From positions 2,289-66,288 of the forward strand of contig JAGWWA010000004.1 of NCBI GenBank assembly GCA_018970605.1: DNA of 64,000 bases, written 5' to 3'. Both the position numbers and the translations under genes were made by a program. The notes below the pieces were generated by a model that saw only the letters and a list, made by a program, of their open reading frames with translations, was not told where the DNA came from and made no database searches. Positions 1 through 64,000 of this stretch are shown here, piece by piece; positions within the stretch are counted from its first letter, which is position 1; every line of letters starts with the position of its first letter. Source of the DNA: Planctomycetota bacterium (GTDB lineage: Bacteria; Planctomycetota; Planctomycetia; Pirellulales; UBA1268).

Positions 1-912
1 TGGGCCGGCATGCCGGCCGCCGACGGCACGCGCCTCGGGCAGGCCACGAGGCACGGCTACGTGGTGATCGCGCCGGCCTGGAGCGAGCCGCAGCAGACGA
101 GCTACGCCTGCTCGCCGCGCGAGCATCACGCCGTGCTCGCCTCGCTCCGCGAGGCCCTGCGACGATTCTCGATCGACAGCGATCGCGTGTATCTCTCCGG
201 CCATTCCCTCGGCGGCGAGGCCGCCTGGGACGTGGCCCTGTCGCATCCCGATCTCTGGGCGGGCCTCGTGATGGTGGGGCCGACGGCCGGCCGCTACGTG
301 AGCCACTACTGGCCCAACGCCAGGTCGCTGCCGATCTACGTCGTGGCCGGTGAACTCGACCGCGCCGTGGTGCAGCGGGATGCGACGGAACTCGACCGGT
401 ATTTCCTCCGTGGATTCGACGCGACCTACGTGGAATATCGCGGCCGCGGCCACGAGCACTTCTCCGACGAACTCCTGCGGCTGTTCGACTGGATGAGCCG
501 GAAGCGGCGGGATTTCTTCCCGAAGGAATTCGAGGCTGTGACGATGCGGCCCTGGGACCGGTTTTTCTGGTGGGCCGAGATCGAGGGGATGCCGCCGAAG
601 ACGGTCGTGCTGCCCGAGCACTGGCCGCCGACGAACGGCAGCCGCCCCCTGCGACTCGAGGCGAAGGCCGGAACGACCAACACGCTCTCGGTGCGGTGCG
701 GCGCCGACAGGGTCAAGGTGTGGTTGTCGCCCGAACTCATCAATTTCGGCGAACCGGTCAACGTGACAATCGACGGCCGCAAGCCACTCAATGGCCGGAT
801 CGCACCCGACATCCGGGTCATGCTGGAGGACATCCGTCTCCGGGCCGACCGCCAGCATCCGTTCTGGGCGGTCGTCGAATCCGCTCGCGGGCAGCCGAAG
901 CAAATGCCGTAA
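1..912 (+). CDS. alpha/beta-hydrolase (esterase/peptidase-like); 5' end probably off-window
   Basis: The frame is open from nt 1 (track ORF 10..912). It has a nucleophile elbow GHSLGG, followed by acidic and His residues (GRGHEHF) in the order of a Ser-Asp-His hydrolase. About 130 aa of C-terminal extension is unassigned. Confidence 0.75.
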   Translation, partial: WAGMPAADGTRLGQATRHGYVVIAPAWSEPQQTSYACSPREHHAVLASLREALRRFSIDSDRVYLSGHSLGGEAAWDVALSHPDLWAGLVMVGPTAGRYVSHYWPNARSLPIYVVAGELDRAVVQRDATELDRYFLRGFDATYVEYRGRGHEHFSDELLRLFDWMSRKRRDFFPKEFEAVTMRPWDRFFWWAEIEGMPPKTVVLPEHWPPTNGSRPLRLEAKAGTTNTLSVRCGADRVKVWLSPELINFGEPVNVTIDGRKPLNGRIAPDIRVMLEDIRLRADRQHPFWAVVESARGQPKQMP

Positions 913-927
913 GAGCGCACGCGAAGG

Positions 928-957
928 CCCCCATCGCTTACGCGATTGGGCTTCCTG
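928..957 (+). repeat. Family-A 30-nt interspersed repeat (CCCCCATCGCTTACGCGATTGGGCTTCCTG), copy 1
   Basis: Exact 30-mer, seen again at 1131..1160 and 62271..62300, and with one change at 9153..9182. It contains the hairpin ATCGC-TTAC-GCGAT, which reads as a GUAA loop on the minus strand. Confidence 0.9.
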
Positions 958-1130
958 AAGACATCACAGAGGCGAGCGAGGGGCTGCCCGTGCCCGAGAG
1001 CCGGGCTGTGGGAGCAAGCGAAGCCACGATGGCGGAGCGCAGCGGACACGCAGGGAGCCGAGGCCTGGAGGGCCGAGGGGAACGTCCGGCGACGGGCATG
1101 GGCAGACCCGAGCGGCGCACCACCCGAAAG

Positions 1131-1160
1131 CCCCCATCGCTTACGCGATTGGGCTTCCTG
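1131..1160 (+). repeat. Family-A 30-nt interspersed repeat, copy 2
   Basis: Identical 30-mer 203 nt downstream of copy 1, in the gap between the convergent genes ending at 912 and 1188. Confidence 0.9.
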
Positions 1161-1187
1161 CGCGCGAGCCCCAACGCGACGGGGGGC

Positions 1188-3221
1188 TCAGCGGTTCGCG
1201 GGCTCGGCGGGACGGCGGGCGACCTCCTGCTCCTGCTGCGGCGACCGCGGCAGGGCGAGGCCCACGATGTACCAGCCCTGCGACCGCGTCTCCATCGCCA
1301 GGCCGTTGGTGCCGAAGTACCGGCGAACCACGTCGAACTCCGGCAGCGTGCTGCCGTCGATCTTCTGCTCGCGAACGGTGCCCGGCTTGCCGTCACCGAG
1401 CGCGTCGTTGAGCATCTGGCCCAGCAGGCTCTGCGACTTGGGCATGGCGCCCTGGCGGAGCAGTTCGTACGTGGGCCGCACGCCCTCATCCTCGCGGCCG
1501 AAGCCGCGGGCGGCGGTGGCGGCCGAGACGAACTTGCCGAGTTCGGCCTGCACGGCGGCATAGTCGGGCGCGGCGGCGAGCGATGCCGCCGCGTCGTCGG
1601 CGGAGAGCATCCGCTCGAGGATGTCGCGATGCGACGCGATCAGCAGATGGCCCTTGGCGACGGTCACCGTCGAGTGCGGCAGCAGCCGCCCCTCCTTCTC
1701 ACGGAGCCGCTGCCGCCGGCGATGGGCTTCGTCGTTCGTGTCGTGGTCGGCGTGGGCCACGGCGCCGCCGGGCGTCTCGACCTCCAGTTTCGGGATCTCC
1801 ATCGAGTGGTCGATCAGCTCCCAGGCCGCGTGGCCGGCGATGTCGATCTTCCGCATGTCGCTGTCGGCGTCCATGACCTTGGCCACGGTCGCCGCCACCC
1901 GAGCCTCGTCGGCGGCCTCCATCGCGATCACGATCCGCTCGCAGTCGGTGCTGATCGGATCGACCCGGTCGGTGATCACGCTCACCCGCTTCCCGAGGCA
2001 GGCGACGAGGTCGTTCTCGACGTCGATCTGCGGGCCGTCCGGATCCTCCTTCAGCGAGGCGATGACGTCGTCGAACACGCCCTTGTCGCCGACGATGTCA
2101 TCGACGAGCGACTCGGCCGAGCCGAAAGCGGTCTTCACGTCCCACTGCATCGCGGCCCAGCCGGACGCGTCGCGTGGAACCCACGACGCGGGAGCCACAC
2201 CGGCGGCGTTCGGAAACCGCAGCATCCGGGCGGCGAGGTCGAAGCGTTCGGCGGATTCGGGATCGCGGCCCGGCAGCGGCGGCGCGTAGATCAGGCTGTG
2301 ATGCCGCATCGCGTGCGGCCCCTCGCTGAAGACGAGCACGCCACCGGCCCCCTTGATCGCATCGAAGCCCTGCCGGCCGAGGATGGCCACGTAGTCGGGG
2401 CCCTTCCGCTTCTCGCGGGGCGGGTTGGTCTTCTGATACGCCGCGGCGAACTTCAGCGGATCGACGAACCAGCGGATCGGGGCGGCGGTTGCGGGCACCT
2501 GACTGCCGCACTGCTCGACGATCGCCTTGTACGACTCGACGGTGGCGAGGCTGTCCTTGCGGCCCTGGGAGAGCACCGAGAAGGCCTGGCCCACCTGCAC
2601 GGCGTCGTCGCCGACGACGAGCACCTGCGGTGCCACCGCGAAGGCGACCCTCCGCTTTCGGCCGGCCGCATCCGACCGGACGTCGTTCGGATCAGGGGGC
2701 AGTTCGTAGACGGTCAGCTGCGGCGGGGCGCCGGGCACGGTCACCTTCGTCGCCTTCTGCTCGAGGAGCCGGCTGCCGATCCGGTCAACGACGGCCTTGG
2801 CGTCGTCCTCGTGTCCGGTGGTGTCAACGAGCAGCACGGTGGCCAACGTGCCCCCCTCGACCTCGATCGCCGCGGCGGCGAGCTCGCCCCCCGGCACCTT
2901 GCCGAGATCCTCGAGCGTGAGCCCGAGCTTGGCGAGCCGCTGCTTGCCGTTCTTGGAGATCTGCTCGCGGAGATGCTCCACGAAGGTCTTCATCGCGGGA
3001 TCGGCGATCAACTGGCCGTAGGGCGACTTCTTGAAGCGATCCTGCATGCCCCGGAAGTCGGAGATGCTGATCCAGGCGCGGGTGGTGGCGGGGAAGATGG
3101 TCTCGCTGTCGGGAAAGCTCGCCGCGGTCGCCACGATGGCCGCGGCCGACACGTGCAGGGCAACGGCAAGGGCCCGCAGGCGGAACGCACGGCGGCTGAT
3201 GGCGATGAGGGTTCCTGGCAC
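1188..3221 (-). CDS. hypothetical secreted protein (677 aa)
   Basis: Long ORF with a protein-like composition and an N-terminal signal/anchor (RRAFRLRALAVALHVSAAAIVATAAS). The 1071-aa ORF on the opposite strand is Arg/Gly/Pro-rich shadow. I recognise no family motif. Confidence 0.65.
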   Translation of the reverse strand: MPGTLIAISRRAFRLRALAVALHVSAAAIVATAASFPDSETIFPATTRAWISISDFRGMQDRFKKSPYGQLIADPAMKTFVEHLREQISKNGKQRLAKLGLTLEDLGKVPGGELAAAAIEVEGGTLATVLLVDTTGHEDDAKAVVDRIGSRLLEQKATKVTVPGAPPQLTVYELPPDPNDVRSDAAGRKRRVAFAVAPQVLVVGDDAVQVGQAFSVLSQGRKDSLATVESYKAIVEQCGSQVPATAAPIRWFVDPLKFAAAYQKTNPPREKRKGPDYVAILGRQGFDAIKGAGGVLVFSEGPHAMRHHSLIYAPPLPGRDPESAERFDLAARMLRFPNAAGVAPASWVPRDASGWAAMQWDVKTAFGSAESLVDDIVGDKGVFDDVIASLKEDPDGPQIDVENDLVACLGKRVSVITDRVDPISTDCERIVIAMEAADEARVAATVAKVMDADSDMRKIDIAGHAAWELIDHSMEIPKLEVETPGGAVAHADHDTNDEAHRRRQRLREKEGRLLPHSTVTVAKGHLLIASHRDILERMLSADDAAASLAAAPDYAAVQAELGKFVSAATAARGFGREDEGVRPTYELLRQGAMPKSQSLLGQMLNDALGDGKPGTVREQKIDGSTLPEFDVVRRYFGTNGLAMETRSQGWYIVGLALPRSPQQEQEVARRPAEPANR

Positions 3222-3450
3222 GAGACGACTCCTCGATGGGGCTTACGGCATCCGCACGATCGACACGATGCGTTGAATATCGTGCGATGTGCAGGGTTTT
3301 CTCGACTCGATCAACCGGCATGCTCCGCGGAGCCGCACGCGGCTCCAGCGGCCCGCGAAGCTGCGCAGACTGGCGGAGTGTTGCACGCCAGGCCGCGATG
3401 CGGCAACGCCAAACCTGGCGACGTACCGCCCTCCGCGGAGGCTGCGCGAC

Positions 3451-4400
3451 CTAGGCCATTCGGGCAAGGAGGGCGGCTGCAACGGCGTGGGCGGAGGCGA
3501 CGAGGGCGAGCGTGGTGTCTTCGCGCCACCGCCGGGCCGACGCGACCGAGGCCAGGGCCGAGGCCACGGCCGCCATCGCGGCCAGCGCGAGCACCGCCGC
3601 GAGCGGGTCGCGCCATCCCCACGGGCGATCGCGGGCCACGATCGCGGCGACCGCGGCGGGCCAGCCAAGGACCGCGGCATACGCGGCGAGCATCGGCAGT
3701 GCGCCGGCGGGCGTGCCGGGCAGGCGAGGTCGTCCCGGTGCCGCGGCCGAAAGGTCATGCCGCGACCGCTCGTCGCCGCCGATGAGCGTCGCGGCAGGCA
3801 CGGCCAGGAGCGTGAACCACGACGTGGCGACCACCGCGTACCAGGATGAGAACTCCGGCAGGAGGAAGTAGCAGACCGCCATGGCGACGAGGGTGGACGC
3901 CATCGCCGTCGCGTCAGCCCATGAGCGACCGACGAGCGGCATTGAGCCGGGTGCCCGGTGATCGTGGATCGTCGGGGACGCGACGAACGGCCCGCGATCC
4001 CCTGGGAGCCGTTTCACGCCTCCCGCTGCCGCGACGGCGAGCATCGCACCGCCGGCGACGGCGGCGGCGACGCGCGTCCGATCGACGGCATCGCCCCCGA
4101 CGAGCCGTGCACACCCCGCGCATGCCGCGGCGGCGGCCAACGGCCATGCGAGCCGCGCGAGCAGCCGCGGCGAGAGCAGCTCCGCGGTCGGCGGCGCCCG
4201 CAGAAGCGACCCCATCGCGGCGACCCCGAGCAGAACGCCTCCCCCGGCGGCCCACGGCCACGCCGCGGGGGCGAGCGCGACCACCGCGAGCGTGGCGGCT
4301 GCCACGACCCACGACGCGGACCGCCGGGCGTCGATCCGCACGAAGGCGAGCACGACCGAGGGCAGCCGGCGAAACGGGCTCGCCGCCAGCGTCACGGCGT

Positions 4401-4404
<4 letters not shown>
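3451..4404 (-). CDS. Ala-rich polytopic membrane protein, hypothetical
   Basis: Several hydrophobic segments separated by short charged loops. Its GTG start overlaps the argG stop (GTGA), which suggests translational coupling. No recognisable family. Confidence 0.5.
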
Positions 4405-5623
<1,219 letters not shown>

Positions 5624-5627
<4 letters not shown>

Positions 5628-7129
5628 ACCTCGTGGACCAAAGCCATATTGTGTCCGCCCGTCCCAAAACCGGAACCCGCCACCAGCAAAATCCGGTCGC
5701 CACGCTGCAACCGCCCCTCGCGGATGCCCCAGGCGGTGATCCGTTCGAGCAGCACGCCGATGTCGTGGGTGGCCTCCATGGGCAGCGGCGTCACGCCCCA
5801 GTAGAGGGCCATCTGCCGCAGCGAGGCCTGGTTGTCGGAGAGGCCGACGGTGGGCACGGCGCCCCGCCGCTTGGAGCGGGCGATCGCGGTGAGGCCCGAT
5901 CGGCTGGCGACGGCGAAGAGCTTGGCATCGAGTTCGCCTGCAATCCGGCTGGCGCCATCGACCACGGCCTGCGTGATGGGGTGCAGACCATCGACGAGAA
6001 ACTCGGGAGTGGGGAGAAACTCCTGCACCGGCACGCCGGCGGACCCCTTCTCGGCGAGGAACCGGCCCTCCATGTATCGCCAGCGGTCGGCGAGATACTG
6101 CTTCTCCGTCTCACGGGCGATCCGCCGCATCATCTCCACGACCAGCCGCGGGTGCTCGCCGATCGCGGTCTCGCCGGAGAGCATGCAGGCGTCGGCGCCG
6201 TCGAGGATCGCGTTGGCGACGTCCGTCGCCTCGGCCCGCGTCGGCCGCCGCGCGTGCTGCATGCTGTCGAGCATCTGCGTGGCCACGATCACCGGCTTCT
6301 GATACCGCTGGCAGGCGCGGATGATCCGCTTCTGCACCATTGGCACGCTGGCGACGTCGGTCTCCACGCCAAGGTCGCCACGGGCCACCATCACGGCGTC
6401 GGCTGCATCGACGATCGACTCAAGGTTGTCGATCGCCTCCCGCTTCTCGATCTTGGCCACGACGCGGGCCAGCGACCCGCGTGTCCGGAGCAGCTCCTTG
6501 AGCAGCTTCACTTCGACCGCGCTCCGCACGAACGACAGGCTGACGAAATCGACGCCGGCCGACGCCGCCCACTCCGCGTGCTGCCAGTCAGCGGCGCTCA
6601 TCGCGGCGACCGAGAGCTTCACGCCGGGAAGGTTCACGCCCTGGCGGCTGCGGATCGTGCCTCCTTGGACGACGCGGCAGACGGCGTGGGTCGCGTTCTT
6701 CTCCTCGACCACGAGGCTGATCGTGCCGTCTGCGATCATGACCGAGTCGCCAACGCCAAGTTCGTCGATCAGCGGCTCGTAGGTGGCGGTGAACTCCCCG
6801 GGCCCGTGGGCCTCGGTGCCCCGCACGAACCGGATCCGATCCCCCTCGGCCACATCGACGGAGCCGCCGGGCAGCTCACCGAGCCGGATCTTCGGCCCGG
6901 CGAGGTCGGCAAGCACGCCGATCGGTCGGGCAAGCGACTCCGATACGCGGCGAATCCGGTCGAGCGACTCCTGGTGCTCGGGGACCGATCCGTGGGCCAT
7001 GTTGAGCCGGAAGACGTCGACGCCGGCCTCGACGAGGCCGCGGATGGCATCTTCGGCCCGCGACGCGGGGCCGAGCGTGGCGACCACCTTGGTGCGAACA
7101 ATCTCGGGGGCCGGGCGAGGGCTTGGCAT
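5624..7129 (-). CDS. pyk: pyruvate kinase
   Basis: TKVVATLGPAS..GVDVFRLNMAHGS, MVARGDLGVE and the C-terminal regulatory domain. I prefer the second in-frame ATG (MPSPRP..., 7129) to the track start at 7186. The stop overlaps the argG start. Confidence 0.92.
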
Positions 7130-7257
7130 GAGGCTTCCTGGCGGGTGTGGGACGGATGGAGCCCAGAAGGCGCCACAGCGTAACAAAGCGGCTCCAAACG
7201 TGGGGTTGCTCGGGGCTGCCCATGCCCATCGCCCAGCCTCGGTCGAGCCCCTTCCCG

Positions 7258-7881
7258 TCAGCCTACCGGCGGTAGGAGCCGAGCCAGTTCGATGACCACT
7301 CGGGTACCGGCGTCATCGACAATGCCGGCACACGAAACCGCTTCGTCGGGCTCGCCGCTCTCATCCTCGACGTAGCCGCCGCCAGCCGGACGGCTGGCCC
7401 CACTACCGCCAACCGGCTTGCGAAATACCCGCGTCCGCCGGGTGGCCGCATCGATGACCCAGACCTCAGGGATATCATGCCGGGCGTACAGCGGCACTTT
7501 CGTGCCGAGGTCATAGGCGAGGCTTGTGTCCGCAACTTCGATGACGAGCAGCACGTCGGCTGGGCCTGGATGAGACGTGGTGTAGAAGTCGGCCCGGGGC
7601 CGCAGAATCGTGATGTCGGGCTGAGGCTCGCTGACCTCGTCGAGCCGCAACGGGTTTTGGCACCACACGACCGCCGTCGCCCCGAGCCTCTGACTGAAAT
7701 GCGATGCCAGCCGCGCGACGATCGCGGCATGCATGACCCCAATCGGCGACATGTCGATGATCTCCGCATCGATGAGTTCCACCCGATCTGCAGGCCCGAG
7801 AACGCCGGCTTCACTCATCCGATGAAACGCATCCACTGAAATACGATGACGGGACGGGGCGGGAGCGGGAATCGTGGCCAT
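7258..7881 (-). CDS. Uma2-family (DUF820) putative restriction-endonuclease-like protein
   Basis: Typical Uma2 layout: ...ELIDAEIIDMSPIG..H, PDITIL, LLVIEVADTSLAYDLGTKVPLYARHDIPEVWVID (PD-(D/E)xK-like core). Confidence 0.85.
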   Translation of the reverse strand: MATIPAPAPSRHRISVDAFHRMSEAGVLGPADRVELIDAEIIDMSPIGVMHAAIVARLASHFSQRLGATAVVWCQNPLRLDEVSEPQPDITILRPRADFYTTSHPGPADVLLVIEVADTSLAYDLGTKVPLYARHDIPEVWVIDAATRRTRVFRKPVGGSGASRPAGGGYVEDESGEPDEAVSCAGIVDDAGTRVVIELARLLPPVG

Positions 7882-8034
7882 GGCGACGAGAACCTCGACG
7901 AAAATGCTTCAAGAACCTTCTCGGAAGTATACAGAAGGACACTACGCAGTCAACGTGGCCACGGAGCGTTGCCCACAACGGGGGGCATGCGGGCGGCGGG
8001 CATGTCGAGGACCTTCCACGCTACCGCATCGACG

Positions 8035-9003
8035 CTACGTCCGGGCCGTCCAGCCGTACGGCACGTAGCGACTCTCCACCGTGCCGTCGTCGTGGAGATC
8101 GACCACGGCGTAGCCGAAGTCGGTACCACGGTGCTTGCCCTTCCACCAACTGGCCGAGACAGCGCCGTTGCAGAGGTAGCTCACGCCACCGAACTCGATC
8201 CGTTCCACGATGTGGAGGTGGCCGCTGAGGCAGGTCTTGACGTTGGGGTGCTTCGCGAAGAGTTCCTGGAACCGCTGATGATCGACGTGCACCATGCCGC
8301 CCGACACGCTGAAGGCCGGCTTGCCATCGGTGCCCGCTCCACCTGGCTTCGCCGTGGCCAGCGGGTTGACCGAGAGGATCGGGATGTGCGAGACGATCAC
8401 CACCGGCGTGGCCGCGGGCACCGCCTCGAGGTCTCTCTGAAGCCAGTCCCACTGGGCATCGTCGATCTTGCCGATGTACCCGTCCTCGTGCGGAAAGACG
8501 CTGTCGAGGAGGACGACGTGCCAGCCGCCGCGGTTGAAACTCTCGTAGGGAAGGGCCCGGCCGAACTGCTCGCAGGCCCACTTCTTCCCGTAGAGGTGTT
8601 CGTCGCCCATGGTTCCGGCTTTTGACTTTGTCCAACCCCAGACGTCGTGGTTACCCACGACGCTTTTCACCTCGAGGCCGCAGGCGTCGGCCTTCACCTT
8701 CTTCCAGAGGTCCCACTGCGTCTGCGTGCGGTCGCGGCCCGCCTCCATGCAGTCCATGATCGTGTCGCCGCCGGTCACGATCAGGTCGACGGCGGCCTCG
8801 CCGCGCTCAGGCAGCGACTGCACGTGGGCGAAGCAGGCGGCGAGGCCCTTGGCGCTTTCGAGTTCCGGCTGGACGTGGATGTCGGTGAGGTGGGCGATCC
8901 GCAAGGACCGCCGGGCAGACGGGCCAGACTCCGCCCGGGCCAGCGAGGGCAGCGTGGCAGCACCGGCGAGTCCGGCTTTCACAAGCGAGCGACGGGTGAG
9001 CAT
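8035..9003 (-). CDS. Tat-signal metallophosphoesterase (calcineurin-like)
   Basis: Start moved to ATG 9003 (MLTRRSLVKAGLAGAATLPSLARA, a twin-arginine leader). The track ORF continues upstream into the repeat region. Motifs: HLTDIH, TGGD, GNHD, SHIP, GHLH. Confidence 0.85.
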   Translation of the reverse strand: MLTRRSLVKAGLAGAATLPSLARAESGPSARRSLRIAHLTDIHVQPELESAKGLAACFAHVQSLPERGEAAVDLIVTGGDTIMDCMEAGRDRTQTQWDLWKKVKADACGLEVKSVVGNHDVWGWTKSKAGTMGDEHLYGKKWACEQFGRALPYESFNRGGWHVVLLDSVFPHEDGYIGKIDDAQWDWLQRDLEAVPAATPVVIVSHIPILSVNPLATAKPGGAGTDGKPAFSVSGGMVHVDHQRFQELFAKHPNVKTCLSGHLHIVERIEFGGVSYLCNGAVSASWWKGKHRGTDFGYAVVDLHDDGTVESRYVPYGWTART

Positions 9004-9055
9004 CGAAGTGTCTCCTGAAAGTTCGTGACGTGTCAAAAGCGGGGGCTGGCTCAGC

Positions 9056-9129
9056 CAGGAAGCGTAACCGCGTGAGCGGTACGGCTGCCCCTCCGCCCAG
9101 CAAGCGTAACGCCGTAAGGCGTACGGCTG
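9056..9129 (+). repeat. Two family-B repeat units (consensus CAGGAAGCGTAACGCCGTAAGGCGTACGGCTGCCC)
   Basis: Units at 9056..9090 and 9098..9129. The first carries ACCGC-GTGA-GCGGT where the consensus has ACGCC-GTAA-GGCGT: two compensatory pair swaps and a GNRA-to-GNRA loop change. Confidence 0.85.
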
Positions 9130-9152
9130 AAGCACGTCGGACGTCGCCGCTG

Positions 9153-9182
9153 CCCCCATCGCTCACGCGATTGGGCTTCCTG
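9153..9182 (+). repeat. Family-A repeat, copy 3 (one substitution: GCTCAC instead of GCTTAC)
   Basis: 29/30 identity to the 30-mer. The substitution changes the minus-strand loop from GUAA to GUGA. Confidence 0.85.
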
Positions 9183-9203
9183 ACCCGCACGTCGCAACCG
9201 CCT

Positions 9204-9238
9204 CAGGAAGCGTAACGCCGTAAGGCGTACGGCTGCCC
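9204..9238 (+). repeat. Family-B repeat unit
   Basis: CAGGAAGCGTAACGCCGTAAGGCGTACGGCTGCCC, the same unit as at 9098 and in the 62.3-kb array. Confidence 0.85.
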
Positions 9239-9256
9239 GTTTCCACGGCGGGCACG

Positions 9257-9517
9257 TCACCGCGGATGGCACGGCGGACGGCGCTCGTATTCCCCGAGTC
9301 GATCCTCCCAGGCGTCCCAAAAGGCCTGCGTCATGAGCGACACGACGTCCTCGCTCGGAGGGCCTCCCAGCCGGCGGCCCATGACGATGATGATCGCACC
9401 CCGCAGACCGAGTTTGGCAAACCGCGGATCGTGAACGACGAACTCCATCAGTTCGTTGACGGCGTCGATCGTGAACACCGCGTTCGCAGCGAGCGTGCCT
9501 GGTGATGATGTCGTCAT
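9257..9517 (-). CDS. small hypothetical protein (86 aa)
   Basis: Internal ATG at 9517 preceded by GAGGA (MTTSSPGTLAANAVFTIDAVNELMEFVVHDPRF...). Composition is protein-like and I recognise no family. The longer track ORF (to 9634) has an implausible N-terminus. Confidence 0.4.
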   Translation of the reverse strand: MTTSSPGTLAANAVFTIDAVNELMEFVVHDPRFAKLGLRGAIIIVMGRRLGGPPSEDVVSLMTQAFWDAWEDRLGEYERRPPCHPR

Positions 9518-9518
9518 C

Positions 9519-9547
9519 GGTGAATCCTCGTGAAGACTCGTGAAACC
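9519..9547 (+). promoter_or_regulatory. Direct-repeat element (TCGTGA hexamers at 10-nt spacing; minus strand reads TTCACGAGTC-TTCACGAGGA-TTCACC)
   Basis: Seen directly in the 155-nt divergent gap between the small ORF and the propeller-phosphoesterase gene. Related copies are at 9641..9658, 31897..31916 and 58971..58989. The function is inferred only. Confidence 0.25.
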
Positions 9548-9672
9548 TGCCTGCCCCGCCGCCGTCGGAGTTATTTGACCCCGGAACGATGAGGATTTGA
9601 TGTTGTTCCTGGAGCTTGCGCAGCGACCGGCCACGTCGTCCGTGAGAATCTCGTGAGCGACGGCGGCACGAC

Positions 9673-12351
9673 ATGTTTCGGCGGGTACAACGGCGGTCGT
9701 TCGGCCGGCTGACCGGCGTTGGTACGATGCCGCAACGAGGTTCCCGCATGCTTGGCTCCCGACCCATTCTCAGCAGCCTGACGGTCGCGGTGCTGGCCCT
9801 GACCACCGCCCGGGCCATCCACGCCGGGGAGCCCGGTCCCCAAACGCCCGCACCGCAGACCCCCGGACCGCAACCCGACGGATCGGTAATCCTGCCGAAC
9901 CAGTGGTCGCTCCGCCCCGCAGGCCGGCAGGTTGGCGTCGGCGACTTCCCCGCGTCGATCGCCATGCACCCCAACGAGCGGCACGCCGTCGTCCTGCATT
10001 GCGGCCACGGCCCGCACGAACTCGCCGTGCTCGACGTCGTGGAGCGGAAACTGCTCTCGCAGACCCGGCTTGAAGAGTCGTTCCAAGGACTCGCCTTCTC
10101 CCGCGACGGTGACCGGCTCTGGGTGTCGGGAGGCGCCGCCGAGACGCTCCTCCGCTTCCGGTTCGTCGAGGGCACGCTGGTGCCCGACGGCTCCGTGGCC
10201 CTGCGAGACGCGAAACTGCGGGGAATCCCCTGCGGCATCGAGATCGCCGATGCCGACGGCACGGTCTACGTCGCCAACGTCTGGGGACACTCGATCTCCC
10301 GCATCCGCCCGGGGGCCGACGGCGCCGCCCCGCTCGTGGACGAGCTGCTGCTGACCGACACCGCGCCGAAGCCCGGCCCGGCGATCCCCGACTCCCCGGA
10401 ACCGTCGATCACGAAGCGGGCCGACGCACTGCTCGACAAGGCCGTCGCCAACGCCCCGCACCCCTGGACCTGCGTCGCCGACGACCGCCGCGGCCGGCTC
10501 TACGTGTCGCTCTGGGGCCAAGCGGCTGTGGCGGTGATCGACACCACGCAGTGGAGCATCGTGCAGCGCATCGCCGTCGAAGACCATCCCAACGAGATGG
10601 TGATGTCGCCCGACGGCGCGCGGCTGTTCGTGGCCAACGCGAACCGCAACAGCGTGTCGGTGATCGACCTCGACGCCGGCAAGACGACCGAAACGCTCGT
10701 CGCCACGCTCTCGGCCGACGCCCCGCCGGGCAACACCCCCAACTCCCTGGCGATCTCGACGGATGGCTCGCGGCTGTTCGTCTCAAACGCCAACATCAAC
10801 GCCCTGAGCGTCTGGGACGTGGCAGAGCAGGGCAGGGCGCGAAGCCTGGGCTTCATCCCGGTCGGCTGGTATCCGACGGCGGTCCGGCTCTCTGCCGACG
10901 GCGCGCGGCTGCTCGTGGCCAACGGCAAGGGTGTGATCTCCGATTCCAACCGCAACGGACCGCGGCCGGGCTACGACCCCGACGCCCCCACGCCGGACTA
11001 CATCGGGGGCTTGTTTGATGGCACCGTGTCGTTCATCGATCTTCCGGAGGACGAGTTCGAGAAACGAATGCACGCCTGGACGGCCCGCGCGTTCGCCTGC
11101 CGCCCGCCCCAGGCCGACGACGTGTTCACGGCCGAGGAACTGGAAGGCCATCCGATTCCTCTCCAGCCCGGCCAGCCGAGCCCGATCACCCACGTGATCT
11201 ACGTCATCAAGGAAAACCGCACCTACGACCAGGTGTTCGGCGACATGCCGGAGGGACATGGCGATCCCACGCTCTGCCTGTTCCCCGAACGCGTCACGCC
11301 AAACCATCACGCGCTCGCGCGGCAGTTCGTCCTGCTCGACAACTTCTACGTGGAGAGCGAAGTCAGTGCCGATGGCCACGAATGGTCGATGGGGGCCTAC
11401 GCCACCGACTTCGTGGAGCGTCACTGGCCGCTCTCCTACGGCCACAACAAGCGAAAGAAGTTCACCTACCCGAGCGAAGGCAACTTCGAGATCGCCCGCC
11501 CGGCGGGCGGCTACATCTGGGATCGGGCGATCGCGGCCGGGGTCAGCTTCCGCAGCTACGGGGAGTGGGTGGACAACGGCCCGACGCCCGATGCCCCCGG
11601 AAAGCCCAAGGCCAAGGCCCTCGAGGGCCGGATCGACCCGCTGTTTCGCAGCTTCGACCAGGAGTATTCCGACCTCAAGCGGGCCGACCGCTTCATCGCC
11701 GAACTGTCGCGATTCGAGAAGGAGGGCGACATGCCGCGGCTCCAGATCGTCCGGCTGCCCAACGACCACACGAGCGGTGCCAAGCCCGGCTCGCTGACGC
11801 CGACGGCGTTCGTCGCCGAGAATGATCTCGCCCTCGGCCGCTTCGTGGAGGCGGTGAGCCGCTCGAGGTTCTGGCCCACCACGGCAATCTTCGTGGTCGA
11901 AGACGACGCCCAAAATGGCTCCGATCACGTCGATGCCCATCGCACCGTGGCGCTAGTGATCAGCCCCTGGACGCGGCACGGCGTCGTCGACTCGAGCCTC
12001 TATTCGACGAGTTCGATGCTGCGGACGATCGAACTGATTCTCGGCCTCGAGCCCATGTCGCAGTTCGACGCCGCGGCGCTGCCGATGATCCGCTCGTTCG
12101 CGAAGGCGCCGGTGCTCGCGGCCTACGAGTGCCGGCCCGCGACCGTGCCGCTCGACGAGCGCAACGTGGCCGGCGCCTGGGGCGCGAAGCAATCCCTCGC
12201 GATGGACTTCTCGAAGGAGGACGCGACGGACGACCTGCTGCTCAACGAGATCGTCTGGAAGAGCGTCCGCGGGGCCGATTCACCGATGCCCGCGCCCCGC
12301 CGGGCCGCGTTCGTGTTCGCAGCGGACGAGGATGACGAAGAGCAGGATTAG
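9673..12351 (+). CDS. beta-propeller (YncE-like) / AcpA-PLC-type phosphoesterase fusion, secreted
   Basis: Signal peptide (MLGSRPILSSLTVAVLALTTARAIHA, so the true start may be ATG 9748). Repeated propeller blades (YVANVWGHSIS, LFVANANRNSVSVID, LFVSNANINALSVWD). Phosphoesterase core ITHVIYVIKENRTYDQVFGDM, LPNDHTSG, VVEDDAQNGSDHVDAHRT. Polyacidic tail ADEDDEEQD. Confidence 0.85.
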   Translation: MFRRVQRRSFGRLTGVGTMPQRGSRMLGSRPILSSLTVAVLALTTARAIHAGEPGPQTPAPQTPGPQPDGSVILPNQWSLRPAGRQVGVGDFPASIAMHPNERHAVVLHCGHGPHELAVLDVVERKLLSQTRLEESFQGLAFSRDGDRLWVSGGAAETLLRFRFVEGTLVPDGSVALRDAKLRGIPCGIEIADADGTVYVANVWGHSISRIRPGADGAAPLVDELLLTDTAPKPGPAIPDSPEPSITKRADALLDKAVANAPHPWTCVADDRRGRLYVSLWGQAAVAVIDTTQWSIVQRIAVEDHPNEMVMSPDGARLFVANANRNSVSVIDLDAGKTTETLVATLSADAPPGNTPNSLAISTDGSRLFVSNANINALSVWDVAEQGRARSLGFIPVGWYPTAVRLSADGARLLVANGKGVISDSNRNGPRPGYDPDAPTPDYIGGLFDGTVSFIDLPEDEFEKRMHAWTARAFACRPPQADDVFTAEELEGHPIPLQPGQPSPITHVIYVIKENRTYDQVFGDMPEGHGDPTLCLFPERVTPNHHALARQFVLLDNFYVESEVSADGHEWSMGAYATDFVERHWPLSYGHNKRKKFTYPSEGNFEIARPAGGYIWDRAIAAGVSFRSYGEWVDNGPTPDAPGKPKAKALEGRIDPLFRSFDQEYSDLKRADRFIAELSRFEKEGDMPRLQIVRLPNDHTSGAKPGSLTPTAFVAENDLALGRFVEAVSRSRFWPTTAIFVVEDDAQNGSDHVDAHRTVALVISPWTRHGVVDSSLYSTSSMLRTIELILGLEPMSQFDAAALPMIRSFAKAPVLAAYECRPATVPLDERNVAGAWGAKQSLAMDFSKEDATDDLLLNEIVWKSVRGADSPMPAPRRAAFVFAADEDDEEQD

Positions 12352-12380
12352 ATCGTTACCGGCGGTGAGCCTCGTCTCGA

Positions 12381-13682
12381 TCAGGCGACGAGGTCGGCGA
12401 GCGCCGAGCGGAATCGACCGAGAAAGTCGGCGATCACCTGCTCGTCGTGGGCGGCCGACAGATACAGCTTCGTGCCCATCGGATTGAGGAACACGCCGCG
12501 AGCGAACAGCCCGAGCATCAGCCGGCGGCCGAGCCCCGGAGCCGACTGCCAGATCTCGCGGGATGACGTCACCGGGCCGCGGCGAAACACGACTTGTGCC
12601 AGCGGACCGTCGCCGATCACGGTGGCCTCGATGCCCGCATCGGCGATCGCTTCTTCCATGCCGTGGCGGAGGCACACGCCAAGATGATCGAGCCGCCGGT
12701 GGAAACCCGGCACCTCGATCTCATCGAGCACGGCCAGCGCCGCGGCACAGGACACGGGGTTGCCTCCCAGCGTGGAGGCCGTCCAGACATACTCGCCACC
12801 ACCGAGCCGTTCCTCACGAACGATCTCCATGATGTCGCCGCGGCCGCCGTAGGCGCCGAGCGGATGGCCGCCACCGAGCGCCTTGCCGTATGCCACGAGA
12901 TCTGGCACCACGCCGTAGCGTTCCTGCGCGCCGGCCACGGCAAGCCGAAACCCCGTCACCACTTCGTCGAAGATCAGAATCACGCCGTGCTTCGAACAGG
13001 CAGCCCTCACCGCGTCGAGGAACCCTGGCACTGGCGGCAGGCAGCGGTGGAGAGGCTCCACGATCACGGCGGCAAGTTCGTCGGCATGGCGGGCGATCAG
13101 GTCCGACGCCGTCTCCGCGTCGTTGAACGGCGCCACGAAGACAAGGCCCGACTCCGCGTCCGGAATGCCGGCGCCAAGGGGCTCGGGGTGCGGCCAAGGC
13201 CTCATCTCCTTGCCGAAGAGGCTCGTGGTGCCGAGATCGTGCTGCCCGTGGTAGGCCCCCTCGAACTTGAGGATGCCACCGCGGCGGCGGGCGCCGCGGG
13301 CGAGCCGCACGCACTGCAGCGTGGCCTCCGTGCCCGACGCACAGAACCGCACCTGGTCGCAGGCCGGGCTGAGGGCCACGAGTCGCTCCGCGAGTTCGAG
13401 CGACCGCGTGGTGACGTGGGCGAAGTTCGACCCGTGGACAATCTGCCTGACGACCGCGTCCATCACCCGCTCGTGCGCGTGGCCGAGCAGCACCGAGCCC
13501 CAGCCCATCGTGAAGTCGAGGTATTCGCGGCCCGCGAGGTCGCGAATCCGGCACCCCCGCCCACGGTCGATCACGACGGCGAGGTCGTGGGGCACGCCGT
13601 ACTCGCCGTTGGATCCGGCGGGAAACACGCGCCAGCTTCGGTCAGCCACCTCCGCGGCGGTGGGCTCGACGATCGTCGCCAT
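12381..13682 (-). CDS. class-III PLP aminotransferase (glutamate-1-semialdehyde aminomutase-like)
   Basis: Start at ATG 13682 preceded by AAGGAG. ASGTEATLQCVRLAR, ILIFDEVVTGFR..., and the PLP lysine context AYGKALGGGHPLGAYGG resemble HemL-type enzymes. Confidence 0.88.
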   Translation of the reverse strand: MATIVEPTAAEVADRSWRVFPAGSNGEYGVPHDLAVVIDRGRGCRIRDLAGREYLDFTMGWGSVLLGHAHERVMDAVVRQIVHGSNFAHVTTRSLELAERLVALSPACDQVRFCASGTEATLQCVRLARGARRRGGILKFEGAYHGQHDLGTTSLFGKEMRPWPHPEPLGAGIPDAESGLVFVAPFNDAETASDLIARHADELAAVIVEPLHRCLPPVPGFLDAVRAACSKHGVILIFDEVVTGFRLAVAGAQERYGVVPDLVAYGKALGGGHPLGAYGGRGDIMEIVREERLGGGEYVWTASTLGGNPVSCAAALAVLDEIEVPGFHRRLDHLGVCLRHGMEEAIADAGIEATVIGDGPLAQVVFRRGPVTSSREIWQSAPGLGRRLMLGLFARGVFLNPMGTKLYLSAAHDEQVIADFLGRFRSALADLVA

Positions 13683-13716
13683 AGAGACTCCTTCGTGGTG
13701 TGGGGGCAGGCCAGCG

Positions 13717-16416
13717 TCACTCGTCGTCCTCATCATCCTCGTCGTCTCCGCCGCTGGTCGCCCATGCTGGATAGGGAGCCGCCGATCCCTTCATCGCGTG
13801 CCAGAGCACGCGGTTGAGGGCGTCTTCCGGTGCCTTGTCAACCTCGCGGAAGTTCATCGCGGCACTGGCCAGCGCGCCCGCCTTGAGCACGGGATCGAGG
13901 ATCGCCTTCGGATCGGCGTTCATCTGGTCGAGTGGCACGGTGGCCGGACGGGACACGAACGGCGTCGGGTCGGCAAGGTCGGTGAAGCAGTCGGTCATCG
14001 GGGTCGCCGACGCATCGAACTGGTTGAGCGGCGGCATGCCGAGGATCTGCCCAATCGTCCGCAGGATGCTCGTCGTGTTGTAGCGGGTGCTGACCGTCGC
14101 ACCCCGCTTCACGTGGGGGCCGGCGACGTAGACCGTCGTGCGGTAGCCGCTCACGTGATCCCAGCCATCCTGCGGGTCGTCTTCGATCGCGAAGATCGCC
14201 ATCTTCGGCCAGAATCGGCTCTTCGACAGCGCCTCGACGATCCGGCCAAGCGCCAGGTCGTTGTCGGCGACGCAGGCGGCGGGCGTGGGGCAGCGGGGGT
14301 CGGTGCCGCTGGTGTGGTCCTGCGGGAGACAGATGATCACGAGGTTTGGATAGCGTCCCTGCCGCTCGTAGTCGGCGAGTTCGCGAAGGATGAAGTCGGC
14401 CCGAAACTGGTCGGGCACGCTCATGTCCCAGCCCACGCAACCGGACGGGGAGAAGGGGCGGATCGATTCGATCGCCGGTTCGCTGGCGAACCTCACCTCG
14501 CCCGCATCGGGGCCCGCCCGCCAGCCCGCGAAGCAGGCGGCGAAGTCGGGGCGGCCCGGCCGCGTGGCATCCCGCCAGCGGACCCGCGGCATCATGAACT
14601 CGCCGTAGTTGCGGATCGTCTTGCCGTGCTTGATGGCGCTATCCCAGAGGAAGCCAGCCGGCGACCAGGCGATCGCGTCGGTGTCGGCGTCCTCCATGCC
14701 GTCGGGGTAACTCCGTGGAAAGCCCGCGAAGCTCCGCTCCAGGTAGTTCGTGGCGACGGCCGAGGTGCTCCAGTTGTGACCGTCGGCCGAGAGGATGCCG
14801 CAGCAGTAGGCGTTGTCGAGGAGCACGAACTCGCTGGCGAGCGCGTGCTGGTTGGGCGTGATCTCGGCGCCGAAGATGCAGAGTTCGGGCCGGCCGTTGC
14901 CCTGGGGCATGTCGCCGAGCACCTGATCGTACGTGCGGTTTTCCTTGATCACGTAGACCACGTGCTCGATCAGGCTCGGCTCACCGATCCGCTCGGGGAT
15001 CGCCCGTGGCGGCTGGTCAGGCCGCGGAGGGGCGAAGGCGTCGCGGATCGCTCCGGCGCGCATGTTGCGGGCCACGCGTTCCGAGAGCGGCGGTAGGTCG
15101 TCGTCGCCGGGGATCGGCAGGATCGACACCGAGCCGTGATAGTGGTGGGAGTTGAACCCTTCGGAGGCACCGCGGGGCTTTGGTTTCACGGGTAGCCCCT
15201 TGATGTTGGCAACCGCCAGCCGCTGCCGCGCCGAATCAACGACGACGGCTCCCGGATGCCAGCCGACCGGAATCAGTCCGAGCAGCTTCGTGCCCCCTTT
15301 CTCCTCCGGCTCCCAGTCCATCACCGCCACCGCGTTTTGCGCGCCGTTGCAGACATAGAGCCGCTCGCCGTCTGGGGAGAACGCCAGGGCGTTGGGCATT
15401 GCCCCGTAAAGGTCCGCCGGGGTGCGTTTCGTCCAGACCGTGTCCACCACATCGCCGGTCGTGACGTCGAGGATGCTGAGCGTGTCGCCAGCCGAGTTGA
15501 CGCAGACAACGTGGCGGCCATCCGGGGCAACGGCAAGCGCCGACGCATGCAGGCCGACGAGCACCTCGCGCACGGCATCGGTGCCCAAGTCGACGATGTT
15601 CACCGTGCCCTCGCTGGCGATGTGCCGCACGGGATCGACGCGGACTCGCGTCCCTTTGCCGGCCGGTCCCGTCAGGTCGTCAGGCCCGGGGCGGCGGCCT
15701 CCCCAGTTGCTCACGAACGCCCGGTCGCCGACGAGGATGACGTCATACGGCGCGACGCCGACGTCGAAGGTGCGGAGCACGTCGCCGGTGGCCGCGTCGA
15801 TCTCGAACAGCCGGTTCGAGAGGTTGCCGCAGACGTAGAGTCGGCGGCCGTCCGCCGAGACGGCGAGGCCGCTGGGAATCTCGCGGGCCCGCTCGGGGGC
15901 GTTGGCCGAAGGAAGCTGGATCGAATACGAGGGCACGACCGTCGCGTCGCGCACGGCAAACACCTTCACCGAGCCATGCACGTTGCTCATGTAGAGCCGG
16001 CGACCGTCGGGGGCGAAGACGAGGCCCGTGTAGCTCTGGATTGCCTGCCCGTCGGGCTTGAGATTCCGGTCTGAATCGTCGTCGCCGGCCGGCCTGAAGG
16101 CGTCATCCGCAGGAGGCTGCACGCGGCCGAGGACCGCGCCGCTGGCAGGATCGAGCAGGACGATCTCGTTCGTCTTTCCCGAGGTCGCGAGGATGCGGCC
16201 ATCGGGCGACAGGGCGAGCACCTGCGGCCGCAGCCCCGGCAGCTCGACCTGCACGCCCACCGGGGTCACGATCTGGTTGACCGGCAGCACGGTTGTGTCG
16301 CCGTCGGACCGTCCCACGACGGCGGTGATGTCCGGGCCCTCGTCGGCCGCTCGGCCGGAGGCGGAGATCAGCGCCAGCAGCGCGGCGCCAAGGTGCAGGG
16401 GGGCGATCAGCCGCAT
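13717..16416 (-). CDS. beta-propeller / AcpA-PLC-type phosphoesterase fusion, paralog of 9673..12351
   Basis: Start at ATG 16416 (MRLIAPLHLGAALLALISASGRAADE) preceded by GAGGAG. Core IEHVVYVIKENRTYDQVLGDM, LPQDHTSG, IEDDPQDGWDHVSGYRT. Polyacidic tail GGDDEDDEDDE. Confidence 0.85.
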   Translation of the reverse strand: MRLIAPLHLGAALLALISASGRAADEGPDITAVVGRSDGDTTVLPVNQIVTPVGVQVELPGLRPQVLALSPDGRILATSGKTNEIVLLDPASGAVLGRVQPPADDAFRPAGDDDSDRNLKPDGQAIQSYTGLVFAPDGRRLYMSNVHGSVKVFAVRDATVVPSYSIQLPSANAPERAREIPSGLAVSADGRRLYVCGNLSNRLFEIDAATGDVLRTFDVGVAPYDVILVGDRAFVSNWGGRRPGPDDLTGPAGKGTRVRVDPVRHIASEGTVNIVDLGTDAVREVLVGLHASALAVAPDGRHVVCVNSAGDTLSILDVTTGDVVDTVWTKRTPADLYGAMPNALAFSPDGERLYVCNGAQNAVAVMDWEPEEKGGTKLLGLIPVGWHPGAVVVDSARQRLAVANIKGLPVKPKPRGASEGFNSHHYHGSVSILPIPGDDDLPPLSERVARNMRAGAIRDAFAPPRPDQPPRAIPERIGEPSLIEHVVYVIKENRTYDQVLGDMPQGNGRPELCIFGAEITPNQHALASEFVLLDNAYCCGILSADGHNWSTSAVATNYLERSFAGFPRSYPDGMEDADTDAIAWSPAGFLWDSAIKHGKTIRNYGEFMMPRVRWRDATRPGRPDFAACFAGWRAGPDAGEVRFASEPAIESIRPFSPSGCVGWDMSVPDQFRADFILRELADYERQGRYPNLVIICLPQDHTSGTDPRCPTPAACVADNDLALGRIVEALSKSRFWPKMAIFAIEDDPQDGWDHVSGYRTTVYVAGPHVKRGATVSTRYNTTSILRTIGQILGMPPLNQFDASATPMTDCFTDLADPTPFVSRPATVPLDQMNADPKAILDPVLKAGALASAAMNFREVDKAPEDALNRVLWHAMKGSAAPYPAWATSGGDDEDDEDDE

Positions 16417-16417
16417 G

Positions 16418-17128
16418 TCAGTGTGCTCCTCTGACGCGAGTGGCCGAGGGACTTCCCTCGCGGATGTGCACCTGGGCGTTGAAGGCGATGAGCACGCGAT
16501 CCTTGCCTCCGCGGTAGGGGAGGCCGCTGTGAAGCAGATACGAGGGAAACAACACCAGCAGGCCATCTTCGAGCGGCACGTCCATCGTTTCGTTGAGGTA
16601 CTTGTTGCCGTAGTCCCGGTACAAGCCGCCGGTGATCAGCGGCGAGTAGAAGCGGCTGCCGCCGTTCGGGGCTCCAGGGGAATCGCCTCGCCCCGACTCG
16701 CCGATCTGGAGGTAGACGATCCCGCACCAGCTGCAGCCATGGTGATGATGGGCGTCGTGAAAGCCACCGTCGTTGGTGATGTGGTACCAGCTGTCCACGA
16801 ACGTCACTACGAGGTCGTGCGGCGGCACCTCCTGCCCATTGGCCACGCTCGCCGCCATCGCCAGCGACGACTCAATGAAGCGGACGAGTTTCGTGAGTTT
16901 TTCGTGAGGCTCTCGAAAGAGATCGAAACTGCTCTCGTAGAGTCCGCGACCCGACTTGGCGGCCACCGCCACGTTGCTGTCAACGGCGCTGGCCTGCCTC
17001 GATTGAAGCTCACGAAGAAAAGCTATGATGTCGGGGCCTTCGCCGGCGAACTCACGCCAGCGTCGCGTGAAGAGCATCGTCGGCCAAGCCTGAAAGCCTT
17101 GCAGATCAAATCGCTCGGTGTCGGGCAT
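16418..17128 (-). CDS. TIGR02466/PF13759-type putative 2OG-Fe(II) oxygenase-like protein
   Basis: Start at ATG 17128 (MPDTERF...) preceded by GGAGAG. WYHITNDGGFHDAHHHHGCSWCGIVYL and LLVLFPSYLLH...RVLIAFNA match the family pattern as I remember it. The stop lies 1 nt from the next gene's ATG. Confidence 0.72.
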   Translation of the reverse strand: MPDTERFDLQGFQAWPTMLFTRRWREFAGEGPDIIAFLRELQSRQASAVDSNVAVAAKSGRGLYESSFDLFREPHEKLTKLVRFIESSLAMAASVANGQEVPPHDLVVTFVDSWYHITNDGGFHDAHHHHGCSWCGIVYLQIGESGRGDSPGAPNGGSRFYSPLITGGLYRDYGNKYLNETMDVPLEDGLLVLFPSYLLHSGLPYRGGKDRVLIAFNAQVHIREGSPSATRVRGAH

Positions 17129-17159
17129 CGTTCCCTCTCCTCGGCGCACGGTGGTTTCC

Positions 17160-17807
17160 ATGACGACTCCCAGCCTGCCGGCCGACGGCCACGTCGCCCT
17201 CGCCTTCCCCACGCTCATCGGCCGTTTCCAGATCCCGGGCACGGAGGCGATCAACGCGCGGCTCACGGAGGTCGTGCTCGAACGTGAGGCCGCCCAGCCA
17301 AGCCACGACTACGCCAATCAGGGCGGCTGGCATTCCCAAAACGACCTGCTCGACTGGCCAGGGGACGAGATCGCGGCGCTTCGCGGCTGGTTTTCGGAAG
17401 GGCTCGGCCGCATGGTGCAGGCGACCGGGCAACTCCCCGAGGTGCAGGCGCGTGGCACGGCCGCCCCACGGGGCGGGTTCCGGGTGATGGCCTGGGCCAA
17501 TGTCGCCCGCCGCGGCAACTACCACCGCATGCACAATCATCCGAGCAGTTCCTGGTCGGGCTGCTACTACGTGGCGACCGCCTCGGAGGCAGGGTCGCTC
17601 GCGGGGGCGATCGAGTTCTACGACCCGCGGCCCTTCACCGAGATGGTCGATACCCCAGGCGCCCCGTACGGCCAGCGGGTCGTCATCCGTCCGGTGCCGG
17701 GGCTGCTCGTGCTGTTTCCAAGTTGGCTCTACCACTTCGTCCACCCCAGCACGGCCGACACGGCCCGAATCTCGATCGCCTTCAACGCGCAGTGGCGGCC
17801 AGCGTGA
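17160..17807 (+). CDS. TIGR02466/PF13759-type putative 2OG-Fe(II) oxygenase-like protein (paralog, divergent)
   Basis: Start at ATG 17160 (MTTPSLP...). FPTLIG, GGWHSQ, WANVARRGNYHRMHNHPSSSWSGCYYV, IEFYDPRP, LLVLFPSWLYHFVHP...RISIAFNA. Confidence 0.75.
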   Translation: MTTPSLPADGHVALAFPTLIGRFQIPGTEAINARLTEVVLEREAAQPSHDYANQGGWHSQNDLLDWPGDEIAALRGWFSEGLGRMVQATGQLPEVQARGTAAPRGGFRVMAWANVARRGNYHRMHNHPSSSWSGCYYVATASEAGSLAGAIEFYDPRPFTEMVDTPGAPYGQRVVIRPVPGLLVLFPSWLYHFVHPSTADTARISIAFNAQWRPA

Positions 17808-18829
17808 GCGGCGGCGACGTCGAGGCCCTGCGTGCCACCCTCATCTCCTCCCCAGGCCTGTTTCCGCTGGACGTGAGCCCCGCTGGCGATGCCATGCTGT
17901 TCGTCTCTCTCACGGAAGACGACTACCGCGAGGCGAGCTTTCTGGATCGCCGCATCCTGCGGCCCGAGAGCCGCACCGGCGTGGTGCCCTGCGAGCTGAT
18001 GCGGCCGTGGCTGGCGCCGCTGCCGCGGAGTTGCGACTTCATCTTCCACGTGTCGCATGCCGGCTCCACGCTGCTCTCGCGGCTGCTCGGCTGCCACGAG
18101 GGCGTGTTTTCGCTTCGTGAGCCTGCGGCGCTGCGGTCGCTCGCCAGCGCCGCCGACACCACGGCCGACGGATTGCTCGACGACGTGCTGGGGCTCCTCT
18201 CGCGGACGTTCCGGCCCGGGCAGCGACCGGTCGTGAAGGCCACGAGCGTCGTGAACCAGATCGCCGGCCGGCTGATGGGCCAGATGACCAACGCCAGGGC
18301 CCTGCTGATGACGGTGCCGGCCGAGACCTTCCTCGCCGCGGTGCTCGACGGATCGCCCGGCGACATCGCGGCCCACGCCGCCGAGCGGTTGCTGCGGTTG
18401 CAACGGATGGGTGTGGCCACGGGCACCGAGTTGGGGAGTCTTGGCGCCGGCGAAGCGGCGGCGATGAGTTGGCTGTGCGAGAACCTCGCCCTGGCCGAGG
18501 TTGCCCACGACGTACCCAGCCGGGTTCACTGGCTTGACTTCGACCAGTTTCTGGGCGAGCCCGCCTTCCATCTTGCCGCCGCGTTTGCGTTCTTCGGCCT
18601 CGACGCGGACGTGGAGCCAATCCTCGCCGGCGACGTCATGCGGCGCTACGCGAAGCGGCCCGACGTCGCCTACGACGCAGATTTTCGCAGGCGGTTGCTC
18701 ACCGACGCCCGCAGCCGGATGGGCGGCGAGATTCAGGCCGGGCTCGACTGGCTCGCGTCGATCGGCGCGGAGAATCTGCTCGCGGGCACGCCGGCGACCC
18801 TCGTCGCAGCCCCGGTGAACCGTCACTGA
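17804..18829 (+). CDS. hypothetical protein, possibly sulfotransferase-like
   Basis: The GTG start overlaps the upstream stop (GTGA). FIFHVSHAGSTLLSRLLG resembles the PAPS 5'-phosphosulfate-binding loop (xRSGSTLL) of bacterial sulfotransferases. The function assignment is weak. Confidence 0.5.
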   Translation: MSGGDVEALRATLISSPGLFPLDVSPAGDAMLFVSLTEDDYREASFLDRRILRPESRTGVVPCELMRPWLAPLPRSCDFIFHVSHAGSTLLSRLLGCHEGVFSLREPAALRSLASAADTTADGLLDDVLGLLSRTFRPGQRPVVKATSVVNQIAGRLMGQMTNARALLMTVPAETFLAAVLDGSPGDIAAHAAERLLRLQRMGVATGTELGSLGAGEAAAMSWLCENLALAEVAHDVPSRVHWLDFDQFLGEPAFHLAAAFAFFGLDADVEPILAGDVMRRYAKRPDVAYDADFRRRLLTDARSRMGGEIQAGLDWLASIGAENLLAGTPATLVAAPVNRH

Positions 18830-20769
18830 CCCACTCCGACCGCCGCAGGCACTGCGGCCGGCGCGGCAGGCGCGGCCGCCCGCTTTCGGATCGTGACGGT
18901 GTCGAAGAGCCGCCCGTCGAGGTCGAACGACTTCAACTCCAGCGTCCGGCCGTTGACGGCAGCGAACACAAAGTGGTGGGAGCGACGGACGTTGTTTTGA
19001 AACGGGGGCCGGATCGGCCCCGCCTGCTCGAGCCCGCCGCCACCGCCGCCGGCGATCATGTAGATCGTGCCGTCCTGCTCCACCGGGCGGCCCTCGCGGA
19101 TCGGCCAAGTCCGCTCGTAGGAGTGGATGTGGCCGTTCCAGACCACATCGACGCCGTAGCGGTCGAAGAGTTTCGTCAGCGGGCGAATCCGCATGTCGCC
19201 CCAGGTGCTCTTGCCCTTCCAGAGGTTCCCGTAGTCGTCCTCGTCGGAGGAGTACGACGGGTGGTGGTAGGAGACGAACTTCCAGACCACGTCGGACGTG
19301 CCGCTTCGCTCGGCGCTCTCCAGGGCCGCAAGTTCCCGCTCGAGCCACTGATACTGCTCGCTGTCCGGGCCGACGTTCTTGTTGGAGTCGATCGCGAAGA
19401 AGACCGCGTTGCCGTACCGGAACGAATAGTAGTATTCGGGGGCGGGCACGTTCATGTAGCGATAGTAGTGGTCAGCGTTTTGCTCGTGGTTGCCGATCAC
19501 CGGATACATGCACACGCGAGAGAAGAGCGGGCTCATGCTCGCAAAGAACTCGTCCACCCATTGCCGCTTGATCGGCCCCTGATCGACGAGATCGCCGGGA
19601 ATGAGCAGGAAGTTGGGCCGCAGCCGCCAGATCTGCTCGGCAAGGCTGCCGTTGACCGTCGGATTGCCCTGGGTGTCGCCCATCACGGCGAAGGCGAAGG
19701 GGGTCTCCGGCCGCGATGCGGTCTGAAACGAGCCAACGTCACCTTTGAGCCACGTCTCGCCACCCTCCTCCTGGACCAGCACCTGATAATAGTGCCCGGT
19801 CTCGGCGGCGAGCCCATCGAGAGTGGCGGCATGCAGGAGGCGATCGTCGCTCGTGGCGTCGACATCGCGATCGAATCGGGACGTCTCGCCGAATCGAACC
19901 CGCACCTTCGCTGGTCGGCTCACCTCGCACATCACGCGGATGCTCGTGCCGGTGGCGTACTGCAGGTAGGGCTTCACGAGAAACGAGAAATCACGGGCGG
20001 GGTCGGCCTGGGGTGGCAGTGCGACCCAGGCCGCGTGGTGGCCGTACTCGTGCTCCACCCAGGCGGGCTTCGCGGCCACGTCATAGATCACGGCCTGCCC
20101 GAGCCGGCCATGCATCGGAAACGACTCGTTGGAGTCGGCGTAGGCCCCGAGCACGAGCCGGGCGTCCTTCGGATAGAGAATCGGGCCATGCTGCTCGCCG
20201 GTCTCGGCGTCGAGTTTGCCGTTGACCCACAGCTGCATCGTCTCGCCGTCGTAGACGCCGCAGACGTGATACCAGCGGCTCGGCTCGATCGGCGTCGTGC
20301 CGGTGAGGTAGGTCATTCGACCGTTGCCATCGTCGGCCCCGGCGCTCGCGAGCCCGAAGGTCAAGCAGTGGTCGTTGTAGCCCAGCACCCATCCAGTTTC
20401 CGCGTCGCCGTTGTCCTGAAAGGCCGACACGATGCCGCCGAAGGGGAGCGTCTCGTCGAGGCTCACCAGTGCCGAGACCGTGATCGCGTCGGTCGGCAGC
20501 ACGTCCCGCACAGCCGCCCAATCGCCGTCGGCAACGAACATGTCCTGCGGGCCATCGAGGCGGAGGCACCGCAGCCGGCCGGCCGATTCGGCCGAGGCGT
20601 CGCCGTCGTGCCGCAGGTCGGGGCCGATCTGGGCGTCGAGCCGGCCGTCGCGGAGAAAGGCCCGCTCGAAGAGCCAATGGGCCCGTGGGTCCGGGCCCTC
20701 GTGCGACAGGGCGCGGCCGCCCGACATGACCACCGCCACGGCCGCTGCCAGCCAAAATCTTGCAAGCAT
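18823..20769 (-). CDS. LamG-domain / purple-acid-phosphatase-type metallophosphoesterase, secreted
   Basis: Signal peptide MLARFWLAAAVAVVMSGG. LamG-like block (WYHVCGVYDGETMQLWVNGKL...GRLGQAVIYD). PAP motifs GDTQ, GDLVDQG, GNHE, YHHP, GHIHSYER. Confidence 0.85.
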   Translation of the reverse strand: MLARFWLAAAVAVVMSGGRALSHEGPDPRAHWLFERAFLRDGRLDAQIGPDLRHDGDASAESAGRLRCLRLDGPQDMFVADGDWAAVRDVLPTDAITVSALVSLDETLPFGGIVSAFQDNGDAETGWVLGYNDHCLTFGLASAGADDGNGRMTYLTGTTPIEPSRWYHVCGVYDGETMQLWVNGKLDAETGEQHGPILYPKDARLVLGAYADSNESFPMHGRLGQAVIYDVAAKPAWVEHEYGHHAAWVALPPQADPARDFSFLVKPYLQYATGTSIRVMCEVSRPAKVRVRFGETSRFDRDVDATSDDRLLHAATLDGLAAETGHYYQVLVQEEGGETWLKGDVGSFQTASRPETPFAFAVMGDTQGNPTVNGSLAEQIWRLRPNFLLIPGDLVDQGPIKRQWVDEFFASMSPLFSRVCMYPVIGNHEQNADHYYRYMNVPAPEYYYSFRYGNAVFFAIDSNKNVGPDSEQYQWLERELAALESAERSGTSDVVWKFVSYHHPSYSSDEDDYGNLWKGKSTWGDMRIRPLTKLFDRYGVDVVWNGHIHSYERTWPIREGRPVEQDGTIYMIAGGGGGGLEQAGPIRPPFQNNVRRSHHFVFAAVNGRTLELKSFDLDGRLFDTVTIRKRAAAPAAPAAVPAAVGVGQ

Positions 20770-20822
20770 GGTCTGCCTCCTGCCGCGTCGGCCCGAGTGT
20801 TACAAAGAGCCATCTCGACGGG

Positions 20823-21926
20823 TCACTGTGCCTGGTTTTGCTCACCCAGATTCCGGGAGCCGAGTGCGCTATACGCCGCCGCATCGATCGAGTCCTGCAG
20901 GAACCGCACCGACCCGTCACCGTACGCGAACGCAGCGCCGCCGGGATGACGGCTGCCGAAGCTCAGTTCGTAGGCGGCGAAGGCAGCCGAACCCTCCGCT
21001 ACCCTCGTGGCATTCATGGGAACGCCCGTCGACCCCAGGAACTCGGACATGTCACCCTGATTGTTGGTGTCGACGTCATCGCCGCCAAACGCCCAGTGAT
21101 CCTTGCGGCCAGAGTTGGCGGCGTTGTTCTCCTTCACAATCCCCATGTCGGGCATGGTGATGAGGTCGGGCTCAGCCTCGCCGATCATGATCGTGTTCGA
21201 GGTGCCGTCCTTCACGCTCTGAATTTTTGAACCTGTGACGCCGTACGACTGACCGTTGTACTGGATGCGCTGGTGCGGAATACGGTTAACCATGATCCCA
21301 TCGAGATCCGATATCACCTCGGTCGCAGCGCCCCCCCCCCAAGGCATCGACGCCGTCTGCCGCCGCCGATCGACCGTGATCGTGCCCGAGACGCAACCAA
21401 GGTAGTTACTCGTAGCCCGCTGCTGAACCAGCCAGTTGTCGCCCGAGATGTCAGCCGCATTGGGCGGGAACTGCGACGAAGGGCAGCGGAACGTGGGAAT
21501 CGATTGCTCGCACACGTAGATGTTTCGGTAAAACTTGTTGTAGGCGCGGTTTGTAAGTGCCGCCTGACCCGTGATTCCTGGCACGCCAAAGCCCCACTGG
21601 TAGTTTCCGGTGGCGTCTTCCTGGAAGGTGAGGAGTTCGAAGAGGTTGCTCTGCTCCATGAATGGCAGGATTAACGATGACCACGCTGTGCCGACCTCAA
21701 ACTCGGCCGCCATCGGAAACCCCTTACGAGCATCGTGAAACGAGAGCGTCGCCAAGGCGACCGACTTGATGTTGTTTTGGCAACTCATGCGGCGGGCAGA
21801 CTCCCGAGCCGTCTGCACCGCCGGCAACAGCAGCCCGATAAGCGTGGCGATGATGGCGATCACCACCAAAAGTTCGACGAGCGTAAAACCGTGTAGGGGC
21901 CGGGAGCAGGACGTACCTTGCTCCAT
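20823..21926 (-). CDS. DUF1559 / H-X9-DG prepilin-like protein
   Basis: Start at ATG 21926. Prepilin cleavage/methylation motif [26 protein letters not shown], and C-terminal HPGGAAFAYGDGSVRFL (H-x9-DG). The 915-aa track ORF (to 23570) is a read-through of the antisense of the IS. Confidence 0.88.
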   Translation of the reverse strand: MEQGTSCSRPLHGFTLVELLVVIAIIATLIGLLLPAVQTARESARRMSCQNNIKSVALATLSFHDARKGFPMAAEFEVGTAWSSLILPFMEQSNLFELLTFQEDATGNYQWGFGVPGITGQAALTNRAYNKFYRNIYVCEQSIPTFRCPSSQFPPNAADISGDNWLVQQRATSNYLGCVSGTITVDRRRQTASMPWGGGAATEVISDLDGIMVNRIPHQRIQYNGQSYGVTGSKIQSVKDGTSNTIMIGEAEPDLITMPDMGIVKENNAANSGRKDHWAFGGDDVDTNNQGDMSEFLGSTGVPMNATRVAEGSAAFAAYELSFGSRHPGGAAFAYGDGSVRFLQDSIDAAAYSALGSRNLGEQNQAQ

Positions 21927-23340
21927 AGCGTGAAGTTGTGTTCGACCCCTGACACGGAGTTTACGACCATGAGAATGGATGTGATCGGCTTTGTTACTTT
22001 CATCGGCGTCGATCTGCACAAGTGCACCGTGACGCTCAGAGCGGTGCGAGCCGACGGCGAACTGCTCGGGCAGCTCAAGTGCGACACGAAGTGCATCGAA
22101 CGCATCGCGGAGTGGATCAAGAGCCTCCCGGGCCCGAAGTGGCTGGCCGTCGAGGCGTGTCCGTTCGTCGGGTGGTTCATTGACCGCTTCACTCCCTGCG
22201 TCGATCGCCTGGACATCGCCGACGCCACGGAACTTTCCATGAGAAGGGGGAAGCGGCGGAAGAACGACCCCAACGACGCCCTCGACATTGCGCTGCGGCT
22301 GGCCCGCGGCGAATGCCCGCTGGGTTACATCGCCGACCCGCAGGTCATGCAGCTGCGGAAGTTTGGCCGCCACTGGCGGCAGCTGAGCCGCTCCCTTGCC
22401 AAGGCCAAGCAGGGCATGAAGAGCATGCTCAACGCCGCCAACATCCGCGGCCCACAGTTCGACGGTCCTCGGGCCCATCGCTGGTTCCTCACGTTCGGCG
22501 GCATGCTGCAGCCCGCTCAGCGGTTGGCGTTCGGCAACTACCTCGATCAGATCCTGCTCATCGAGAGACAGCGGGAGATTCTCAGACGCGAGATGCTCAC
22601 CGCGGCCAGGTCGCCGCAGTTTGCGGCGACCGAGCAGTTGCTCAAGAGCGTCCCCGGCATCGGTCCAATCTGGGCACTGATCATCGCCTCGGAGATCGGT
22701 CCCTTCGACCGCTTCCCCAACGCCGACGCCCTCGAGTTCTGGGCCGGCATGACCGCCGACCTCAAGGAGTCGGCCGGCCGCACCCAGAGTGGCAACATCA
22801 CCAAGGCGGGCTCGGCCACCCTGCGCTGGGCCCTCTGCCAAGCTGCCGTCACGCTCTGCCAGAGCGACGCCAAGCAAGAGGCGACGAGACAACGATTCAT
22901 CGCCAGGATGCCGCGGGCCAAGGCCAACGTCGTCATGGGCCGCCGACTCCTGCGGACCCTCTACGCGATGGTGCGTGACGGCAAGGCGTACCAGTGCGGC
23001 GAGCGACGAGACCGAACCAAGGCAGCGAACAAGGCGAAGGCCAAACGGAAGGCACGCACCGTTCAACCAACCTGACAACGACATCTCAGCAGACAAGCAA
23101 GGAGACACAGACTGATCATGCGGCGGTAGCTTTTTGGTGCACCCGCACGTCGGGTGAACCACGTCGAGTCGGTGACCGCGATACGGCTTCATACGGCTCG
23201 GCTGACGATCGCCTGCGGGGCTCGCGCCCCGCAGGCTCCACGGCCATGCCGGGAATGTCAGCCGATGACTGCGACAGCGTGAATTCGGCCCGACCGATGC
23301 GGACATGGTTTTATTCGGCCCGGACTTAGCGTGGCGGCAT
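21927..23340 (+). mobile_element. IS110-family insertion sequence (ends not determinable from one copy)
   Basis: It contains a complete DEDD transposase gene with about 42 nt of 5' flank and about 490 nt of non-coding 3' flank. It is inserted on the opposite strand between two minus-strand genes. The boundaries given are approximate. Confidence 0.5.
21969..23075 (+). CDS. IS110-family DEDD transposase/recombinase
   Basis: FIGVDLHK, LAVEACPF, KNDPNDALDIA (DEDD residues) and the C-terminal VPGIGPIWA...GNITKAGSATLRWAL (Transposase_20-type domain). Start taken at ATG 21969 (MRMDVIG). Confidence 0.9.
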   Translation: MRMDVIGFVTFIGVDLHKCTVTLRAVRADGELLGQLKCDTKCIERIAEWIKSLPGPKWLAVEACPFVGWFIDRFTPCVDRLDIADATELSMRRGKRRKNDPNDALDIALRLARGECPLGYIADPQVMQLRKFGRHWRQLSRSLAKAKQGMKSMLNAANIRGPQFDGPRAHRWFLTFGGMLQPAQRLAFGNYLDQILLIERQREILRREMLTAARSPQFAATEQLLKSVPGIGPIWALIIASEIGPFDRFPNADALEFWAGMTADLKESAGRTQSGNITKAGSATLRWALCQAAVTLCQSDAKQEATRQRFIARMPRAKANVVMGRRLLRTLYAMVRDGKAYQCGERRDRTKAANKAKAKRKARTVQPT

Positions 23341-23386
23341 TGCGACCACCACGACCGGTGACCGCGAAGAGATGAATCCAACCGCC

Positions 23387-23409
23387 CCGCCGCCTCTTCG
23401 AGGCGGCGG
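23387..23409 (-). terminator. 9-bp GC stem-loop (CCGCCGCCT-CTTCG-AGGCGGCGG), possible terminator of the giant-protein/lipoprotein transcript
   Basis: A perfect inverted repeat is visible about 160 nt downstream of the lipoprotein stop. Only a weak T-rich trail follows on the minus strand. It could instead belong to the IS flank. Confidence 0.2.
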
Positions 23410-23566
23410 CGGACGGCACGAGCACACCGCACGATCAGCGACAGAAGCGACGGTTGACCGAAGGCCCCTACATAGCTAAAGCCGCGGCGATTCCTGCTGA
23501 AACCATTGGCGACTCGAAACAAAACCGCCGGGCGCGCGTTGGGCATGGCATCGCCTCGCATGTCGT

Positions 23567-24091
23567 TCACTTTCGTACCGCCGACGCCGGAACATCGAAG
23601 TCGAAGACGTTAGCCTCGCCCTTCCGCACGACGGCCCGTTCCGGCGTCGTGCTCGGCGCGTCGTAGGTATCTGGAAACAGATTCCTTACGCCTCCTTCGA
23701 CTTCGCTCGGCTTGATGTCGGGCGCCAGCGCCTCGCCGGCTTTGTTCACCCACGCAACGAGGGTCACCTTGTATTTCCCTGCCCAGATGCCCTGTTCGCC
23801 CTGTGGATGCTGCATGACGTAGTGGCCATCGAGATCGGTGATGCCGAAACCAAAGCCGTGTCGATTCGGGTCGAAGTGCGTGGCGTCGGGAAAGAAGCCC
23901 ACCTTGCACCCGTTGACCGGCTTCCCGCCGAGTCGGACGGTGCCCTGCACCTGATGCATCGGGGGCTTCCCGCAACCGACGATCGCCGCGACGACGACAA
24001 CCAGCAGGCACACGGCACCGATCCGGCGCCGCAGGGCGTCGCCGAACCGGGCCGATGTATCTCGTTGGAGCATGTCCATGGAGGGCGTCAC
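23567..24091 (-). CDS. small lipoprotein with carboxypeptidase-regulatory-like (transthyretin-like) domain
   Basis: Lipobox AAIVGC, then VQGTVRLGGKPVNGCKVGFFP...ITDLDGHYVM...GKYKVTL, typical of the small partner genes of DUF1559 loci. It lies 12 nt downstream of the giant gene. Confidence 0.7.
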   Translation of the reverse strand: MTPSMDMLQRDTSARFGDALRRRIGAVCLLVVVVAAIVGCGKPPMHQVQGTVRLGGKPVNGCKVGFFPDATHFDPNRHGFGFGITDLDGHYVMQHPQGEQGIWAGKYKVTLVAWVNKAGEALAPDIKPSEVEGGVRNLFPDTYDAPSTTPERAVVRKGEANVFDFDVPASAVRK

Positions 24092-24103
24092 GTGTCCTCC
24101 GTG

Positions 24104-27100
24104 TCAGACCAACGAGAAGGCGGACTTCTTGCGTCCCGTACCGACCTGCGACTCCGCCGCAAACGCGGCAAAGGCGGCTTCGACCGGTGTCACCGACGAA
24201 CCAGACGCAGATGCCGGGGCCTCGGTCGCGGGCAGGTAGTTTCCGACGTCATAGAGGCTGGCACCGAGGAGGTCCGCCAAGTCAAGTTGATCGACGACTC
24301 CATCGTGGTTGAAATCACCGCTGATCCAGTCGGCCGGCGTGCCGGCGTCGAGTTGGCCACTGCCCAGGAAGTTGGCGAGATCGCCAATGTCCACGCTGCC
24401 GTCGAGGTTTGAGTCGCCAGGTGCCGCGTAGCCGACGGTGAATGACCCGCCGTTATCCATCCACCCGAGCGTCCGAGCAGGGGTCGACGCCACGACCGTC
24501 GATGTGAAGCCCGCGATGCCATTCCACGAGCCATCGCCCTTGCCGGCGTTGATCGCGGCCAGGATCGACGTCCGATTCAGGCCCGACTGGGCCGTCAGCT
24601 TGCCTGCCCCGAAGTCGAGGAGGCCACCGGTGGCCAGAACGAGCGAGGTGATGTCAACGGTGCCAGTGCCGACGTCGAGCACCACCTTCGCCCCAGCCTG
24701 GACTTCCAGCGCACCGCTGCCAAGGGCCGCCAGGTTCTTCACGACCAGCGTGCCGGCCGTCACGACCGTGCCACCCGAGTGGGTGTTGGAGCCCGTGAGG
24801 ACGAGCATGCCCGTACCCTGCTTCACGATCCGCTCGGCACCCGAGTGGACGGTCGAGTCCGTCTGGGTCTGGCCAGACGGGACATCGACGATCGTGCCGT
24901 CAGCTCCGACGCGGCCCGGCGAGCCGGTGTCGGCGGCATTGTAGACCGCCGACGTCGGGTGGAGAGCCCCGTCGGTGCCCGCCACCGAGGCACGCCAGTT
25001 CGTGCCCACGTCGGTGTCGCCAGTCAGATTCTTGAGGTAATGGCTCGAGCCGGCCACGTACGCCGGCCACACCGTGCCGTCTTCGGCAAAGTTCGCCGTG
25101 TTGCGGGTCGTGCCCGAAGCATCCTTCAGAACGAACATCTCGTTGACCCGGGTGGGCGAGTTGTCGAGATCACCCCACACCAACCCAACGACTCCCGCCG
25201 TCGCTGGCACGTTCCAGGCCGCGCGGAACTCACTCGCTGTGCCAACCCAGTTGTTGTACAGCACGAGCACACCCCCGGCCGGGATCGTGGTTCCTGCAGG
25301 AATCGCGCCCCACTTGATGGTGTCTTCGTCGTCGAAGTACCAGTTGCCGACATCGGCCGTGCTCGACCCGCGGTTGTAGAGTTCGACCCATTCCGTGGCC
25401 GTGTCTCGGCTGCCGGACTGCGACGAGTCGTACATGATCTCCGAGATCACCACCTCGCCCACGTCGTTGTCGGCGATCGACACGCTCGTGGTCCCGGCGA
25501 CGAAGCTTGCCGCCGTGGCCGTGAACGTCACCGGTCGCGTGCCCCGGTAGCGGGCATCGTTCACGATCGTGATCGGGAACGTCACCGACTCCTGGCCGTT
25601 CGGAATCGTCACCGTGGCGGGCACCGTAGCGGCACCCGTGTCGCTGCTGGCAAGCGTCACGACCAGGTCGCCGACCGTGCCGAGGTTCCTCGTGACCGTG
25701 CCCGTCAGCGGGGCATCACCTTCGGTCGCTGCCGCCGCGGCAGTGACCGTCAGCGTCGCGGCGTCGGCCGTGGTGAAGTTCCACGTCGTCGGCGAGCTGA
25801 TGCCGGGGCTCGGCAGGCCGTCCACGGTGCCCTTCACGATGATATTGTCGATCGCCCACCACCAGTCGTTCGTCCCAGTGTTCGTCCAGCGGAAGACCAT
25901 CGTGCCATCGTCGGGGTTCTGCACCGACACCGTGCGGTGCTCGTTGACGTTGGCAGCCGTTGAGCTGCCGAGCGTGTTGCTCGAGTCGAGCGTCAGCAGA
26001 TTGGTCCAGGTCGCCCCGGCGTCGTAGCTCACGTCGAGGAAGCCCTGCATGTTGTCGGGCGTGTAGGGCGTGAACGAACCGCCACTTTCCGGCCGGAAGC
26101 TCGAGTCAAACTCGAGCGTCACCGAACTGGCGGCCACGGTGGCGAGATTGATCGGCGTGGACAGCAGCTTCGCGTTGAAGCTGTTCTTGGGATAGTAGCC
26201 GTAGTCATCCCACTCGTCGGTGTCGGCCACGGCGACCGTGCCCGAACCGAGCGTGAAGTTCGCCCGGCTCTGGCCACCCTCGGTGGTCCAGAAGTTCTTG
26301 TTGGCGAACGTCCATCCCCGCCACTCCGGCGCCCCGCCGAATGGCATGGCCGAGTTGTCGGTGGTCCAGCCGCCCGGCGGCGTGGCGGTGAACTCCTTGC
26401 CGCCCTGCAAGCCCACCGTCTCGTAGACGGCCGGTCCCAGCGGGAGCAGTTCGAAGTCTTGCTTGAGGAGTTGCACGCCGCTGGTGACAAAGGACGACGC
26501 GCTGAGGACGGCGCCGTTGTCGATCAGGATGTAGTAGTCGGTCAGCTTGACCAAATCGCGGACCGGATTGATCGTCAGCGTGGAGCCGCTGATCGACACC
26601 TCCGCGGAGTTGATGTCGATCATCTTCTCCGCCTTGTTGTCGGAGGACCGGACGATGTAGATGAACCCGTTGCCCTTCTTGATGGCCTGGTCGTAGGTGA
26701 CCACGCCGTTGGCCGAGACGGCCACGGCGGTCGCGTTATCGGCTGGCGAGAAGTTCGTCGGCTTGGGGAAGTCGTCGTCGAGCACCGTCACGGTGGCCGA
26801 GACCGAGAAGAAGTCGGTCGCGGTCGCGGTGATCACCGAGGTCTGAGAACCGTCGGAGAGAAGATCATCGACACCCGAAATCGAGAACGTCACCGACGAC
26901 TGGCCGTCGGGGATCGTCACGGTGGCGGGCACCGTGGCTGCCGTGGTATCGCTGCTGGCGAGCGCCACGACGAGCGCGCCCGACGTGCCGGCGGCGACAT
27001 TGCGGGTGACAGTGCCCGTGGCAACGCCGCCGTTCTCGCTGATCGACGCCGGAGTCAACGTGACCGTGAGGGTCGGGGCTTCGGCCGTGGTCACGCTCCA

Positions 27101-29584
27101 CGTTGCGGTGTCGTCGATGCCCGCGTAGGGCACGCCCTCCTTCTCACCACGAACGACGATGTTGTCGATGGCCCACCACCAGTTGTTGTCGCCTTCGAAA
27201 TAGCCGAACTTGAACTTCATCTGGCCCGATGAAGGACTGTTGAGCGGGGCATCGACCGTAGCGCCCTGCACGTACTGACCCGCGGTGTTCGAAGCCGACA
27301 CCGTGATGTGGTTGTTGAGGGCACTGTTGGTGTTAGCGGCGTCGCCGAAGAAGAGCAGCGGCGACCAGGTCGCCCCATCGTCGTACGAGACCTCGACGGT
27401 GCCGTACTGCGGGAGTTCCTTGTTGTAGCTGGAGTCAAACTCGAGGGTCACAGTGCCGGGCGTGATGCCGGAGAGATCGATGGACTTCGTGATGAGGAGA
27501 CTGTTGAACCGACCCGCGGCGTGCGAGACGTCATCCCACTCGTCGGAGTCGGCCACGGCCACGGTGCCGGTGCCGAAGCTGAACCGACTGCGATCCTGAT
27601 CGCCGGCGGTCGTGATCCAAGAGTTCTTGTCGACGAACGTCCAGCCCTGGAAGTCGGACTGGCTGGCCGGCATCTGCGAGTTGTCCACCGTGAAGCCCGC
27701 CGGGAGCTCACGGGTAAAGTCGGTGCCGTCACCGCGCGGCTCGGTGACAAACGGGCCGAGGGGGAGACGATCGAACGTCTCGGTGAGCAGAACCGCGTTG
27801 CTGGTGAGCGTGCTGCTCGTGTCGAGGAAGGCACCGTCGTCGATCAGCAACGAGTAGCCGGTGAGGCCCTTGAGGTTGATCGGCGGGTCGATCGTGACGG
27901 TCGAGCCCGAGACGACGACGGCCGACGACTTGACATCGAGCGTGGCGCCGATCCAACCGGTGGCCGTCTCGACGATGTGGATGTTGCCGCTGCCCTTCTT
28001 CACCGTCGTGCCGAAGGTGAGGCTGAAGTTCGCCTTGTAGCCGACGCCGGTGGCGTTATCGGCCGGAGTGAGCGTGAGGACCTTCGGGCCCTCATCGTCG
28101 ACCACGTTGATCGAGGCCGTGCTCTGGGCGTAGACCACCGACGTGGCAGTGATCGTCACCTTTTGCGTCCGGTCGCTGAGGTTGTCGTCGACGGCCGTGA
28201 TGGGAAAGGTGACCGACGACTGGCCGTTCGGAATCAGCACCGTGGCCGGGACCGTAGCCTCGGTGGTGTCGCTGCTCGAGAGCGTGACCAGCACGTCGCC
28301 GACCGGCAGGTTGTTGCGAGAGACGGTCGCCGTGGCGGTGCCGCCGTTCTCGCTCATTGAACCGGGGTTGATTGCGAGGGTCAGCTTGGGCGACTCGGGC
28401 GTGGTGAAGTTCCAGAACGTGGCGTCGGAGAGGCCTGCATATTCGCCACCGACGATGTTCCCGGTGATCTTCATGTTGTCGACGCCCCACCACCAGTCGT
28501 TCGTGCCTTCCGTGTAGAAGCGGAACACGAGCGAGCCGCTGTTGGGGTTGACCACGGCACCGAAGGTGGCGCCGCCCTTGCCGTCGCCGCTCACGCCGGT
28601 CGAGGTGCCCGAGACGAGCCGCTCATTGATGCTCTTGTTGACGAAACTCGCGCTGCCGGCGGTGTTCGTGGTGTTGAACTCGTTGAGGGTCAAGAGAGTG
28701 GACCACGTGGTCCCGCCGTCGTAGCTCACATCGAGTTTGCCGGTCTGGGCCTCACCGGGGCCTTCAGGGCGGAAGCTCGAATCGAACTCGAGCTTCACCG
28801 AACCAGCCGCCACGCCCGTCAGATCAACGGGCTTGGTGGTGACATAGCTCTTGAACGCCCCGCCGTTGGGGGCGTCGTCGAACTCGTCGGTGTCGGCAAC
28901 CATGATGCCGCCCGAGGCAAGCGTGAACTGATCGCGGTTCTGGCCTTCGGGTGCACCGGCCTGTTTGATCCAGGAGTTCTTGTCGGCGGCCACCCAGCCC
29001 TTCCACTCCTCCTTGCCGCCGGTCGGCATCTCGCTGTTGTCAACGGTGAAACCGAGCGCTATGTTCGGGCTCCAGTCGGTGCCGTCGCCGCCTCCGTCGG
29101 TCACGAACGGCTGCAGGGGCGTGAAGTCGAAGTTCTGCTGGAGGAGCGTGGCACCGGTGGTTGGGGTCGACGAGGTGTCAATGAACGCGCCCTTGTCGAT
29201 GTACACCGAGTAGGTGTTGTCGAGTTCGAGGTCGGTCGGGAGGTCGACCGTCACCTGATTGCCGCTGACCGACACGTTCGCCGACCGCACATCCACTGCC
29301 ACGCCCGTCGTGCCCGTGCCCTGCCGGACGACGTAGATGTTGCCCTGGCCCTTGATCACGTTCTCGTTGAACGTGAACACCAGATCGCTGTTGAGCGGGA
29401 CGTTCGTCGAGCCGTCGAGCGGGGCAATGCCCGTCACCGAGAGCGCGAGCATGTTGCGGTTCTCAAACCGCTCCAGGCTGGAAAGCCCACCGAGCCGCCG
29501 GGGATGGCGGGCCTGGCGTGACTGAAACAGGCTCTTGAGGGCGGTCGCGAACGAGGCAGCGGTCGGGCGGCGGCGTAACGACAT
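24104..29584 (-). CDS. giant multi-domain surface protein (1826 aa): 3x [Ig-like + WWW-motif beta-sandwich + Calx-beta-like], lamin-tail domain, PATR beta-strand repeats, dockerin-like repeats
   Basis: Start at ATG 29584 (MSLRRRP...RRLGGLSSLERFENRNMLA). Three supermodules of about 437 aa ending NDWWWGVDNM / NNWWWAIDNI / NDWWWAIDNI. LTD motif VVISEIMYD...EWVELYN. PATR repeat GTGMLVLTGSNTHSGGTVVTAGTLVV. GDSNLDGSVDIGDL / GDFNHDGVVDQLDL. Confidence 0.85.
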   Translation of the reverse strand: MSLRRRPTAASFATALKSLFQSRQARHPRRLGGLSSLERFENRNMLALSVTGIAPLDGSTNVPLNSDLVFTFNENVIKGQGNIYVVRQGTGTTGVAVDVRSANVSVSGNQVTVDLPTDLELDNTYSVYIDKGAFIDTSSTPTTGATLLQQNFDFTPLQPFVTDGGGDGTDWSPNIALGFTVDNSEMPTGGKEEWKGWVAADKNSWIKQAGAPEGQNRDQFTLASGGIMVADTDEFDDAPNGGAFKSYVTTKPVDLTGVAAGSVKLEFDSSFRPEGPGEAQTGKLDVSYDGGTTWSTLLTLNEFNTTNTAGSASFVNKSINERLVSGTSTGVSGDGKGGATFGAVVNPNSGSLVFRFYTEGTNDWWWGVDNMKITGNIVGGEYAGLSDATFWNFTTPESPKLTLAINPGSMSENGGTATATVSRNNLPVGDVLVTLSSSDTTEATVPATVLIPNGQSSVTFPITAVDDNLSDRTQKVTITATSVVYAQSTASINVVDDEGPKVLTLTPADNATGVGYKANFSLTFGTTVKKGSGNIHIVETATGWIGATLDVKSSAVVVSGSTVTIDPPINLKGLTGYSLLIDDGAFLDTSSTLTSNAVLLTETFDRLPLGPFVTEPRGDGTDFTRELPAGFTVDNSQMPASQSDFQGWTFVDKNSWITTAGDQDRSRFSFGTGTVAVADSDEWDDVSHAAGRFNSLLITKSIDLSGITPGTVTLEFDSSYNKELPQYGTVEVSYDDGATWSPLLFFGDAANTNSALNNHITVSASNTAGQYVQGATVDAPLNSPSSGQMKFKFGYFEGDNNWWWAIDNIVVRGEKEGVPYAGIDDTATWSVTTAEAPTLTVTLTPASISENGGVATGTVTRNVAAGTSGALVVALASSDTTAATVPATVTIPDGQSSVTFSISGVDDLLSDGSQTSVITATATDFFSVSATVTVLDDDFPKPTNFSPADNATAVAVSANGVVTYDQAIKKGNGFIYIVRSSDNKAEKMIDINSAEVSISGSTLTINPVRDLVKLTDYYILIDNGAVLSASSFVTSGVQLLKQDFELLPLGPAVYETVGLQGGKEFTATPPGGWTTDNSAMPFGGAPEWRGWTFANKNFWTTEGGQSRANFTLGSGTVAVADTDEWDDYGYYPKNSFNAKLLSTPINLATVAASSVTLEFDSSFRPESGGSFTPYTPDNMQGFLDVSYDAGATWTNLLTLDSSNTLGSSTAANVNEHRTVSVQNPDDGTMVFRWTNTGTNDWWWAIDNIIVKGTVDGLPSPGISSPTTWNFTTADAATLTVTAAAAATEGDAPLTGTVTRNLGTVGDLVVTLASSDTGAATVPATVTIPNGQESVTFPITIVNDARYRGTRPVTFTATAASFVAGTTSVSIADNDVGEVVISEIMYDSSQSGSRDTATEWVELYNRGSSTADVGNWYFDDEDTIKWGAIPAGTTIPAGGVLVLYNNWVGTASEFRAAWNVPATAGVVGLVWGDLDNSPTRVNEMFVLKDASGTTRNTANFAEDGTVWPAYVAGSSHYLKNLTGDTDVGTNWRASVAGTDGALHPTSAVYNAADTGSPGRVGADGTIVDVPSGQTQTDSTVHSGAERIVKQGTGMLVLTGSNTHSGGTVVTAGTLVVKNLAALGSGALEVQAGAKVVLDVGTGTVDITSLVLATGGLLDFGAGKLTAQSGLNRTSILAAINAGKGDGSWNGIAGFTSTVVASTPARTLGWMDNGGSFTVGYAAPGDSNLDGSVDIGDLANFLGSGQLDAGTPADWISGDFNHDGVVDQLDLADLLGASLYDVGNYLPATEAPASASGSSVTPVEAAFAAFAAESQVGTGRKKSAFSLV
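25465..29443 (-). repeat. Three tandem coding repeats of about 1.31-1.36 kb inside the giant gene
   Basis: Module starts are near 29443, 28083 and 26765. The WWW landmarks near 28485, 27175 and 25860 give a period of about 1310 nt. Confidence 0.75.
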
Positions 29585-29761
29585 GAGAGACTCCCGGTTT
29601 CGCGTAGGGCGTTGGGTGAACGAAGACGAACAGGCGACGTTATGAACTTCTTCGATGAGGACATCACCAGAGTTCCGTGAGTTTTCGATGAAAATCTCGT
29701 AGCGGTCTGACAAGGGACATCGCCCGTTCGAGCTACCGAAGGGCTTTTTCGAGGGATCTGT

Positions 29762-31816
29762 TCAGCGGCTCTCCTCGCGGCCGCCGGCCTCATCGCCTGG
29801 CTCTTCGTAGGCCCCGGCACCGATCGGCACGTCGATATCGACGTAGCCGATCATCATCTCCTCCCAGGTCTGCTCGCCCCAGCGGACGGCGACCTTGGGA
29901 TCAGGATTGGCGGGATTCTCCGCGGAGTTGTCGAATGTGGCGTCACACCCCAGCAGGGATCCCCGCGGCAGAATCCGCGGTTCGGCGAGGACGTAGTAGC
30001 TCTGCCAGCCGAAGTCGAACGCGGGCACGTCGAGGAGCACCTCGACAGGCGAGTGACCGTCGGGCGAGGCGAGCACGTAGCGAAACGAAGAGCCCCTGAG
30101 ATGCATGTGCGGCATGAACGACAGCAGTCGCACGTCGTCACGGAAGCGGCGCTCGGAGTGCACAGGGTGAGCGGAAGCGCCCGGCGGTATGACGAAGCCG
30201 AGGTTGGCGATCCCGATCGTCAGGGCCTCGCGCGAGGGAGGCTGCTTGGCCACGATGAGCCCAACCTTCGAACGGTCGGTGGTGGGCTTTCCGTTTGGCG
30301 TGTAGTGGATTTGGAAGACCAGTTCACTGCCCGCCTCGATCTTCTTGGCGGTGCCCTGTGGAAGCACGCTTGGCATGTCACCCGGCGCGTAGCCGCAGAG
30401 GTGGCCCCGCCCAGCGGCGATCGTCCGCCTGCGGTCGCCCCCGGGCGGTACGACGTACACGATGATGTGGTGGACCACTCCCGCGTCCCCCGGCCGCGCC
30501 TCGGCCGCCTGCACCCAGACGTCAGCGGTGAGGTTCGTCGGCACCGTGACGTGGACGTAGGGCATGGTGCCCTGCGCTGGAATCAGGGTCGCTTCCGGGA
30601 GCTCGAACACGAGGTCGGGAGTGCCGATCGTCCACCCCTCCGGCCACGCCTTTGCCGCTGGTCCATCGGCCGGGTTTCCTTTAGGGCATCGCTGCTCGAC
30701 CCACGCGAGCAGCGTGGCACGTTCGCGGGCGGTGAGGTGACGGTCGTTGGCGAACGTGCCGTGCCGCGGATCCGCGTGCCAGGGGGGCATGCGCCGCTGC
30801 TCGACCACCTCCGCCAGCATCGCCGCGTGCCGAAAGGCATCGTCGAAGGTGACGAGACCAAAGCCCCCCGCCTGCCCGGGGCGATGGCAGCCCTGGCACC
30901 GCTCCTGGACGATCCGGGCGACGTCACGGTGGTAGGTGACAACCCCGACCTCAGGGGATGGTTCATGCTCATCGAGCCAGCCGGCAATGTCGGCCCGCGC
31001 CGGCCGCACGCGATCGAGGCTGGCGAGCTTCGACGATGCCGGCTCGGCCTTCGTGATCAGGCAACCTGCCACCGGCGTGGCCTTCACCGCCACCGTGTCG
31101 CCGCGAAGGACGGCCTCGATGGCGTCGCGGAGCGGCGTTGCCTGGGGCACCTCACGGGAGAAGTCGTAGCCGTACTGATCATCGATCGCTCCGCGATAGC
31201 GGATCGCGGCCTCGGCGTCGAGGAGGATCGCTTCATTCGACCGCTCGACCATCAGGGTGTCGGCTTGCACGCTGCCGCCATCGAAGAGGATCGGGAACAT
31301 GGGCTTCCGTTCCGCGACCCACGCGGCGAGCGACTCGCGCGTCTCACCGGCGCCGGAGGCGATTCCGAAGAATCTCACCCCTCGAGGGCCGTACTCGGCG
31401 GCCAACTCGTCGAGACGGCGGAGATACTTGTCGCCCAGCGGGCAGCCAGGAGAGACGAAGACGAGCACCGCTCCACACACCGGCTGGGACCCGTGTGGTC
31501 CGCCGATGTCGCCGCCGTTCCTTCGCAGGCCGTAAAGCCAGGCTTCGTGGCCGCTCTGGACATCCACGAGGCGGAAGTCGCCGGCGCGGCGACCGACGAG
31601 GCGATCGAGGGGCAGACTGGCCGATTCGTCCGCGGCCACGGCCGCCCCGGTGGCGACGCCGCCCACCAGCGCCACCAGCGCCGCGCACGGACAGAACCGG
31701 CGGACCAGCGATCGCTCGGGCCTCAGCGTATGGGGCTTCCGGGTGACCGATAGCAGATGTTTCACGAGCACGACGGCACTCCGGTTTCGGTAAAACCGCC
31801 GCATGATACGTGCCAT
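29762..31816 (-). CDS. redoxin (TlpA/AhpC-like) + c-type haem motif + Cu-monooxygenase-C-terminal-like domain protein
   Basis: Signal/anchor, then thioredoxin-fold block VLVFVSPGCPLGDKYLRRLDELAAEY. CQGCH haem-binding motif followed by PPWHADP. C-terminal HHIIVY...FMPHMHLRGSSF...WEEMMIGY resembles the copper type II ascorbate-dependent monooxygenase fold common in planctomycete proteins. Confidence 0.78.
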   Translation of the reverse strand: MARIMRRFYRNRSAVVLVKHLLSVTRKPHTLRPERSLVRRFCPCAALVALVGGVATGAAVAADESASLPLDRLVGRRAGDFRLVDVQSGHEAWLYGLRRNGGDIGGPHGSQPVCGAVLVFVSPGCPLGDKYLRRLDELAAEYGPRGVRFFGIASGAGETRESLAAWVAERKPMFPILFDGGSVQADTLMVERSNEAILLDAEAAIRYRGAIDDQYGYDFSREVPQATPLRDAIEAVLRGDTVAVKATPVAGCLITKAEPASSKLASLDRVRPARADIAGWLDEHEPSPEVGVVTYHRDVARIVQERCQGCHRPGQAGGFGLVTFDDAFRHAAMLAEVVEQRRMPPWHADPRHGTFANDRHLTARERATLLAWVEQRCPKGNPADGPAAKAWPEGWTIGTPDLVFELPEATLIPAQGTMPYVHVTVPTNLTADVWVQAAEARPGDAGVVHHIIVYVVPPGGDRRRTIAAGRGHLCGYAPGDMPSVLPQGTAKKIEAGSELVFQIHYTPNGKPTTDRSKVGLIVAKQPPSREALTIGIANLGFVIPPGASAHPVHSERRFRDDVRLLSFMPHMHLRGSSFRYVLASPDGHSPVEVLLDVPAFDFGWQSYYVLAEPRILPRGSLLGCDATFDNSAENPANPDPKVAVRWGEQTWEEMMIGYVDIDVPIGAGAYEEPGDEAGGREESR

Positions 31817-31896
31817 TCCGGACTCGGGCTATGCCCGCGACATGTGGCGCTGCGGCACGGCGTCACGGCACCTCGGCAAGTCCGGTTTCGGGAGAG

Positions 31897-31916
31897 TGTG
31901 AGAATCACGTGTGCCT
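31897..31916 (+). promoter_or_regulatory. GTGTGAGAATCACGTGTGCC element upstream of the PI-PLC-like gene
   Basis: Lies about 80 nt upstream of ATG 31995. It closely resembles 9639..9658 (GTGAGAATCTCGTGAGCG) and 58972..58989 (GTGAGGATCGTGTGCGG). The function is inferred only. Confidence 0.2.
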
Positions 31917-31994
31917 GCTTGCGGCTTGCGGACCTCGCGGTCTCATACGTCGCATGCTGCGGGTACGATCCGAACGCTTGCAGGAGAGAGGCCC

Positions 31995-32915
31995 ATGGTC
32001 GTCCGCTGGCTGCTGGTGCTTGTGATGGCTTTCGCGTGCGGGGCGACCGCACTCGGCGGCGACGACGTCTACGCCGACACGGGCCGCGATGCACTGGTCT
32101 CTCGGGTGAACTTCGCCGAACCGGAGCGGCCCTCCGCGCCAGGGGATGCCCCGCGTTTCCACGCGGCAGAGCCCGCTAACGCTCGGCCGGTGCCGCCTCA
32201 CGCCGGCCACGCCCACAACGACTACTGGCATGACCGACCGCTCCTCGACGCCCTCGAGCGAGGGTTTTGCAGCGTGGAGGCCGACGTGTTCCTGCGCGAC
32301 GGCGACCTGCTCGTCGGTCACGCCGTGGGCGAACTCCGGCCAGACCGCACGCTGGCCGCGGTCTATCTCGATCCGATCCGCGAACGCCTCGAGGCGAGCG
32401 GCTGCGTCGCGCACGAGGGTAGGCCCTTCTCGCTGCTCGTTGACATCAAGGCCGATGGGGCAGGGGCCTACAGGGTTCTCGCCGAGCAACTGAGGCCCCT
32501 GCGACGGTTTCTCGTCGGCGACGAGTCTCGCGCGGCGACGCTCCGCGTCATCGTCAGTGGCGACCGGCCCATCGACGCGATGGCAGCCGATGCAGAGCGG
32601 CTGGCCGGCGTCGACGGTCGGCTCGAGGACCTCGACCGTGACGACCGCCCGGCAACGCTGATGCCGCTCGTCAGCGACCGGTGGGGCACGCGGTTCACCT
32701 GGTACGGCGCCGGCCCCATGCCGGACGCTGAGCGGGCGGAACTCCGGCGGATCGTGAACCGGGCGCATGCCCGCGGTCAGGCCGTTCGCTTCTGGGCCAC
32801 GCCCGACAACGCGTCGTTCTGGGAGGAACTCTCCGCCGCGGGCGTCGATCTGATCAGCTGCGACGACCTTGACGCGTTCGTCGGCTTCGCGGCCAGCGCA
32901 GGGGAGCGGCCGTAG
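31995..32915 (+). CDS. Ca-dependent PI-PLC / glycerophosphodiesterase-like phosphodiesterase, secreted
   Basis: Start at ATG 31995 preceded by AGGAGAGAGG. Signal MVVRWLLVLVMAFACGATALG. HAHNDYWHDRPLLDALERGFCSVEADVFLRDGDLLVGH matches the PI-PLC-C1-type N-terminal motif (HNDY...EaD). Confidence 0.7.
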   Translation: MVVRWLLVLVMAFACGATALGGDDVYADTGRDALVSRVNFAEPERPSAPGDAPRFHAAEPANARPVPPHAGHAHNDYWHDRPLLDALERGFCSVEADVFLRDGDLLVGHAVGELRPDRTLAAVYLDPIRERLEASGCVAHEGRPFSLLVDIKADGAGAYRVLAEQLRPLRRFLVGDESRAATLRVIVSGDRPIDAMAADAERLAGVDGRLEDLDRDDRPATLMPLVSDRWGTRFTWYGAGPMPDAERAELRRIVNRAHARGQAVRFWATPDNASFWEELSAAGVDLISCDDLDAFVGFAASAGERP

Positions 32916-32937
32916 CCGCTGCCGCAGCCGACGGGGC

Positions 32938-33924
32938 TCATGGCTTCCCGAGCCGCGAGTCGAACCAAGTGGCGCACCGCATGATGTGCCAGGGCATCGT
33001 CAGCCAGCCGTGGCCGGCTCCCTCGACCACGGTGAGCGTCACGTCGCAGCCGAGGGTCTTCGCCCGGTCGCAAAAGCGGATGGACTGGTCGAGCGGAACG
33101 AGCGTGTCGCGATCGCCGTGGTGGATCAGAATCGGCGGAAGTTCGGACGTCACGTGAAAAATCGGGGAGAGTTCGCGGGACGTTTCCCGCCAGCGGGCCA
33201 TGTCGATCGGCTCCTGATCGAAAGCCTTGCGGAAGGAAGGGGGCGGGCCCCCGTCCCCCGGGTCCTCGGTCGATCCGGTCAGGTTGGTGAGGTCGGTGAC
33301 GGGGCAGAAGACGGCTGCCGCCTGCACCGCGCTCGAAACGTCCGCCAAGGGGTCGGCGGAGCCCGTCTCGCCGGGGCCGCCACGGGTGGCGAGCATGAGC
33401 GCGAGATGGCCGCCGGAACTGCCACCGGTGACGCCGATCCGGTCGGGATCGACACGAAACTCGGCGGCATGAGCGCGGACGTATCGCACCCCGCGGGAAA
33501 TGTCGGCGACGATCTCGTCCACGGTGGCGCGGGGCTGCGGCACATGAGCGACGGCGAACAACGTGTATCCGTGGCGCAGGAGGGGCGCCAGGAGCCAAGC
33601 GCGAAATGAGTTTGGGCTCGACTTCCATCCGCCGCTCACCAGGAACACGATGCCCAGCCCGTTGGGGGAGGGTGGCGTGACGACGTCGAGGGTGAGCGGC
33701 TCTCCCCGACGCTCGCCGTAGACGATGCCCCGCTGCCAGTCGCACGGGGGGTGGGCGTAGACCCAGGCGGCCGCCACGAGGCCCCCGGCAAGCAGGGCTG
33801 CCGCAAGGCAGATAACCAGCCCGGCCATCAGCCAGCGACGGAGCAGCGAGCGCCGTTGGGAACGCACCGGACTCGTGCATGCCCCGGTACCACACTCAAC
33901 GCCGTGGCTCGCGATGTCGACCAT
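32938..33924 (-). CDS. alpha/beta-hydrolase (esterase/lipase-like) with N-terminal membrane anchor
   Basis: Start at ATG 33924 preceded by GGAGAGGAGG. Anchor LMAGLVICLAAALLAGGLVAAAW. Nucleophile elbow GGSSGGHLAL, then HHGDRDTLVP and GAGHGW. Confidence 0.8.
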   Translation of the reverse strand: MVDIASHGVECGTGACTSPVRSQRRSLLRRWLMAGLVICLAAALLAGGLVAAAWVYAHPPCDWQRGIVYGERRGEPLTLDVVTPPSPNGLGIVFLVSGGWKSSPNSFRAWLLAPLLRHGYTLFAVAHVPQPRATVDEIVADISRGVRYVRAHAAEFRVDPDRIGVTGGSSGGHLALMLATRGGPGETGSADPLADVSSAVQAAAVFCPVTDLTNLTGSTEDPGDGGPPPSFRKAFDQEPIDMARWRETSRELSPIFHVTSELPPILIHHGDRDTLVPLDQSIRFCDRAKTLGCDVTLTVVEGAGHGWLTMPWHIMRCATWFDSRLGKP

Positions 33925-33991
33925 CTCCCCGCCTCCTCTCCCCGCCTCCCTGCTCGCTCGATGCCGGCGATTGCTGCAGTCGCACGACGAC

Positions 33992-36298
33992 TCAGGTCTT
34001 TCGCCACATGCCCTCGAGTACCCGCAGAACGTCGATGGCACCGAGCCGCGGATCGAGTGCCGTGGTGGCGATGCCCGCCACCACGCGGGTGTGCTGGTGG
34101 TCGGTTGCATCGGCAACGGCCCACTCATCGCCGCGGCGACAGGTCACGTAGACGGAGAACGTTCGATGGCCGGTGCCGGGCCGCTCCCCCACCACGTGCA
34201 ACACCGCCCGCGGGCCGGAGAGCCCGCCGAACAGCCGCTCGCCAATCCGATAGCCGACGCGGACGCGGCCGGAGGTCACGAGCATCGCCCGCGGAGCGAG
34301 GCGGCGGCCAGCCGCGGCGACGCTGTCGTGCATCGCCGCCAGGAATGGGTCGAGTTGCGCAAGATCCATGATCGCCAGCGGATTGAGGCCGTCTGACACC
34401 ACCACCTGCACGTCGCAGCCCCCACGCTGCGCATCCCGCTCAGCATCGACGGCGGCCACCGACGCCTCCGCGAGCCGCTCGCCGGTGGTGGGATGGAGGA
34501 TGTAGTCTCGGCGGTCGGCCGACTCAGTGAACAGGGGGAGCGAACCCGCCTGCGACCGCCGGAAGGCATCGTCGAACTCCGCCCAGATGCTCTGCTTGGC
34601 GTCGGCGTAGATGCGGCGGATCGTGGTGTCGAGCGCCGGCTCCAGATCCTCCGGCCGACGACCGTGTCCCTCCGCGAGGAACACGCCCCGCTGCCGCACC
34701 TCCTTCATCTCGCGGCGGCCCTCCGCCCGGATGTCGTCATCGGTTCGGCGGTCGCCGACGGCCCGCTGATACTGCAGGTGCACCCAGCCGGGGTCACCAA
34801 AACGCGGTCCGGGGGCCCCCCCGGTGTCGAGGACCCCGAGCCGCTGGAAGAATCGCTCCATCCGCTCCTCGCCGCGGCAGCCAAACTGGCGGCGGAGCCG
34901 CACGTGGTCCTGAAAACCCGTGGTCAGGTAGCCGAGCATCGGATCGACCTTGGTGGGGAGGGCCATCAGGTACGCCGGCCGCGCGGGCAGCACCCGTTCC
35001 AGACACCAGTCGAGGTCGTCGAGCGAGACATCCATGTGGAGCGTGCCACAAACATCGAGGCCGATGCACAGTCCGTGCAGCTTGCCCATCACGAGATCCT
35101 CGAGGCAGCAGCGGACGAGTTGCTCTCGCGTGCGGAAGACCTCGGGCCCGATGAACCCCGCCACGTCGTTGACATGCACCCAGGGCTCGGCCCCACGGGC
35201 CCGCGCCACCCGGTGGGCCAACAGCCGCGCGAAGCCGTATTTCCGAGACTCATGCACCACCATGTCGACGCCCTGGGCGTGCCCATTGGTGAAGTCGGCT
35301 CCCTGCCCGGTCTCGAAATAAAGACCCCACGGCCCGCGGCGGGCATCGGCATGGCGAAGCATCTTGTCGAGCGTCAGGTCGAACGTGGCGTTGGCCGCGT
35401 CGCTACCCGCGATGCTCTGAAACCAGACGCCGGTCGTGCCGGGAGCGGCGGCGTCAACCTCGGCCTGGATGTCGATGTGCGAGAGCACGCAGTGGGGCAT
35501 TGTATCGGCAAGCCCAAAGGCCTCGAGCACGCCGCGCAGGGTGTCGGACACCGCCTTCACGCTCTCCGGCTCGCTCGACACCGGATTGGTTCCGAGCACC
35601 ACGTCGCCCACCCCGTAGGCCCAGCCATCAAAGACCTGCCAGCGAATGTCCAAGGGATTGTCGGTTGGGGAGTTGGGCTGAAGACGTGCGGCGAGGCATC
35701 CGCGGCTGCCGATCCGCGTGCCGGGGAGCGGATTGAAGATCGTGTCGCCCACGCGGACGAGTTGCTCGTCGTCCATCATCCGCACGACGCAGGCAATCAC
35801 GTCGCTGGAAAGACCGGGCATGATCGCCTTGATGTCGGCCTCGGGCCGAGTGAGCAGGAAGGCGGCGAGTTCACCGACCGTCCATTCCGCCGTCCGCTCC
35901 CGAGCCGCCGGGTCGAGATCGGCCGCAAGCGCGGCGGACAGCCCGTCGGAGAAAGGGGGGTGCGAGTCGATGTCCCGCAGCCGCGTCCGCCCGAGCAGTT
36001 CGCGGGCCGCCTGCCGCGCCGCCTCGTTCGGGGCGGCGACGCCGATCAGTTCGTCGCCCTCCTTGAACGCGTTTGCATGGCCCAGGAGCTGCGTGAAGAG
36101 CCGCTGATCCCATCCCCCCGAGAGCCGCGCGACGTGACCGATCAGGTCGTCGAGGGCCGCGACCTCGGCCATGGAGGAACGGATCGAGGCGGCGGCAACT
36201 CCGGAGAGAAACATGCGTCGACTTATGCCATCCATGACGGGTTGAGGAGTCCGTGGGGTGCGATGCGGCGTGTCGCTGAGGGGCGGTCTGGGAACCAT
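33992..36298 (-). CDS. eutBC: fused ethanolamine ammonia-lyase large+small subunit (EutB-EutC) with twin-arginine-like leader
   Basis: EutB pattern (GDELIGVAA, VLGTNPVSSEP, YFETGQGADFTNGH, NDVAGFIGPEVF), continuing in frame into the EutC pattern (VVVSDGLNPLA, HVVGERPGTG). Start chosen at ATG 36298 (GGAGAAG 5 nt upstream). Alternatives are 36235 and 36172. The leader contains SRRMFLSGVAAASIRSSMA. Confidence 0.85.
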   Translation of the reverse strand: MVPRPPLSDTPHRTPRTPQPVMDGISRRMFLSGVAAASIRSSMAEVAALDDLIGHVARLSGGWDQRLFTQLLGHANAFKEGDELIGVAAPNEAARQAARELLGRTRLRDIDSHPPFSDGLSAALAADLDPAARERTAEWTVGELAAFLLTRPEADIKAIMPGLSSDVIACVVRMMDDEQLVRVGDTIFNPLPGTRIGSRGCLAARLQPNSPTDNPLDIRWQVFDGWAYGVGDVVLGTNPVSSEPESVKAVSDTLRGVLEAFGLADTMPHCVLSHIDIQAEVDAAAPGTTGVWFQSIAGSDAANATFDLTLDKMLRHADARRGPWGLYFETGQGADFTNGHAQGVDMVVHESRKYGFARLLAHRVARARGAEPWVHVNDVAGFIGPEVFRTREQLVRCCLEDLVMGKLHGLCIGLDVCGTLHMDVSLDDLDWCLERVLPARPAYLMALPTKVDPMLGYLTTGFQDHVRLRRQFGCRGEERMERFFQRLGVLDTGGAPGPRFGDPGWVHLQYQRAVGDRRTDDDIRAEGRREMKEVRQRGVFLAEGHGRRPEDLEPALDTTIRRIYADAKQSIWAEFDDAFRRSQAGSLPLFTESADRRDYILHPTTGERLAEASVAAVDAERDAQRGGCDVQVVVSDGLNPLAIMDLAQLDPFLAAMHDSVAAAGRRLAPRAMLVTSGRVRVGYRIGERLFGGLSGPRAVLHVVGERPGTGHRTFSVYVTCRRGDEWAVADATDHQHTRVVAGIATTALDPRLGAIDVLRVLEGMWRKT

Positions 36299-36350
36299 GG
36301 TACTTCTCCGAGAGCGGTGTTCGGTAGTCGTTGGGTCATGAGCGATCTTC

Positions 36351-38540
36351 TCAGTCGTCAGCGAGGAACCCGTGGTACCTCCCCATGTGCCAGGGGAGGA
36401 GGAAGACCGTGCCACTGGCGAGTTCGCGACCGTCGCCTCCTTGGTCGAAGCACCACGGGTCGACATTCCAGTGGGCGAAGTTCCGCTCGTCGACGGGGAG
36501 CACCTTCCCGTCGACACCGTGGCCGCGCGGCACGTGGTCGGGGCGACCTGGATCGATCGACTGGGCCGCCGCCAGCCGCACGAGATCGAGCCGGTGGGCG
36601 TTGGTATGACGCCACTGGCAACGGTCGAGGGGGAGGAGCACCAGGGCATCGATCGAGTCATCGAGCCAGTCGGCCCCGCCCAGCGCATCCGGGGCCGACG
36701 GATCGAAGGGGCCGTCCGCCCCCGCCTCCCGCGCAGCCGCCGCGAAGGCGAAGTGAAAGAAGGGATTCCGCTCCGGACGCTCGAGGAGCCAGCAACGGTG
36801 GAAGGCGCCGAGGTAGGCCCGCCGCAGGCCGGGATCGGACGTGTAGCGAACGAGATGGTAGAGATTCATGAACGCCATCTCGTCGTCCGACTGGTTGCCG
36901 GAACCAATGCCGAGCTGAAACTTCAATGAGAGGGCATTGGCGTCGTAGGCATGGTCGCGACGGAGGGCCTCCGCGGCCGCCTCGTAGCGATCATCGCCGG
37001 TGACGTGTGCGGCGATCGCGAGGTAGGCGAGGATGCTCATTGAGTTGAGCCCGCGTTCCACCTCCCAACGCCGGTCGTGATTGAGCGCGGCGGGAGAATA
37101 CTCACCCCACCGAGTGACGCGGCCGTCGTGGTCGACGAGGCGGAAGCCATGGCCGACGAGGTGATCGGTGAGCCTGGCCACGGCCGTGCACACCGCACGC
37201 TTTTCCTCGCCCGACTCGGCGACGTGATCGTGATACAGGGCGAAGAAGAAGTAGTGGCCGTCGAGTTCGTCGGAACTCGTGTCGGCCTTCCACCACCAGC
37301 GGCCGTCGGCCGACTTCGGCCAGCGGGGCTCAAGCATCTTCCAGTGTGGGTCAGTCTCACGTGACTGACCGTCGCGGGCCTCTTGGCCGATGTTCGGGTC
37401 GGGCCCGTCGCCGGGGAGGACGGTCCGAGCCGGAAAGCCGAGGGACGGAGCGTGCTCGCCCCCCTGCGTCACATCCTGGAGGAACGTCAGCGCCCGCAAG
37501 ACCCGGTCGGCCCGGCGTTTCGCATCAGCCGAGCGGTCGTGGGCGTAGGCGAAGCACTGCGCCGCGCCATACATCGCCGTCCACAGCCCGTCGTTGTCGC
37601 TGTCGATGCGGCGCGCCGTCGAGGTGTCGCCCGGAACGGTGAGATCGGCCGTGGCCACGAATCCGTGCTCGGTGCGGGAGATCGACTCGTCGATGATCGC
37701 TTCGTAGTGCCTTGACTTGTCGGCGAGCGTCATTGGCCGTGCCGTGATCCAGCCAACGCCGCCGTCGGTGGCGACGACGACATCGCCGTTGGCCGCGACG
37801 GCAAGGTCGTGGACGACATCGCCAGGCAGCCAGCCGGGGCCCTGCCGGTAGCGAAAGCGGGTGCCCGACCACTCAACCGCACCGATCTTCGACCCGAACC
37901 ACACCGTGCCGTCGGGGGCCGACGCCACGACAGAGAAATCGGCCACCGGCAGCCCTTCGGCGCCGGTGAAAAACTCCCAGTCGTCTCCGTCGCGCCGCGC
38001 GACGCCCGCCGGCGTGGCAACCACGAGCCGACCGTTCGTGTCGTAGGCCACTCCGCGAGTGTCGCCCACCCCCCACACCAGTCCCCGCTCGTCAAGGGGC
38101 GCAAGACGCTGCCATGATCCACCCGCGACCCGCTCGAACAATCCTTCCGAAGTGGCCGCCGCTACAGTGCCGTCGCTGCATCGGGCGAGCTGGCGGACAT
38201 CCGCTCCCGGTGCGAGCAGGGGCACCCGCTCACCGCCGTCGCGGGGGGGAGCCGCGACGGAAGCCGACGCAAACCGGCCGGAGACCAGACGGAACGTTGT
38301 CGTGCCGTCGCCGACGTGAACGTCGCCGTCGTTTCCGATCCATGTTCGCCGGGGGAGGAAACCGGGCGGAAGTCCGGGGGGCAGGTTTCGATGCTCGGGC
38401 ACAAGTTGCACGAACCGGCCGACGCGACGCGGTGCCGCCGTTTCGACGCCACCCGCATTGGTGGGCACGGCCACCACGACCATTGTCAGCAATCGTGCGA
38501 GCCACGTGGCTGACACCTTTTTTCGATGGAGTCGGTTCAT
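36351..38540 (-). CDS. hypothetical secreted/anchored protein: beta-propeller-like N-half, helical (possibly alpha/alpha-toroid) C-half
   Basis: The ATG 38540 overlaps the MFS stop (ATGA). N-terminal anchor ATWLARLLTMVVVAVP. Repeated GxVxxAT/DG..W blades, and a Trp/His-rich C-half (RWWWKADTSSDELDGHYFFFALYHD). I recognise no family. Confidence 0.65.
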   Translation of the reverse strand: MNRLHRKKVSATWLARLLTMVVVAVPTNAGGVETAAPRRVGRFVQLVPEHRNLPPGLPPGFLPRRTWIGNDGDVHVGDGTTTFRLVSGRFASASVAAPPRDGGERVPLLAPGADVRQLARCSDGTVAAATSEGLFERVAGGSWQRLAPLDERGLVWGVGDTRGVAYDTNGRLVVATPAGVARRDGDDWEFFTGAEGLPVADFSVVASAPDGTVWFGSKIGAVEWSGTRFRYRQGPGWLPGDVVHDLAVAANGDVVVATDGGVGWITARPMTLADKSRHYEAIIDESISRTEHGFVATADLTVPGDTSTARRIDSDNDGLWTAMYGAAQCFAYAHDRSADAKRRADRVLRALTFLQDVTQGGEHAPSLGFPARTVLPGDGPDPNIGQEARDGQSRETDPHWKMLEPRWPKSADGRWWWKADTSSDELDGHYFFFALYHDHVAESGEEKRAVCTAVARLTDHLVGHGFRLVDHDGRVTRWGEYSPAALNHDRRWEVERGLNSMSILAYLAIAAHVTGDDRYEAAAEALRRDHAYDANALSLKFQLGIGSGNQSDDEMAFMNLYHLVRYTSDPGLRRAYLGAFHRCWLLERPERNPFFHFAFAAAAREAGADGPFDPSAPDALGGADWLDDSIDALVLLPLDRCQWRHTNAHRLDLVRLAAAQSIDPGRPDHVPRGHGVDGKVLPVDERNFAHWNVDPWCFDQGGDGRELASGTVFLLPWHMGRYHGFLADD

Positions 38541-39859
38541 GGGCGACGCGCCTGCGGCGGCAGTCGGTTCCAGAGCGGCGCGACGGCCGCTCCGGCGAAC
38601 ACGAGCCCGACGGCGAGCACGAGGAAGATCGTGTTCCAGGGCGTCTGGCCGTCGGCAGTTGTCGAGGCCACGAGGCCCGGGAGTGTGCCGCCGATGACGC
38701 CACCGAGCGAGCCGCAGCCATTGATCATGCCGGCCGCCGTCGCGGCGCCCCGTCGCGTGCCGAAGTCGATTGCCGCCGCGCCGCTGGCGAGCGAGTCGGG
38801 GATGTAGACGAGCAGGCCGATCACGAACAGCATCGCCCCCACCGCCCACCGCGTCGGCGGCATCCAGGGCAGGGCGGCCAGCGCGACGCCGGCCGCCACG
38901 AGCGTGACCGCCATCACGGGAAACCGCCGCGTGCCGAACAGCCGGTCACTCGCCCAGCCACCTGCGATGATCCCCACGGGGCCGGCCAAGTCGAAGAGCC
39001 CGCCAAGGATGCCGCTCTCGGCGACTCCCGTGCCAAGCCGCTCGCTCAGATACACGGGCGACCAGAACATGAGCAGATAGCGGAGCGGCTTGACGAGGAG
39101 ATAGACGAACGAGATCACCAGCACCGTCGGCGACGTCACGACGTCCAGAATCGTCCGCCACGCCCCCTCCGGCTCGTCGGCGACCCGCTCACCCTCGACG
39201 ATCACCGACTCGGCTTCGCCCGCTGCCTGCTCCGGCGATGGGAGCCCCACGTCCTCCGGCCTGTCGGCCTGCAGAATCGCAAACGCCACGCAGATGGCCG
39301 CGAGGATGCCCGCCGGCACGAAGAAGGCCATCCGCCAGCCACCGTGCTCCGCGGCCAGGCCCGCCACGACGCCCGCGATCATCCCGCCGAGCGCGAAGTT
39401 CGTGCACCACAGCCCCATCACTCGGCCCCGCACCCACCTCGGAAAAAACTCCCCCATGTTCTTCGTGAGCGGCGCCCAGCCACTCGACTGGAACACACCC
39501 TGGAGCGCAAAGAGCACACCGAGCCACGCGGCCGTCGCGGCGGAGCCCATGGCGACGGCCACCGCCACGCTCCCCGCCATACCCGCAAGGACGACCCGGC
39601 GAGTTCCAACCCGGTCGCCAAGCACGCCCCAGAGAAACTGCCCAGCCGCGTAGGCGATGAGATACCCGCCATCGACGGCGGCGAGCGTCTCCGTCGAGAG
39701 CCCCCACACCTCGGGCTTCTTGAGTTCGATCTTCGCCACCGACAAGCTTTTTCGCGTCAGGTAGAAGCCGGCGTAGGCAAGCCACGTGATCGCGAAAATG
39801 CGAATTTGCCAGGCCTTCAGCGAGGTCGTCCGGCCGCGGCGCAGCACCTCGCTCGTCAT
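38537..39859 (-). CDS. MFS transporter, organophosphate:Pi antiporter (GlpT/UhpC) type
   Basis: The ATG 39859 overlaps the ADH stop (ATGA). WQIRIFAITWLAYAGFYLTRKSLSVAK, GDRVGTRR, QGVFQSSGWAPLTKNMGEFFP are typical OPA-family motifs. About 12 TM segments. Confidence 0.87.
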   Translation of the reverse strand: MTSEVLRRGRTTSLKAWQIRIFAITWLAYAGFYLTRKSLSVAKIELKKPEVWGLSTETLAAVDGGYLIAYAAGQFLWGVLGDRVGTRRVVLAGMAGSVAVAVAMGSAATAAWLGVLFALQGVFQSSGWAPLTKNMGEFFPRWVRGRVMGLWCTNFALGGMIAGVVAGLAAEHGGWRMAFFVPAGILAAICVAFAILQADRPEDVGLPSPEQAAGEAESVIVEGERVADEPEGAWRTILDVVTSPTVLVISFVYLLVKPLRYLLMFWSPVYLSERLGTGVAESGILGGLFDLAGPVGIIAGGWASDRLFGTRRFPVMAVTLVAAGVALAALPWMPPTRWAVGAMLFVIGLLVYIPDSLASGAAAIDFGTRRGAATAAGMINGCGSLGGVIGGTLPGLVASTTADGQTPWNTIFLVLAVGLVFAGAAVAPLWNRLPPQARRP

Positions 39860-40971
39860 GGCGTCACGACTACGCGGACGGCGGTGCCGGCGGCCGCCAT
39901 GACCAGCGCCTCGTCGATCGCATCGAGCGGCATCACAGGACCGACGAGTGAGGCAAGGCCGGCGCCCGCCGGCGAAGCGAGATGGCTGACGGCCGCAGCA
40001 AGATCTTCGGGCCGGTAGTTGTGGACGCCACGGATCGTCGCCTGCCGACGAACAATCCGCTCGGGATCGCAGGCCGCGCTTCCGACCGGCGCCACCGTGC
40101 CCGCGAGCACGCACGTGCCACCGGTGGCGATCAGTCGCATCGCGGCCTCGACCGTCGCGACCGAGCCCCCCGCGTCAACCACCACATCGGCGCCGTCGGC
40201 CACAAGCATGCCCGTCACGAGATGCTCGAGCCCGGCCTCGTTGCCCGACCAGGGCACTGTGTTCGCCTGCGGCGCGGCCGCGGCCAGAAGGTCGAGTCGC
40301 TCCGGCCTGGAATCGACGACAGTCACCGAGGCCGCACCGCGTGCCGTTGCCAGACTCGCAACCGATAGGCCAAGCATTCCCGCGCCGAGCACGACCACGG
40401 ACCGACCGTGGAGATCTCCGGCGACCCGAAGCGCAGCCGCCGCGGTCGCCACGGCGCAGCTCGCGGGCGCAGCCGCGACGGCCGTGAGTCCAGCCGGCAG
40501 CCGCACGATCGCCGTGCCGGGCCGCAGCACCACATGACTGGCAAAGCCGCCCGCCAGGGAATGCTCGTCGTTCGCCGCATGGCCATACTTGAAGAGCTGC
40601 CGGCACTTCTGCGGCAGGCCTCCGCGGCAGCGGTCGCACTCGCCGCATGAGGCACACACGCTCCAGGTGATCTGCTGGCCGGCCGTGATGGTCTCCCCGA
40701 CGACGTCCACGACGTCGGGTCCGGCCCCGACCGCAACGACGGTGCCCGTGATCTCGTGGCCGAGGATTGCCGGCAGCGGGTGCGGCCGTCGGCCATGGGC
40801 CGTATGCAGATCGCTGCCGCAGACCGCGCAGGCGTCAATGCGCACGAGCACTTCCCGTTCGCCGAGCGGCGGCACCGGCACATCGCGCAGTTCCAGCGAA
40901 CCACCGGGCCGCGTCAGCAGGGCGACACGCGCCGTCGCCACCGCTCGTTCAGCCGTCTCAAGCATCCGCAT
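39856..40971 (-). CDS. Zn-dependent alcohol dehydrogenase (MDR), phosphonate-catabolism-associated type
   Basis: Start at ATG 40971 (MRMLETAE). CAVCGSDLH, GHEITG, structural-zinc Cys cluster CASCGECDRCRGG, Rossmann VVVLGAGMLG. The context matches the ADH family that co-occurs with phnX (TIGR03366-like). Confidence 0.83.
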   Translation of the reverse strand: MRMLETAERAVATARVALLTRPGGSLELRDVPVPPLGEREVLVRIDACAVCGSDLHTAHGRRPHPLPAILGHEITGTVVAVGAGPDVVDVVGETITAGQQITWSVCASCGECDRCRGGLPQKCRQLFKYGHAANDEHSLAGGFASHVVLRPGTAIVRLPAGLTAVAAAPASCAVATAAAALRVAGDLHGRSVVVLGAGMLGLSVASLATARGAASVTVVDSRPERLDLLAAAAPQANTVPWSGNEAGLEHLVTGMLVADGADVVVDAGGSVATVEAAMRLIATGGTCVLAGTVAPVGSAACDPERIVRRQATIRGVHNYRPEDLAAAVSHLASPAGAGLASLVGPVMPLDAIDEALVMAAAGTAVRVVVTP

Positions 40972-41012
40972 GGTCTCCCTGCCGCAATCGTCCGTCGTGC
41001 GAGCGATCACCA

Positions 41013-41038
41013 CGCACCGACGGCATTATGTCGGTGCG
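41013..41038. promoter_or_regulatory. Perfect 9-bp inverted repeat CGCACCGAC-N8-GTCGGTGCG in the divergent promoter region
   Basis: Seen directly. It lies between the ADH-MFS operon start (40971) and the PhnZ-like/phnX operon start (41140). The operator role is an inference. Confidence 0.3.
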
Positions 41039-41139
41039 CCGATTGCTTCCAGCGACGCTCATGGAAAACTGACATTCCGCCCCTGGGCGGCTCGCTACAC
41101 TCGCCGACTCACGGCCGGCCAACTCTCGGAAGCTGAAGC

Positions 41140-41721
41140 ATGACCACGAACACGGACGATCCGGTGGCGGCGATTATGAGGCTGTTCGCGGAGAAGGGCG
41201 ACTCAGAATACGGCGGCGAGTCGGTGAACCAGCGGGAGCACGCCCTCCAGGCGGCAACCTGCGCGCTTCGCGACGGCGCCGACGACCCGCTCGTCGTGGC
41301 CGCACTACTCCACGACCTCGGCCACATGCTCCACGACCTGCCCGACGACGCTCCGGAGGAGGGCATCGACGACGCCCACGAAGTGACCGCCGCCCGGAAA
41401 CTCGCTCCGTGGTTCGACACCGACGTCACGGAGCCCGTTCGGCTCCATGTCGATGCCAAGCGGTATCTCACCGGCACGGAGCCGGCGTACATGGAGCAAC
41501 TGAGCCCGCCGAGCGTCACGAGCCTGATGCTGCAGGGCGGCCCGATGGACGCCGCGGCCCAGGAGGAGTTTCGCCGCAATCCCCACTGGGAGGCGGCGGT
41601 ACGACTCCGACGCTGGGACGACGAAGCGAAAGTGGAGGGGGCGGAGACGCCGACCGTTGACGAGTTCATCCCGCTCATCCGCGGCGTCGTCCGGCCGGAG
41701 TTTCGCGGGGCCTCCACCTGA
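41140..41721 (+). CDS. HD-domain protein of the phosphonate-degradation-associated (PhnZ-like) type
   Basis: GESVNQREHALQAATCA...VVAALLHDLGHML (H...HD) and later DAKRYL / RRWDDEAK match the HD family linked to phosphonate operons (TIGR03276-like). Confidence 0.72.
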   Translation: MTTNTDDPVAAIMRLFAEKGDSEYGGESVNQREHALQAATCALRDGADDPLVVAALLHDLGHMLHDLPDDAPEEGIDDAHEVTAARKLAPWFDTDVTEPVRLHVDAKRYLTGTEPAYMEQLSPPSVTSLMLQGGPMDAAAQEEFRRNPHWEAAVRLRRWDDEAKVEGAETPTVDEFIPLIRGVVRPEFRGAST

Positions 41722-41724
41722 GCC

Positions 41725-42513
41725 ATGACGACGCCCATCCGCCTCGTCGTCGCCGATCTCGCGGGCACCACGATCGACTTTGGCTCGTGTGCCCCGGCCG
41801 GTGTATTCGTCGATCTCTTGGCCCGCCATGGCGTGGCGATCACCGCCGCGGAGGCCCGCGGCCCGATGGGCACGGCCAAGCGGGACCACATCGCGGCCCT
41901 CGCGGCTCTGCCTCGGGTGGCAGCCGCCTGGGCGACGGCCCACGGGCGGCCCTTCACTGAGGCGGATCTCGACGAACTCTACGCTGAGTTCATTCCGCTC
42001 CAACTTGCCTCGCTTCCCGCGTTCGACGCCCTGATCCCGGGCACGCTCGAGGCGGTCGCGGTGTTGCGGCAGGCGGGCCTCGCCGTCGCCGTCACGACCG
42101 GATACGACGCTGCCATGACGGCGGTGGTGCTGGAGGGCTGCCGGCGGCAGGGCTTTCTTCCGGACGCGGCCGTCTGCGCCACCGAGGTCGCGGCGGGACG
42201 TCCAGCGCCCTGGATGATCTTCCGAGCGATGGAGAAGACTGGGATCTGGCCGCCGTCAGCGGTCGTCGCCGTGGGCGACACGCTGGCCGACGTCGAGGCC
42301 GCCCGGAATGCCGGGGTCTGGGCGGTCGGAGTCACCGCGACCGGCAACATGCTCGGGCTCTCGCGGGCGGAACACGACGCGCTCGAGCCCGGCCGCCGGG
42401 CCGACCTGCTCATCGCGGCCGCGGAGCGAATGCTTGCCGCCGGTGCGCATGCGACGATCTCCGGCATTGGCGATCTGACTGCACTGCTGCCGCGCCTCGG
42501 GGACGTGCCGTGA
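41725..42513 (+). CDS. phnX: phosphonoacetaldehyde hydrolase (phosphonatase)
   Basis: HAD motif I with the PhnX signature VVADLAGTTIDFGSCAP, GPMGTAKRDHI (catalytic Lys region), TTGY, VGDTLADVEAARNAGVWAVGV. Confidence 0.9.
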   Translation: MTTPIRLVVADLAGTTIDFGSCAPAGVFVDLLARHGVAITAAEARGPMGTAKRDHIAALAALPRVAAAWATAHGRPFTEADLDELYAEFIPLQLASLPAFDALIPGTLEAVAVLRQAGLAVAVTTGYDAAMTAVVLEGCRRQGFLPDAAVCATEVAAGRPAPWMIFRAMEKTGIWPPSAVVAVGDTLADVEAARNAGVWAVGVTATGNMLGLSRAEHDALEPGRRADLLIAAAERMLAAGAHATISGIGDLTALLPRLGDVP

Positions 42514-43655
42514 CGCATGCCACCGACGTGATCGTAGTGGGCGGCGGGATCATGGGCCTCGCCTTCGCGTGGGAGGCGGCCCGGCACGGCCGCCGCGTCA
42601 CCGTCCTCGAACGGAGCGACGCCGCCCGTGGGGCAAGCATCCGCAACTTCGGCATGGTCTGGCCGGTGGGGCAACTGGCCGGGGAGCGGCATACCGCCGC
42701 CATGCGAAGTCGGGCCCGCTGGCTCGAACTCCGCGACGCCGGCGCAATCTGGGCCGCTGAGTGCGGCAGCGTGCACGTCGTCTTCGAAGAGGACGAGGCT
42801 CGCGTGCTGGAAGAGTTCACCGAGCGGGCCCCCGGGCTCGGCGTCGCCTGCGACCTGCTCACCGGCGCCGAAGCAGCGCGACGATTTCCCGCGATCCCTG
42901 CCGACGCCCGGGCGGTGCTCTGGAGTCCCTCCGAACTCGCCGTTGATCCGCCCAGGGCGATCGCCGCCGTCGCGGCCCATCTCGTCGCTGCCCACGGCGT
43001 GGACATCCGCTTCTCGACCACGGTCGTCGGCATCGACATGCCCACGGTCACCACGTCGTGCGGGCAACGGTTCGCGGCGCCACTGGTGATCGTCTGCGGC
43101 GGCGCCGACTTTGAGACGCTGTTTCCCGACGTCTGGGCCGCCTCGGGCACCCGCCGCTGCAAGCTGCAGATGCTCCGCACCCGCCCGCAACCGGACGGCT
43201 GGCGGCTCGGCCCTCACGTGGCCGGCGGGCTGACACTCGCTCACTACGCCGGCTTTGAGATCTGCCCGTCTCTCCTGCACCTCAAGCGGCGACTGGCGGA
43301 GTCGCTGCCGGCCCACACGGCCGCCGGCATCCACGTGATGGCCTCGCAGAACGAGGCGGGCGAGGTGATCCTTGGCGACTCGCACGACTACGACGCGCCG
43401 CTGGATCCGTTTGACTCCGAGGCGATCGACGACCTGATTCTCGCCTATGCCCGCCGCATCCTCCGCCTCCCCGACTGGTCGATCGCCGCCCGCTGGCATG
43501 GCGTCTATGCCAAGTGCCCCGATCCGGTGCACTTCACGGCCGAGCCGCAGCGCAACTGCTTCGTGATGGGGTCGCCAGGGGGTGCCGGCATGACCCTCGC
43601 CTTCGGCCTCGCCGAGCAGTGGTGGGCCGCGCGCCACGCAGTCGGGCGCCGCTGA
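42510..43655 (+). CDS. FAD-dependent oxidoreductase, TIGR03364 (phosphonate-cluster) type
   Basis: Overlaps the phnX stop (GTGA). Dinucleotide fold DVIVVGGGIMGLAFAWEAARHGRRVTVLER. DAO-family length and pattern. The position after phnX is typical of this family. Confidence 0.83.
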   Translation: MTHATDVIVVGGGIMGLAFAWEAARHGRRVTVLERSDAARGASIRNFGMVWPVGQLAGERHTAAMRSRARWLELRDAGAIWAAECGSVHVVFEEDEARVLEEFTERAPGLGVACDLLTGAEAARRFPAIPADARAVLWSPSELAVDPPRAIAAVAAHLVAAHGVDIRFSTTVVGIDMPTVTTSCGQRFAAPLVIVCGGADFETLFPDVWAASGTRRCKLQMLRTRPQPDGWRLGPHVAGGLTLAHYAGFEICPSLLHLKRRLAESLPAHTAAGIHVMASQNEAGEVILGDSHDYDAPLDPFDSEAIDDLILAYARRILRLPDWSIAARWHGVYAKCPDPVHFTAEPQRNCFVMGSPGGAGMTLAFGLAEQWWAARHAVGRR

Positions 43656-43676
43656 GGCGGCGATCAGTCGCGGACG

Positions 43677-44531
43677 TCACTGCCCGACATCGCCGGCCGA
43701 TGCCGTCACCAGCGACACGAACACCTCCGGATCGACACTCTCCTCGATCGACCGCACGGAAGCGTCGCCAATGACGAACATGCACATCCCGGGATGGAAC
43801 GAGTAGATCTCGTTGTTGTTGTGCAGGTTCATCATCTGGCCGCCACGCTGCTCGTGGATGGCAAAGTAACTGTCTTTATCGGCCCACCGAGCGCCGCTCA
43901 CGGCGGTGCTGCCATCCGGCTTGCTACCCACATACCCCAGCGGCCGCCCCGCATCCTCGTAGAGAAGAATCGTCTTGGAGAGTCCGTCACTGACCGCCGA
44001 ACGCTTCCGGGCCTGCGGCCAGAGCATGCCCGTCCAGTTGGCGCGGGTCGTGAGTTGCTTGGCCGAAACCAGCGCGGAGTAGGCGGACGCATTGACCTGA
44101 TGACATGCGGCGTAGTCCGAGACCGGGTCAGTCCGTGCGGGCGCCGATGGGCAGACCGTGGTCGTGAGCGGCGAGGCCAGCAGCGCCTTGTTCTTGCCGA
44201 CATTCCAATCCTTGGTCCAGTCGACCTGATCGCCGATCTGCCCCTGCTCCATGTAGGAGAGGATGAAGGTGTAGAAACTGTGCCGAGCCGGAAGGGTGGC
44301 CGATCCGGCAGGCTCGGTCCATCCGGGCGGGATCTTCCGCTGGCCCGACTCATAGGCGTGCACCGCGAGGCCCGTCTGCTTGAGATTGTTGGAGCACGAC
44401 GTCCTCCGGGCCGACTCGCGTGCCGACTGCACCGCCGGCAGCAGCAGGCCGATGAGCGTGGCGATGATCGCGATCACCACCAAGAGTTCTACAAGCGTGA
44501 ACCCGCCGCATGGCCGATCGTGCCGCTTCAT
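43677..44531 (-). CDS. DUF1559 prepilin-like protein (H-x9-DA variant)
   Basis: Start at ATG 44531 ([43 protein letters not shown]). C-terminal [17 protein letters not shown]. Confidence 0.85.
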
Positions 44532-44554
44532 GTCCGCTCCGTTGATGGACTCCT

Positions 44555-47500
44555 TCACGAAAGCCCGCCCCGGGTCCCGTGACCATCGCGAACGGGTAGC
44601 CAGATTCGCCGTGCCCGGCACCAGGCCAGCACGGCTCCAGCAACGGCGAGCATCGCGGTTGCGGACGGCTCGGGCACCGCTGCCACGGCCGCTGCCTGAG
44701 GAGCGGGATTGAAGAGCCCCGCGTCGAACAGGCCGGTGGAGAGGAAGTCGGCGGCGTCGAGGATGTCCACAACGCCGTCGTAGCCAAAATCGCCCTCGTT
44801 CCAGTTGGCGGGCGTGCCGCTGTCAAACTTTCCGCCAGCCAGGAAGTTGGCCGCGTCGAGGATGTCGACGGTCCAGTCGAGGTTCGTGTCGCCCGGGGCG
44901 GAGAAGGCAACGCTCATCGCTCCGTCGCCGTTGTCGAGCCAGCCCAAGGTCCGCGGAATCGACTGGCCGAGAGCCGTAACGGCGGCGGACGACGTGATCC
45001 CGTGCGTGCCGTTCCACGAGCCGTCGCCGCGGCCGGCGACCAGGTCGGCCAAGAGGTCGGCCTGCCTGATGCCGCCGACGGCGATCGCAAAGCCGCCGGC
45101 GCCAAGGTCGAGCAGGCCCGCGGCCTCGTCGACGGCGAGGCTGGCAAGTGAGTGCATGGTCGCCGCCGAGGAGGAAAGAATCAGCGAGCCTCCGGCACCC
45201 ACCGAGACCGCCGGCGATCCCGCAATCGTCCCCGCACCACGAACCTCGACCCGTGCCACGCCGGTCGAGGAATCGACGGCGAGCGTGCCAGCCCGCAGCG
45301 TGCCCCCGTCCACCGTCACCTTCGGGGATCGCATCGTCACGCCGCCGGCGACGTCGAGCATGCCAGCCGACCGCACGACGACCTCGCTCGTCCCGAGAGC
45401 AGCGGCGTGCGATACTCGCAGCGTGCCGCCAGACACCGTGGTCGCGTTGGTCAGGCCGGTCGACTGCCGCAGGTCGAGCGTGCCGCTGCCCGACTTGATC
45501 ACGGCGCCGCCGCCTTCGACGGTGCCGGTGACGGCCACCAGCGTCCCGGCATCGACGACGTCGACCGTGAGGCTGGGATTGCCGATGTAGGCATACCGGC
45601 CGAAAGTGCCGGTGCCGATGCCCGATACGCGGAGCGTTACCGCGTTGCCCGCATCGCCGATCGTGAACGCGCCGTTGCCGCTCGCCGGCAGCGCCGACAC
45701 ATCGAAGTCGATGGTGCCGTTCTCGAGGTTCACCGGCAGGTCAGCCTGAAGCACCACACCCGGGCCGAACGTGACGGTGCCCGAGGTGGTCTTCTGGAGA
45801 AACTGGCTCGTCGCGAGCCGAATGAGCTGGCCTCCGCTCCCAGCGCCGGTGAAGGCCGTCTCGACCCGGCCGGACCGGAGATCCATCCGGTCGAGGTTCG
45901 TGTTGACGCCGGTCCGGGTGCCCGACATCCGCAGCGTGCCGCCGTCGAGGATCAGGCCGCCCCAGTTCTCACCCTGCTGCAGGTCGAACAAGCCGCCGGC
46001 GTTGATCGTGACGTTCGTGCTCTGCGGGAAGTCGGCGTTGCCGGGGGCTCCAAACGTGAACCGGCCGCCGTCGTTGATCACGATCGACGTCGCATTGAGG
46101 TCGCCCCCCTGACCGCGATCCTCGAGGGCGAGTTCGCCGCCGTTGACCATCACCGTGCCCGTGAAGCCGGTGCTGCTGGCGAGGATCGTGAACAACCCGG
46201 GCCCCGCCTTGACGACCGTGCCGGCTCCCGACAGCGTGCCCGAATAGGTGAGGGCGTCGCCACGATTGAAGGTGGCCGTGGCCCCGGCCGCGACCGCGAC
46301 GTTGCCGGCCAGGCCGCCGGCCGTGCCGCCGTCGCCGATCCGGAGCTCGCCGGCGTCGACGCTCGCCCCGCCGGCAAGGCTCCCCGTGACGGTCACGAGG
46401 CCTCCCGAGACGGTCACGCGACCGGTCGCGACGCCGTTGGCGACGTCGAAGGTCGCCCCCGAAGCCACCGACACCGGCCCGGCAAAACTGCCCGAGGCGA
46501 GGCCGGTGCCGATCCGCAGCGTGCCCGCGGAGATCGTCGTGGCCTGCGTGCCGGTCTTGGCGACGGCCAGCGTCACGCGGCCGGTGCCGGTCTTCGTGAT
46601 CCCACCCGAAGCGATCGCACCCGAACCCGTGATCGTGTACTCGGCTGCCGAGTTGTTGAACGTGATCTCGGCCGGCGTCACGAACTCGTCGACGGTCACG
46701 GCCGTGCCGATGGCGGTGTCGTCGAACGCGATCCGGTCACCGACCACGAAGTTGGTCGCCTGCGACGTCGACGTATCGATCCAGTTGATGGCACCGCCGA
46801 CGTCGACCGCCGAGCCGGTGTCCCAGACGGTCGAGGCATTGCCCCGCCACCGGAGCTGACCGGTGCCGAGCACGTCGAGGTCGAGACGCGTGTTGGCCGT
46901 GTCGTGAACGAGCGTCGCGAGCACCCGCGGCGGCAGCGTGCCGAGCGTGAACGAGGAGGGCACGGCGGCCCCGTCGTACTCGAGCAGCGTGAACCGGCCG
47001 ACGCCCAGCGACTGGGACGACGCCAGCGACACGGCCACGGAACCCGAGAGCGTCAGCCCGCCCGGCGTGGTGACGCTCATCAGGGGCACCGCCGGGATGC
47101 CGGGCTCGGCGAGCGTGAAGCCGAGCTTCGAGCCGACCCCGAGCGAGAGGGACGGCAGCGAGAGGGTGGTCGTGGCGGCCTGGTTGACCACCGCGAACGC
47201 CGCACCGGCGGCGACCGACCCACCCGCCACGCCGGCGTAGGGTGTCGAGCCGAGGGTGCCCGAGAGGACGGTGAACGGGCCCTCCATCGCGTTGCCGCCG
47301 GTGAACAGGAGCGTGCCCGCCCCCGCCTTCGCGATCGGACCACCGCCGGCCACAGCACCGCTGATCGAGAGGACTGCGGCAGGATTCGTGACGTCGACGG
47401 TGCCGCCCCCCGCGGCCAGCGTTACGGATCCCGAACGGAGGGCCGATCCGCCGTCGTAGACCAAGGTGCCCGCGGTCGAGGCGCCGCCGAGCGTGAGCGG

Positions 47501-50500
47501 GCCGCTGCCGACGTTCGCGGCAGCGACGATCCGCAGCGTGCCATCCTCGACGGTCAGCCCGCCGGTCGAGGTGATCGAGGCCGACCCGTCGACCGTCACG
47601 ACGCCCGCGGTCGACTTCACGATCGCCGCCGCGCCGCCGACCACGAAGCCCTGTGTGCCGCTGCCGGTGAGCCGGCCGGAGGTCCAGATCTGCACCGTCG
47701 GCGTTCCACTCGACGTGATGCTCCCCTGTTGCACGTCGATCTCGCCGCCCAGCAGGTGGACGCCGCCGAGATCCTCCCCCTCCTGCCAGACCACGCGGCC
47801 GCCCGCATTGGCCGTGATGAAGGTCGTCGTCGGCAGGTCCGGGTTACCGATCTGGTTGTTGCCGAACTGGAACGTGCCGCCGTTGTTGACCACGATCGCG
47901 GTCGGAGCGAGGTCGCCGCCTGCACCCGGATCCTCTATCCGCACCTCGCCGGCGTTGATGGTCACCGAGCCGGTGAAGCCGTTGTTCGAGGCGGTGAACG
48001 TCGTCCGACCGCTGCCCGACTGCACGATCGCGCCCGAGCCGGAGATCGAGCCGCCGAAGACCAGCCCATCGGCCTGGTCGAAGCGGATCGTGCCGGCCGG
48101 GTTGACGACGAGCCCGCCGGTCAGAGCCGGTGCGGGACCGCCGGCACCGATGGAGAGCACGCCTCCGCTGACCGTGGCGATGGAGGCGAGGCTGCCCGAG
48201 GCGATCGTCGCCGACCCGCCGGTGACGGTGATCCCGCCGGCGATCGAGCCGTTGCGGAGCGTGAAGCCCCCGGAACCGCTCACCGCGAGCGGAGCCGCGA
48301 TGGTCACGGCGGTCGAGCCGTCGCCGGCCTGGAGCGTGCCCCCGGCCACGGTCATCGCGCCGCTCGAGGAGTTGGACACGAGCAGCGCGAGCGATCCGGC
48401 GCCCTGCTTCCGCAGGACCCCACCGCCGGTGATCGCCCCCGTGCCGCCGAACGAATAGGCGACCGCCGCGTTGTCCACGAGGATCGAGCCCGGGGCCACG
48501 TCGCCGGCGAGGGCCACGCTGCCGACGACCGACGAGTCGTCGAAGATCACCTGGTCGCCGGTCACGAAGTTCGTCCCGAGCGAACTCGACGCCAGTTCCC
48601 AATTGCGGGTGCCGCCGACATCCGCTGCAGTGCCGGCGTCCCATGTGGTCGACAGGTCGCCGACCCACCGCACCGAGTCGACGCCCGTGATGTCGAGGTC
48701 GATCGACGTGTTCGTCGTGTCGTACACCAGCGTGCCGGCCAGCCGGGCCGGCAGGGCGGCGAGCGAGAAGCCGCTCGAGATCGGCGCACCCTCGTAGTTG
48801 ACGAGCGTGAACCGGCCCGCCTGGAGCGCGCCTGTCGTCTGCACCGCAATCGTGTGGGCGCCGCCGGAGGTCACGAGCCCGTCGGCCGTCGTCACGCTGA
48901 GCAGCGGCACGACCGGATTTCCGGCCGACGCCAGATCGAACCGCAGGCCGGAGGCGCCTGCACCGAGCGTGAGCGTGGGCAGCGTGAGCGTGGTCTCGGA
49001 GCCGGTATTGACGACCGCAAACGACGCGCCGTTGGCGACCGTCACCGCCGGCGCCGCAAACGGACTGAGGCCCAGCGTACCCGACGAAACCGTGATCGGC
49101 CCGGAGAAGGCGTGCCCGCCGATCAGGTCGACGCGGCCGGGCCCCACGTTCCGCAGCGCGCCCGAGCCCGACAGGGCACCGGCCACCGTCAGCCGGCCGG
49201 CCCGGTTGAACTCGAGGATCGCCCCGCCGTCCACCGCGATGGGGCCCGCGATGCCCCCCGCGGTGCCGCCGGCACCGATCCGCAGCGTGCCGGCCGTGAT
49301 CGCGGTGCCGCCGGTGAAGTCGTTGTCAGTCGCGAGCGTCGCCGTGCCCGTGCCCGACTTCACGAGGCTGCCGCCGCCGGTGATGCGGCCCGCCCCAGTG
49401 AACGACTGGCTGCGGCTGCCCACGTCGAGCGTCACCCGCTGCGGTGACACGGCTTCGGCGATCGTGACCGCAATCGGGCCGGACCCGGCCGCCGAATCGT
49501 TGAACACGACACGGTCGGTGTCGATGAAGTTCGTGGCCGAGCCGCCGGTCTGGAGGAGCCAGTTCTGCGTGCCGCCGCTGCCCACCGCCGACCCGCGATC
49601 CCAGGTCGACGATGCGTTGCCCTTCCAGACGAGCGAGTCGAGCGTGTACGTGACGCGGAGATCGGGCCGCCGGTTGGCGTCGGACGCGGTCGGGCCGCCG
49701 AACACCCACCCATCGGTGGTCGCCGCCCGCAGCAGGAGGCCATTGTTCGCGGCGCCGGCCTTCCAGTCGTTCACGGTGGAGGTGATGTCGAACCAGCCCT
49801 GGGCGTTCTTGCCGAGCGCCACCGCGCTGCCCGAGGTGACGGCCACGTAATCGATGCCCGACACCGGGCCGCTCGAGCCGGTGCCATACGCCGAGTAGGT
49901 CGTCGTGCCACCCCACGACGAGAGCATGCGGTAAGCGTAGTAGGGTCCGCCCGACTCATCGTTGGAGGCGTTGCCTGTCGTGGGCACGAACCACGACTTG
50001 AGCACCGCGGCCCGCAGCGGCACCTGACCGGCACCGGACCCGAAGATGCCATCGTACTTCACGATCGCGAGGAGGTCAGGGCTGCCCGCGTCGCCCGGCG
50101 GGTTGCCGCCGGTCGGGCCGTCGAGCGTGATCGTCGTGCCGGCCGTCACGTCGAGCGTGGCGTTCGTGAGGCCGTGGAGCGTGATCCCCGAGAATCCGGC
50201 GTAGCCCGCGACACCAGGCTTGATCGAGGTGGTGATCGTGGGCGTGGTGGTGTAGGTGACCGACAGCTTCGGGCGGTAGGCGACGGTCGCATCGGCCGAG
50301 CCGAACACCTGCCAGGCGTCGGTCGTGTGGGCCTGCACCACCATGCCGTTGTTGGCGAGCGTGCCGTCGGCCCACTGCTGCACGAGCGGCGCGACAAAGG
50401 CGGAGTAGAAGGTGTTCTGCGCCGGGGCGCGGTAGCCGGCGAGCGGGAGGGTGGCAAGGCCGTTGGCGTAGGTCGGGCCGTTGGTCATGATCGTGCCGTT

Positions 50501-53500
50501 GCCGGTGCCGAGATCGTTCAGCGTGGCCGCCGCCGAGAACGGCACCTTCATGCCGCCGATCACGAAGGTGCCGGCCGACTGCGAGTTGCTGTTGCCCGTG
50601 GTGCGGAGCGTGAGTTGGGCGTCGAGAATCGTGGCGCCCGCCGGGATCAACCCGGCGGTGGACCCGAAGATGGACTCGTACTTCAGGAAGAACTGCCGCT
50701 CCGTGCCGTCGCCGCTCGACACCCCGTCGATACCGACGGTGGTCACGGTGCTGGTGGCGGAGGCATTGCCGATCGAGGCCTCGGTGATTCCCGCGTAGGT
50801 GGTCGAGGTGCCGGTGAGGGTGGCACCCTGCTGGAAGGTGACGGTCGTCTGAGCCTCGGCCGTGCTCCCCGCGAGCAGCGCCGCCAGCGCGGCCGCCGCG
50901 GCGGCCCGGCGGAGGCGTCGCCCCGCCCAGGCTGCCACGGCGGCGATGGCAAGGATCGCGGTGATGCCGGGCTCCGGCACGATCACGAACTGGCTGTTGT
51001 GGTTGACGACGGCCCAGGTGCTGTTCGCCGACGGATCCCGGCCGTAGGCGCCCACGTAGGCCGAGAGGTCGCCGCCATACTGCGTCTGGAAGTCGGTAAA
51101 GCTGCCGAGGTAGCCCTGCTGCGCCGGGATCGCGTTGTTTCCCGTGTTGCCCAGGGTGGCGTTCACCCAGTTCGCCGCCGTACCCGACGACGCGTTCCAG
51201 CCGAGGGCGAGCGTCGCCGCGGTGCCGGCGTCGAGCCCCGAGGCGTAGGTCATCGACAGCACGAACGGCGTGGTGCCGGTGGCCGAAGTGAGTTCGAGGA
51301 CATCCGAGAACAGGCCGGACTGGGTCGGCAGCCAGGTCATCGAGACCGTGCCGCCCCCTGCCGCGACCGAGCCGGAAAGAATCGATGCCGACGTAGCCGC
51401 GGAGGCCGACCGGAAGCCGGCGAGGCTGCTGCCGGCAGCCAGCGGCAGGCTTCCACCCGACGCCACCGACACGCTGCCGCCCGGTTCGGTCGTCACCGCG
51501 AAGCCGCCGAGGTCGAGCGTGGTGGCGACCGTCAGGAAGCCGCCGTTGCCAACGAGCACGTTGCCGGTGCCGAGCGCCCGCGGCACGCCGGCCGTGAGCG
51601 AGCCCGACGCGATCGTCGTGCCGCCGGTGAAGTTGCCCGATCCGCTCAGGAGGAGCGTGCCGAGCCCGGTCTTCACGAGCGAGCCCGTGCCCGTGAGGCC
51701 GGTGGGCAGCGTGAGCACGGCCGCCGCGTCGGTCACGGCGATCCCGCCGACGCCGCCGAGCGTGAACGCGCCCGACCGCGAGGCCGTCGCACCGTCGTAG
51801 CGATACGTGCCGGAGGTGCCGTCCGCTCCGAGCGTCACACTGCCGGAGCCGAGGTTCAGGGCCGAGGCGAACCGCATGGTGCCCTCGCGGATCGCGATCC
51901 CGCCGGTGGTGGTGATCGATGCCGACCCGGTGACGAGCACCTCGCCGGCCGTCGTCTTGACGATCGGCCCCGTCCCGCCGATGGCGTACGTCGCCCCCGT
52001 GAGCGTGCCGCTCGTCCAGCCGCTCGTGGCGGTGGTCCCGGAGAAGTTCATGCCCCCCTGCTGCAGGTCGACGAGGGCTCCCTGGAGGTGCATTCCGCCG
52101 AAGTCCTCCGGCTCCTGCCAGACCACGAGTCCGCCGGTGTTGGCCGTGATGTAGGTCGTGTTCGGCAGGTCCGGATTGCCCAGCGTGGCATTGCCGAACT
52201 GGAACGTGCCGCCGTCGTTGACCACGATCGCCGTGGCCCCGAAGTCGCCGCCGAGCCCCTGGTCGTCGATCCGCACCTCGCCGCCGTCGATCGTCAGCGC
52301 ACCGATGAACGAGTTGCTACTGGCGGTGAAGGTGACGCGGCCGGCACCAGACTTCGCGATCGCCCCGCTGCCCGAGAGCACGCCGCCGTACGTGATCGTG
52401 CCGGTGTTGACGAACGCCAGCGTCCCGCCGTCAGCCACCGAGACGTTGCCGGCGAGTCCACCGTCGCCGATGCCCAGCCGACCCGCGGTGATCGTGGCGC
52501 CGGATTCGAACGTGCCGGCACCGAACGAGGCCGTGCCACCGCTCACGGTGACGAGGCCCGCAACCGTGCCGGACGTGAACGTGGCCGTCCCGGCCGAGAC
52601 CCCGAGCGTGCCGGCGAGCCGCGAGTTGCGGACGTCGAGCAGGCCGCCCGCCACGCTCACGTTGCCGGCCACGTTTACGGCCGTCGAGGCATCCCCGAGC
52701 TGCAGCGTGCCAGCCGACACCAAGGTGCCGCCAGAGGAAGAGTTGGAGACGAGCAGCGTCATCCGGCCGGTGCCGCTCTTCGTGAACACGCCCGAGCCGC
52801 CGATCGACCCCGGGCCGCCGAGCGTGTAGTCGAGCGTCGCGTTGCTCGCCGCGATCGCACCGGGCGCGACGACACCCACGATCGACACCGTGCCACTGGA
52901 GGCGGAGTCGTCGAAGCCGACCTGGTCGCCCGTGTAGAAGTTGGTGACCGTGGTGCCCGTCGAGGCAAGCACCCAGTCGAAGGCGCCGCCCACGTCCACC
53001 GCCGCGCCGGTGTCCCACGTGGTCGAGCTGCCCCCCTTCCACCGCAGCGTGTCGACGCCCGTGATGTCGAGGTCGATGGTCGTGGCCGTCGTGTCGTAGA
53101 CGAGGGTTCCGGTCAGCCGCTGGGGCAGGGGGGCGAGCGTGAAACCGGACGAGATCCCGGCGCCGGCGTAGTCGACAAGCGTGAATCGCCCGACTCCGAG
53201 CGCGCCAGTCGACGCGAGCGAGATCGTCTGGCCGCCTCCGCCGAGCGTCAGGCCGTCGGCCTGCGTCACCGAGAGCAGCGGCACGGCGGGATTCGACGCG
53301 GCCGCCAGCTCGAAGCCGAGTGTCGAGCCGGCCGCTCCAAGGGCGAGCGTGGGCGTCGTGAAGGTCGTGGCCGTCGCGCCGCTGGAGGCGGCGAAGGTGG
53401 CGCCGTTCGCCACGGTCACACCTCCGACGCCGCTGCTGCCCGAGCCGAGCACGAGCGTGCCGGCAGCAACCGACACCGGGCCCGCGAAGGCGATCGGCGC

Positions 53501-55297
53501 CGAGAGAGCCACGCGGCCCGCCCCGGCCTTCACGATCGCCCCGCTGCCGGTCACCGCGCCGGTCATGGTAACGCTGCCCGTTCGGTTGAAGGCCAGCGTG
53601 GCCCCGGAGGCGACGGCGATGCGGCCGGCGAGCGATCCGGTCGCGCCGCCGTCACCGAGCTGCAGCGTGCCCGCCGACACCGTCGTGCCGCCCGTGAAGT
53701 CGTTGTCGGTGGCGAGCACGGCGAGGCCCGTGCCGGTCTTCTCGAGCAGGCCCGCGCCCGTGATCCGGCCGGAGCCGGTGAACGTGTACCCCCGCGAGGC
53801 CACGTCGATCGTCGTCCGCTGCGGAGCAACGGCGGCGGCGATCACCACGGCCACGGACCCTTCGCCGGTGGCGTTGGCGTTGAACACCACGCGGTCGGTG
53901 TCGATGAAGTTGGTGGCCGTGCCGGCCGTCTGCAACTGCCAGTTCGGCGTGCCGCCGACGCCGACCGCCGAGCCCTTGTTCCACGTCGTCGAGGAAGCCC
54001 CGGTCCAGACGAGCGAATCGATCACATACGCCGTGCGGAGATCCGGCCGGCGGCCCGCGTCCGAGTTGCCGCCGCCGCCGACCACCCAGCCGTCGGTGGT
54101 GGCCGCCTTGACCAGCAGACCGTTGTTGGCCGCGCCTCCCTGCCACGCCGCCACGGCCGACGTGACGTCGATCCACGCCTGCGCATTCTGCGACATGGCG
54201 TTCGCGGTGCCCGTCGCCGCCGCGACGTAGTCGGTGCCCGCGACCGGGCCGCTCGACCCGGTGCCGAAGCTCGCGTACGTCGTCGTGCCTCCCCACGCTG
54301 TCAGCATCCGGTGCACGCTGTAGGGACCCGCCGACTGGTCGTTGGAGCCGTTGCCGGTGGTGAGCACGAGCCAGCTCTTCGCGATGCTCGCCCGCACCGG
54401 CACCTGATCGGCCGCCGACCCCACTACGCCGTCGAACTTCAGGAACCCGAGCAGATCGGGGCTGCCGGCGTCGCCCGGGGGCGTGCCGCCGGTGGGCCCG
54501 TCGAGTGCGATCGTGGAGGCTGCGGTCGCATCGGTGGTCAGACCGGAGACGCCGTTCATCGTCACGGCCGTCAGCCCCTGGTAGCCTCCCACACCCTGCT
54601 TGAGCGACGCAGTCGTCGTCGGCTGGGCGGTGTAGGTGACGGCCAGCTGAGGCCGATTCGCGACGGTCGCGTTGGCGATTCCGCCCAGGACCCACGCATC
54701 GGTGGTCTGCGCCTGGACGACGAATCCGTTGTTGGCAAGGGTGCCATCAGCCCACTGCTGCACGAGCCCGGGGCCGAGCGGGATGGCGTAGGCGGTGTTC
54801 AACGCCGGCGCCCGCAGCGAGCCATAGCCAATCGTCGCATTCCCGTTGGCGTAAGTCGGGCCGTTGGTTCCGGGCGCACCCGTGCCGGTGCCGAACTGCG
54901 TGATCGACGTGCCGGACGTGTACGACGTTCGCATCCCGGAGAACAGGAAGTAGCCGCCGCTGTTGTCGTTGGTCGCACTGCCCGTCGTCACGCGGAGCGA
55001 GGCTTCGAGGATGGTGGCCCCGGCGGGAATCTGCCCCGCGCCGCCCCCGAAGATCGAGCCGAAGGTCAGGAAGTACTGCGACTCCGTGTTGTCGCCGGCG
55101 TTCGAGCCATCCACGTTGGCCGTGACCCGCGACGACGTGCCGCCCGTCATGTTGATCTGGCGATCGACGGCGCCGGAGTAGCCGGCGGTCCCCTGCTGGA
55201 AAGTGACCGTGGACGTCGTCACGGCCTGCGCCAGGGCGACGGCAGGCAGGCAGGCGAGGACACCGAACAGGGCTGAAGTGCGTCGGAACCCGATCAT
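44555..55297 (-). CDS. giant surface protein ORF (3580 aa): two tandem paralogous units, each signal peptide + 2 DNRLRE/CBM96-like domains + long PATR beta-strand repeat arrays + PEP-CTERM
   Basis: Start at ATG 55297 ([25 protein letters not shown]). The track start at 55603 would overlap the lipoprotein gene. There is an internal [25 protein letters not shown], and the C-terminus has dockerin-like repeats plus [24 protein letters not shown]. Confidence 0.8.
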
Positions 55298-55376
55298 GGT
55301 GACACCTGGGGGGGAACGTGTGCGATGCGAAACGAGGCGGGCGGACAGCAGGATCGACGGGCAGCCACGGGGCTCG

Positions 55377-55895
55377 TCACCCAGGCGGCTTGGCGGCACG
55401 CGTGGTGAGATCGAACGGGGCAATGCTGGACGACATCCGGCCGACGGAGGCCTTGAGCGGCGACGTCTCCGGGTTCGCGAACCGGCCACCGAGGCGGTCC
55501 ACCTCGGTCGCGTTGGCCGCGGCGGCAGCCTCGGGATCGTCCGACGTGCTCGTCGCCTTCTCGGGGCCTCCGGCGAACCACTCCGCCGTGACGACGTACT
55601 CACCCACCGGCGCGCCGTCGGCCATCTCGTAGGTGCCGATCACGAACGAACCGTCGGATCCGGTGCGGGCCGTTGGACGAAGTTTCTCGAGCCTCGTGTC
55701 ACCGGCGTTGATCGGATGAAGCACCACCTGCACGCCCGCCACCGGCTTCCCGTCGACCCGGACGGTTCCCTGGGCCGGCACCGTGGCGAGCCGATCCGAG
55801 CCGCAGCCGACGACGGCAACCACGGCGACGCATGCCACCACCGCGACGACGAACGAGGCAGCACCTGGCGGAACGTGCAGGACTGGGCTGGACAC
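55377..55895 (-). CDS. small lipoprotein with carboxypeptidase-regulatory-like domain (paralog of 23567..24091)
   Basis: Lipobox VAVVGC, then AQGTVRVDGKPVAGVQVVLHP...TGSDGSFVIGT...GEYVVTA. Confidence 0.7.
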   Translation of the reverse strand: MSSPVLHVPPGAASFVVAVVACVAVVAVVGCGSDRLATVPAQGTVRVDGKPVAGVQVVLHPINAGDTRLEKLRPTARTGSDGSFVIGTYEMADGAPVGEYVVTAEWFAGGPEKATSTSDDPEAAAAANATEVDRLGGRFANPETSPLKASVGRMSSSIAPFDLTTRAAKPPG

Positions 55896-55976
55896 GGGTA
55901 ACCTTCCGAGGCGAGCGTCGCGGCCTACCGGGGCGGCGACGTACCGAGGTTGTCACCGACGACGGTGAGCGGCGTG

Positions 55977-58274
55977 TCAGGCGACCGTGAGAGTTCGGCG
56001 AGAAATCGATGAGCGTTGCGTGAGCGAGCGGGTTTGCACGGGCCCCACGTCGACCATCGCGAACGCGGCAAACGCAGCGGCGAGCGAGCCGGAGGTCGCC
56101 ACGGGCCGGGGAGCTGCCGCAGCGGACGCTGCTCGCCAGACGACGACCAGCCGAGGCCGGTCTCCGGGTGCGAGGGCTTCACTGCTGGAAAACCCCCAGG
56201 GATCGGTCGACCCGCCGCGGATCGCCCAGCCGTAATTGGGAGCGCCGCCAGCCCATGCCCGCACGCTCGTCGTGACGTCGAACGACGCGACCCCCGGCGC
56301 CACCGAGCCGATCACCCGATCCGTGCCCACCTCGGCCTCGATGCCGTCGAGCTGCACGCCATTGCCGCCGTAGGCCGACGCCCACGTGGCTGCCGCCGAG
56401 AACGGCTTCCGCAGCCGCACGAGGCTCGCGCCCCCGCCGGCGGCGTCGGGCACCGCGGCGGGCGTGGTGAGCACGACCCGGGCGGATTCGATCGCGGCCC
56501 CGGCAGGAATCAGGCCGGCTCCGCTCCCGAAGAGGCCATCGAACCGCAGCAGGCCCACCTGCTGACGTCCTGTCACCGCCCCGGCCCAGATGATCGCCGA
56601 CGCGTCGAAGCCTCCGGTCGGCCGCTGCTGCGAGAGCAGGGTGTCGGCTGCCCCCGAGTAACCGGCCACGCCCTGCTGGAAGGTCGCCGTCGCGGCCGTG
56701 GCCCGCACCCACTCGACCTCGAGCCGGGGGCGGTCGTCGATCGCCGCGGCCTCGGACGAGGCAAACGCCCAGCCGTCGGTGCCGGCGTTCCAGGGAACGA
56801 AGGCCCAGCCGCGATTCGCCTCCCCGTCGGCCCAGGCCTGCACGTCGGCCGTCACGTCGATCGTGAAGCCGGAGGCGGCCGGAACCAGCGGGGCGCGAAA
56901 CGCGGTGCCTGCCTGCGCAGTGGACGCCACCGCAGCCTCGCGGCCGTCGGCCTGCACGCCCCCCGCCAGGGAGTTCCACGTTGCCGAGGCCGACCATGCC
57001 GCAAGCATCCTGTGAAGCCGGCCGCCGGCGCCGGGATTCGTGGATGCGACGACCAGCCTGGCCGACGTCACCCGCGCTCCAGCGGGAATCTGGCCGGCCG
57101 CGGTCCCCACGATGCCGTCGAACCGCAGCAGCACCTGGCTGGCATTGGCCTGGGCGGCATCGGCGGCATCGACGAGCAGCGAGGTCGCCGACGCGAAGGC
57201 GGTCGTCGGCTGCTCCTGCCGGAGCTGCGTGTCCACGCCGCCCGCATAGATCGCTCCGCCGCTCACACGGCCCTGCTGAAACGCGCTCGTACCGGCCGCC
57301 TCCGGAACCTGCGGCCCGAACCGCCCCGCGAAGTCGACCGTGAACGAGAAGGTGCTGTTGGCGTCGATCTCCTCGATGCCGGTGAGCACGTTGATTGTCC
57401 GCACGTCGATCCGTCCGGCCGACGTGTCGAACCTGAGCACGTTCATCCATCCATCGCCGCCGTTGCTGCGGCTCTGGTAGTCGGCCACCATCTCGTGCAC
57501 CGGCTGGCCCAGCACGTTGAGCGATGTCTGGTGATGCTCCCCCGAGAAGTGGCCGTTCATCACGAGGATGATCTGCGGGTTGGGCCGGATCAGCTTCTGA
57601 AAGACCTGCTCGCCCGTGTTGCTCGGGTCGCCGGGAAAGCCGGCATCGCCGTTGAGCGTGGCCATCCGCGCCCGTGTCGTCGGATTGAGGTAGGAATGGG
57701 TGGAGATGATCGTGGGCAGGCCGGGGTAGCGGGCGACCATCTGCTGTGCCCAGGCGAGGTCGCTGTCGAGCGGCTCGAACTGGAAGGTCAGGTGGAGAAA
57801 CCGGTAACCTCCGGCGGTGAACGTCTGGGCATACGCGCCGAGCCGTCCCGACTCCTCGAGATACCAGCTGCGGCCGCGGTACCGGGCCGCGGAGAAGTAC
57901 TGCTCGTACAGGGATGCCCCGTTGGGCTTCGTGTACATCGTGCGATAGTCGTGATTCCCGATGGTGGCGGAATAGGGCACGATTCCGTCGGGGCTCGCGG
58001 CGAGGTTGCCGTCGAGGATGTCCATCGCCGCGTCGGCGTTCACCCACTGAGAAGCGGAGGCGCCGACGTTGACGATGTCGCCGAGCTGGCTGACGAAGGC
58101 GATGTTCTCGGCGGCCTTGTTGGCCACGACCCAGCGGGTTTGGGCCTTGAACGTGTCGGGGTAGGTCTGCGAATAGAACTGCGTGTCGGGGAGAACGGCG
58201 ACGGTAAAGGGCGCCGCTGCGGGAACCAGCCGTCCTTCCAGCCGCTCGAGTCGGAGCACAAGCGGATCACTCAT
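55977..58274 (-). CDS. metallophosphoesterase fused to three DNRLRE/CBM96-like domains
   Basis: The ATG 58274 overlaps the upstream stop (ATGA). An in-frame GTG about 63 nt upstream is an alternative start. LRLERLEGRLVP N-motif. AVLPDTQFY, QLGDIVN, GNHDY, NGHFSGEH. Three blocks ending ...DRPRLEVEW / ...DRPRLVVVW. Confidence 0.8.
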   Translation of the reverse strand: MSDPLVLRLERLEGRLVPAAAPFTVAVLPDTQFYSQTYPDTFKAQTRWVVANKAAENIAFVSQLGDIVNVGASASQWVNADAAMDILDGNLAASPDGIVPYSATIGNHDYRTMYTKPNGASLYEQYFSAARYRGRSWYLEESGRLGAYAQTFTAGGYRFLHLTFQFEPLDSDLAWAQQMVARYPGLPTIISTHSYLNPTTRARMATLNGDAGFPGDPSNTGEQVFQKLIRPNPQIILVMNGHFSGEHHQTSLNVLGQPVHEMVADYQSRSNGGDGWMNVLRFDTSAGRIDVRTINVLTGIEEIDANSTFSFTVDFAGRFGPQVPEAAGTSAFQQGRVSGGAIYAGGVDTQLRQEQPTTAFASATSLLVDAADAAQANASQVLLRFDGIVGTAAGQIPAGARVTSARLVVASTNPGAGGRLHRMLAAWSASATWNSLAGGVQADGREAAVASTAQAGTAFRAPLVPAASGFTIDVTADVQAWADGEANRGWAFVPWNAGTDGWAFASSEAAAIDDRPRLEVEWVRATAATATFQQGVAGYSGAADTLLSQQRPTGGFDASAIIWAGAVTGRQQVGLLRFDGLFGSGAGLIPAGAAIESARVVLTTPAAVPDAAGGGASLVRLRKPFSAAATWASAYGGNGVQLDGIEAEVGTDRVIGSVAPGVASFDVTTSVRAWAGGAPNYGWAIRGGSTDPWGFSSSEALAPGDRPRLVVVWRAASAAAAPRPVATSGSLAAAFAAFAMVDVGPVQTRSLTQRSSISRRTLTVA

Positions 58275-58924
58275 GGCGCCGCTCCGACGGTCCAGGCCCG
58301 CACGACCCGCCCGCGGGCCAGCCGGCGAACGCACGCGGCCGTCGCGGCGGCCACCCGCTCCAGCATGCAGGCGGCGGCGTCGACACCCATGAGGTGCTCG
58401 GGATCGACCCGGCGCGTGATCACGCCGGCCGCGATTTCCCCGCGGATCCGCTCGCGGACATCCGCGACCTCGGCGTGCGAATCCCGGATGGCATCGGATG
58501 CCTCCGCATCCCACTCGCCGACGGCGTCGGCGGCCAACGACACCACGACGCCGACGCACGCCGCGAGGCGGTCGAACGAGGGCGCCGCGTGCGCCGCGGC
58601 CTCCCGATCGAGCGTCTGCAGGAGGGCATCCAGGCCGCACGTGGCCACGGCCGCCACCTGCAGGTCGGCGCAGCAGCCGAGCACCGTGGTGGCGAACTGC
58701 AGATCGGTGGCCACGGGCCGGTACCGGGCGAGGAACTCGATCGCGTCGGCTTGGAGATCACGGGCGACCGCCGCGATGTCATCGTGAATGACGCCACGTC
58801 GTGCCGATCCTGCCGCGACAGAGGCCGCCGGCACGGCGATCGTTGCCACGAGCGCCCCTTCCAGCAGCGTCGCCAGGGTGGCGACCCGCTCGCGGAGCCG
58901 CTCGCGTTGTCGGTCGATGTGCAT
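58271..58924 (-). CDS. divergent PhoU-domain protein
   Basis: Start at ATG 58924. There are two helical repeats: VIHDDIAAVARDLQADAIEFLARYRPVATDLQFATTVLGCCADLQ resembles the PhoU core (..KRQPvAsDLR..i.k...dLERIGD). The second repeat ends in MLERVAAATAAC. The acidic metal-binding residues of ERIGD are not conserved. Confidence 0.55.
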   Translation of the reverse strand: MHIDRQRERLRERVATLATLLEGALVATIAVPAASVAAGSARRGVIHDDIAAVARDLQADAIEFLARYRPVATDLQFATTVLGCCADLQVAAVATCGLDALLQTLDREAAAHAAPSFDRLAACVGVVVSLAADAVGEWDAEASDAIRDSHAEVADVRERIRGEIAAGVITRRVDPEHLMGVDAAACMLERVAAATAACVRRLARGRVVRAWTVGAAP

Positions 58925-58970
58925 GGCTGTGGCCCTGGTCCCTCCGAAGGCCCGGCAGGCTAGCGGCGAA

Positions 58971-58989
58971 TCGTGAGGATCGTGTGCGG
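58971..58989 (+). promoter_or_regulatory. TCGTGAGGATCGTGTGCGG direct-repeat element between the PhoU-like gene and the SDR gene
   Basis: Two TCGTG(A/T) hexamers 9 nt apart, in the 88-nt divergent gap. Similar to the elements at 9519..9658 and 31897..31916. Confidence 0.2.
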
Positions 58990-59012
58990 AATGGCCGGGT
59001 ACACTGCCACCC

Positions 59013-59855
59013 ATGCACGCATGGCATGGGCGACGGGTGATCGTGGCGGGCGGCACGGCCGGGTTCGGCCTCGTGCTCGCGCGGCATCTCGCCCGGGCGG
59101 GAGCCCGGATCCTGCTCGTAGGCCGGTCGTCCGACGGTGTCCGCCGGGCATTCGAGGCCTGCGAGCGGGCCGGCGAGTCGACCGCCGCCATGCACGGGAT
59201 CGCCGCCGATCTCGGCAGGGCGGGGGAGGGCAACCGCGTCGCCGGCGAGGCGCTGCGGCTGCTGGGCGGCATCGACGATCTGGTCTGCTGCGTGGGCCGC
59301 TCGGGCCGGGCGCGGATGCTCGACACGCCCGATGACGAGCTCCGCGACTACCTCGCAGCCAACCTGTTCAGCAGCACGGAGCTCGTCCGGGCCGCGGCCG
59401 ACGACGTGGCCACCGCACGGGGGCATGTGGTGTTCATCGGCAGCCTCGCCGGCAAGCTCGTCACGCCGTTCATGGGCCCCTATGCGGTCGCGAAGTCGGC
59501 GCTCGCCGCCTACGCCGACACCGTGCGGCTCGAGCTCGAGCCCCGCGGGGCGCACGTGCTGCTCGTGTCGCCCGGCCCGATCCGCCGCGCCGCCGACGAC
59601 CCAGCCGCCGACCGGGCCCTCGACCGCTATGCCGAAGACGCCCGCCGCGCCGGCCTTCCCGATGGAGCCCGGGCACCGGGCGGCACCGCGAGCCTTGCGC
59701 AGCTCGATCCCGACCGGCTCGCAGCCGCCGTGCTCGACGCCTGCCGCCGGCGCACCGCCGAACTCACCGTGCCGCGGAAGGCGGCCCTGCTCGCGGGCTT
59801 CATCGAGTGGTTTCCGAACGCCGGCCGCCGGCTGCTCGCCCGGTTCGTCCGCTGA
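59013..59855 (+). CDS. short-chain dehydrogenase/reductase (SDR)
   Basis: [22 protein letters not shown] (TGxxxGxG) and the catalytic YAVAKSAL (YxxxK), with an upstream Ser (IGSLAG). Confidence 0.85.
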
Positions 59856-59935
59856 CACGTCTGGCCCCGCGACACTGCCGGACAATACCGCTATACCTAA
59901 CGCCCGGATCGTCATTCACCCAGGAGAGCACGTCG

Positions 59936-61249
<1,314 letters not shown>

Positions 61250-61274
61250 GCATCCCCGGCCTTGCGGACTCGCG

Positions 61275-62252
61275 ATGGTGATCCGCCACGCACTCATGGT
61301 TCTCGCGACGCTCGCCACGGCGGCCCACGCGGCCCCGCTCGTCATCGCCCACCGCGGAGCAAGCGGGTACCTGCCGGAACACACGCTCGAGGCGAAGGCG
61401 CTGGCCCATGCGCAGGCCGCCGATTTCATCGAGCAGGACGTGGTGCTCACCAAGGACGACGTCCCCGTCGTGCTCCACGACATCCATCTCGACGGGGTCT
61501 GCGACGTCGCCGACCGGTTCCCGGACCGCCGACGCAGCGACGGCCGCTTCTACGTCCTCGACTTCACGCTGGACGAACTCCGCACGCTCCGGGTGTGCGA
61601 GCGGCGCGACCCGCAGACGGGACGCCAGGTCTACCCCGGCAGGTTTCCGGCCGGCACGGGCATCTTCCGGATCGCCACGCTGGCGGAGGAGCTCGAGTTT
61701 CTCGCAGGCCTCGATCGATCCACCGGCCGACGCACGGGTGTCTACCCCGAGATCAAGCAGCCGGCATGGCACCGTCGCGAAGGCCACGACATCAGCCCGC
61801 TCGTGCTGGACGTGCTGCGAACGCACGGGTTCGCCGCGAAGGCCGACCCATGTTTTCTGCAGTGCTTCGACGCCGACGAGGTGCAGCGGCTGCGCGGCGA
61901 ACTCGGCTGGCAGGGCAGGCTCGTGCTGCTCGTGGGCGAGGCTCCCGACGACGCGGCCGATCCGCTGCTGGCCGACGGCGTCCTCGCCAACCTCGCGGCA
62001 ACCGTGGACGGGATCGGTCCACCGCTCAGCCGCGTGGTGGGCCCCGACGGCCGGCCGACGGGGCTGGTGGCCGCCGCTCACCGAGCGGGGCTCGTGGTCC
62101 ATGCCTACACGTTCCGCCGCGACAAACTGCCGGCCTTCGCCGCCGACACCGACACGGCGCTGAGGATGCTGTTCGTCGACGCCGGCATCGACGGGCTGTT
62201 CAGCGATTTCCCCGACCTCTGCGTCACCTGGCTGCACGCCGCCCGCCCGTAG
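61275..62252 (+). CDS. glpQ: periplasmic glycerophosphodiester phosphodiesterase
   Basis: Signal MVIRHALMVLATLATAAHAAP. VIAHRGASGYLPEHTLEAK, IEQDVVLTKDDVPVVLHD, YPEIK, HAYTFR. Confidence 0.9.
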   Translation: MVIRHALMVLATLATAAHAAPLVIAHRGASGYLPEHTLEAKALAHAQAADFIEQDVVLTKDDVPVVLHDIHLDGVCDVADRFPDRRRSDGRFYVLDFTLDELRTLRVCERRDPQTGRQVYPGRFPAGTGIFRIATLAEELEFLAGLDRSTGRRTGVYPEIKQPAWHRREGHDISPLVLDVLRTHGFAAKADPCFLQCFDADEVQRLRGELGWQGRLVLLVGEAPDDAADPLLADGVLANLAATVDGIGPPLSRVVGPDGRPTGLVAAAHRAGLVVHAYTFRRDKLPAFAADTDTALRMLFVDAGIDGLFSDFPDLCVTWLHAARP

Positions 62253-62270
62253 CGCCGGCCTCGCACTCGG

Positions 62271-62300
62271 CCCCCATCGCTTACGCGATTGGGCTTCCTG
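62271..62300 (+). repeat. Family-A 30-nt repeat, copy 4
   Basis: Exact 30-mer. It abuts the family-B array head-to-head through the palindrome TTCCTG-AC-CAGGAA (62295..62308). Confidence 0.9.
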
Positions 62301-62302
62301 AC

Positions 62303-62530
62303 CAGGAAACCTCACGCCGTAAGCCGTACGGCCACCCCTCCCAGCAAGCGTAACGCCGTAAGGCGTACGGCCACCCCTCCCAGAAAGCGTAACGCCGTAA
62401 GGCGTATGGCCACTCGCCCAGGACACCTCACGCCGTAAGGCGTACGGCCACCCGCCCAGGACACCTCACGCCGGGACGCGTACGGCCACCCGCCCAGGAC
62501 ACCTCACGCCGTAAGGCGTACGGCTGCCCC
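62303..62530 (+). repeat. Tandem array of six 38-39-nt family-B units (no unique spacers)
   Basis: Units start at 62303, 62342, 62381, 62419, 62457 and 62495. Each unit is CAG(G/C/A)A..-ACGCC-GNRA-GGCGT-ACGGCC(A/T)CCC.... Unit 5 has a GGGA loop in place of GTAA. Confidence 0.9.
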
Positions 62531-62559
62531 TCGCTGGCCTCGAACTCGGGCCCGATCCC

Positions 62560-64000
62560 TCACGCCGGCCCGGTGACGGGCGCGGCGGCCTTCTCGATCG
62601 CCGCGCGGAGCCGCTGCTGCCGTTCGGCGTCGGTCACCTTGCCGCCGTCGGCGGTCGTGACGTGAAACGCATCCACGACCTGATCGAGGTAGGTGCCGAT
62701 CTTCGCCGCCTGCACGGAGAGCCCCGCATCGTAGATCGCCTTGGCCACGCCGTAGAGCAGCCCCGGAGCGTCGTGGGCGAATACCTCCACGATCGTGGCC
62801 CGCTGGGAACTCTGGTTGTCGAAGGTCACGCGGACCGGTTGCGCGGCCAGCTTCACCTGCGGCGCGAACGGGTTCCACCGCGGCGCGAACTCCGGCGGGC
62901 GGTCGCCGAGAATGGCGGCGCGGACGGCCGCCGCGATGTCGGCGAGCCGCTCGGCGGGCGGCTCGCCGGCGAAGTCATGATCCACGACGGTGAAGTGGTC
63001 GAGCACGTGGCCGGCGGCGAACGTGTGGATGTCGGCGGCGAGGATCTCGAGCCGCTGGCTCGTGAGGCTGCCCGTGACGCGATGAAAGATCCCGGACGCC
63101 GCCGCCTCACGGGTGCCGACCGACACCGCCACCGTCGACGTCTCGGGCTGCCAGCGGGCGGTCGCAAACGCCCCGGTCGCCGGCAGCCGGACCAGCCGCC
63201 CGAGTTCCTCGACGATCCGCTCCGGCGTGGTCGCCGCCAGGTAGGAGTCGGGCAGTTCGTGGGCGAGCCGCACCGCGGGGTCGGCGTCGCCGCGGTCGTC
63301 GAGCAGGGCGGCGAGCCCCCGACGCGTGCGGTCGGCCGCGACGCTCGGCCCTTCGCCGTCGAGGATTCCGAGCGTCTTGTAAAAGAGGGCCGCGAGCAGG
63401 TCCGACTTCCACTTCGTCCACGTGCCCGGACCGACCGCCGAGACGTCGGCCGCGGTGAGCAGCGCGAGCATCCGCAGCACCTCCGGCGACCCGACGTCGC
63501 TGGCGAAGCCCGCCACGAGCGTGTCGTCGCCGATGTCGCGGCGAAACGCGAGGTGCGCCATCGCGAGGTGCTTGAGCACGAGGAACTCCACGATCTCGAC
63601 CTCGTCGGCAGGCAGCCCGAGCCGGCAGCCGACGTCGCGGGCGATTCGCGCCCCGAGCACGCTGTGGTCCTCCACGAAGCCCTTGCCGATGTCGTGCAGC
63701 AGCAGGGCCAGCAGCAGCGGACGCTTTCGCCCCAGGGCCCTCCATTCGGTGCCGAGCCAGTCGTCCGCGGTGGCCAGCGCCGCCACCTGCTCGATGGCCA
63801 GCAGGCAGTGCTCGTCCACCGTGTACTTGTGAAAGCTGTTGAACTGCAGCAGGTTGCGGGCGTGTGCGAACTGTGGAATCAGGATCTCGAGCACGCCCAC
63901 GTCATGGAGCCAGCGGAGCGCCGCGGCGACCTTCGCCGGATGGGCGAAGAGGCCGAGAAAGGCTTCGTTGGCCGGACGATCCGCCTCGCGGGGCAGTTCC
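62560..64000 (-). CDS. glnD: [protein-PII] uridylyltransferase/uridylyl-removing enzyme, C-terminal part (continues off-window)
   Basis: HD domain FNSFHKYTVDEHCL...LLALLLHDIGKG, followed by two ACT-like segments (VAVSVGTREAASGIFHRVTG, TIVEVFAHDAPGLLYGVAKAIYD). The frame stays open to nt 64000. Confidence 0.88.
   Translation of the reverse strand, partial: ELPREADRPANEAFLGLFAHPAKVAAALRWLHDVGVLEILIPQFAHARNLLQFNSFHKYTVDEHCLLAIEQVAALATADDWLGTEWRALGRKRPLLLALLLHDIGKGFVEDHSVLGARIARDVGCRLGLPADEVEIVEFLVLKHLAMAHLAFRRDIGDDTLVAGFASDVGSPEVLRMLALLTAADVSAVGPGTWTKWKSDLLAALFYKTLGILDGEGPSVAADRTRRGLAALLDDRGDADPAVRLAHELPDSYLAATTPERIVEELGRLVRLPATGAFATARWQPETSTVAVSVGTREAAASGIFHRVTGSLTSQRLEILAADIHTFAAGHVLDHFTVVDHDFAGEPPAERLADIAAAVRAAILGDRPPEFAPRWNPFAPQVKLAAQPVRVTFDNQSSQRATIVEVFAHDAPGLLYGVAKAIYDAGLSVQAAKIGTYLDQVVDAFHVTTADGGKVTDAERQQRLRAAIEKAAAPVTGPA

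Follow-up and report, generated by a model that had tools for sequence, protein, structure and literature searches.

Two minus-strand gene clusters in the genome of a Planctomycetota bacterium (Pirellulales; UBA1268) each bring together a phosphoesterase, a small lipoprotein, a giant surface protein and a DUF1559 type-IV-pilin-like protein, which raises the question of whether they represent a recurrent cassette with a common role or a coincidence of abundant genes. The window, i.e. the whole 64,000-nt stretch analysed (contig JAGWWA010000004.1 of GCA_018970605.1), places both clusters, hereafter locus 1 and locus 2, inside a ca. 60-kb phosphorus island of a Pirellulales-like planctomycete MAG. 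The window holds at least 10 phosphorus-related genes, phosphoester and phosphonate genes being among the island content, and phosphoesterase genes are so abundant across it that closeness to "a phosphatase" is uninformative by itself. Gene and domain calls agreed with the gene content and order given for both loci in a first-pass annotation.

Locus 2 starts with a gene for a divergent PhoU-like protein of 217 aa (58271..58924, minus strand), an assignment for which all scores fall under curated cut-offs: TIGR02135 matches over the full length with 44.8 bits (E 1.1e-11; cut-off 130), Pfam PhoU with E 0.007 and, as best PDB match, PhoU 4q25 with E 0.022. Its stop codon is overlapped by the ATG of a gene encoding a 765-aa metallophosphoesterase with two C-terminal DNRLRE/CBM96 domains (55977..58274, minus strand; Metallophos 25.2 bits, CBM96 E 1.7e-10, NF033679 116.6 bits in 2 copies). 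This enzyme is identical to P0001 and its N-terminus bears an LRLERLEGRLVPA motif and no hydrophobic signal peptide. Next comes small lipoprotein 2 (172 aa; 55377..55895, minus strand; lipobox VVGC), which has weak CarboxypepD_reg/DUF4198 matches and is predicted to form a transthyretin/CnaB-like beta-sandwich (AF2 pLDDT 69, weak matches to beta-sandwiches); its 36 homologues are mostly 58-100% identical. Giant surface protein 2 (3580 aa; 44555..55297, minus strand) consists of two paralogues fused in frame, gA (55297..50882) and gB (50881..44555), with a complete PEP-CTERM that terminates the gA half and is internal at the fusion junction, a junction also kept in locus L001. PATR beta-helix repeats and a tandem DNRLRE pair are present in both halves, and gB additionally contains a dockerin-like module, a PEP-CTERM and a G8 domain (overall PATR 101 bits; PEP-CTERM 24.4 bits; autotrns_rpt x10, i.e. 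about 10 PATR repeats; DNRLRE x4), and these DNRLRE pairs are 31-32% identical to that of the phosphoesterase. The last gene encodes DUF1559 protein 2 (284 aa; 43677..44531, minus strand; PF07596 E 5e-46), with a prepilin N-methylation motif (N_methyl E 2e-7). Successive intergenic gaps are -4, 81, 79 and 23 nt, and a search for terminator-like sites between the locus 2 genes found none.

In locus 1, giant surface protein 1 (1826 aa; 24104..29584, minus strand) has three Big_5 domains, an LTD, a single PATR and, according to Pfam, reelin/MAM-like repeats and a dockerin-like module, and is devoid of PEP-CTERM. It is followed by small lipoprotein 1 (23567..24091, minus strand; lipobox IVGC), with a conserved GCGKPPMQxVxGxV motif, then by DUF1559 protein 1 (DUF_1; 369 aa; 20823..21932, minus strand; PF07596 E 9e-43, TIGR04294 33.4 bits, H-X9-DG motif) and by a secreted LamG and purple-acid-phosphatase-like metallophosphoesterase with a Sec-type signal peptide (648 aa; 18823..20769, minus strand; Laminin_G_3 63.8 bits, Metallophos 59.7 bits). 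The family of this LamG-phosphatase is conserved across Planctomycetota, the Roseimaritima multifibrata member being 61% identical. In this genome the operon is interrupted by an IS110-family element (21892..23557, plus strand; transposase 21918..23075, plus strand, Transposase_20 73 bits) inserted in the ca. 65-nt spacer between the lipoprotein and DUF1559 genes, as delineated by alignment to the uninterrupted loci L101 and L105.

The two loci are not duplicated copies of each other, a possibility ruled out by the low identity of their lipoproteins (27%, E 9e-7) and DUF1559 proteins (28%), by phosphoesterases that belong to unrelated Metallophos subfamilies and by giants that share just a C-terminal module (ca. 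250 aa, 41% identity). The recurrent four-part cassette initially described therefore holds at the superfamily level only.

Conservation of the locus 1 genes was surveyed in 30 informative loci spanning 59-98% identity in the phosphatase, including that of R. multifibrata. The lipoprotein/DUF1559 pair adjoins the LamG-phosphatase in 28 of them, while the immediate DUF1559 adjacency expected by chance is a few per cent; lipoprotein, DUF1559 and phosphatase genes are co-directional in this order in 25/30, adjacent but divergent in 3/30, and the adjacency is absent in 2/30. In six loci (L111, L115, L120, L170, L174 and L179) the pair is inverted yet still lies beside the phosphatase, and in a more distant phosphatase clade adjacency is kept in 4 of 34 informative loci. 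Since many trio loci are related freshwater metagenome contigs, these counts correspond to some 15-17 lineages rather than to 28 independent events, and vertical inheritance accounts for part of the conservation; the linkage of the trio nevertheless strongly exceeds chance. Phosphatase-linked DUF1559 proteins are 44-89% identical to DUF_1, all other DUF1559 proteins reaching at most 34%, and lipoprotein 1 orthologues adjoin every one of the former; judged from these identities, the trio uses a dedicated DUF1559 orthogroup. A giant precedes the lipoprotein in the window lineage (L097, L101-L107) and in L124 only, and giant 1 is thus a lineage-specific addition upstream of a conserved trio.

At locus 2, loci L091 and L094 display the order PhoU-like, lipoprotein, giant, DUF1559 between the same flanking genes, with PhoU-like (52-54% identical) and DUF1559 protein 2 orthologues (94% in L094, 77% in L091) at the same positions, and both are missing the DNRLRE phosphoesterase. 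Synteny thus points to a conserved core made of the lipoprotein, the PATR giant and DUF1559, preceded in some loci by the PhoU-like gene (absent from L001 and L011), and to the DNRLRE phosphoesterase as a later, lineage-specific insertion behind the PhoU-like gene. With this enzyme and giant 1 both restricted in distribution, a fixed four-component cassette is not what the related genomes contain. Around the DNRLRE phosphoesterase family, 36 planctomycete loci revealed no enrichment in DUF1559 genes (5 genes/567 kb, equal to genomic background), so that the proposed tie of both clusters to a secreted phosphatase, and an adjacency above the DUF1559 background, stand for locus 1 and its trio and fail for locus 2 and its phosphoesterase. 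Recombined arrangements elsewhere include lipoprotein, DUF1559, DNRLRE phosphoesterase in Anatilimnocola and DUF1559, lipoprotein, cadherin giant, DNRLRE phosphoesterase in L015. The association of lipoprotein/DUF1559 pairs with neighbouring secreted proteins was borne out more broadly: in a small sample, other DUF1559 genes adjoin unrelated secreted proteins (FG-GAP/ASPIC, cadherin-like, Calx-beta), with the DUF1559 gene placed before an FG-GAP/ASPIC or Calx-beta partner, indicating that the module is generic and not phosphate-specific. A DUF1559+TPR+LamG fusion protein (P0345) and a PATR-DUF1559 read-through (P0361) also exist.

Both operons, as well as other phosphoesterase genes of the island, are preceded by Pho-box-like YTCAY direct repeats with an 11-bp period, detected with a motif model trained on six foreign loci only. 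The spacer of 177 nt that precedes giant 1 contains the repeats TTCATCGAAAA CTCACGGAACT ... CTCATCGAAGA (29650..29704, minus strand); with a two-unit score of 18.7 they rank third in the window and exceed all block shuffles, and equivalents precede the giant in L097, L101 and L105. The repeats GCTCACGCAAC GCTCATCGATT TCTCGCCGAAC (55993..56025, minus strand), which score 16.8 for two units (window rank 4), precede lipoprotein 2 by about 100 nt and overlap the final codons of the DNRLRE phosphoesterase gene. In five loci (L001, L011, L091, L094 and L005) the top-ranked match anywhere in the locus precedes the lipoprotein; in L002 and L006 it precedes the DNRLRE enzyme, and in L099 it falls in the HD-operon promoter. 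A conserved element, CCGCACACGATCCTCACGATTC (58968..58989, minus strand), found upstream of the PhoU-like gene, is a weak Pho-box-like match (score 10.1, window rank 9) with near-identical copies preceding the first gene of L091 (position 9092) and of L011 (9813). Another top match in the window precedes a divergent phosphoesterase pair, the highest-scoring one (16888) falls within a coding region, and the window scan gave no match upstream of DUF_1. Because such repeats precede each operon, a single Pho-type response regulator appears to turn on both, and the shared element argues for the co-regulation that the first-pass annotation implied. We infer that this regulator is PhoB; the motif sequence departs from that of the E. 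coli Pho box, and the repeats could belong to another OmpR-family regulator.

The reading that we favour, with confidence about evenly balanced, treats each lipoprotein/DUF1559 pair as a partner-specific accessory module of the adjacent secreted protein, expressed here under phosphate limitation. The module would consist of a small beta-sandwich lipoprotein and of a DUF1559 protein composed of a type-IV-pilin signal, a helix and a head, each operon having its own paralogue; its partner would be the LamG-phosphatase at locus 1 and the PATR/DNRLRE/PEP-CTERM giant at locus 2, where the inserted phosphoesterase has binding domains in common with the giant. Beyond the gene content, synteny, orthogroup specificity, motif conservation and predicted folds observed here, this reading involves presumed pilin processing and assembly and a presumed physical contact between module and partner. 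The DUF1559 protein would be processed by a prepilin peptidase and either be retained in the inner membrane or be built into a type II secretion or type IV filament, and its head, together with the lipoprotein, may bind the cognate partner for export or display. The phosphate-limited cell would therefore carry surface binding proteins and phosphoesterases that free phosphate from polymeric organic phosphorus. In the AF2 model of DUF_1 (pLDDT 83.7, pTM 0.84), residues 18-69 form a helix with matches to gonococcal and Myxococcus pilins; compared with solved structures, only this N-terminal helix matches and the head has no solved homologue. The window itself encodes no pilus or secretion assembly genes (GspD/E/F, PilB/C/Q, prepilin peptidase). 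Conservation of the trio across many lineages offers a first testable clue to the function of the phylum's largest unknown-gene family.

Closer to the original proposal, DUF1559 proteins might make up, or sit at the tip of, retractile pilus-like fibres whose DUF1559 head binds phosphorus-containing polymers rather than the neighbouring protein, and which pull these polymers to the cell or into an enlarged periplasm where phosphatases act. Dextran is bound by pili-like fibres on the crateriform structures found in P. limnophila as well as in G. obscuriglobus (PMC5394234), DUF1559 has the N-terminus of a type-IV pilin and is classed by Pfam as a solute-binding family (SBP_bac_10), and the partners carry lectin-type LamG and DNRLRE/CBM96 domains, the founding CBM96 member binding alginate (PMC9971899). 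We nonetheless regard it as rather unlikely, since non-enzymatic giants and FG-GAP/ASPIC proteins are among the partners, the predicted head is unlike any known carbohydrate- or phosphate-binding fold, and the tracking of one protein partner by one DUF1559 orthogroup fits protein recognition better.

Alternatively, all these genes could be separate members of one surface-remodelling phosphate-starvation regulon, mechanistically independent and kept together by shared promoters and not by protein interaction. The Pho-box-like motif does precede numerous unrelated phosphorus genes, both in the window and in related loci, the island architecture is clear, and phosphoesterase and giants are gained and lost between lineages; a regulon, however, requires no immediate adjacency, yet the pair adjoins the phosphatase even when inverted and has a private DUF1559 orthogroup, which makes this explanation improbable. 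Pure coincidence, with two DUF1559 genes in a phosphatase-rich island meaning nothing, draws on the 68-74 copies found per genome (PMC10632474, PMC2754498), on public data, in which the family forms 199,209 clusters at 50% identity, on the phosphorus gene content of the window and on the background density around the DNRLRE enzymes. As a general account it has very little probability: the frequency of the trio, the orthogroup specificity and the conserved locus 2 core largely refute it for locus 1 and for that core, and it is retained solely for the association of DUF1559 with the DNRLRE phosphoesterase.

Among known systems, a close parallel is with adaptor or modular minor type IV pilins such as S. 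sanguinis PilB and ETEC CofB, which share with DUF1559 a class III signal peptide and, at the N-terminus, a long pilin helix with a grafted head; modular pilins are widespread, and CofB is an adaptor that presents a specific secreted protein, CofJ (PMC8179133). DUF1559 differs by a head lacking a solved homologue, by tens of paralogues per genome, by its frequent pairing with a small lipoprotein and by having no pilus-assembly genes nearby, its filament incorporation and partner binding being proposals. Similarity to the type II secretion pseudopilins GspG-K resides in the N-terminal 50-55 residues, which match GspG, GspH, GspI and ComGC (E 1e-7 to 1e-3), and DUF1559 loci also have secreted-hydrolase neighbours; the resemblance is limited to the helix, with scores far under family cut-offs (GspG 30.6 vs 88.85), and the window has no gsp operon. 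The Verru_Chthon cassettes of Verrucomicrobia (TIGR02596 and related) are likewise multi-copy, prepilin-type cassettes of the PVC superphylum whose function is not known. TIGR02596 matches the N-termini of DUF1559 proteins (E 1e-6 to 6e-5), but only over the helix and below cut-off (28.6 vs 70), and cassette composition differs. Extracellular phosphatase operons of the Pho regulon are preceded by Pho boxes and subject to PhoB-type regulation; here too, secreted metallophosphoesterases follow 2-4 direct repeats whose period is exactly 11 bp, in an island of phosphoester and phosphonate genes, but the repeat core is YTCAY and not CTGTCAT, PhoB is a candidate regulator, and the operons add a pilin-like/lipoprotein pair and giant surface proteins. 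Finally, giant 2 shares with PATR/autotransporter-repeat beta-helix surface proteins bearing PEP-CTERM anchors its ca. 10 PATR repeats and, at the C-terminus, a PEP-CTERM that scores above cut-off, and departs from them in having no autotransporter barrel and in bearing tandem DNRLRE domains and an internal PEP-CTERM at the fusion junction.

In silico analyses (gene calls and domain searches) bore out the gene content and order given for both loci by the first-pass annotation. Locus 2 (43677-58924, minus strand), in a window whose G+C content is 68.7%, comprises a divergent PhoU-like gene followed by genes encoding a metallophosphoesterase with two DNRLRE/CBM96 domains, a 172-aa lipoprotein (lipoprotein 2), a 3580-aa PATR/DNRLRE/G8/PEP-CTERM protein (giant 2) and a DUF1559 protein with a prepilin N-terminus (DUF_2). 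The intergenic gaps are, in gene order, -4, 81, 79 and 23 nt and a promoter/terminator scan found no terminator-like site between these genes; both terminator-like matches fall elsewhere than between cluster genes, the sigma-70 scan was uninformative, without a single promoter-like site, and a search of the whole window against Rfam gave zero matches. Locus 1 (18823-29584, minus strand) encodes a 1826-aa Big_5/LTD/PATR/dockerin-like protein (giant 1), a lipoprotein (lipoprotein 1), an IS110 element on the opposite strand, a second DUF1559 protein (DUF_1) and an enzyme with LamG and Metallophos domains (the LamG-phosphatase). Pairwise protein comparisons ruled out that the two loci are a duplicated cassette: DUF_1 and DUF_2 share 28% identity, largely within the pilin helix, the two lipoproteins 27%, the phosphoesterases are unrelated below the superfamily level (E 0.025), and similarity between the giants is confined to a C-terminal module of ca. 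250 aa. Nor is the repeated unit a four-gene cassette; it consists of the lipoprotein/DUF1559 pair plus a single secreted partner encoded next to it.

At locus 1, this partner is the LamG-phosphatase, which is well conserved across Planctomycetota. In 30 informative loci (59-98% identity) collected from fetched genomes and a metagenome scan, and including that of the cultured marine species Roseimaritima multifibrata, the lipoprotein, DUF1559 and phosphatase genes are co-directional and contiguous in this order in 25 cases, the pair is adjacent but divergent in three and is missing in two. In R. multifibrata the trio occupies 8346-11920 of locus L100, which falls within 2260037-2281956 of CP036262.1. 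A more distant clade (46-53% identity) has a divergent pair beside the phosphatase in 4 of 34 informative loci, one of which carries the DUF1559 gene alone. All phosphatase-linked DUF1559 proteins fall into one orthogroup, being 44-89% identical to DUF_1, while no DUF1559 outside this group exceeds 34% identity to DUF_1 in the data set. Giant 1 contains just one PATR (41.9 bits) and lacks a PEP-CTERM; a giant located upstream of the lipoprotein occurs only in the window lineage and in one further locus (L124).

The LamG-phosphatase scores 59.7 bits with PF00149 (Metallophos; gathering score 21.5) and its metal-ligand motifs, as read from the sequence, are GDTQG, GDLVDQG, GNHE, SYHHP and GHIHSYE, the reference set for purple acid phosphatases (PAP) being DxG / GDxxY / GNH(D/E) / VxxH / GHxH with a tyrosine ligand. 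Because the tyrosine is missing at the GDxxY position and PF16656 (Pur_ac_phosph_N), recorded for homologues, was not detected in the window protein, the enzyme is designated PAP-like and is probably not "purple". The IS110 element (21892-23557, plus strand) lies in the ca. 65-nt spacer between the lipoprotein and DUF1559 genes. This spacer is uninterrupted in the related loci L101 and L105; in L097 (7705-8873) and L098 it harbours the remnant of an unrelated IS110 element, suggesting that it is a preferred IS110 target site. The transposase scores 73.2 bits with Transposase_20 (cut-off 21.3) and, with 27.7 bits, is just below the cut-off of 29 for DEDD_Tnp_IS110.

The locus 2 phosphoesterase scores 25.2 bits with PF00149 (gathering score 21.5) and 116.6 bits, in two copies, with the DNRLRE profile NF033679 (cut-off 34), for which giant 2 has four copies and 105 bits; giant 2 also matches PATR (PF12951, 101 bits, cut-off 27) and PEP-CTERM (PF07589, 24.4 bits, cut-off 20.7), and no exosortase was seen within the window. 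For the divergent gene, the two-PhoU-domain scores fall below cut-offs (TIGR02135, 44.8 bits against 130, though the alignment spans profile positions 3-194 of 212; PF01895, 17.2 against 23.5) and the match to PDB 4q25 has E 0.022, so that the label is kept at PhoU-like only. The DNRLRE phosphoesterase family is broad, with members in Planctomycetota, haloarchaea, Acidobacteriota and Actinomycetota, some of them fused to alkaline phosphatase or phytase. The order phosphoesterase, lipoprotein, giant is retained in two homologous loci, L001 (82% identity) and L011 (74%). Two others found via the lipoprotein (L091 and L094, 63-67% identity) display the order PhoU-like, lipoprotein, 2140-aa giant and DUF1559; L091 shares both flanks with the window (SDR and, at the opposite end, DAO-HAD-HD), L094 shares the SDR flank, and both loci lack a phosphoesterase. 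Since the rest of the cluster is kept without it, the DNRLRE phosphoesterase is a later insertion. Nor do this enzyme and the PhoU-like gene form a conserved pair: its upstream neighbours in L002 and L008 are not PhoU-like, and L001 and L011 have no PhoU-like gene.

The frequency of DUF1559 genes around this family bears on whether the linkage may be fortuitous. Genomes with published DUF1559 counts are about 5.5-7 Mb in size, so that their 68-74 copies give a background of ca. one gene per 80-100 kb. The counts are those of P. limnophila, with 68 copies of which two are essential, and of R. baltica, with 74 (PMC10632474, PMC2754498). Around the DNRLRE phosphoesterases, five DUF1559 genes were found in 567 kb from the loci of 36 planctomycete species (ca. 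one per 113 kb), which rules out a general enrichment. Recombined orders were also encountered: Anatilimnocola has lipoprotein, DUF1559, phosphoesterase; L015 has DUF1559, lipoprotein, cadherin-like giant, phosphoesterase; and in L030 a DUF1559 gene is divergent from the DNRLRE enzyme. The tie to a secreted phosphatase claimed for both loci holds for locus 1, with its private orthogroup and adjacency in 28 of 30 loci, and is not supported for the locus 2 enzyme. Chance adjacency can be dismissed for both the locus 1 trio and the locus 2 core; where DUF1559 is linked to the DNRLRE phosphoesterase, it is a plausible explanation.

Several features of these large proteins were observed besides. 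Giant 2 (44555-55297, minus strand) consists of two paralogous genes fused in frame, with a junction at about 50830-50980, where an entire PEP-CTERM (VPEP, transmembrane segment, RRLRR) closes the first half and is directly followed by the signal-peptide-like start of the second; the fusion also occurs in L001, and L091 and L094 have a single gene, the N-terminus of the latter retaining a relic of the PEP-CTERM helix. The DNRLRE phosphoesterase (N-terminus at 58274..58215, minus strand) and giant 1 (29584..29440, minus strand) have no hydrophobic signal peptide and share the N-terminal motif L-E-x-[LF]-E-x-R-x-x-[PL]-A (LRLERLEGRLVPA and LERFENRNMLA, respectively), a motif retained in the consensus of the phosphoesterase family, and both have an AAFAAFA stretch at their C-termini (55977 and 24104, respectively); these motifs may be unrecognised sorting signals. 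In L088, a 1901-aa chain (843-6545) with LamG, CBM96/DNRLRE, Metallophos, purple-acid-phosphatase N-domain and fn3 merges the domain sets of both window phosphoesterases. Finally, the DNRLRE phosphoesterase of L008, a Pirellulales MAG, is split (9426-11974) and represents a frameshift or pseudogene, since the 192-aa ORF upstream is the enzyme's own N-terminus.

Both DUF1559 proteins match PF07596 (158.3 and 147.6 bits; gathering cut-off 23.3) and the prepilin motifs PF07963 (30.8 and 25.6 bits; cut-off 21.2) and TIGR02532 (22.8 and 23.6 bits; cut-off 16.3), and the C-terminal H-X9-DG motif TIGR04294 (cut-off 19) is above threshold in DUF_1 (33.4 bits) and below it in DUF_2 (15.8). In the DUF_1 model, which is confident (pLDDT 83.7, pTM 0.84), an N-terminal helix of 52 residues precedes an alpha/beta head; in a structure search the helix alone matched solved structures, which are type IV pilins, and no solved homologue was found for the head. 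The lipoprotein model, of modest confidence, is a transthyretin/CnaB-like beta-sandwich with only generic matches of this type at low TM-scores. The superfamily amounts to 199,209 clusters at 50% identity in public data, and further DUF1559 genes among the fetched loci are followed by genes for FG-GAP/ASPIC or Calx-beta proteins. Two fusions, P0345 (DUF1559+TPR+LamG), carrying the lectin-type domain also present in the locus 1 phosphatase, and P0361, in which a PATR reading frame runs on into a DUF1559 gene, echo the two DUF1559 partnerships of the window.

The window as a whole is a phosphorus-scavenging island with three Metallophos, two PF04185 phosphoesterase/beta-propeller and two GDPD genes, to which are added HD, HAD, DAO, two 2OG-Fe(II) oxygenases, a class III aminotransferase, an EutBC fusion, an MFS transporter and the PhoU-like gene. 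Any gene of the window is therefore expected within five genes of a phosphatase, and nearness alone is no evidence. Outside the two loci, 8035-17807, 31902-43655 and 58977-63999 form the rest of what appears to be a single island, with one of the Metallophos genes, both PF04185 and both GDPD genes, an HD-HAD-DAO operon, the two oxygenases (PF13759), the aminotransferase, the EutB-EutC fusion, the MFS transporter and an HD+ACT (GlnD-like) gene, a set which suggests catabolism of phospholipid head groups and aminophosphonates.

Upstream of the trio, six foreign lineages carry two to four direct repeats [CG]TTCA[CT]N5 with an exact 11-bp period, an architecture that is that of sites bound by PhoB/OmpR-type regulators. 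A simple search of the window for TTCAY-N6-TTCAY gave three sites, one upstream of giant 1, for 3.6 expected, which is no excess; a position-weight model was then built solely from the foreign repeat units. Its best two-unit matches were located at 16888 (score 20.7; inside a 2OG gene, ca. 470 nt upstream of a PF04185 phosphoesterase), 9584 (19.5; between a Metallophos and a PF04185 gene), 29672 (18.7; upstream of giant 1) and 56004 (16.8; ca. 100 nt upstream of lipoprotein 2), the maximum in block shuffles averaging 13.9 and never exceeding 18.3. The YTCAY repeats at the last three of these sites span 9584-9605, 29650-29704 and 55993-56025, respectively. The best site (16888-16909, minus strand) lies within the oxygenase coding region and is kept at the same place in L097 (13835-13856) and L101 (12462-12483). 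The match upstream of the lipoprotein ranks top of the whole locus in L001, L011, L091, L094 and L005, as do those preceding the gene of the DNRLRE enzyme in L002 and L006 and that in the HD-operon promoter in L099. Direct repeats of two to four units with an exact 11-bp period precede phosphorus genes in several loci, providing a candidate Pho-box for Pirellulales-type planctomycetes. No match was found upstream of giant 2, DUF_2, DUF_1 or the phosphatase, consistent with these being internal operon genes. The window contains no phoB or phoR; from the repeats, we infer that the operons bearing them may be regulated by PhoB.

DUF1559 is the largest paralogous family in Planctomycetes and has no function assigned. 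A 2025 review of the phylum does not discuss it, literature searches on DUF1559 function, planctomycete pseudopilins and the planctomycete Pho regulon returned nothing specific, and we found no paper describing the linkage of the lipoprotein/DUF1559 pair to a partner. By analogy, we favour the hypothesis that the pair would act as a partner-specific adaptor in the export or display of the adjacent secreted protein and that, in the window, it would be deployed under phosphate limitation. A role of DUF1559 in substrate fishing on fibres (PMC5394234) is a conceivable alternative, as is mere co-regulation of the pair with its partners, which would also fit the shared Pho-box-like sites. Extending the adaptor hypothesis to the tens to hundreds of paralogues per genome, often accompanied by a lipoprotein, these would be combinatorial, cargo-specific pilin-like adaptors, each pair recognising one secreted enzyme or giant adhesin and handing it to a common type II secretion or type IV filament machine for export or fibre display; this generalisation is tentative and, in our estimation, rather unlikely. 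If true, the conserved trio of lipoprotein, DUF1559 and LamG-phosphatase, placed under Pho-type control, would provide the first instance with adaptor, cargo and inducing condition all identified. Because the conserved trio has a defined secreted enzyme, DUF1559 function becomes directly testable: its DUF1559 orthogroup is private, phosphate limitation is the likely inducer, and R. multifibrata, which carries the trio, is in culture. The comparisons also show how phosphorus-scavenging islands of freshwater planctomycetes come about, by insertion of enzymes and giants into pre-existing operons.

With respect to known systems, the DUF1559 proteins differ from the pseudopilin GspG (TIGR01710), with which they score 30.6 and 30.8 bits over residues ca. 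10-65 only, far below the cut-off of 88.85. Analogues of the proposed adaptor role are found in the minor pilin CofB, which presents CofJ, and in modular pilins (PMC8179133).

What the first reader, a model, noticed from the sequence alone, without database searches (positions are those of the whole stretch)
50830..50985. A complete PEP-CTERM anchor fused in frame to a complete signal peptide in the middle of a 3580-aa ORF
On the minus strand the ORF reads ...[58 protein letters not shown].... The first part is a textbook PEP-CTERM sorting signal: VPEP at 50969..50980, a TM helix, then a basic cluster. The next residues form a signal-peptide h-region and an AEA|Q cleavage site. The mature sequence then restarts the same architecture found at the true N-terminus (MIGFRR...ALAQA|[11 protein letters not shown]). 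An in-frame GTG at 50938 would give [29 protein letters not shown], a perfect signal peptide that reuses the PEP-CTERM basic tail as its n-region. I see no stop codon in any frame around the junction, so this is not a simple frameshift artefact. There are three possibilities. (a) Two tandem paralogs fused, perhaps by recombination between Ala-codon runs. (b) A polyprotein is made whose TM-hairpin topology (out-in, RRLRR in the cytoplasm, in-out) allows both exosortase and signal-peptidase processing into two surface proteins. (c) The downstream unit is initiated internally. I know of no described case of a PEP-CTERM signal used internally in this way.
Basis: partly seen in the sequence, partly recalled or inferred. 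Interest (0 to 1): 0.72.

Follow-up and report, generated by a model that had tools for sequence, protein, structure and literature searches.

The report
Two surface proteins fused in-frame
One 3580-residue gene of a planctomycete joins two paralogous cell-surface proteins, so that the membrane anchor (PEP-CTERM) of the first runs without a stop codon into the export signal of the second; the join is real, old, conserved, and recurs in dozens of unrelated proteins, which suggests an undescribed way of making two sorted surface proteins from one polyprotein.

Summary
The minus-strand ORF 44555..55297 (3580 aa) reads ...[43 protein letters not shown]|QTTVTFQQG.

It is not an artefact. A related species (dS about 0.8) has the same in-frame junction. 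There it was assembled repeatedly: five full-length alleles, listed on 15 contigs in all.

Both halves are under purifying selection (dN/dS about 0.17). They are old paralogs (56% aa identity).

In other organisms the two sides of the junction are the C-terminal end and the N-terminal start of separate proteins. This is therefore an ancient fusion of tandem genes.

One relative (L008) has deleted the first unit. It keeps the junction remnant as the N-terminal leader of unit 2.

The same architecture is found in about 30 other database proteins from three passenger families. It is: PEP, 15-20 hydrophobic residues, a +3 to +7 loop, a signal-peptide h-region, then AXA.

Best reading (inferred, not shown): a polyprotein forms a membrane helical hairpin. 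Signal peptidase I and exosortase then cut it into two surface proteins.

New finding: the junction codons form the most stable RNA/DNA hairpin in the 64-kb window. Its synonymous sites are conserved (P about 2e-5). It buries the proposed internal GTG, which argues against free internal initiation there.

The parts
44555..55297 (-). Fused ORF, 3580 aa: unit 1 plus unit 2, a giant DNRLRE/PATR (autotransporter-associated beta-strand repeat) surface protein
   Evidence: The ortholog P0013 is 3579 aa.
55223..55297 (-). N-terminal signal peptide of unit 1 ([25 protein letters not shown]|V)
   Evidence: Orthologous N-termini are seen in L001, L007 and P0003.
50981..55222 (-). Unit 1 mature part: two DNRLRE domains, PATR repeats, and a conserved C-terminal module of about 90 aa
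   Evidence: dN/dS is 0.17 against L007.
50906..50980 (-). Internal PEP-CTERM: VPEP, then the 16-residue helix [16 protein letters not shown], then RRLRR
   Evidence: TIGR02595 gives 16.9 bits against a cut-off of 16. The segment is homologous to terminal PEP-CTERMs of P0006, P0008, P0009 and P0010 and of more than 100 representatives. It is conserved in L007 and L009.
50852..50905 (-). Internal signal-peptide h- and c-regions ([18 protein letters not shown]) with an AXA site; RRLRR serves as the n-region; predicted cleavage is before Gln at 50851
   Evidence: Positions -3 and -1 are conserved (AEA, AHA, ARA) in window, L007 and L008. The segment aligns with the N-terminal signal peptides of standalone homologs P0001 to P0003.
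44678..50851 (-). Unit 2 mature part: a paralog of unit 1 with an extra repeat module and a dockerin-like C-terminal region
   Evidence: dN/dS is 0.16.
44558..44677 (-). Terminal PEP-CTERM of unit 2 ([24 protein letters not shown] plus a 16-residue tail)
   Evidence: PF07589 gives 24.4 bits and TIGR02595 gives 19.6 bits.
50892..50944 (-). Conserved 22-bp GC hairpin (RNA or DNA) spanning the codons [18 protein letters not shown]; the loop is the two Arg codons CGACGC
   Evidence: It is the strongest local hairpin in the window (-48.7 kcal/mol), and also in L009 and L008. The stem is invariant, or changes preserve pairing, in three sequences. Synonymous sites are conserved.
50936..50938 (-).

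Best explanation
SHOWN. The ORF is a genuine, ancient, in-frame fusion of two tandem paralogous genes for exosortase-type surface proteins. The fusion removed the stop codon of unit 1, the spacer, and the start and n-region of unit 2. As a result the basic cluster of the unit-1 PEP-CTERM (RRLRR) abuts the h-region of the unit-2 signal peptide. The fused gene has been kept intact, with both halves under purifying selection, since the window lineage and the L007/L009 lineage split (dS about 0.8).

INFERRED, from standard Sec topogenesis, the positive-inside rule and the known substrate rules of signal peptidase I.
1. Translation from the unit-1 ATG gives one polyprotein.
2. The N-terminal signal peptide starts export of unit 1.
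3. The PEP-CTERM helix acts as a stop-transfer segment.
4. RRLRR stays in the cytoplasm.
5. The Ala/Leu h-region re-inserts N-in/C-out and restarts export of unit 2.
6. Signal peptidase I cuts after AEA.

This would yield two separate periplasm-exposed proteins. Each would be held by its own PEP-CTERM helix and each would be available to exosortase. They would be made in fixed 1:1 stoichiometry at the same site.

The conserved, very stable hairpin formed by the junction codons is an added layer whose role is not established. The most likely roles are blocking initiation at the buried GTG or pausing ribosomes at the junction.
For: Reality of the fusion:
- The same junction is found in L007 at 80% aa identity, in a collinear locus.
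- L009, from another sample, is 99.76% identical to L007 and carries the complete 3579-aa ORF.
- The P0013 cluster has 69 members. At least five distinct full-length alleles, listed on 15 contigs in all, carry the identical junction.

Origin by fusion:
- Among the best 150 of 1.84 billion representatives, matches to the upstream side sit at extreme C-termini.
- Matches to the downstream side sit at extreme N-termini (sequences).

Age and selection:
- Unit 1: dS 0.86, dN/dS 0.17. Unit 2: dS 0.76, dN/dS 0.16.
- VPEP, the 16-residue helix, the cationic loop and A-x-A are kept. Position -2 varies (E/H/R), as expected at a signal-peptidase I site.

Natural experiment (L008):
- L008 has lost unit 1. 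It starts unit 2 with [49 protein letters not shown]|QTTV.
- The junction-derived leader therefore serves an intact 2148-aa gene.

Recurrence:
- 28 of 282 fetched proteins, 31 after a looser pass, carry the architecture.
- It is PEP, then 15-20 hydrophobic residues, then a loop of 3-19 residues with net charge +3 to +7, then an h-region, then AXA, then a further domain.
- It occurs in three passenger families. In the FGE-sulfatase family the cleavage context AXA|DVFNMG is identical in fused and standalone members.
Against: - No experimental data exist. Cleavage by signal peptidase or exosortase is not shown for any member.
- The unit-2 h-region is Ala-rich and only marginally hydrophobic as a re-inserting helix (my own estimate from residue hydrophobicity, not a tool result).
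- No exosortase gene lies in the 64-kb window, so the presence of the sorting enzyme in this genome is unverified.
- After signal-peptidase cleavage, unit 1 would carry 23 residues beyond its helix. This tail is longer than that of most PEP-CTERM proteins: 87% have fewer than 10 residues after the 24-residue motif, with a median of 3 (Haft 2006, PMC1569441).
- Some fused FGE-sulfatase examples have upstream units that are truncated or interrupted (L012, L013, L014). Some junctions may therefore be relics.
- The hairpin is absent from the independent junction in L010, so it is not part of a general mechanism.
Confidence: 0.6

Rival explanations
1. Unit 2 is made mainly by independent initiation inside the ORF, at GTG 50938 or from an internal transcript. 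The read-through polyprotein is then a minor or irrelevant product.
For: GTG 50938 would give [29 protein letters not shown], a well-formed signal peptide. The Val codon is conserved in L007 and L008. In a few fused FGE-sulfatase proteins the original Met and n-region of the downstream signal peptide are still present, for example P0213 ...RIRDA-MMNRKLSLMIL... and P0210. Synonymous conservation around the GTG could reflect an initiation region.
Against: The GTG sits within a 22-bp stem of about -48 kcal/mol, which should exclude free 30S subunits. No Shine-Dalgarno-like sequence precedes it. No promoter-like site was found, although the scan covers only sigma-70 consensus. With no stop codon, ribosomes from the unit-1 ATG must still read through, so the polyprotein is made regardless. 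The L008 deletion kept unit 2 in frame with the unit-1 ATG.
Confidence: 0.15
2. The product stays as a single uncleaved giant protein. The internal PEP-CTERM and signal peptide then serve only as a two-helix membrane hairpin that tethers two extracytoplasmic arms, and the internal PEP motif is a relic that exosortase does not use.
For: Haft et al. 2006 regarded PEP-CTERM copies far from the C-terminus as possibly non-functional. Conservation of four VPEP residues between window and L007 is not significant on its own at 79% overall identity. Cleavage is not shown.
Against: The A-x-A pattern, with variable -2 and a conserved mature N-terminus, is kept in window, L007 and L008. It is also kept across about 30 independent fused proteins. 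In these the mature start (DVFNMG, TVTFQQG) is the same as in standalone homologs whose signal peptides are N-terminal and so presumably cleaved. Nothing about an internal position is known to protect such a site from signal peptidase I (established knowledge of Lep substrate rules, not tested here).
Confidence: 0.2
3. The junction is a sequencing or assembly artefact (a lost stop codon, an indel, or repeat collapse), or a very recent neutral accident on the way to pseudogenisation.
For: The gene is repetitive and 70% G+C. Related contigs often break inside it (L001). Some ENA contigs of the FGE-sulfatase family show frameshifts.
Against: The same junction is found in a lineage with dS about 0.8 and in many independent assemblies. 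The units are only 68% identical at the nucleotide level, so collapse is implausible. No frame offers a nearby stop after RRLRR. Both halves have dN/dS of about 0.17.
Confidence: 0.03

Closest known systems
PEP-CTERM/exosortase protein sorting (Haft et al. 2006, PMC1569441; TIGR02595, PF07589)
   Same: The internal segment has all three sequence parts of the signal: the PEP motif, a helix of about 16 residues, and an Arg cluster. It is homologous to terminal PEP-CTERMs of related proteins. The same ORF ends with a normal terminal PEP-CTERM.
   Different: The signal lies 2015 residues from the C-terminus and is followed directly by a signal peptide. The founding paper describes the domain as 'virtually without exception' C-terminal and regards outliers as possibly non-functional.
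Bacterial polyprotein cut at an internal signal peptide: the FbcH cytochrome b/c1 precursor of Bradyrhizobium japonicum (Thony-Meyer et al. 1989/1991). This is cited from my own knowledge and was not retrievable in the held library.
   Same: One ORF. An internal signal peptide follows membrane helices, and leader peptidase is taken to separate two mature proteins.
   Different: In FbcH the partners are subunits of one respiratory complex. No C-terminal sorting signal or second processing enzyme is involved. Here the upstream helix is itself a sorting signal and the partners are paralogous surface proteins.
Signal-peptidase processing of viral envelope polyproteins (flavivirus and bunyavirus type; internal signal sequences after stop-transfer helices)
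   Same: Stop-transfer helices alternate with re-initiating signal sequences that have AXA-type sites. Several membrane-anchored ectodomains are made from one chain.
   Different: Those are eukaryotic ER systems. There is no exosortase-type second cleavage, and the resemblance is functional only.
Extended signal peptide region (ESPR) of type V secretion proteins (N1-H1-N2-H2-C layout)
   Same: The L008 leader (MKTNLPSLTFRTPRF / [10 protein letters not shown] / ERCLRR / [14 protein letters not shown] / AARA) has the same five-part layout, and the passenger carries PATR repeats.
   Different: There is no sequence relationship, and this was not tested against PF13018. In L008 the H1-N2 part derives from a PEP-CTERM helix after a deletion. 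It is not an ancestral extension.

Membership tests
PEP-CTERM sorting domain (TIGR02595 / PF07589), internal copy at 50906..50980 | Conserved PEP motif | tested here: met
   VPEP lies at 50980..50969 and is conserved in L007 and L009.
PEP-CTERM sorting domain (TIGR02595 / PF07589), internal copy at 50906..50980 | Hydrophobic helix of about 14-18 residues directly after the motif, then a cluster of basic residues | tested here: met
   [16 protein letters not shown] is 16 residues and is followed by RRLRR. The spacing matches the terminal PEP-CTERMs of P0006 and P0008 to P0010.
PEP-CTERM sorting domain (TIGR02595 / PF07589), internal copy at 50906..50980 | Score at or above the curated HMM cut-off | tested here: met
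   TIGR02595 gives 16.9 bits against a cut-off of 16 when the 100-aa segment is scanned alone. This is marginal. In the whole-protein Pfam scan only the terminal copy is reported.
PEP-CTERM sorting domain (TIGR02595 / PF07589), internal copy at 50906..50980 | Position at or near the extreme C-terminus of the protein | tested here: not met
   2015 residues follow RRLRR. Haft 2006 reports that 87% of members have fewer than 10 residues after the motif. If signal peptidase cuts after AEA, the tail would be 23 residues.
PEP-CTERM sorting domain (TIGR02595 / PF07589), internal copy at 50906..50980 | An exosortase (EpsH/Xrt) is encoded in the same genome and cleaves the signal | not testable with these tools
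   No exosortase was found among 26 candidate ORFs of the window. The rest of the genome is not available, and cleavage needs experiment.
Sec-type signal peptide cleaved by signal peptidase I, internal copy at 50852..50920 | Positively charged n-region, hydrophobic h-region, and small residues at -3 and -1 | tested here: met
   The layout is RRLRR / [13 protein letters not shown] / STAEA|Q. Positions -3 and -1 are Ala in window, L007 and L008, and -2 varies. No SignalP-type predictor was available.
Sec-type signal peptide cleaved by signal peptidase I, internal copy at 50852..50920 | Location at the N-terminus of the translated product | tested here: not met
   The segment is internal in window, L007 and L009. 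It is N-terminal, within a 50-residue leader, in L008. It aligns with the N-terminal signal peptides of standalone homologs.
Polyprotein processed at an internal signal peptide (FbcH type) | Single ORF with no stop codon between two units that are separate proteins elsewhere | tested here: met
Polyprotein processed at an internal signal peptide (FbcH type) | Demonstrated post-translational cleavage into two mature proteins | not testable with these tools
   This needs proteomics or a reporter assay.
Structured RNA family (Rfam) or intrinsic terminator, for the hairpin at 50892..50944 | Match to a curated covariance model, or a stem followed by a U-tract | tested here: not met
   No relevant Rfam match at E<=1. 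No terminator-like site was found.

The most novel reading that the evidence does not exclude
Planctomycetota, and perhaps other phyla rich in PEP-CTERM proteins, routinely concatenate exosortase substrates into polyproteins through a bifunctional junction. In this junction the cytoplasmic Arg cluster of one PEP-CTERM doubles as the n-region of the next signal peptide.

The resulting helical hairpin would be resolved by signal peptidase I on the outside and by exosortase at the PEP motif. This would mean that exosortase does not need its signal to be at a translational C-terminus.

The shared junction may also act as a recombination cassette that swaps upstream units: the same junction sequence is found joined to different partners in the FGE-sulfatase family. 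In the window's lineage, a selected mRNA hairpin may tune translation across the junction.
Probability: 0.4. Interest if true: 0.8.

Novelty: new variant of a known kind. Interest (0 to 1): 0.64.

Why it matters
Exosortase sorting is widespread in environmental bacteria but is poorly characterised biochemically. Its signal has been defined as strictly C-terminal.

A conserved and recurrent architecture places a complete PEP-CTERM in mid-protein, directly before a signal peptide. This gives natural substrates with which to ask two questions:
- Does exosortase need a nearby free C-terminus?
- In what order do signal peptidase and exosortase act?

It would also add a bacterial example of polyprotein processing by membrane topology. 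Only a few are known.

There is a practical consequence for annotation. Pipelines currently label these ORFs as single giant 'autotransporter-associated beta strand' or 'FGE' proteins. Counts of PEP-CTERM proteins that only inspect C-termini miss the internal copies.

The junction hairpin is a clean case of synonymous-site constraint inside a coding region, and it could be tested by mutagenesis.

Tried and rejected
- An exact-sequence look-up of the 3580-aa product found nothing.
- The genome-contig scan did not recover the source genome. It returned only L001, a Pirellulales MAG ortholog whose contig ends inside unit 1 and so says nothing about the junction, plus three distant loci.
- The contigs of P0001 and P0002 showed standalone unit-2-like genes with unrelated neighbours. 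This supports separate genes elsewhere but gives no synteny.
- A word-indexed search with the P0061 junction found one weak hit and not even P0061 itself, so conservation of that second fusion could not be assessed.
- A mobile palindromic element was rejected. No second copy of either hairpin arm lies in the window.
- An intrinsic terminator and known RNA families were rejected.
- Programmed frameshifting at the hairpin was considered and rejected. There is no slippery heptamer upstream, and no nearby stop in either alternative frame.
- The whole-segment fold z-score (-1.6) is unimpressive because shuffled 70%-GC sequence also folds well. The local-hairpin scan was the informative control.
- I considered that L008 might be ancestral, with the fused form arising by internal tandem duplication. 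This was rejected for three reasons. Unit 1 has an ordinary 25-residue signal peptide and a different C-terminal module. The distance from VPEP to the Arg cluster matches terminal PEP-CTERMs. And L008 is not an outgroup.
- Literature searches for internal or multiple PEP-CTERM, for gene fusion, and for bacterial internal signal-peptide polyproteins found no description.
Full report
**1. The observation**

On the minus strand, one frame is open from ATG 55297 to the stop at 44555..44557 (3580 aa). Around residue 1440 of that protein it reads:

...[63 protein letters not shown]...

- VPEP lies at 50980..50969, the in-frame GTG at 50938, and the Gln after AEA at 50851.
- No frame has a stop codon between VPEP and QTTV.
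- As an isolated 100-aa piece, the segment reaches the curated cut-off of TIGR02595 (16.9 bits against 16).
- A second, ordinary PEP-CTERM ends the ORF (PF07589 24.4 bits).
- The protein carries four DNRLRE domains and at least 11 PATR (autotransporter-associated beta-strand) repeats.
- The part after the junction is a paralog of the part before it: 56% aa identity over 1217 residues and 68% nt identity. At that divergence, assembly collapse between the repeats is implausible.

**2. The two sides of the junction are the ends of separate proteins elsewhere**

I ran a word-indexed search (sequences) and an exhaustive HMMER search of 1.84 billion cluster representatives with the 220 residues around the junction. 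Both give the same picture.

- About 110 of the 150 best hits match only the upstream 90 to 100 residues: the module [37 protein letters not shown], then VPEP, helix and RRRR. In nearly all of them the match ends at the extreme C-terminus. An example is P0006: ...NHNSGFAVVPEPSTWALLAGSLTFMMVMRRRRRG-stop.
- The hits that match only the downstream part mostly start at the extreme N-terminus, with a normal signal peptide before (T)TVTFQQG. Examples are P0001 to P0003, P0014 and P0021.
- The 16 residues between VPEP and the Arg cluster match the spacing in the terminal copies. The whole PEP-CTERM therefore belongs to unit 1, and the fusion point lies right after RRLRR.

**3. The fusion is real and old**

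The single metagenome scan found two loci.

L007 and its relatives:
- L007 is collinear with window 59213..46123 at 73-77% nt identity.
- It has the same in-frame junction...[60 protein letters not shown].
- L009, from a different sample, is 99.76% identical to L007 and carries the complete 3579-aa ORF.
- The 90% cluster holds 69 members. Among those listed, five distinct full-length alleles differ by 1 to 19 residues and are recorded on 15 contigs in all. All of them, and a sixth member of 3550 aa, have the identical junction.
- Between the window and L007, unit 1 has dS 0.86 and dN/dS 0.17. Unit 2 has dS 0.76 and dN/dS 0.16. Both halves have therefore stayed functional for a long time after the fusion.

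**4. A natural deletion variant (L008)**

- L008 is syntenic with window 63999..58971 (87-93%). It then matches the unit-1 promoter region and then jumps to window 50955..44482.
- Its gene starts [49 protein letters not shown]|QTTVTFQQG and runs for 2148 aa.
- The ATG and the first eight codons are those of unit 1 in relatives (P0003/L011). Unit 1 has therefore been deleted in frame, from its own signal peptide to the middle of its PEP-CTERM helix.
- L008 is not an outgroup. Its unit 2 is 89% identical to L007 and 82% identical to the window. The contig is mosaic, with window-like flanks and tail and an L007-like body.
- The fused state is therefore ancestral and the deletion is derived.
- L008 shows that the junction-derived segment can serve as the leader of an otherwise intact gene.

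**5. The architecture recurs**

The search also returned other proteins with an internal junction.
- P0061 (933 aa): two DNRLRE/CBM96 units joined by ...GVPEPSSVVLLLGAIGAIALRSARVRRAAWTAAVALTVGIATNANA|QQ... On L010 it is a called gene on a 43.8-kb contig.
- P0014 (997 aa).
- P0037 (791 aa): a PATR protein, then PEP-CTERM, a signal peptide, an FGE-sulfatase domain and a second PEP-CTERM.

Searching with the P0037 junction showed that many FGE-sulfatase/PEP-CTERM proteins carry an upstream in-frame PEP-CTERM directly before their signal peptide. An example is ...PVPEPSTLVLLGIGAVGLLGYAWRRRRGRARCLSGAAVVVAMLIAGSAQA|DVFNMGG....

Counts and layout:
A looser pass tabulated 31 proteins besides the window.
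- The layout is PEP, then 15-20 uncharged residues (median 18), then a loop of 3-19 residues (median 8) with net charge +3 to +7, then an h/c region ending in a small-x-small site.

Two further points:
- Standalone family members start with a plain signal peptide of about 20 to 26 residues and have the same mature N-terminus, DVFNMG.
- The same junction sequence is joined to different upstream units. This fits spread by recombination within the PEP-CTERM coding sequence, which is my inference.

Caveats:
- This set is enriched by the query, so the fractions are not prevalence estimates.
- Some upstream units are interrupted or lack a signal peptide (L012, L013, L014). Part of this may be long-read indel error.

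**6. How it most likely works**

With no stop codon, ribosomes that start at the unit-1 ATG must make the whole chain. That follows from the sequence. The rest is inference from established rules of Sec topogenesis (stop-transfer helices, the positive-inside rule) and from signal-peptidase I specificity.

1. Unit 1 is exported.
2. The PEP-CTERM helix halts transfer.
3. RRLRR stays inside the cell.
4. The Ala/Leu segment re-inserts and restarts export of unit 2.
5. Signal peptidase I cuts after AEA.
6. Each unit is then held by its own PEP-CTERM helix for exosortase.

Conservation fits this model but does not prove it. VPEP, the helix, the cationic loop and Ala at -3 and -1 are kept in all three lineages. 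The -2 position and the h-region change conservatively.

No exosortase gene lies in the window. The founding paper treats non-terminal copies as possibly non-functional.

**7. A new feature: a conserved hairpin at the junction**

The 22 codons [22 protein letters not shown] are the most conserved 22-codon window of 2905 in the window-L007 alignment (95.5% nt identity against a mean of 77.3%, sd 6.4).

- 20 of 21 codons with identical amino acids use the same codon. The expected number is 11.3 and P is about 2e-5 with amino-acid-specific rates.
- dS is 0.125, against 0.76 to 0.86 in the flanks.

These codons form a 22-bp hairpin:
- 5' arm: GCCGCCGUGGCAGCCUGGGCGGGG
- loop: CGACGC
- 3' arm: CUCCGCCGGGCCGCCGCGGCGGC
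- position: window 50944..50892

Among window, L007 and L008, every substitution lies either in the loop (R to C changes) or preserves pairing (C-G to U-G, G-U to A-U).

In a scan of 15,986 56-nt windows on this strand, it is the most stable hairpin: -48.7 kcal/mol, against a mean of -19.3 (sd 5.3) and a next-best non-overlapping value of -39.9. It is also the top hairpin in L009 and L008.

What it is not:
- It is not followed by a U-tract and matches no Rfam family.
- It has no other copy in the window.
- It is absent from the independent junction in L010.

Its function is unexplained. It buries GTG 50938, which argues against free internal initiation there. The left end of the L008 deletion lies about 12 nt upstream of the stem.

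**8. Comparison with what is known, and novelty**

The parts are known: PEP-CTERM, a Sec signal peptide, and PATR/DNRLRE passengers.

The arrangement is a complete PEP-CTERM used internally, whose basic cluster doubles as the n-region of the next signal peptide. It is not described in the literature I could search.

The nearest functional precedents are the Bradyrhizobium FbcH cytochrome b/c1 precursor and viral envelope polyproteins. Both are cited from my own knowledge; one search found no paper in the held library.

I rate it a new variant of a known kind. It is real and recurrent, and its processing remains to be shown.

Noticed in passing
window 50892..50944 (-): The junction codons form the most stable local hairpin of the whole 64-kb window. 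Its stem is invariant across three diverged sequences, and substitutions are confined to the loop. Synonymous sites are strongly conserved. Its function is unknown.
   Followed up: yes
L008 9881..16327 (Ga0315904_10003164): A relative has deleted unit 1 in frame and starts unit 2 with a 50-residue hybrid leader (unit-1 start, then half of the PEP-CTERM helix, the Arg cluster and the unit-2 signal peptide). The contig is mosaic between window-like and L007-like sequence.
   Followed up: yes
P0163 to P0282; L012, L013, L014: Many FGE-sulfatase/PEP-CTERM proteins of Planctomycetota carry an in-frame PEP-CTERM directly before their signal peptide. The same junction sequence is attached to different upstream units, and some tandem FGE-FGE fusions occur (P0167, P0185, P0199, P0225, P0239).
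   Followed up: partly
window 50981..51250 (-) and more than 100 proteins: A conserved module of about 90 aa ([37 protein letters not shown]) always sits directly before a PEP-CTERM. No Pfam model matches it.
   Followed up: no
window 33992..36688 (-): The large and small subunits of ethanolamine ammonia-lyase (EutB and EutC) are encoded as one 898-aa ORF.
   Followed up: no
window 20000..30000: A lower-GC stretch (0.64 against about 0.70) holds an IS110-family transposase (21918..23075, +) and a 1869-aa Big_5/LTD/PATR surface protein (24104..29713, -). It may be an acquired region.
   Followed up: no
L009 14682..16740 vs window 10289..12347: A phosphoesterase/lactonase gene lies two genes downstream of the fused ORF in L009, right after the DUF1559 gene. 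Its 94%-identical copy lies 31 kb away in the window. This is a rearrangement between the lineages.
   Followed up: no
window 43677..44621 (-); L009 13764..14618; L010 1985..3034: A DUF1559/N-terminal-methylation (pseudopilin-like) gene lies next to the fused gene in the window and in L009, and also next to the independent fusion P0061.
   Followed up: no
window 44555..45550 (-) vs L008: The last 330 codons or so of unit 2 are 92-97% identical between the window and L008, while the rest is about 78%. The longest identical run is 93 nt. This indicates recombination within the gene.
   Followed up: partly
window 50174..55276 (+): A 1700-aa ORF lies antisense to the fused gene, and there are many other long antisense ORFs. 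I take these to be by-products of 70% G+C and not genes.
   Followed up: no
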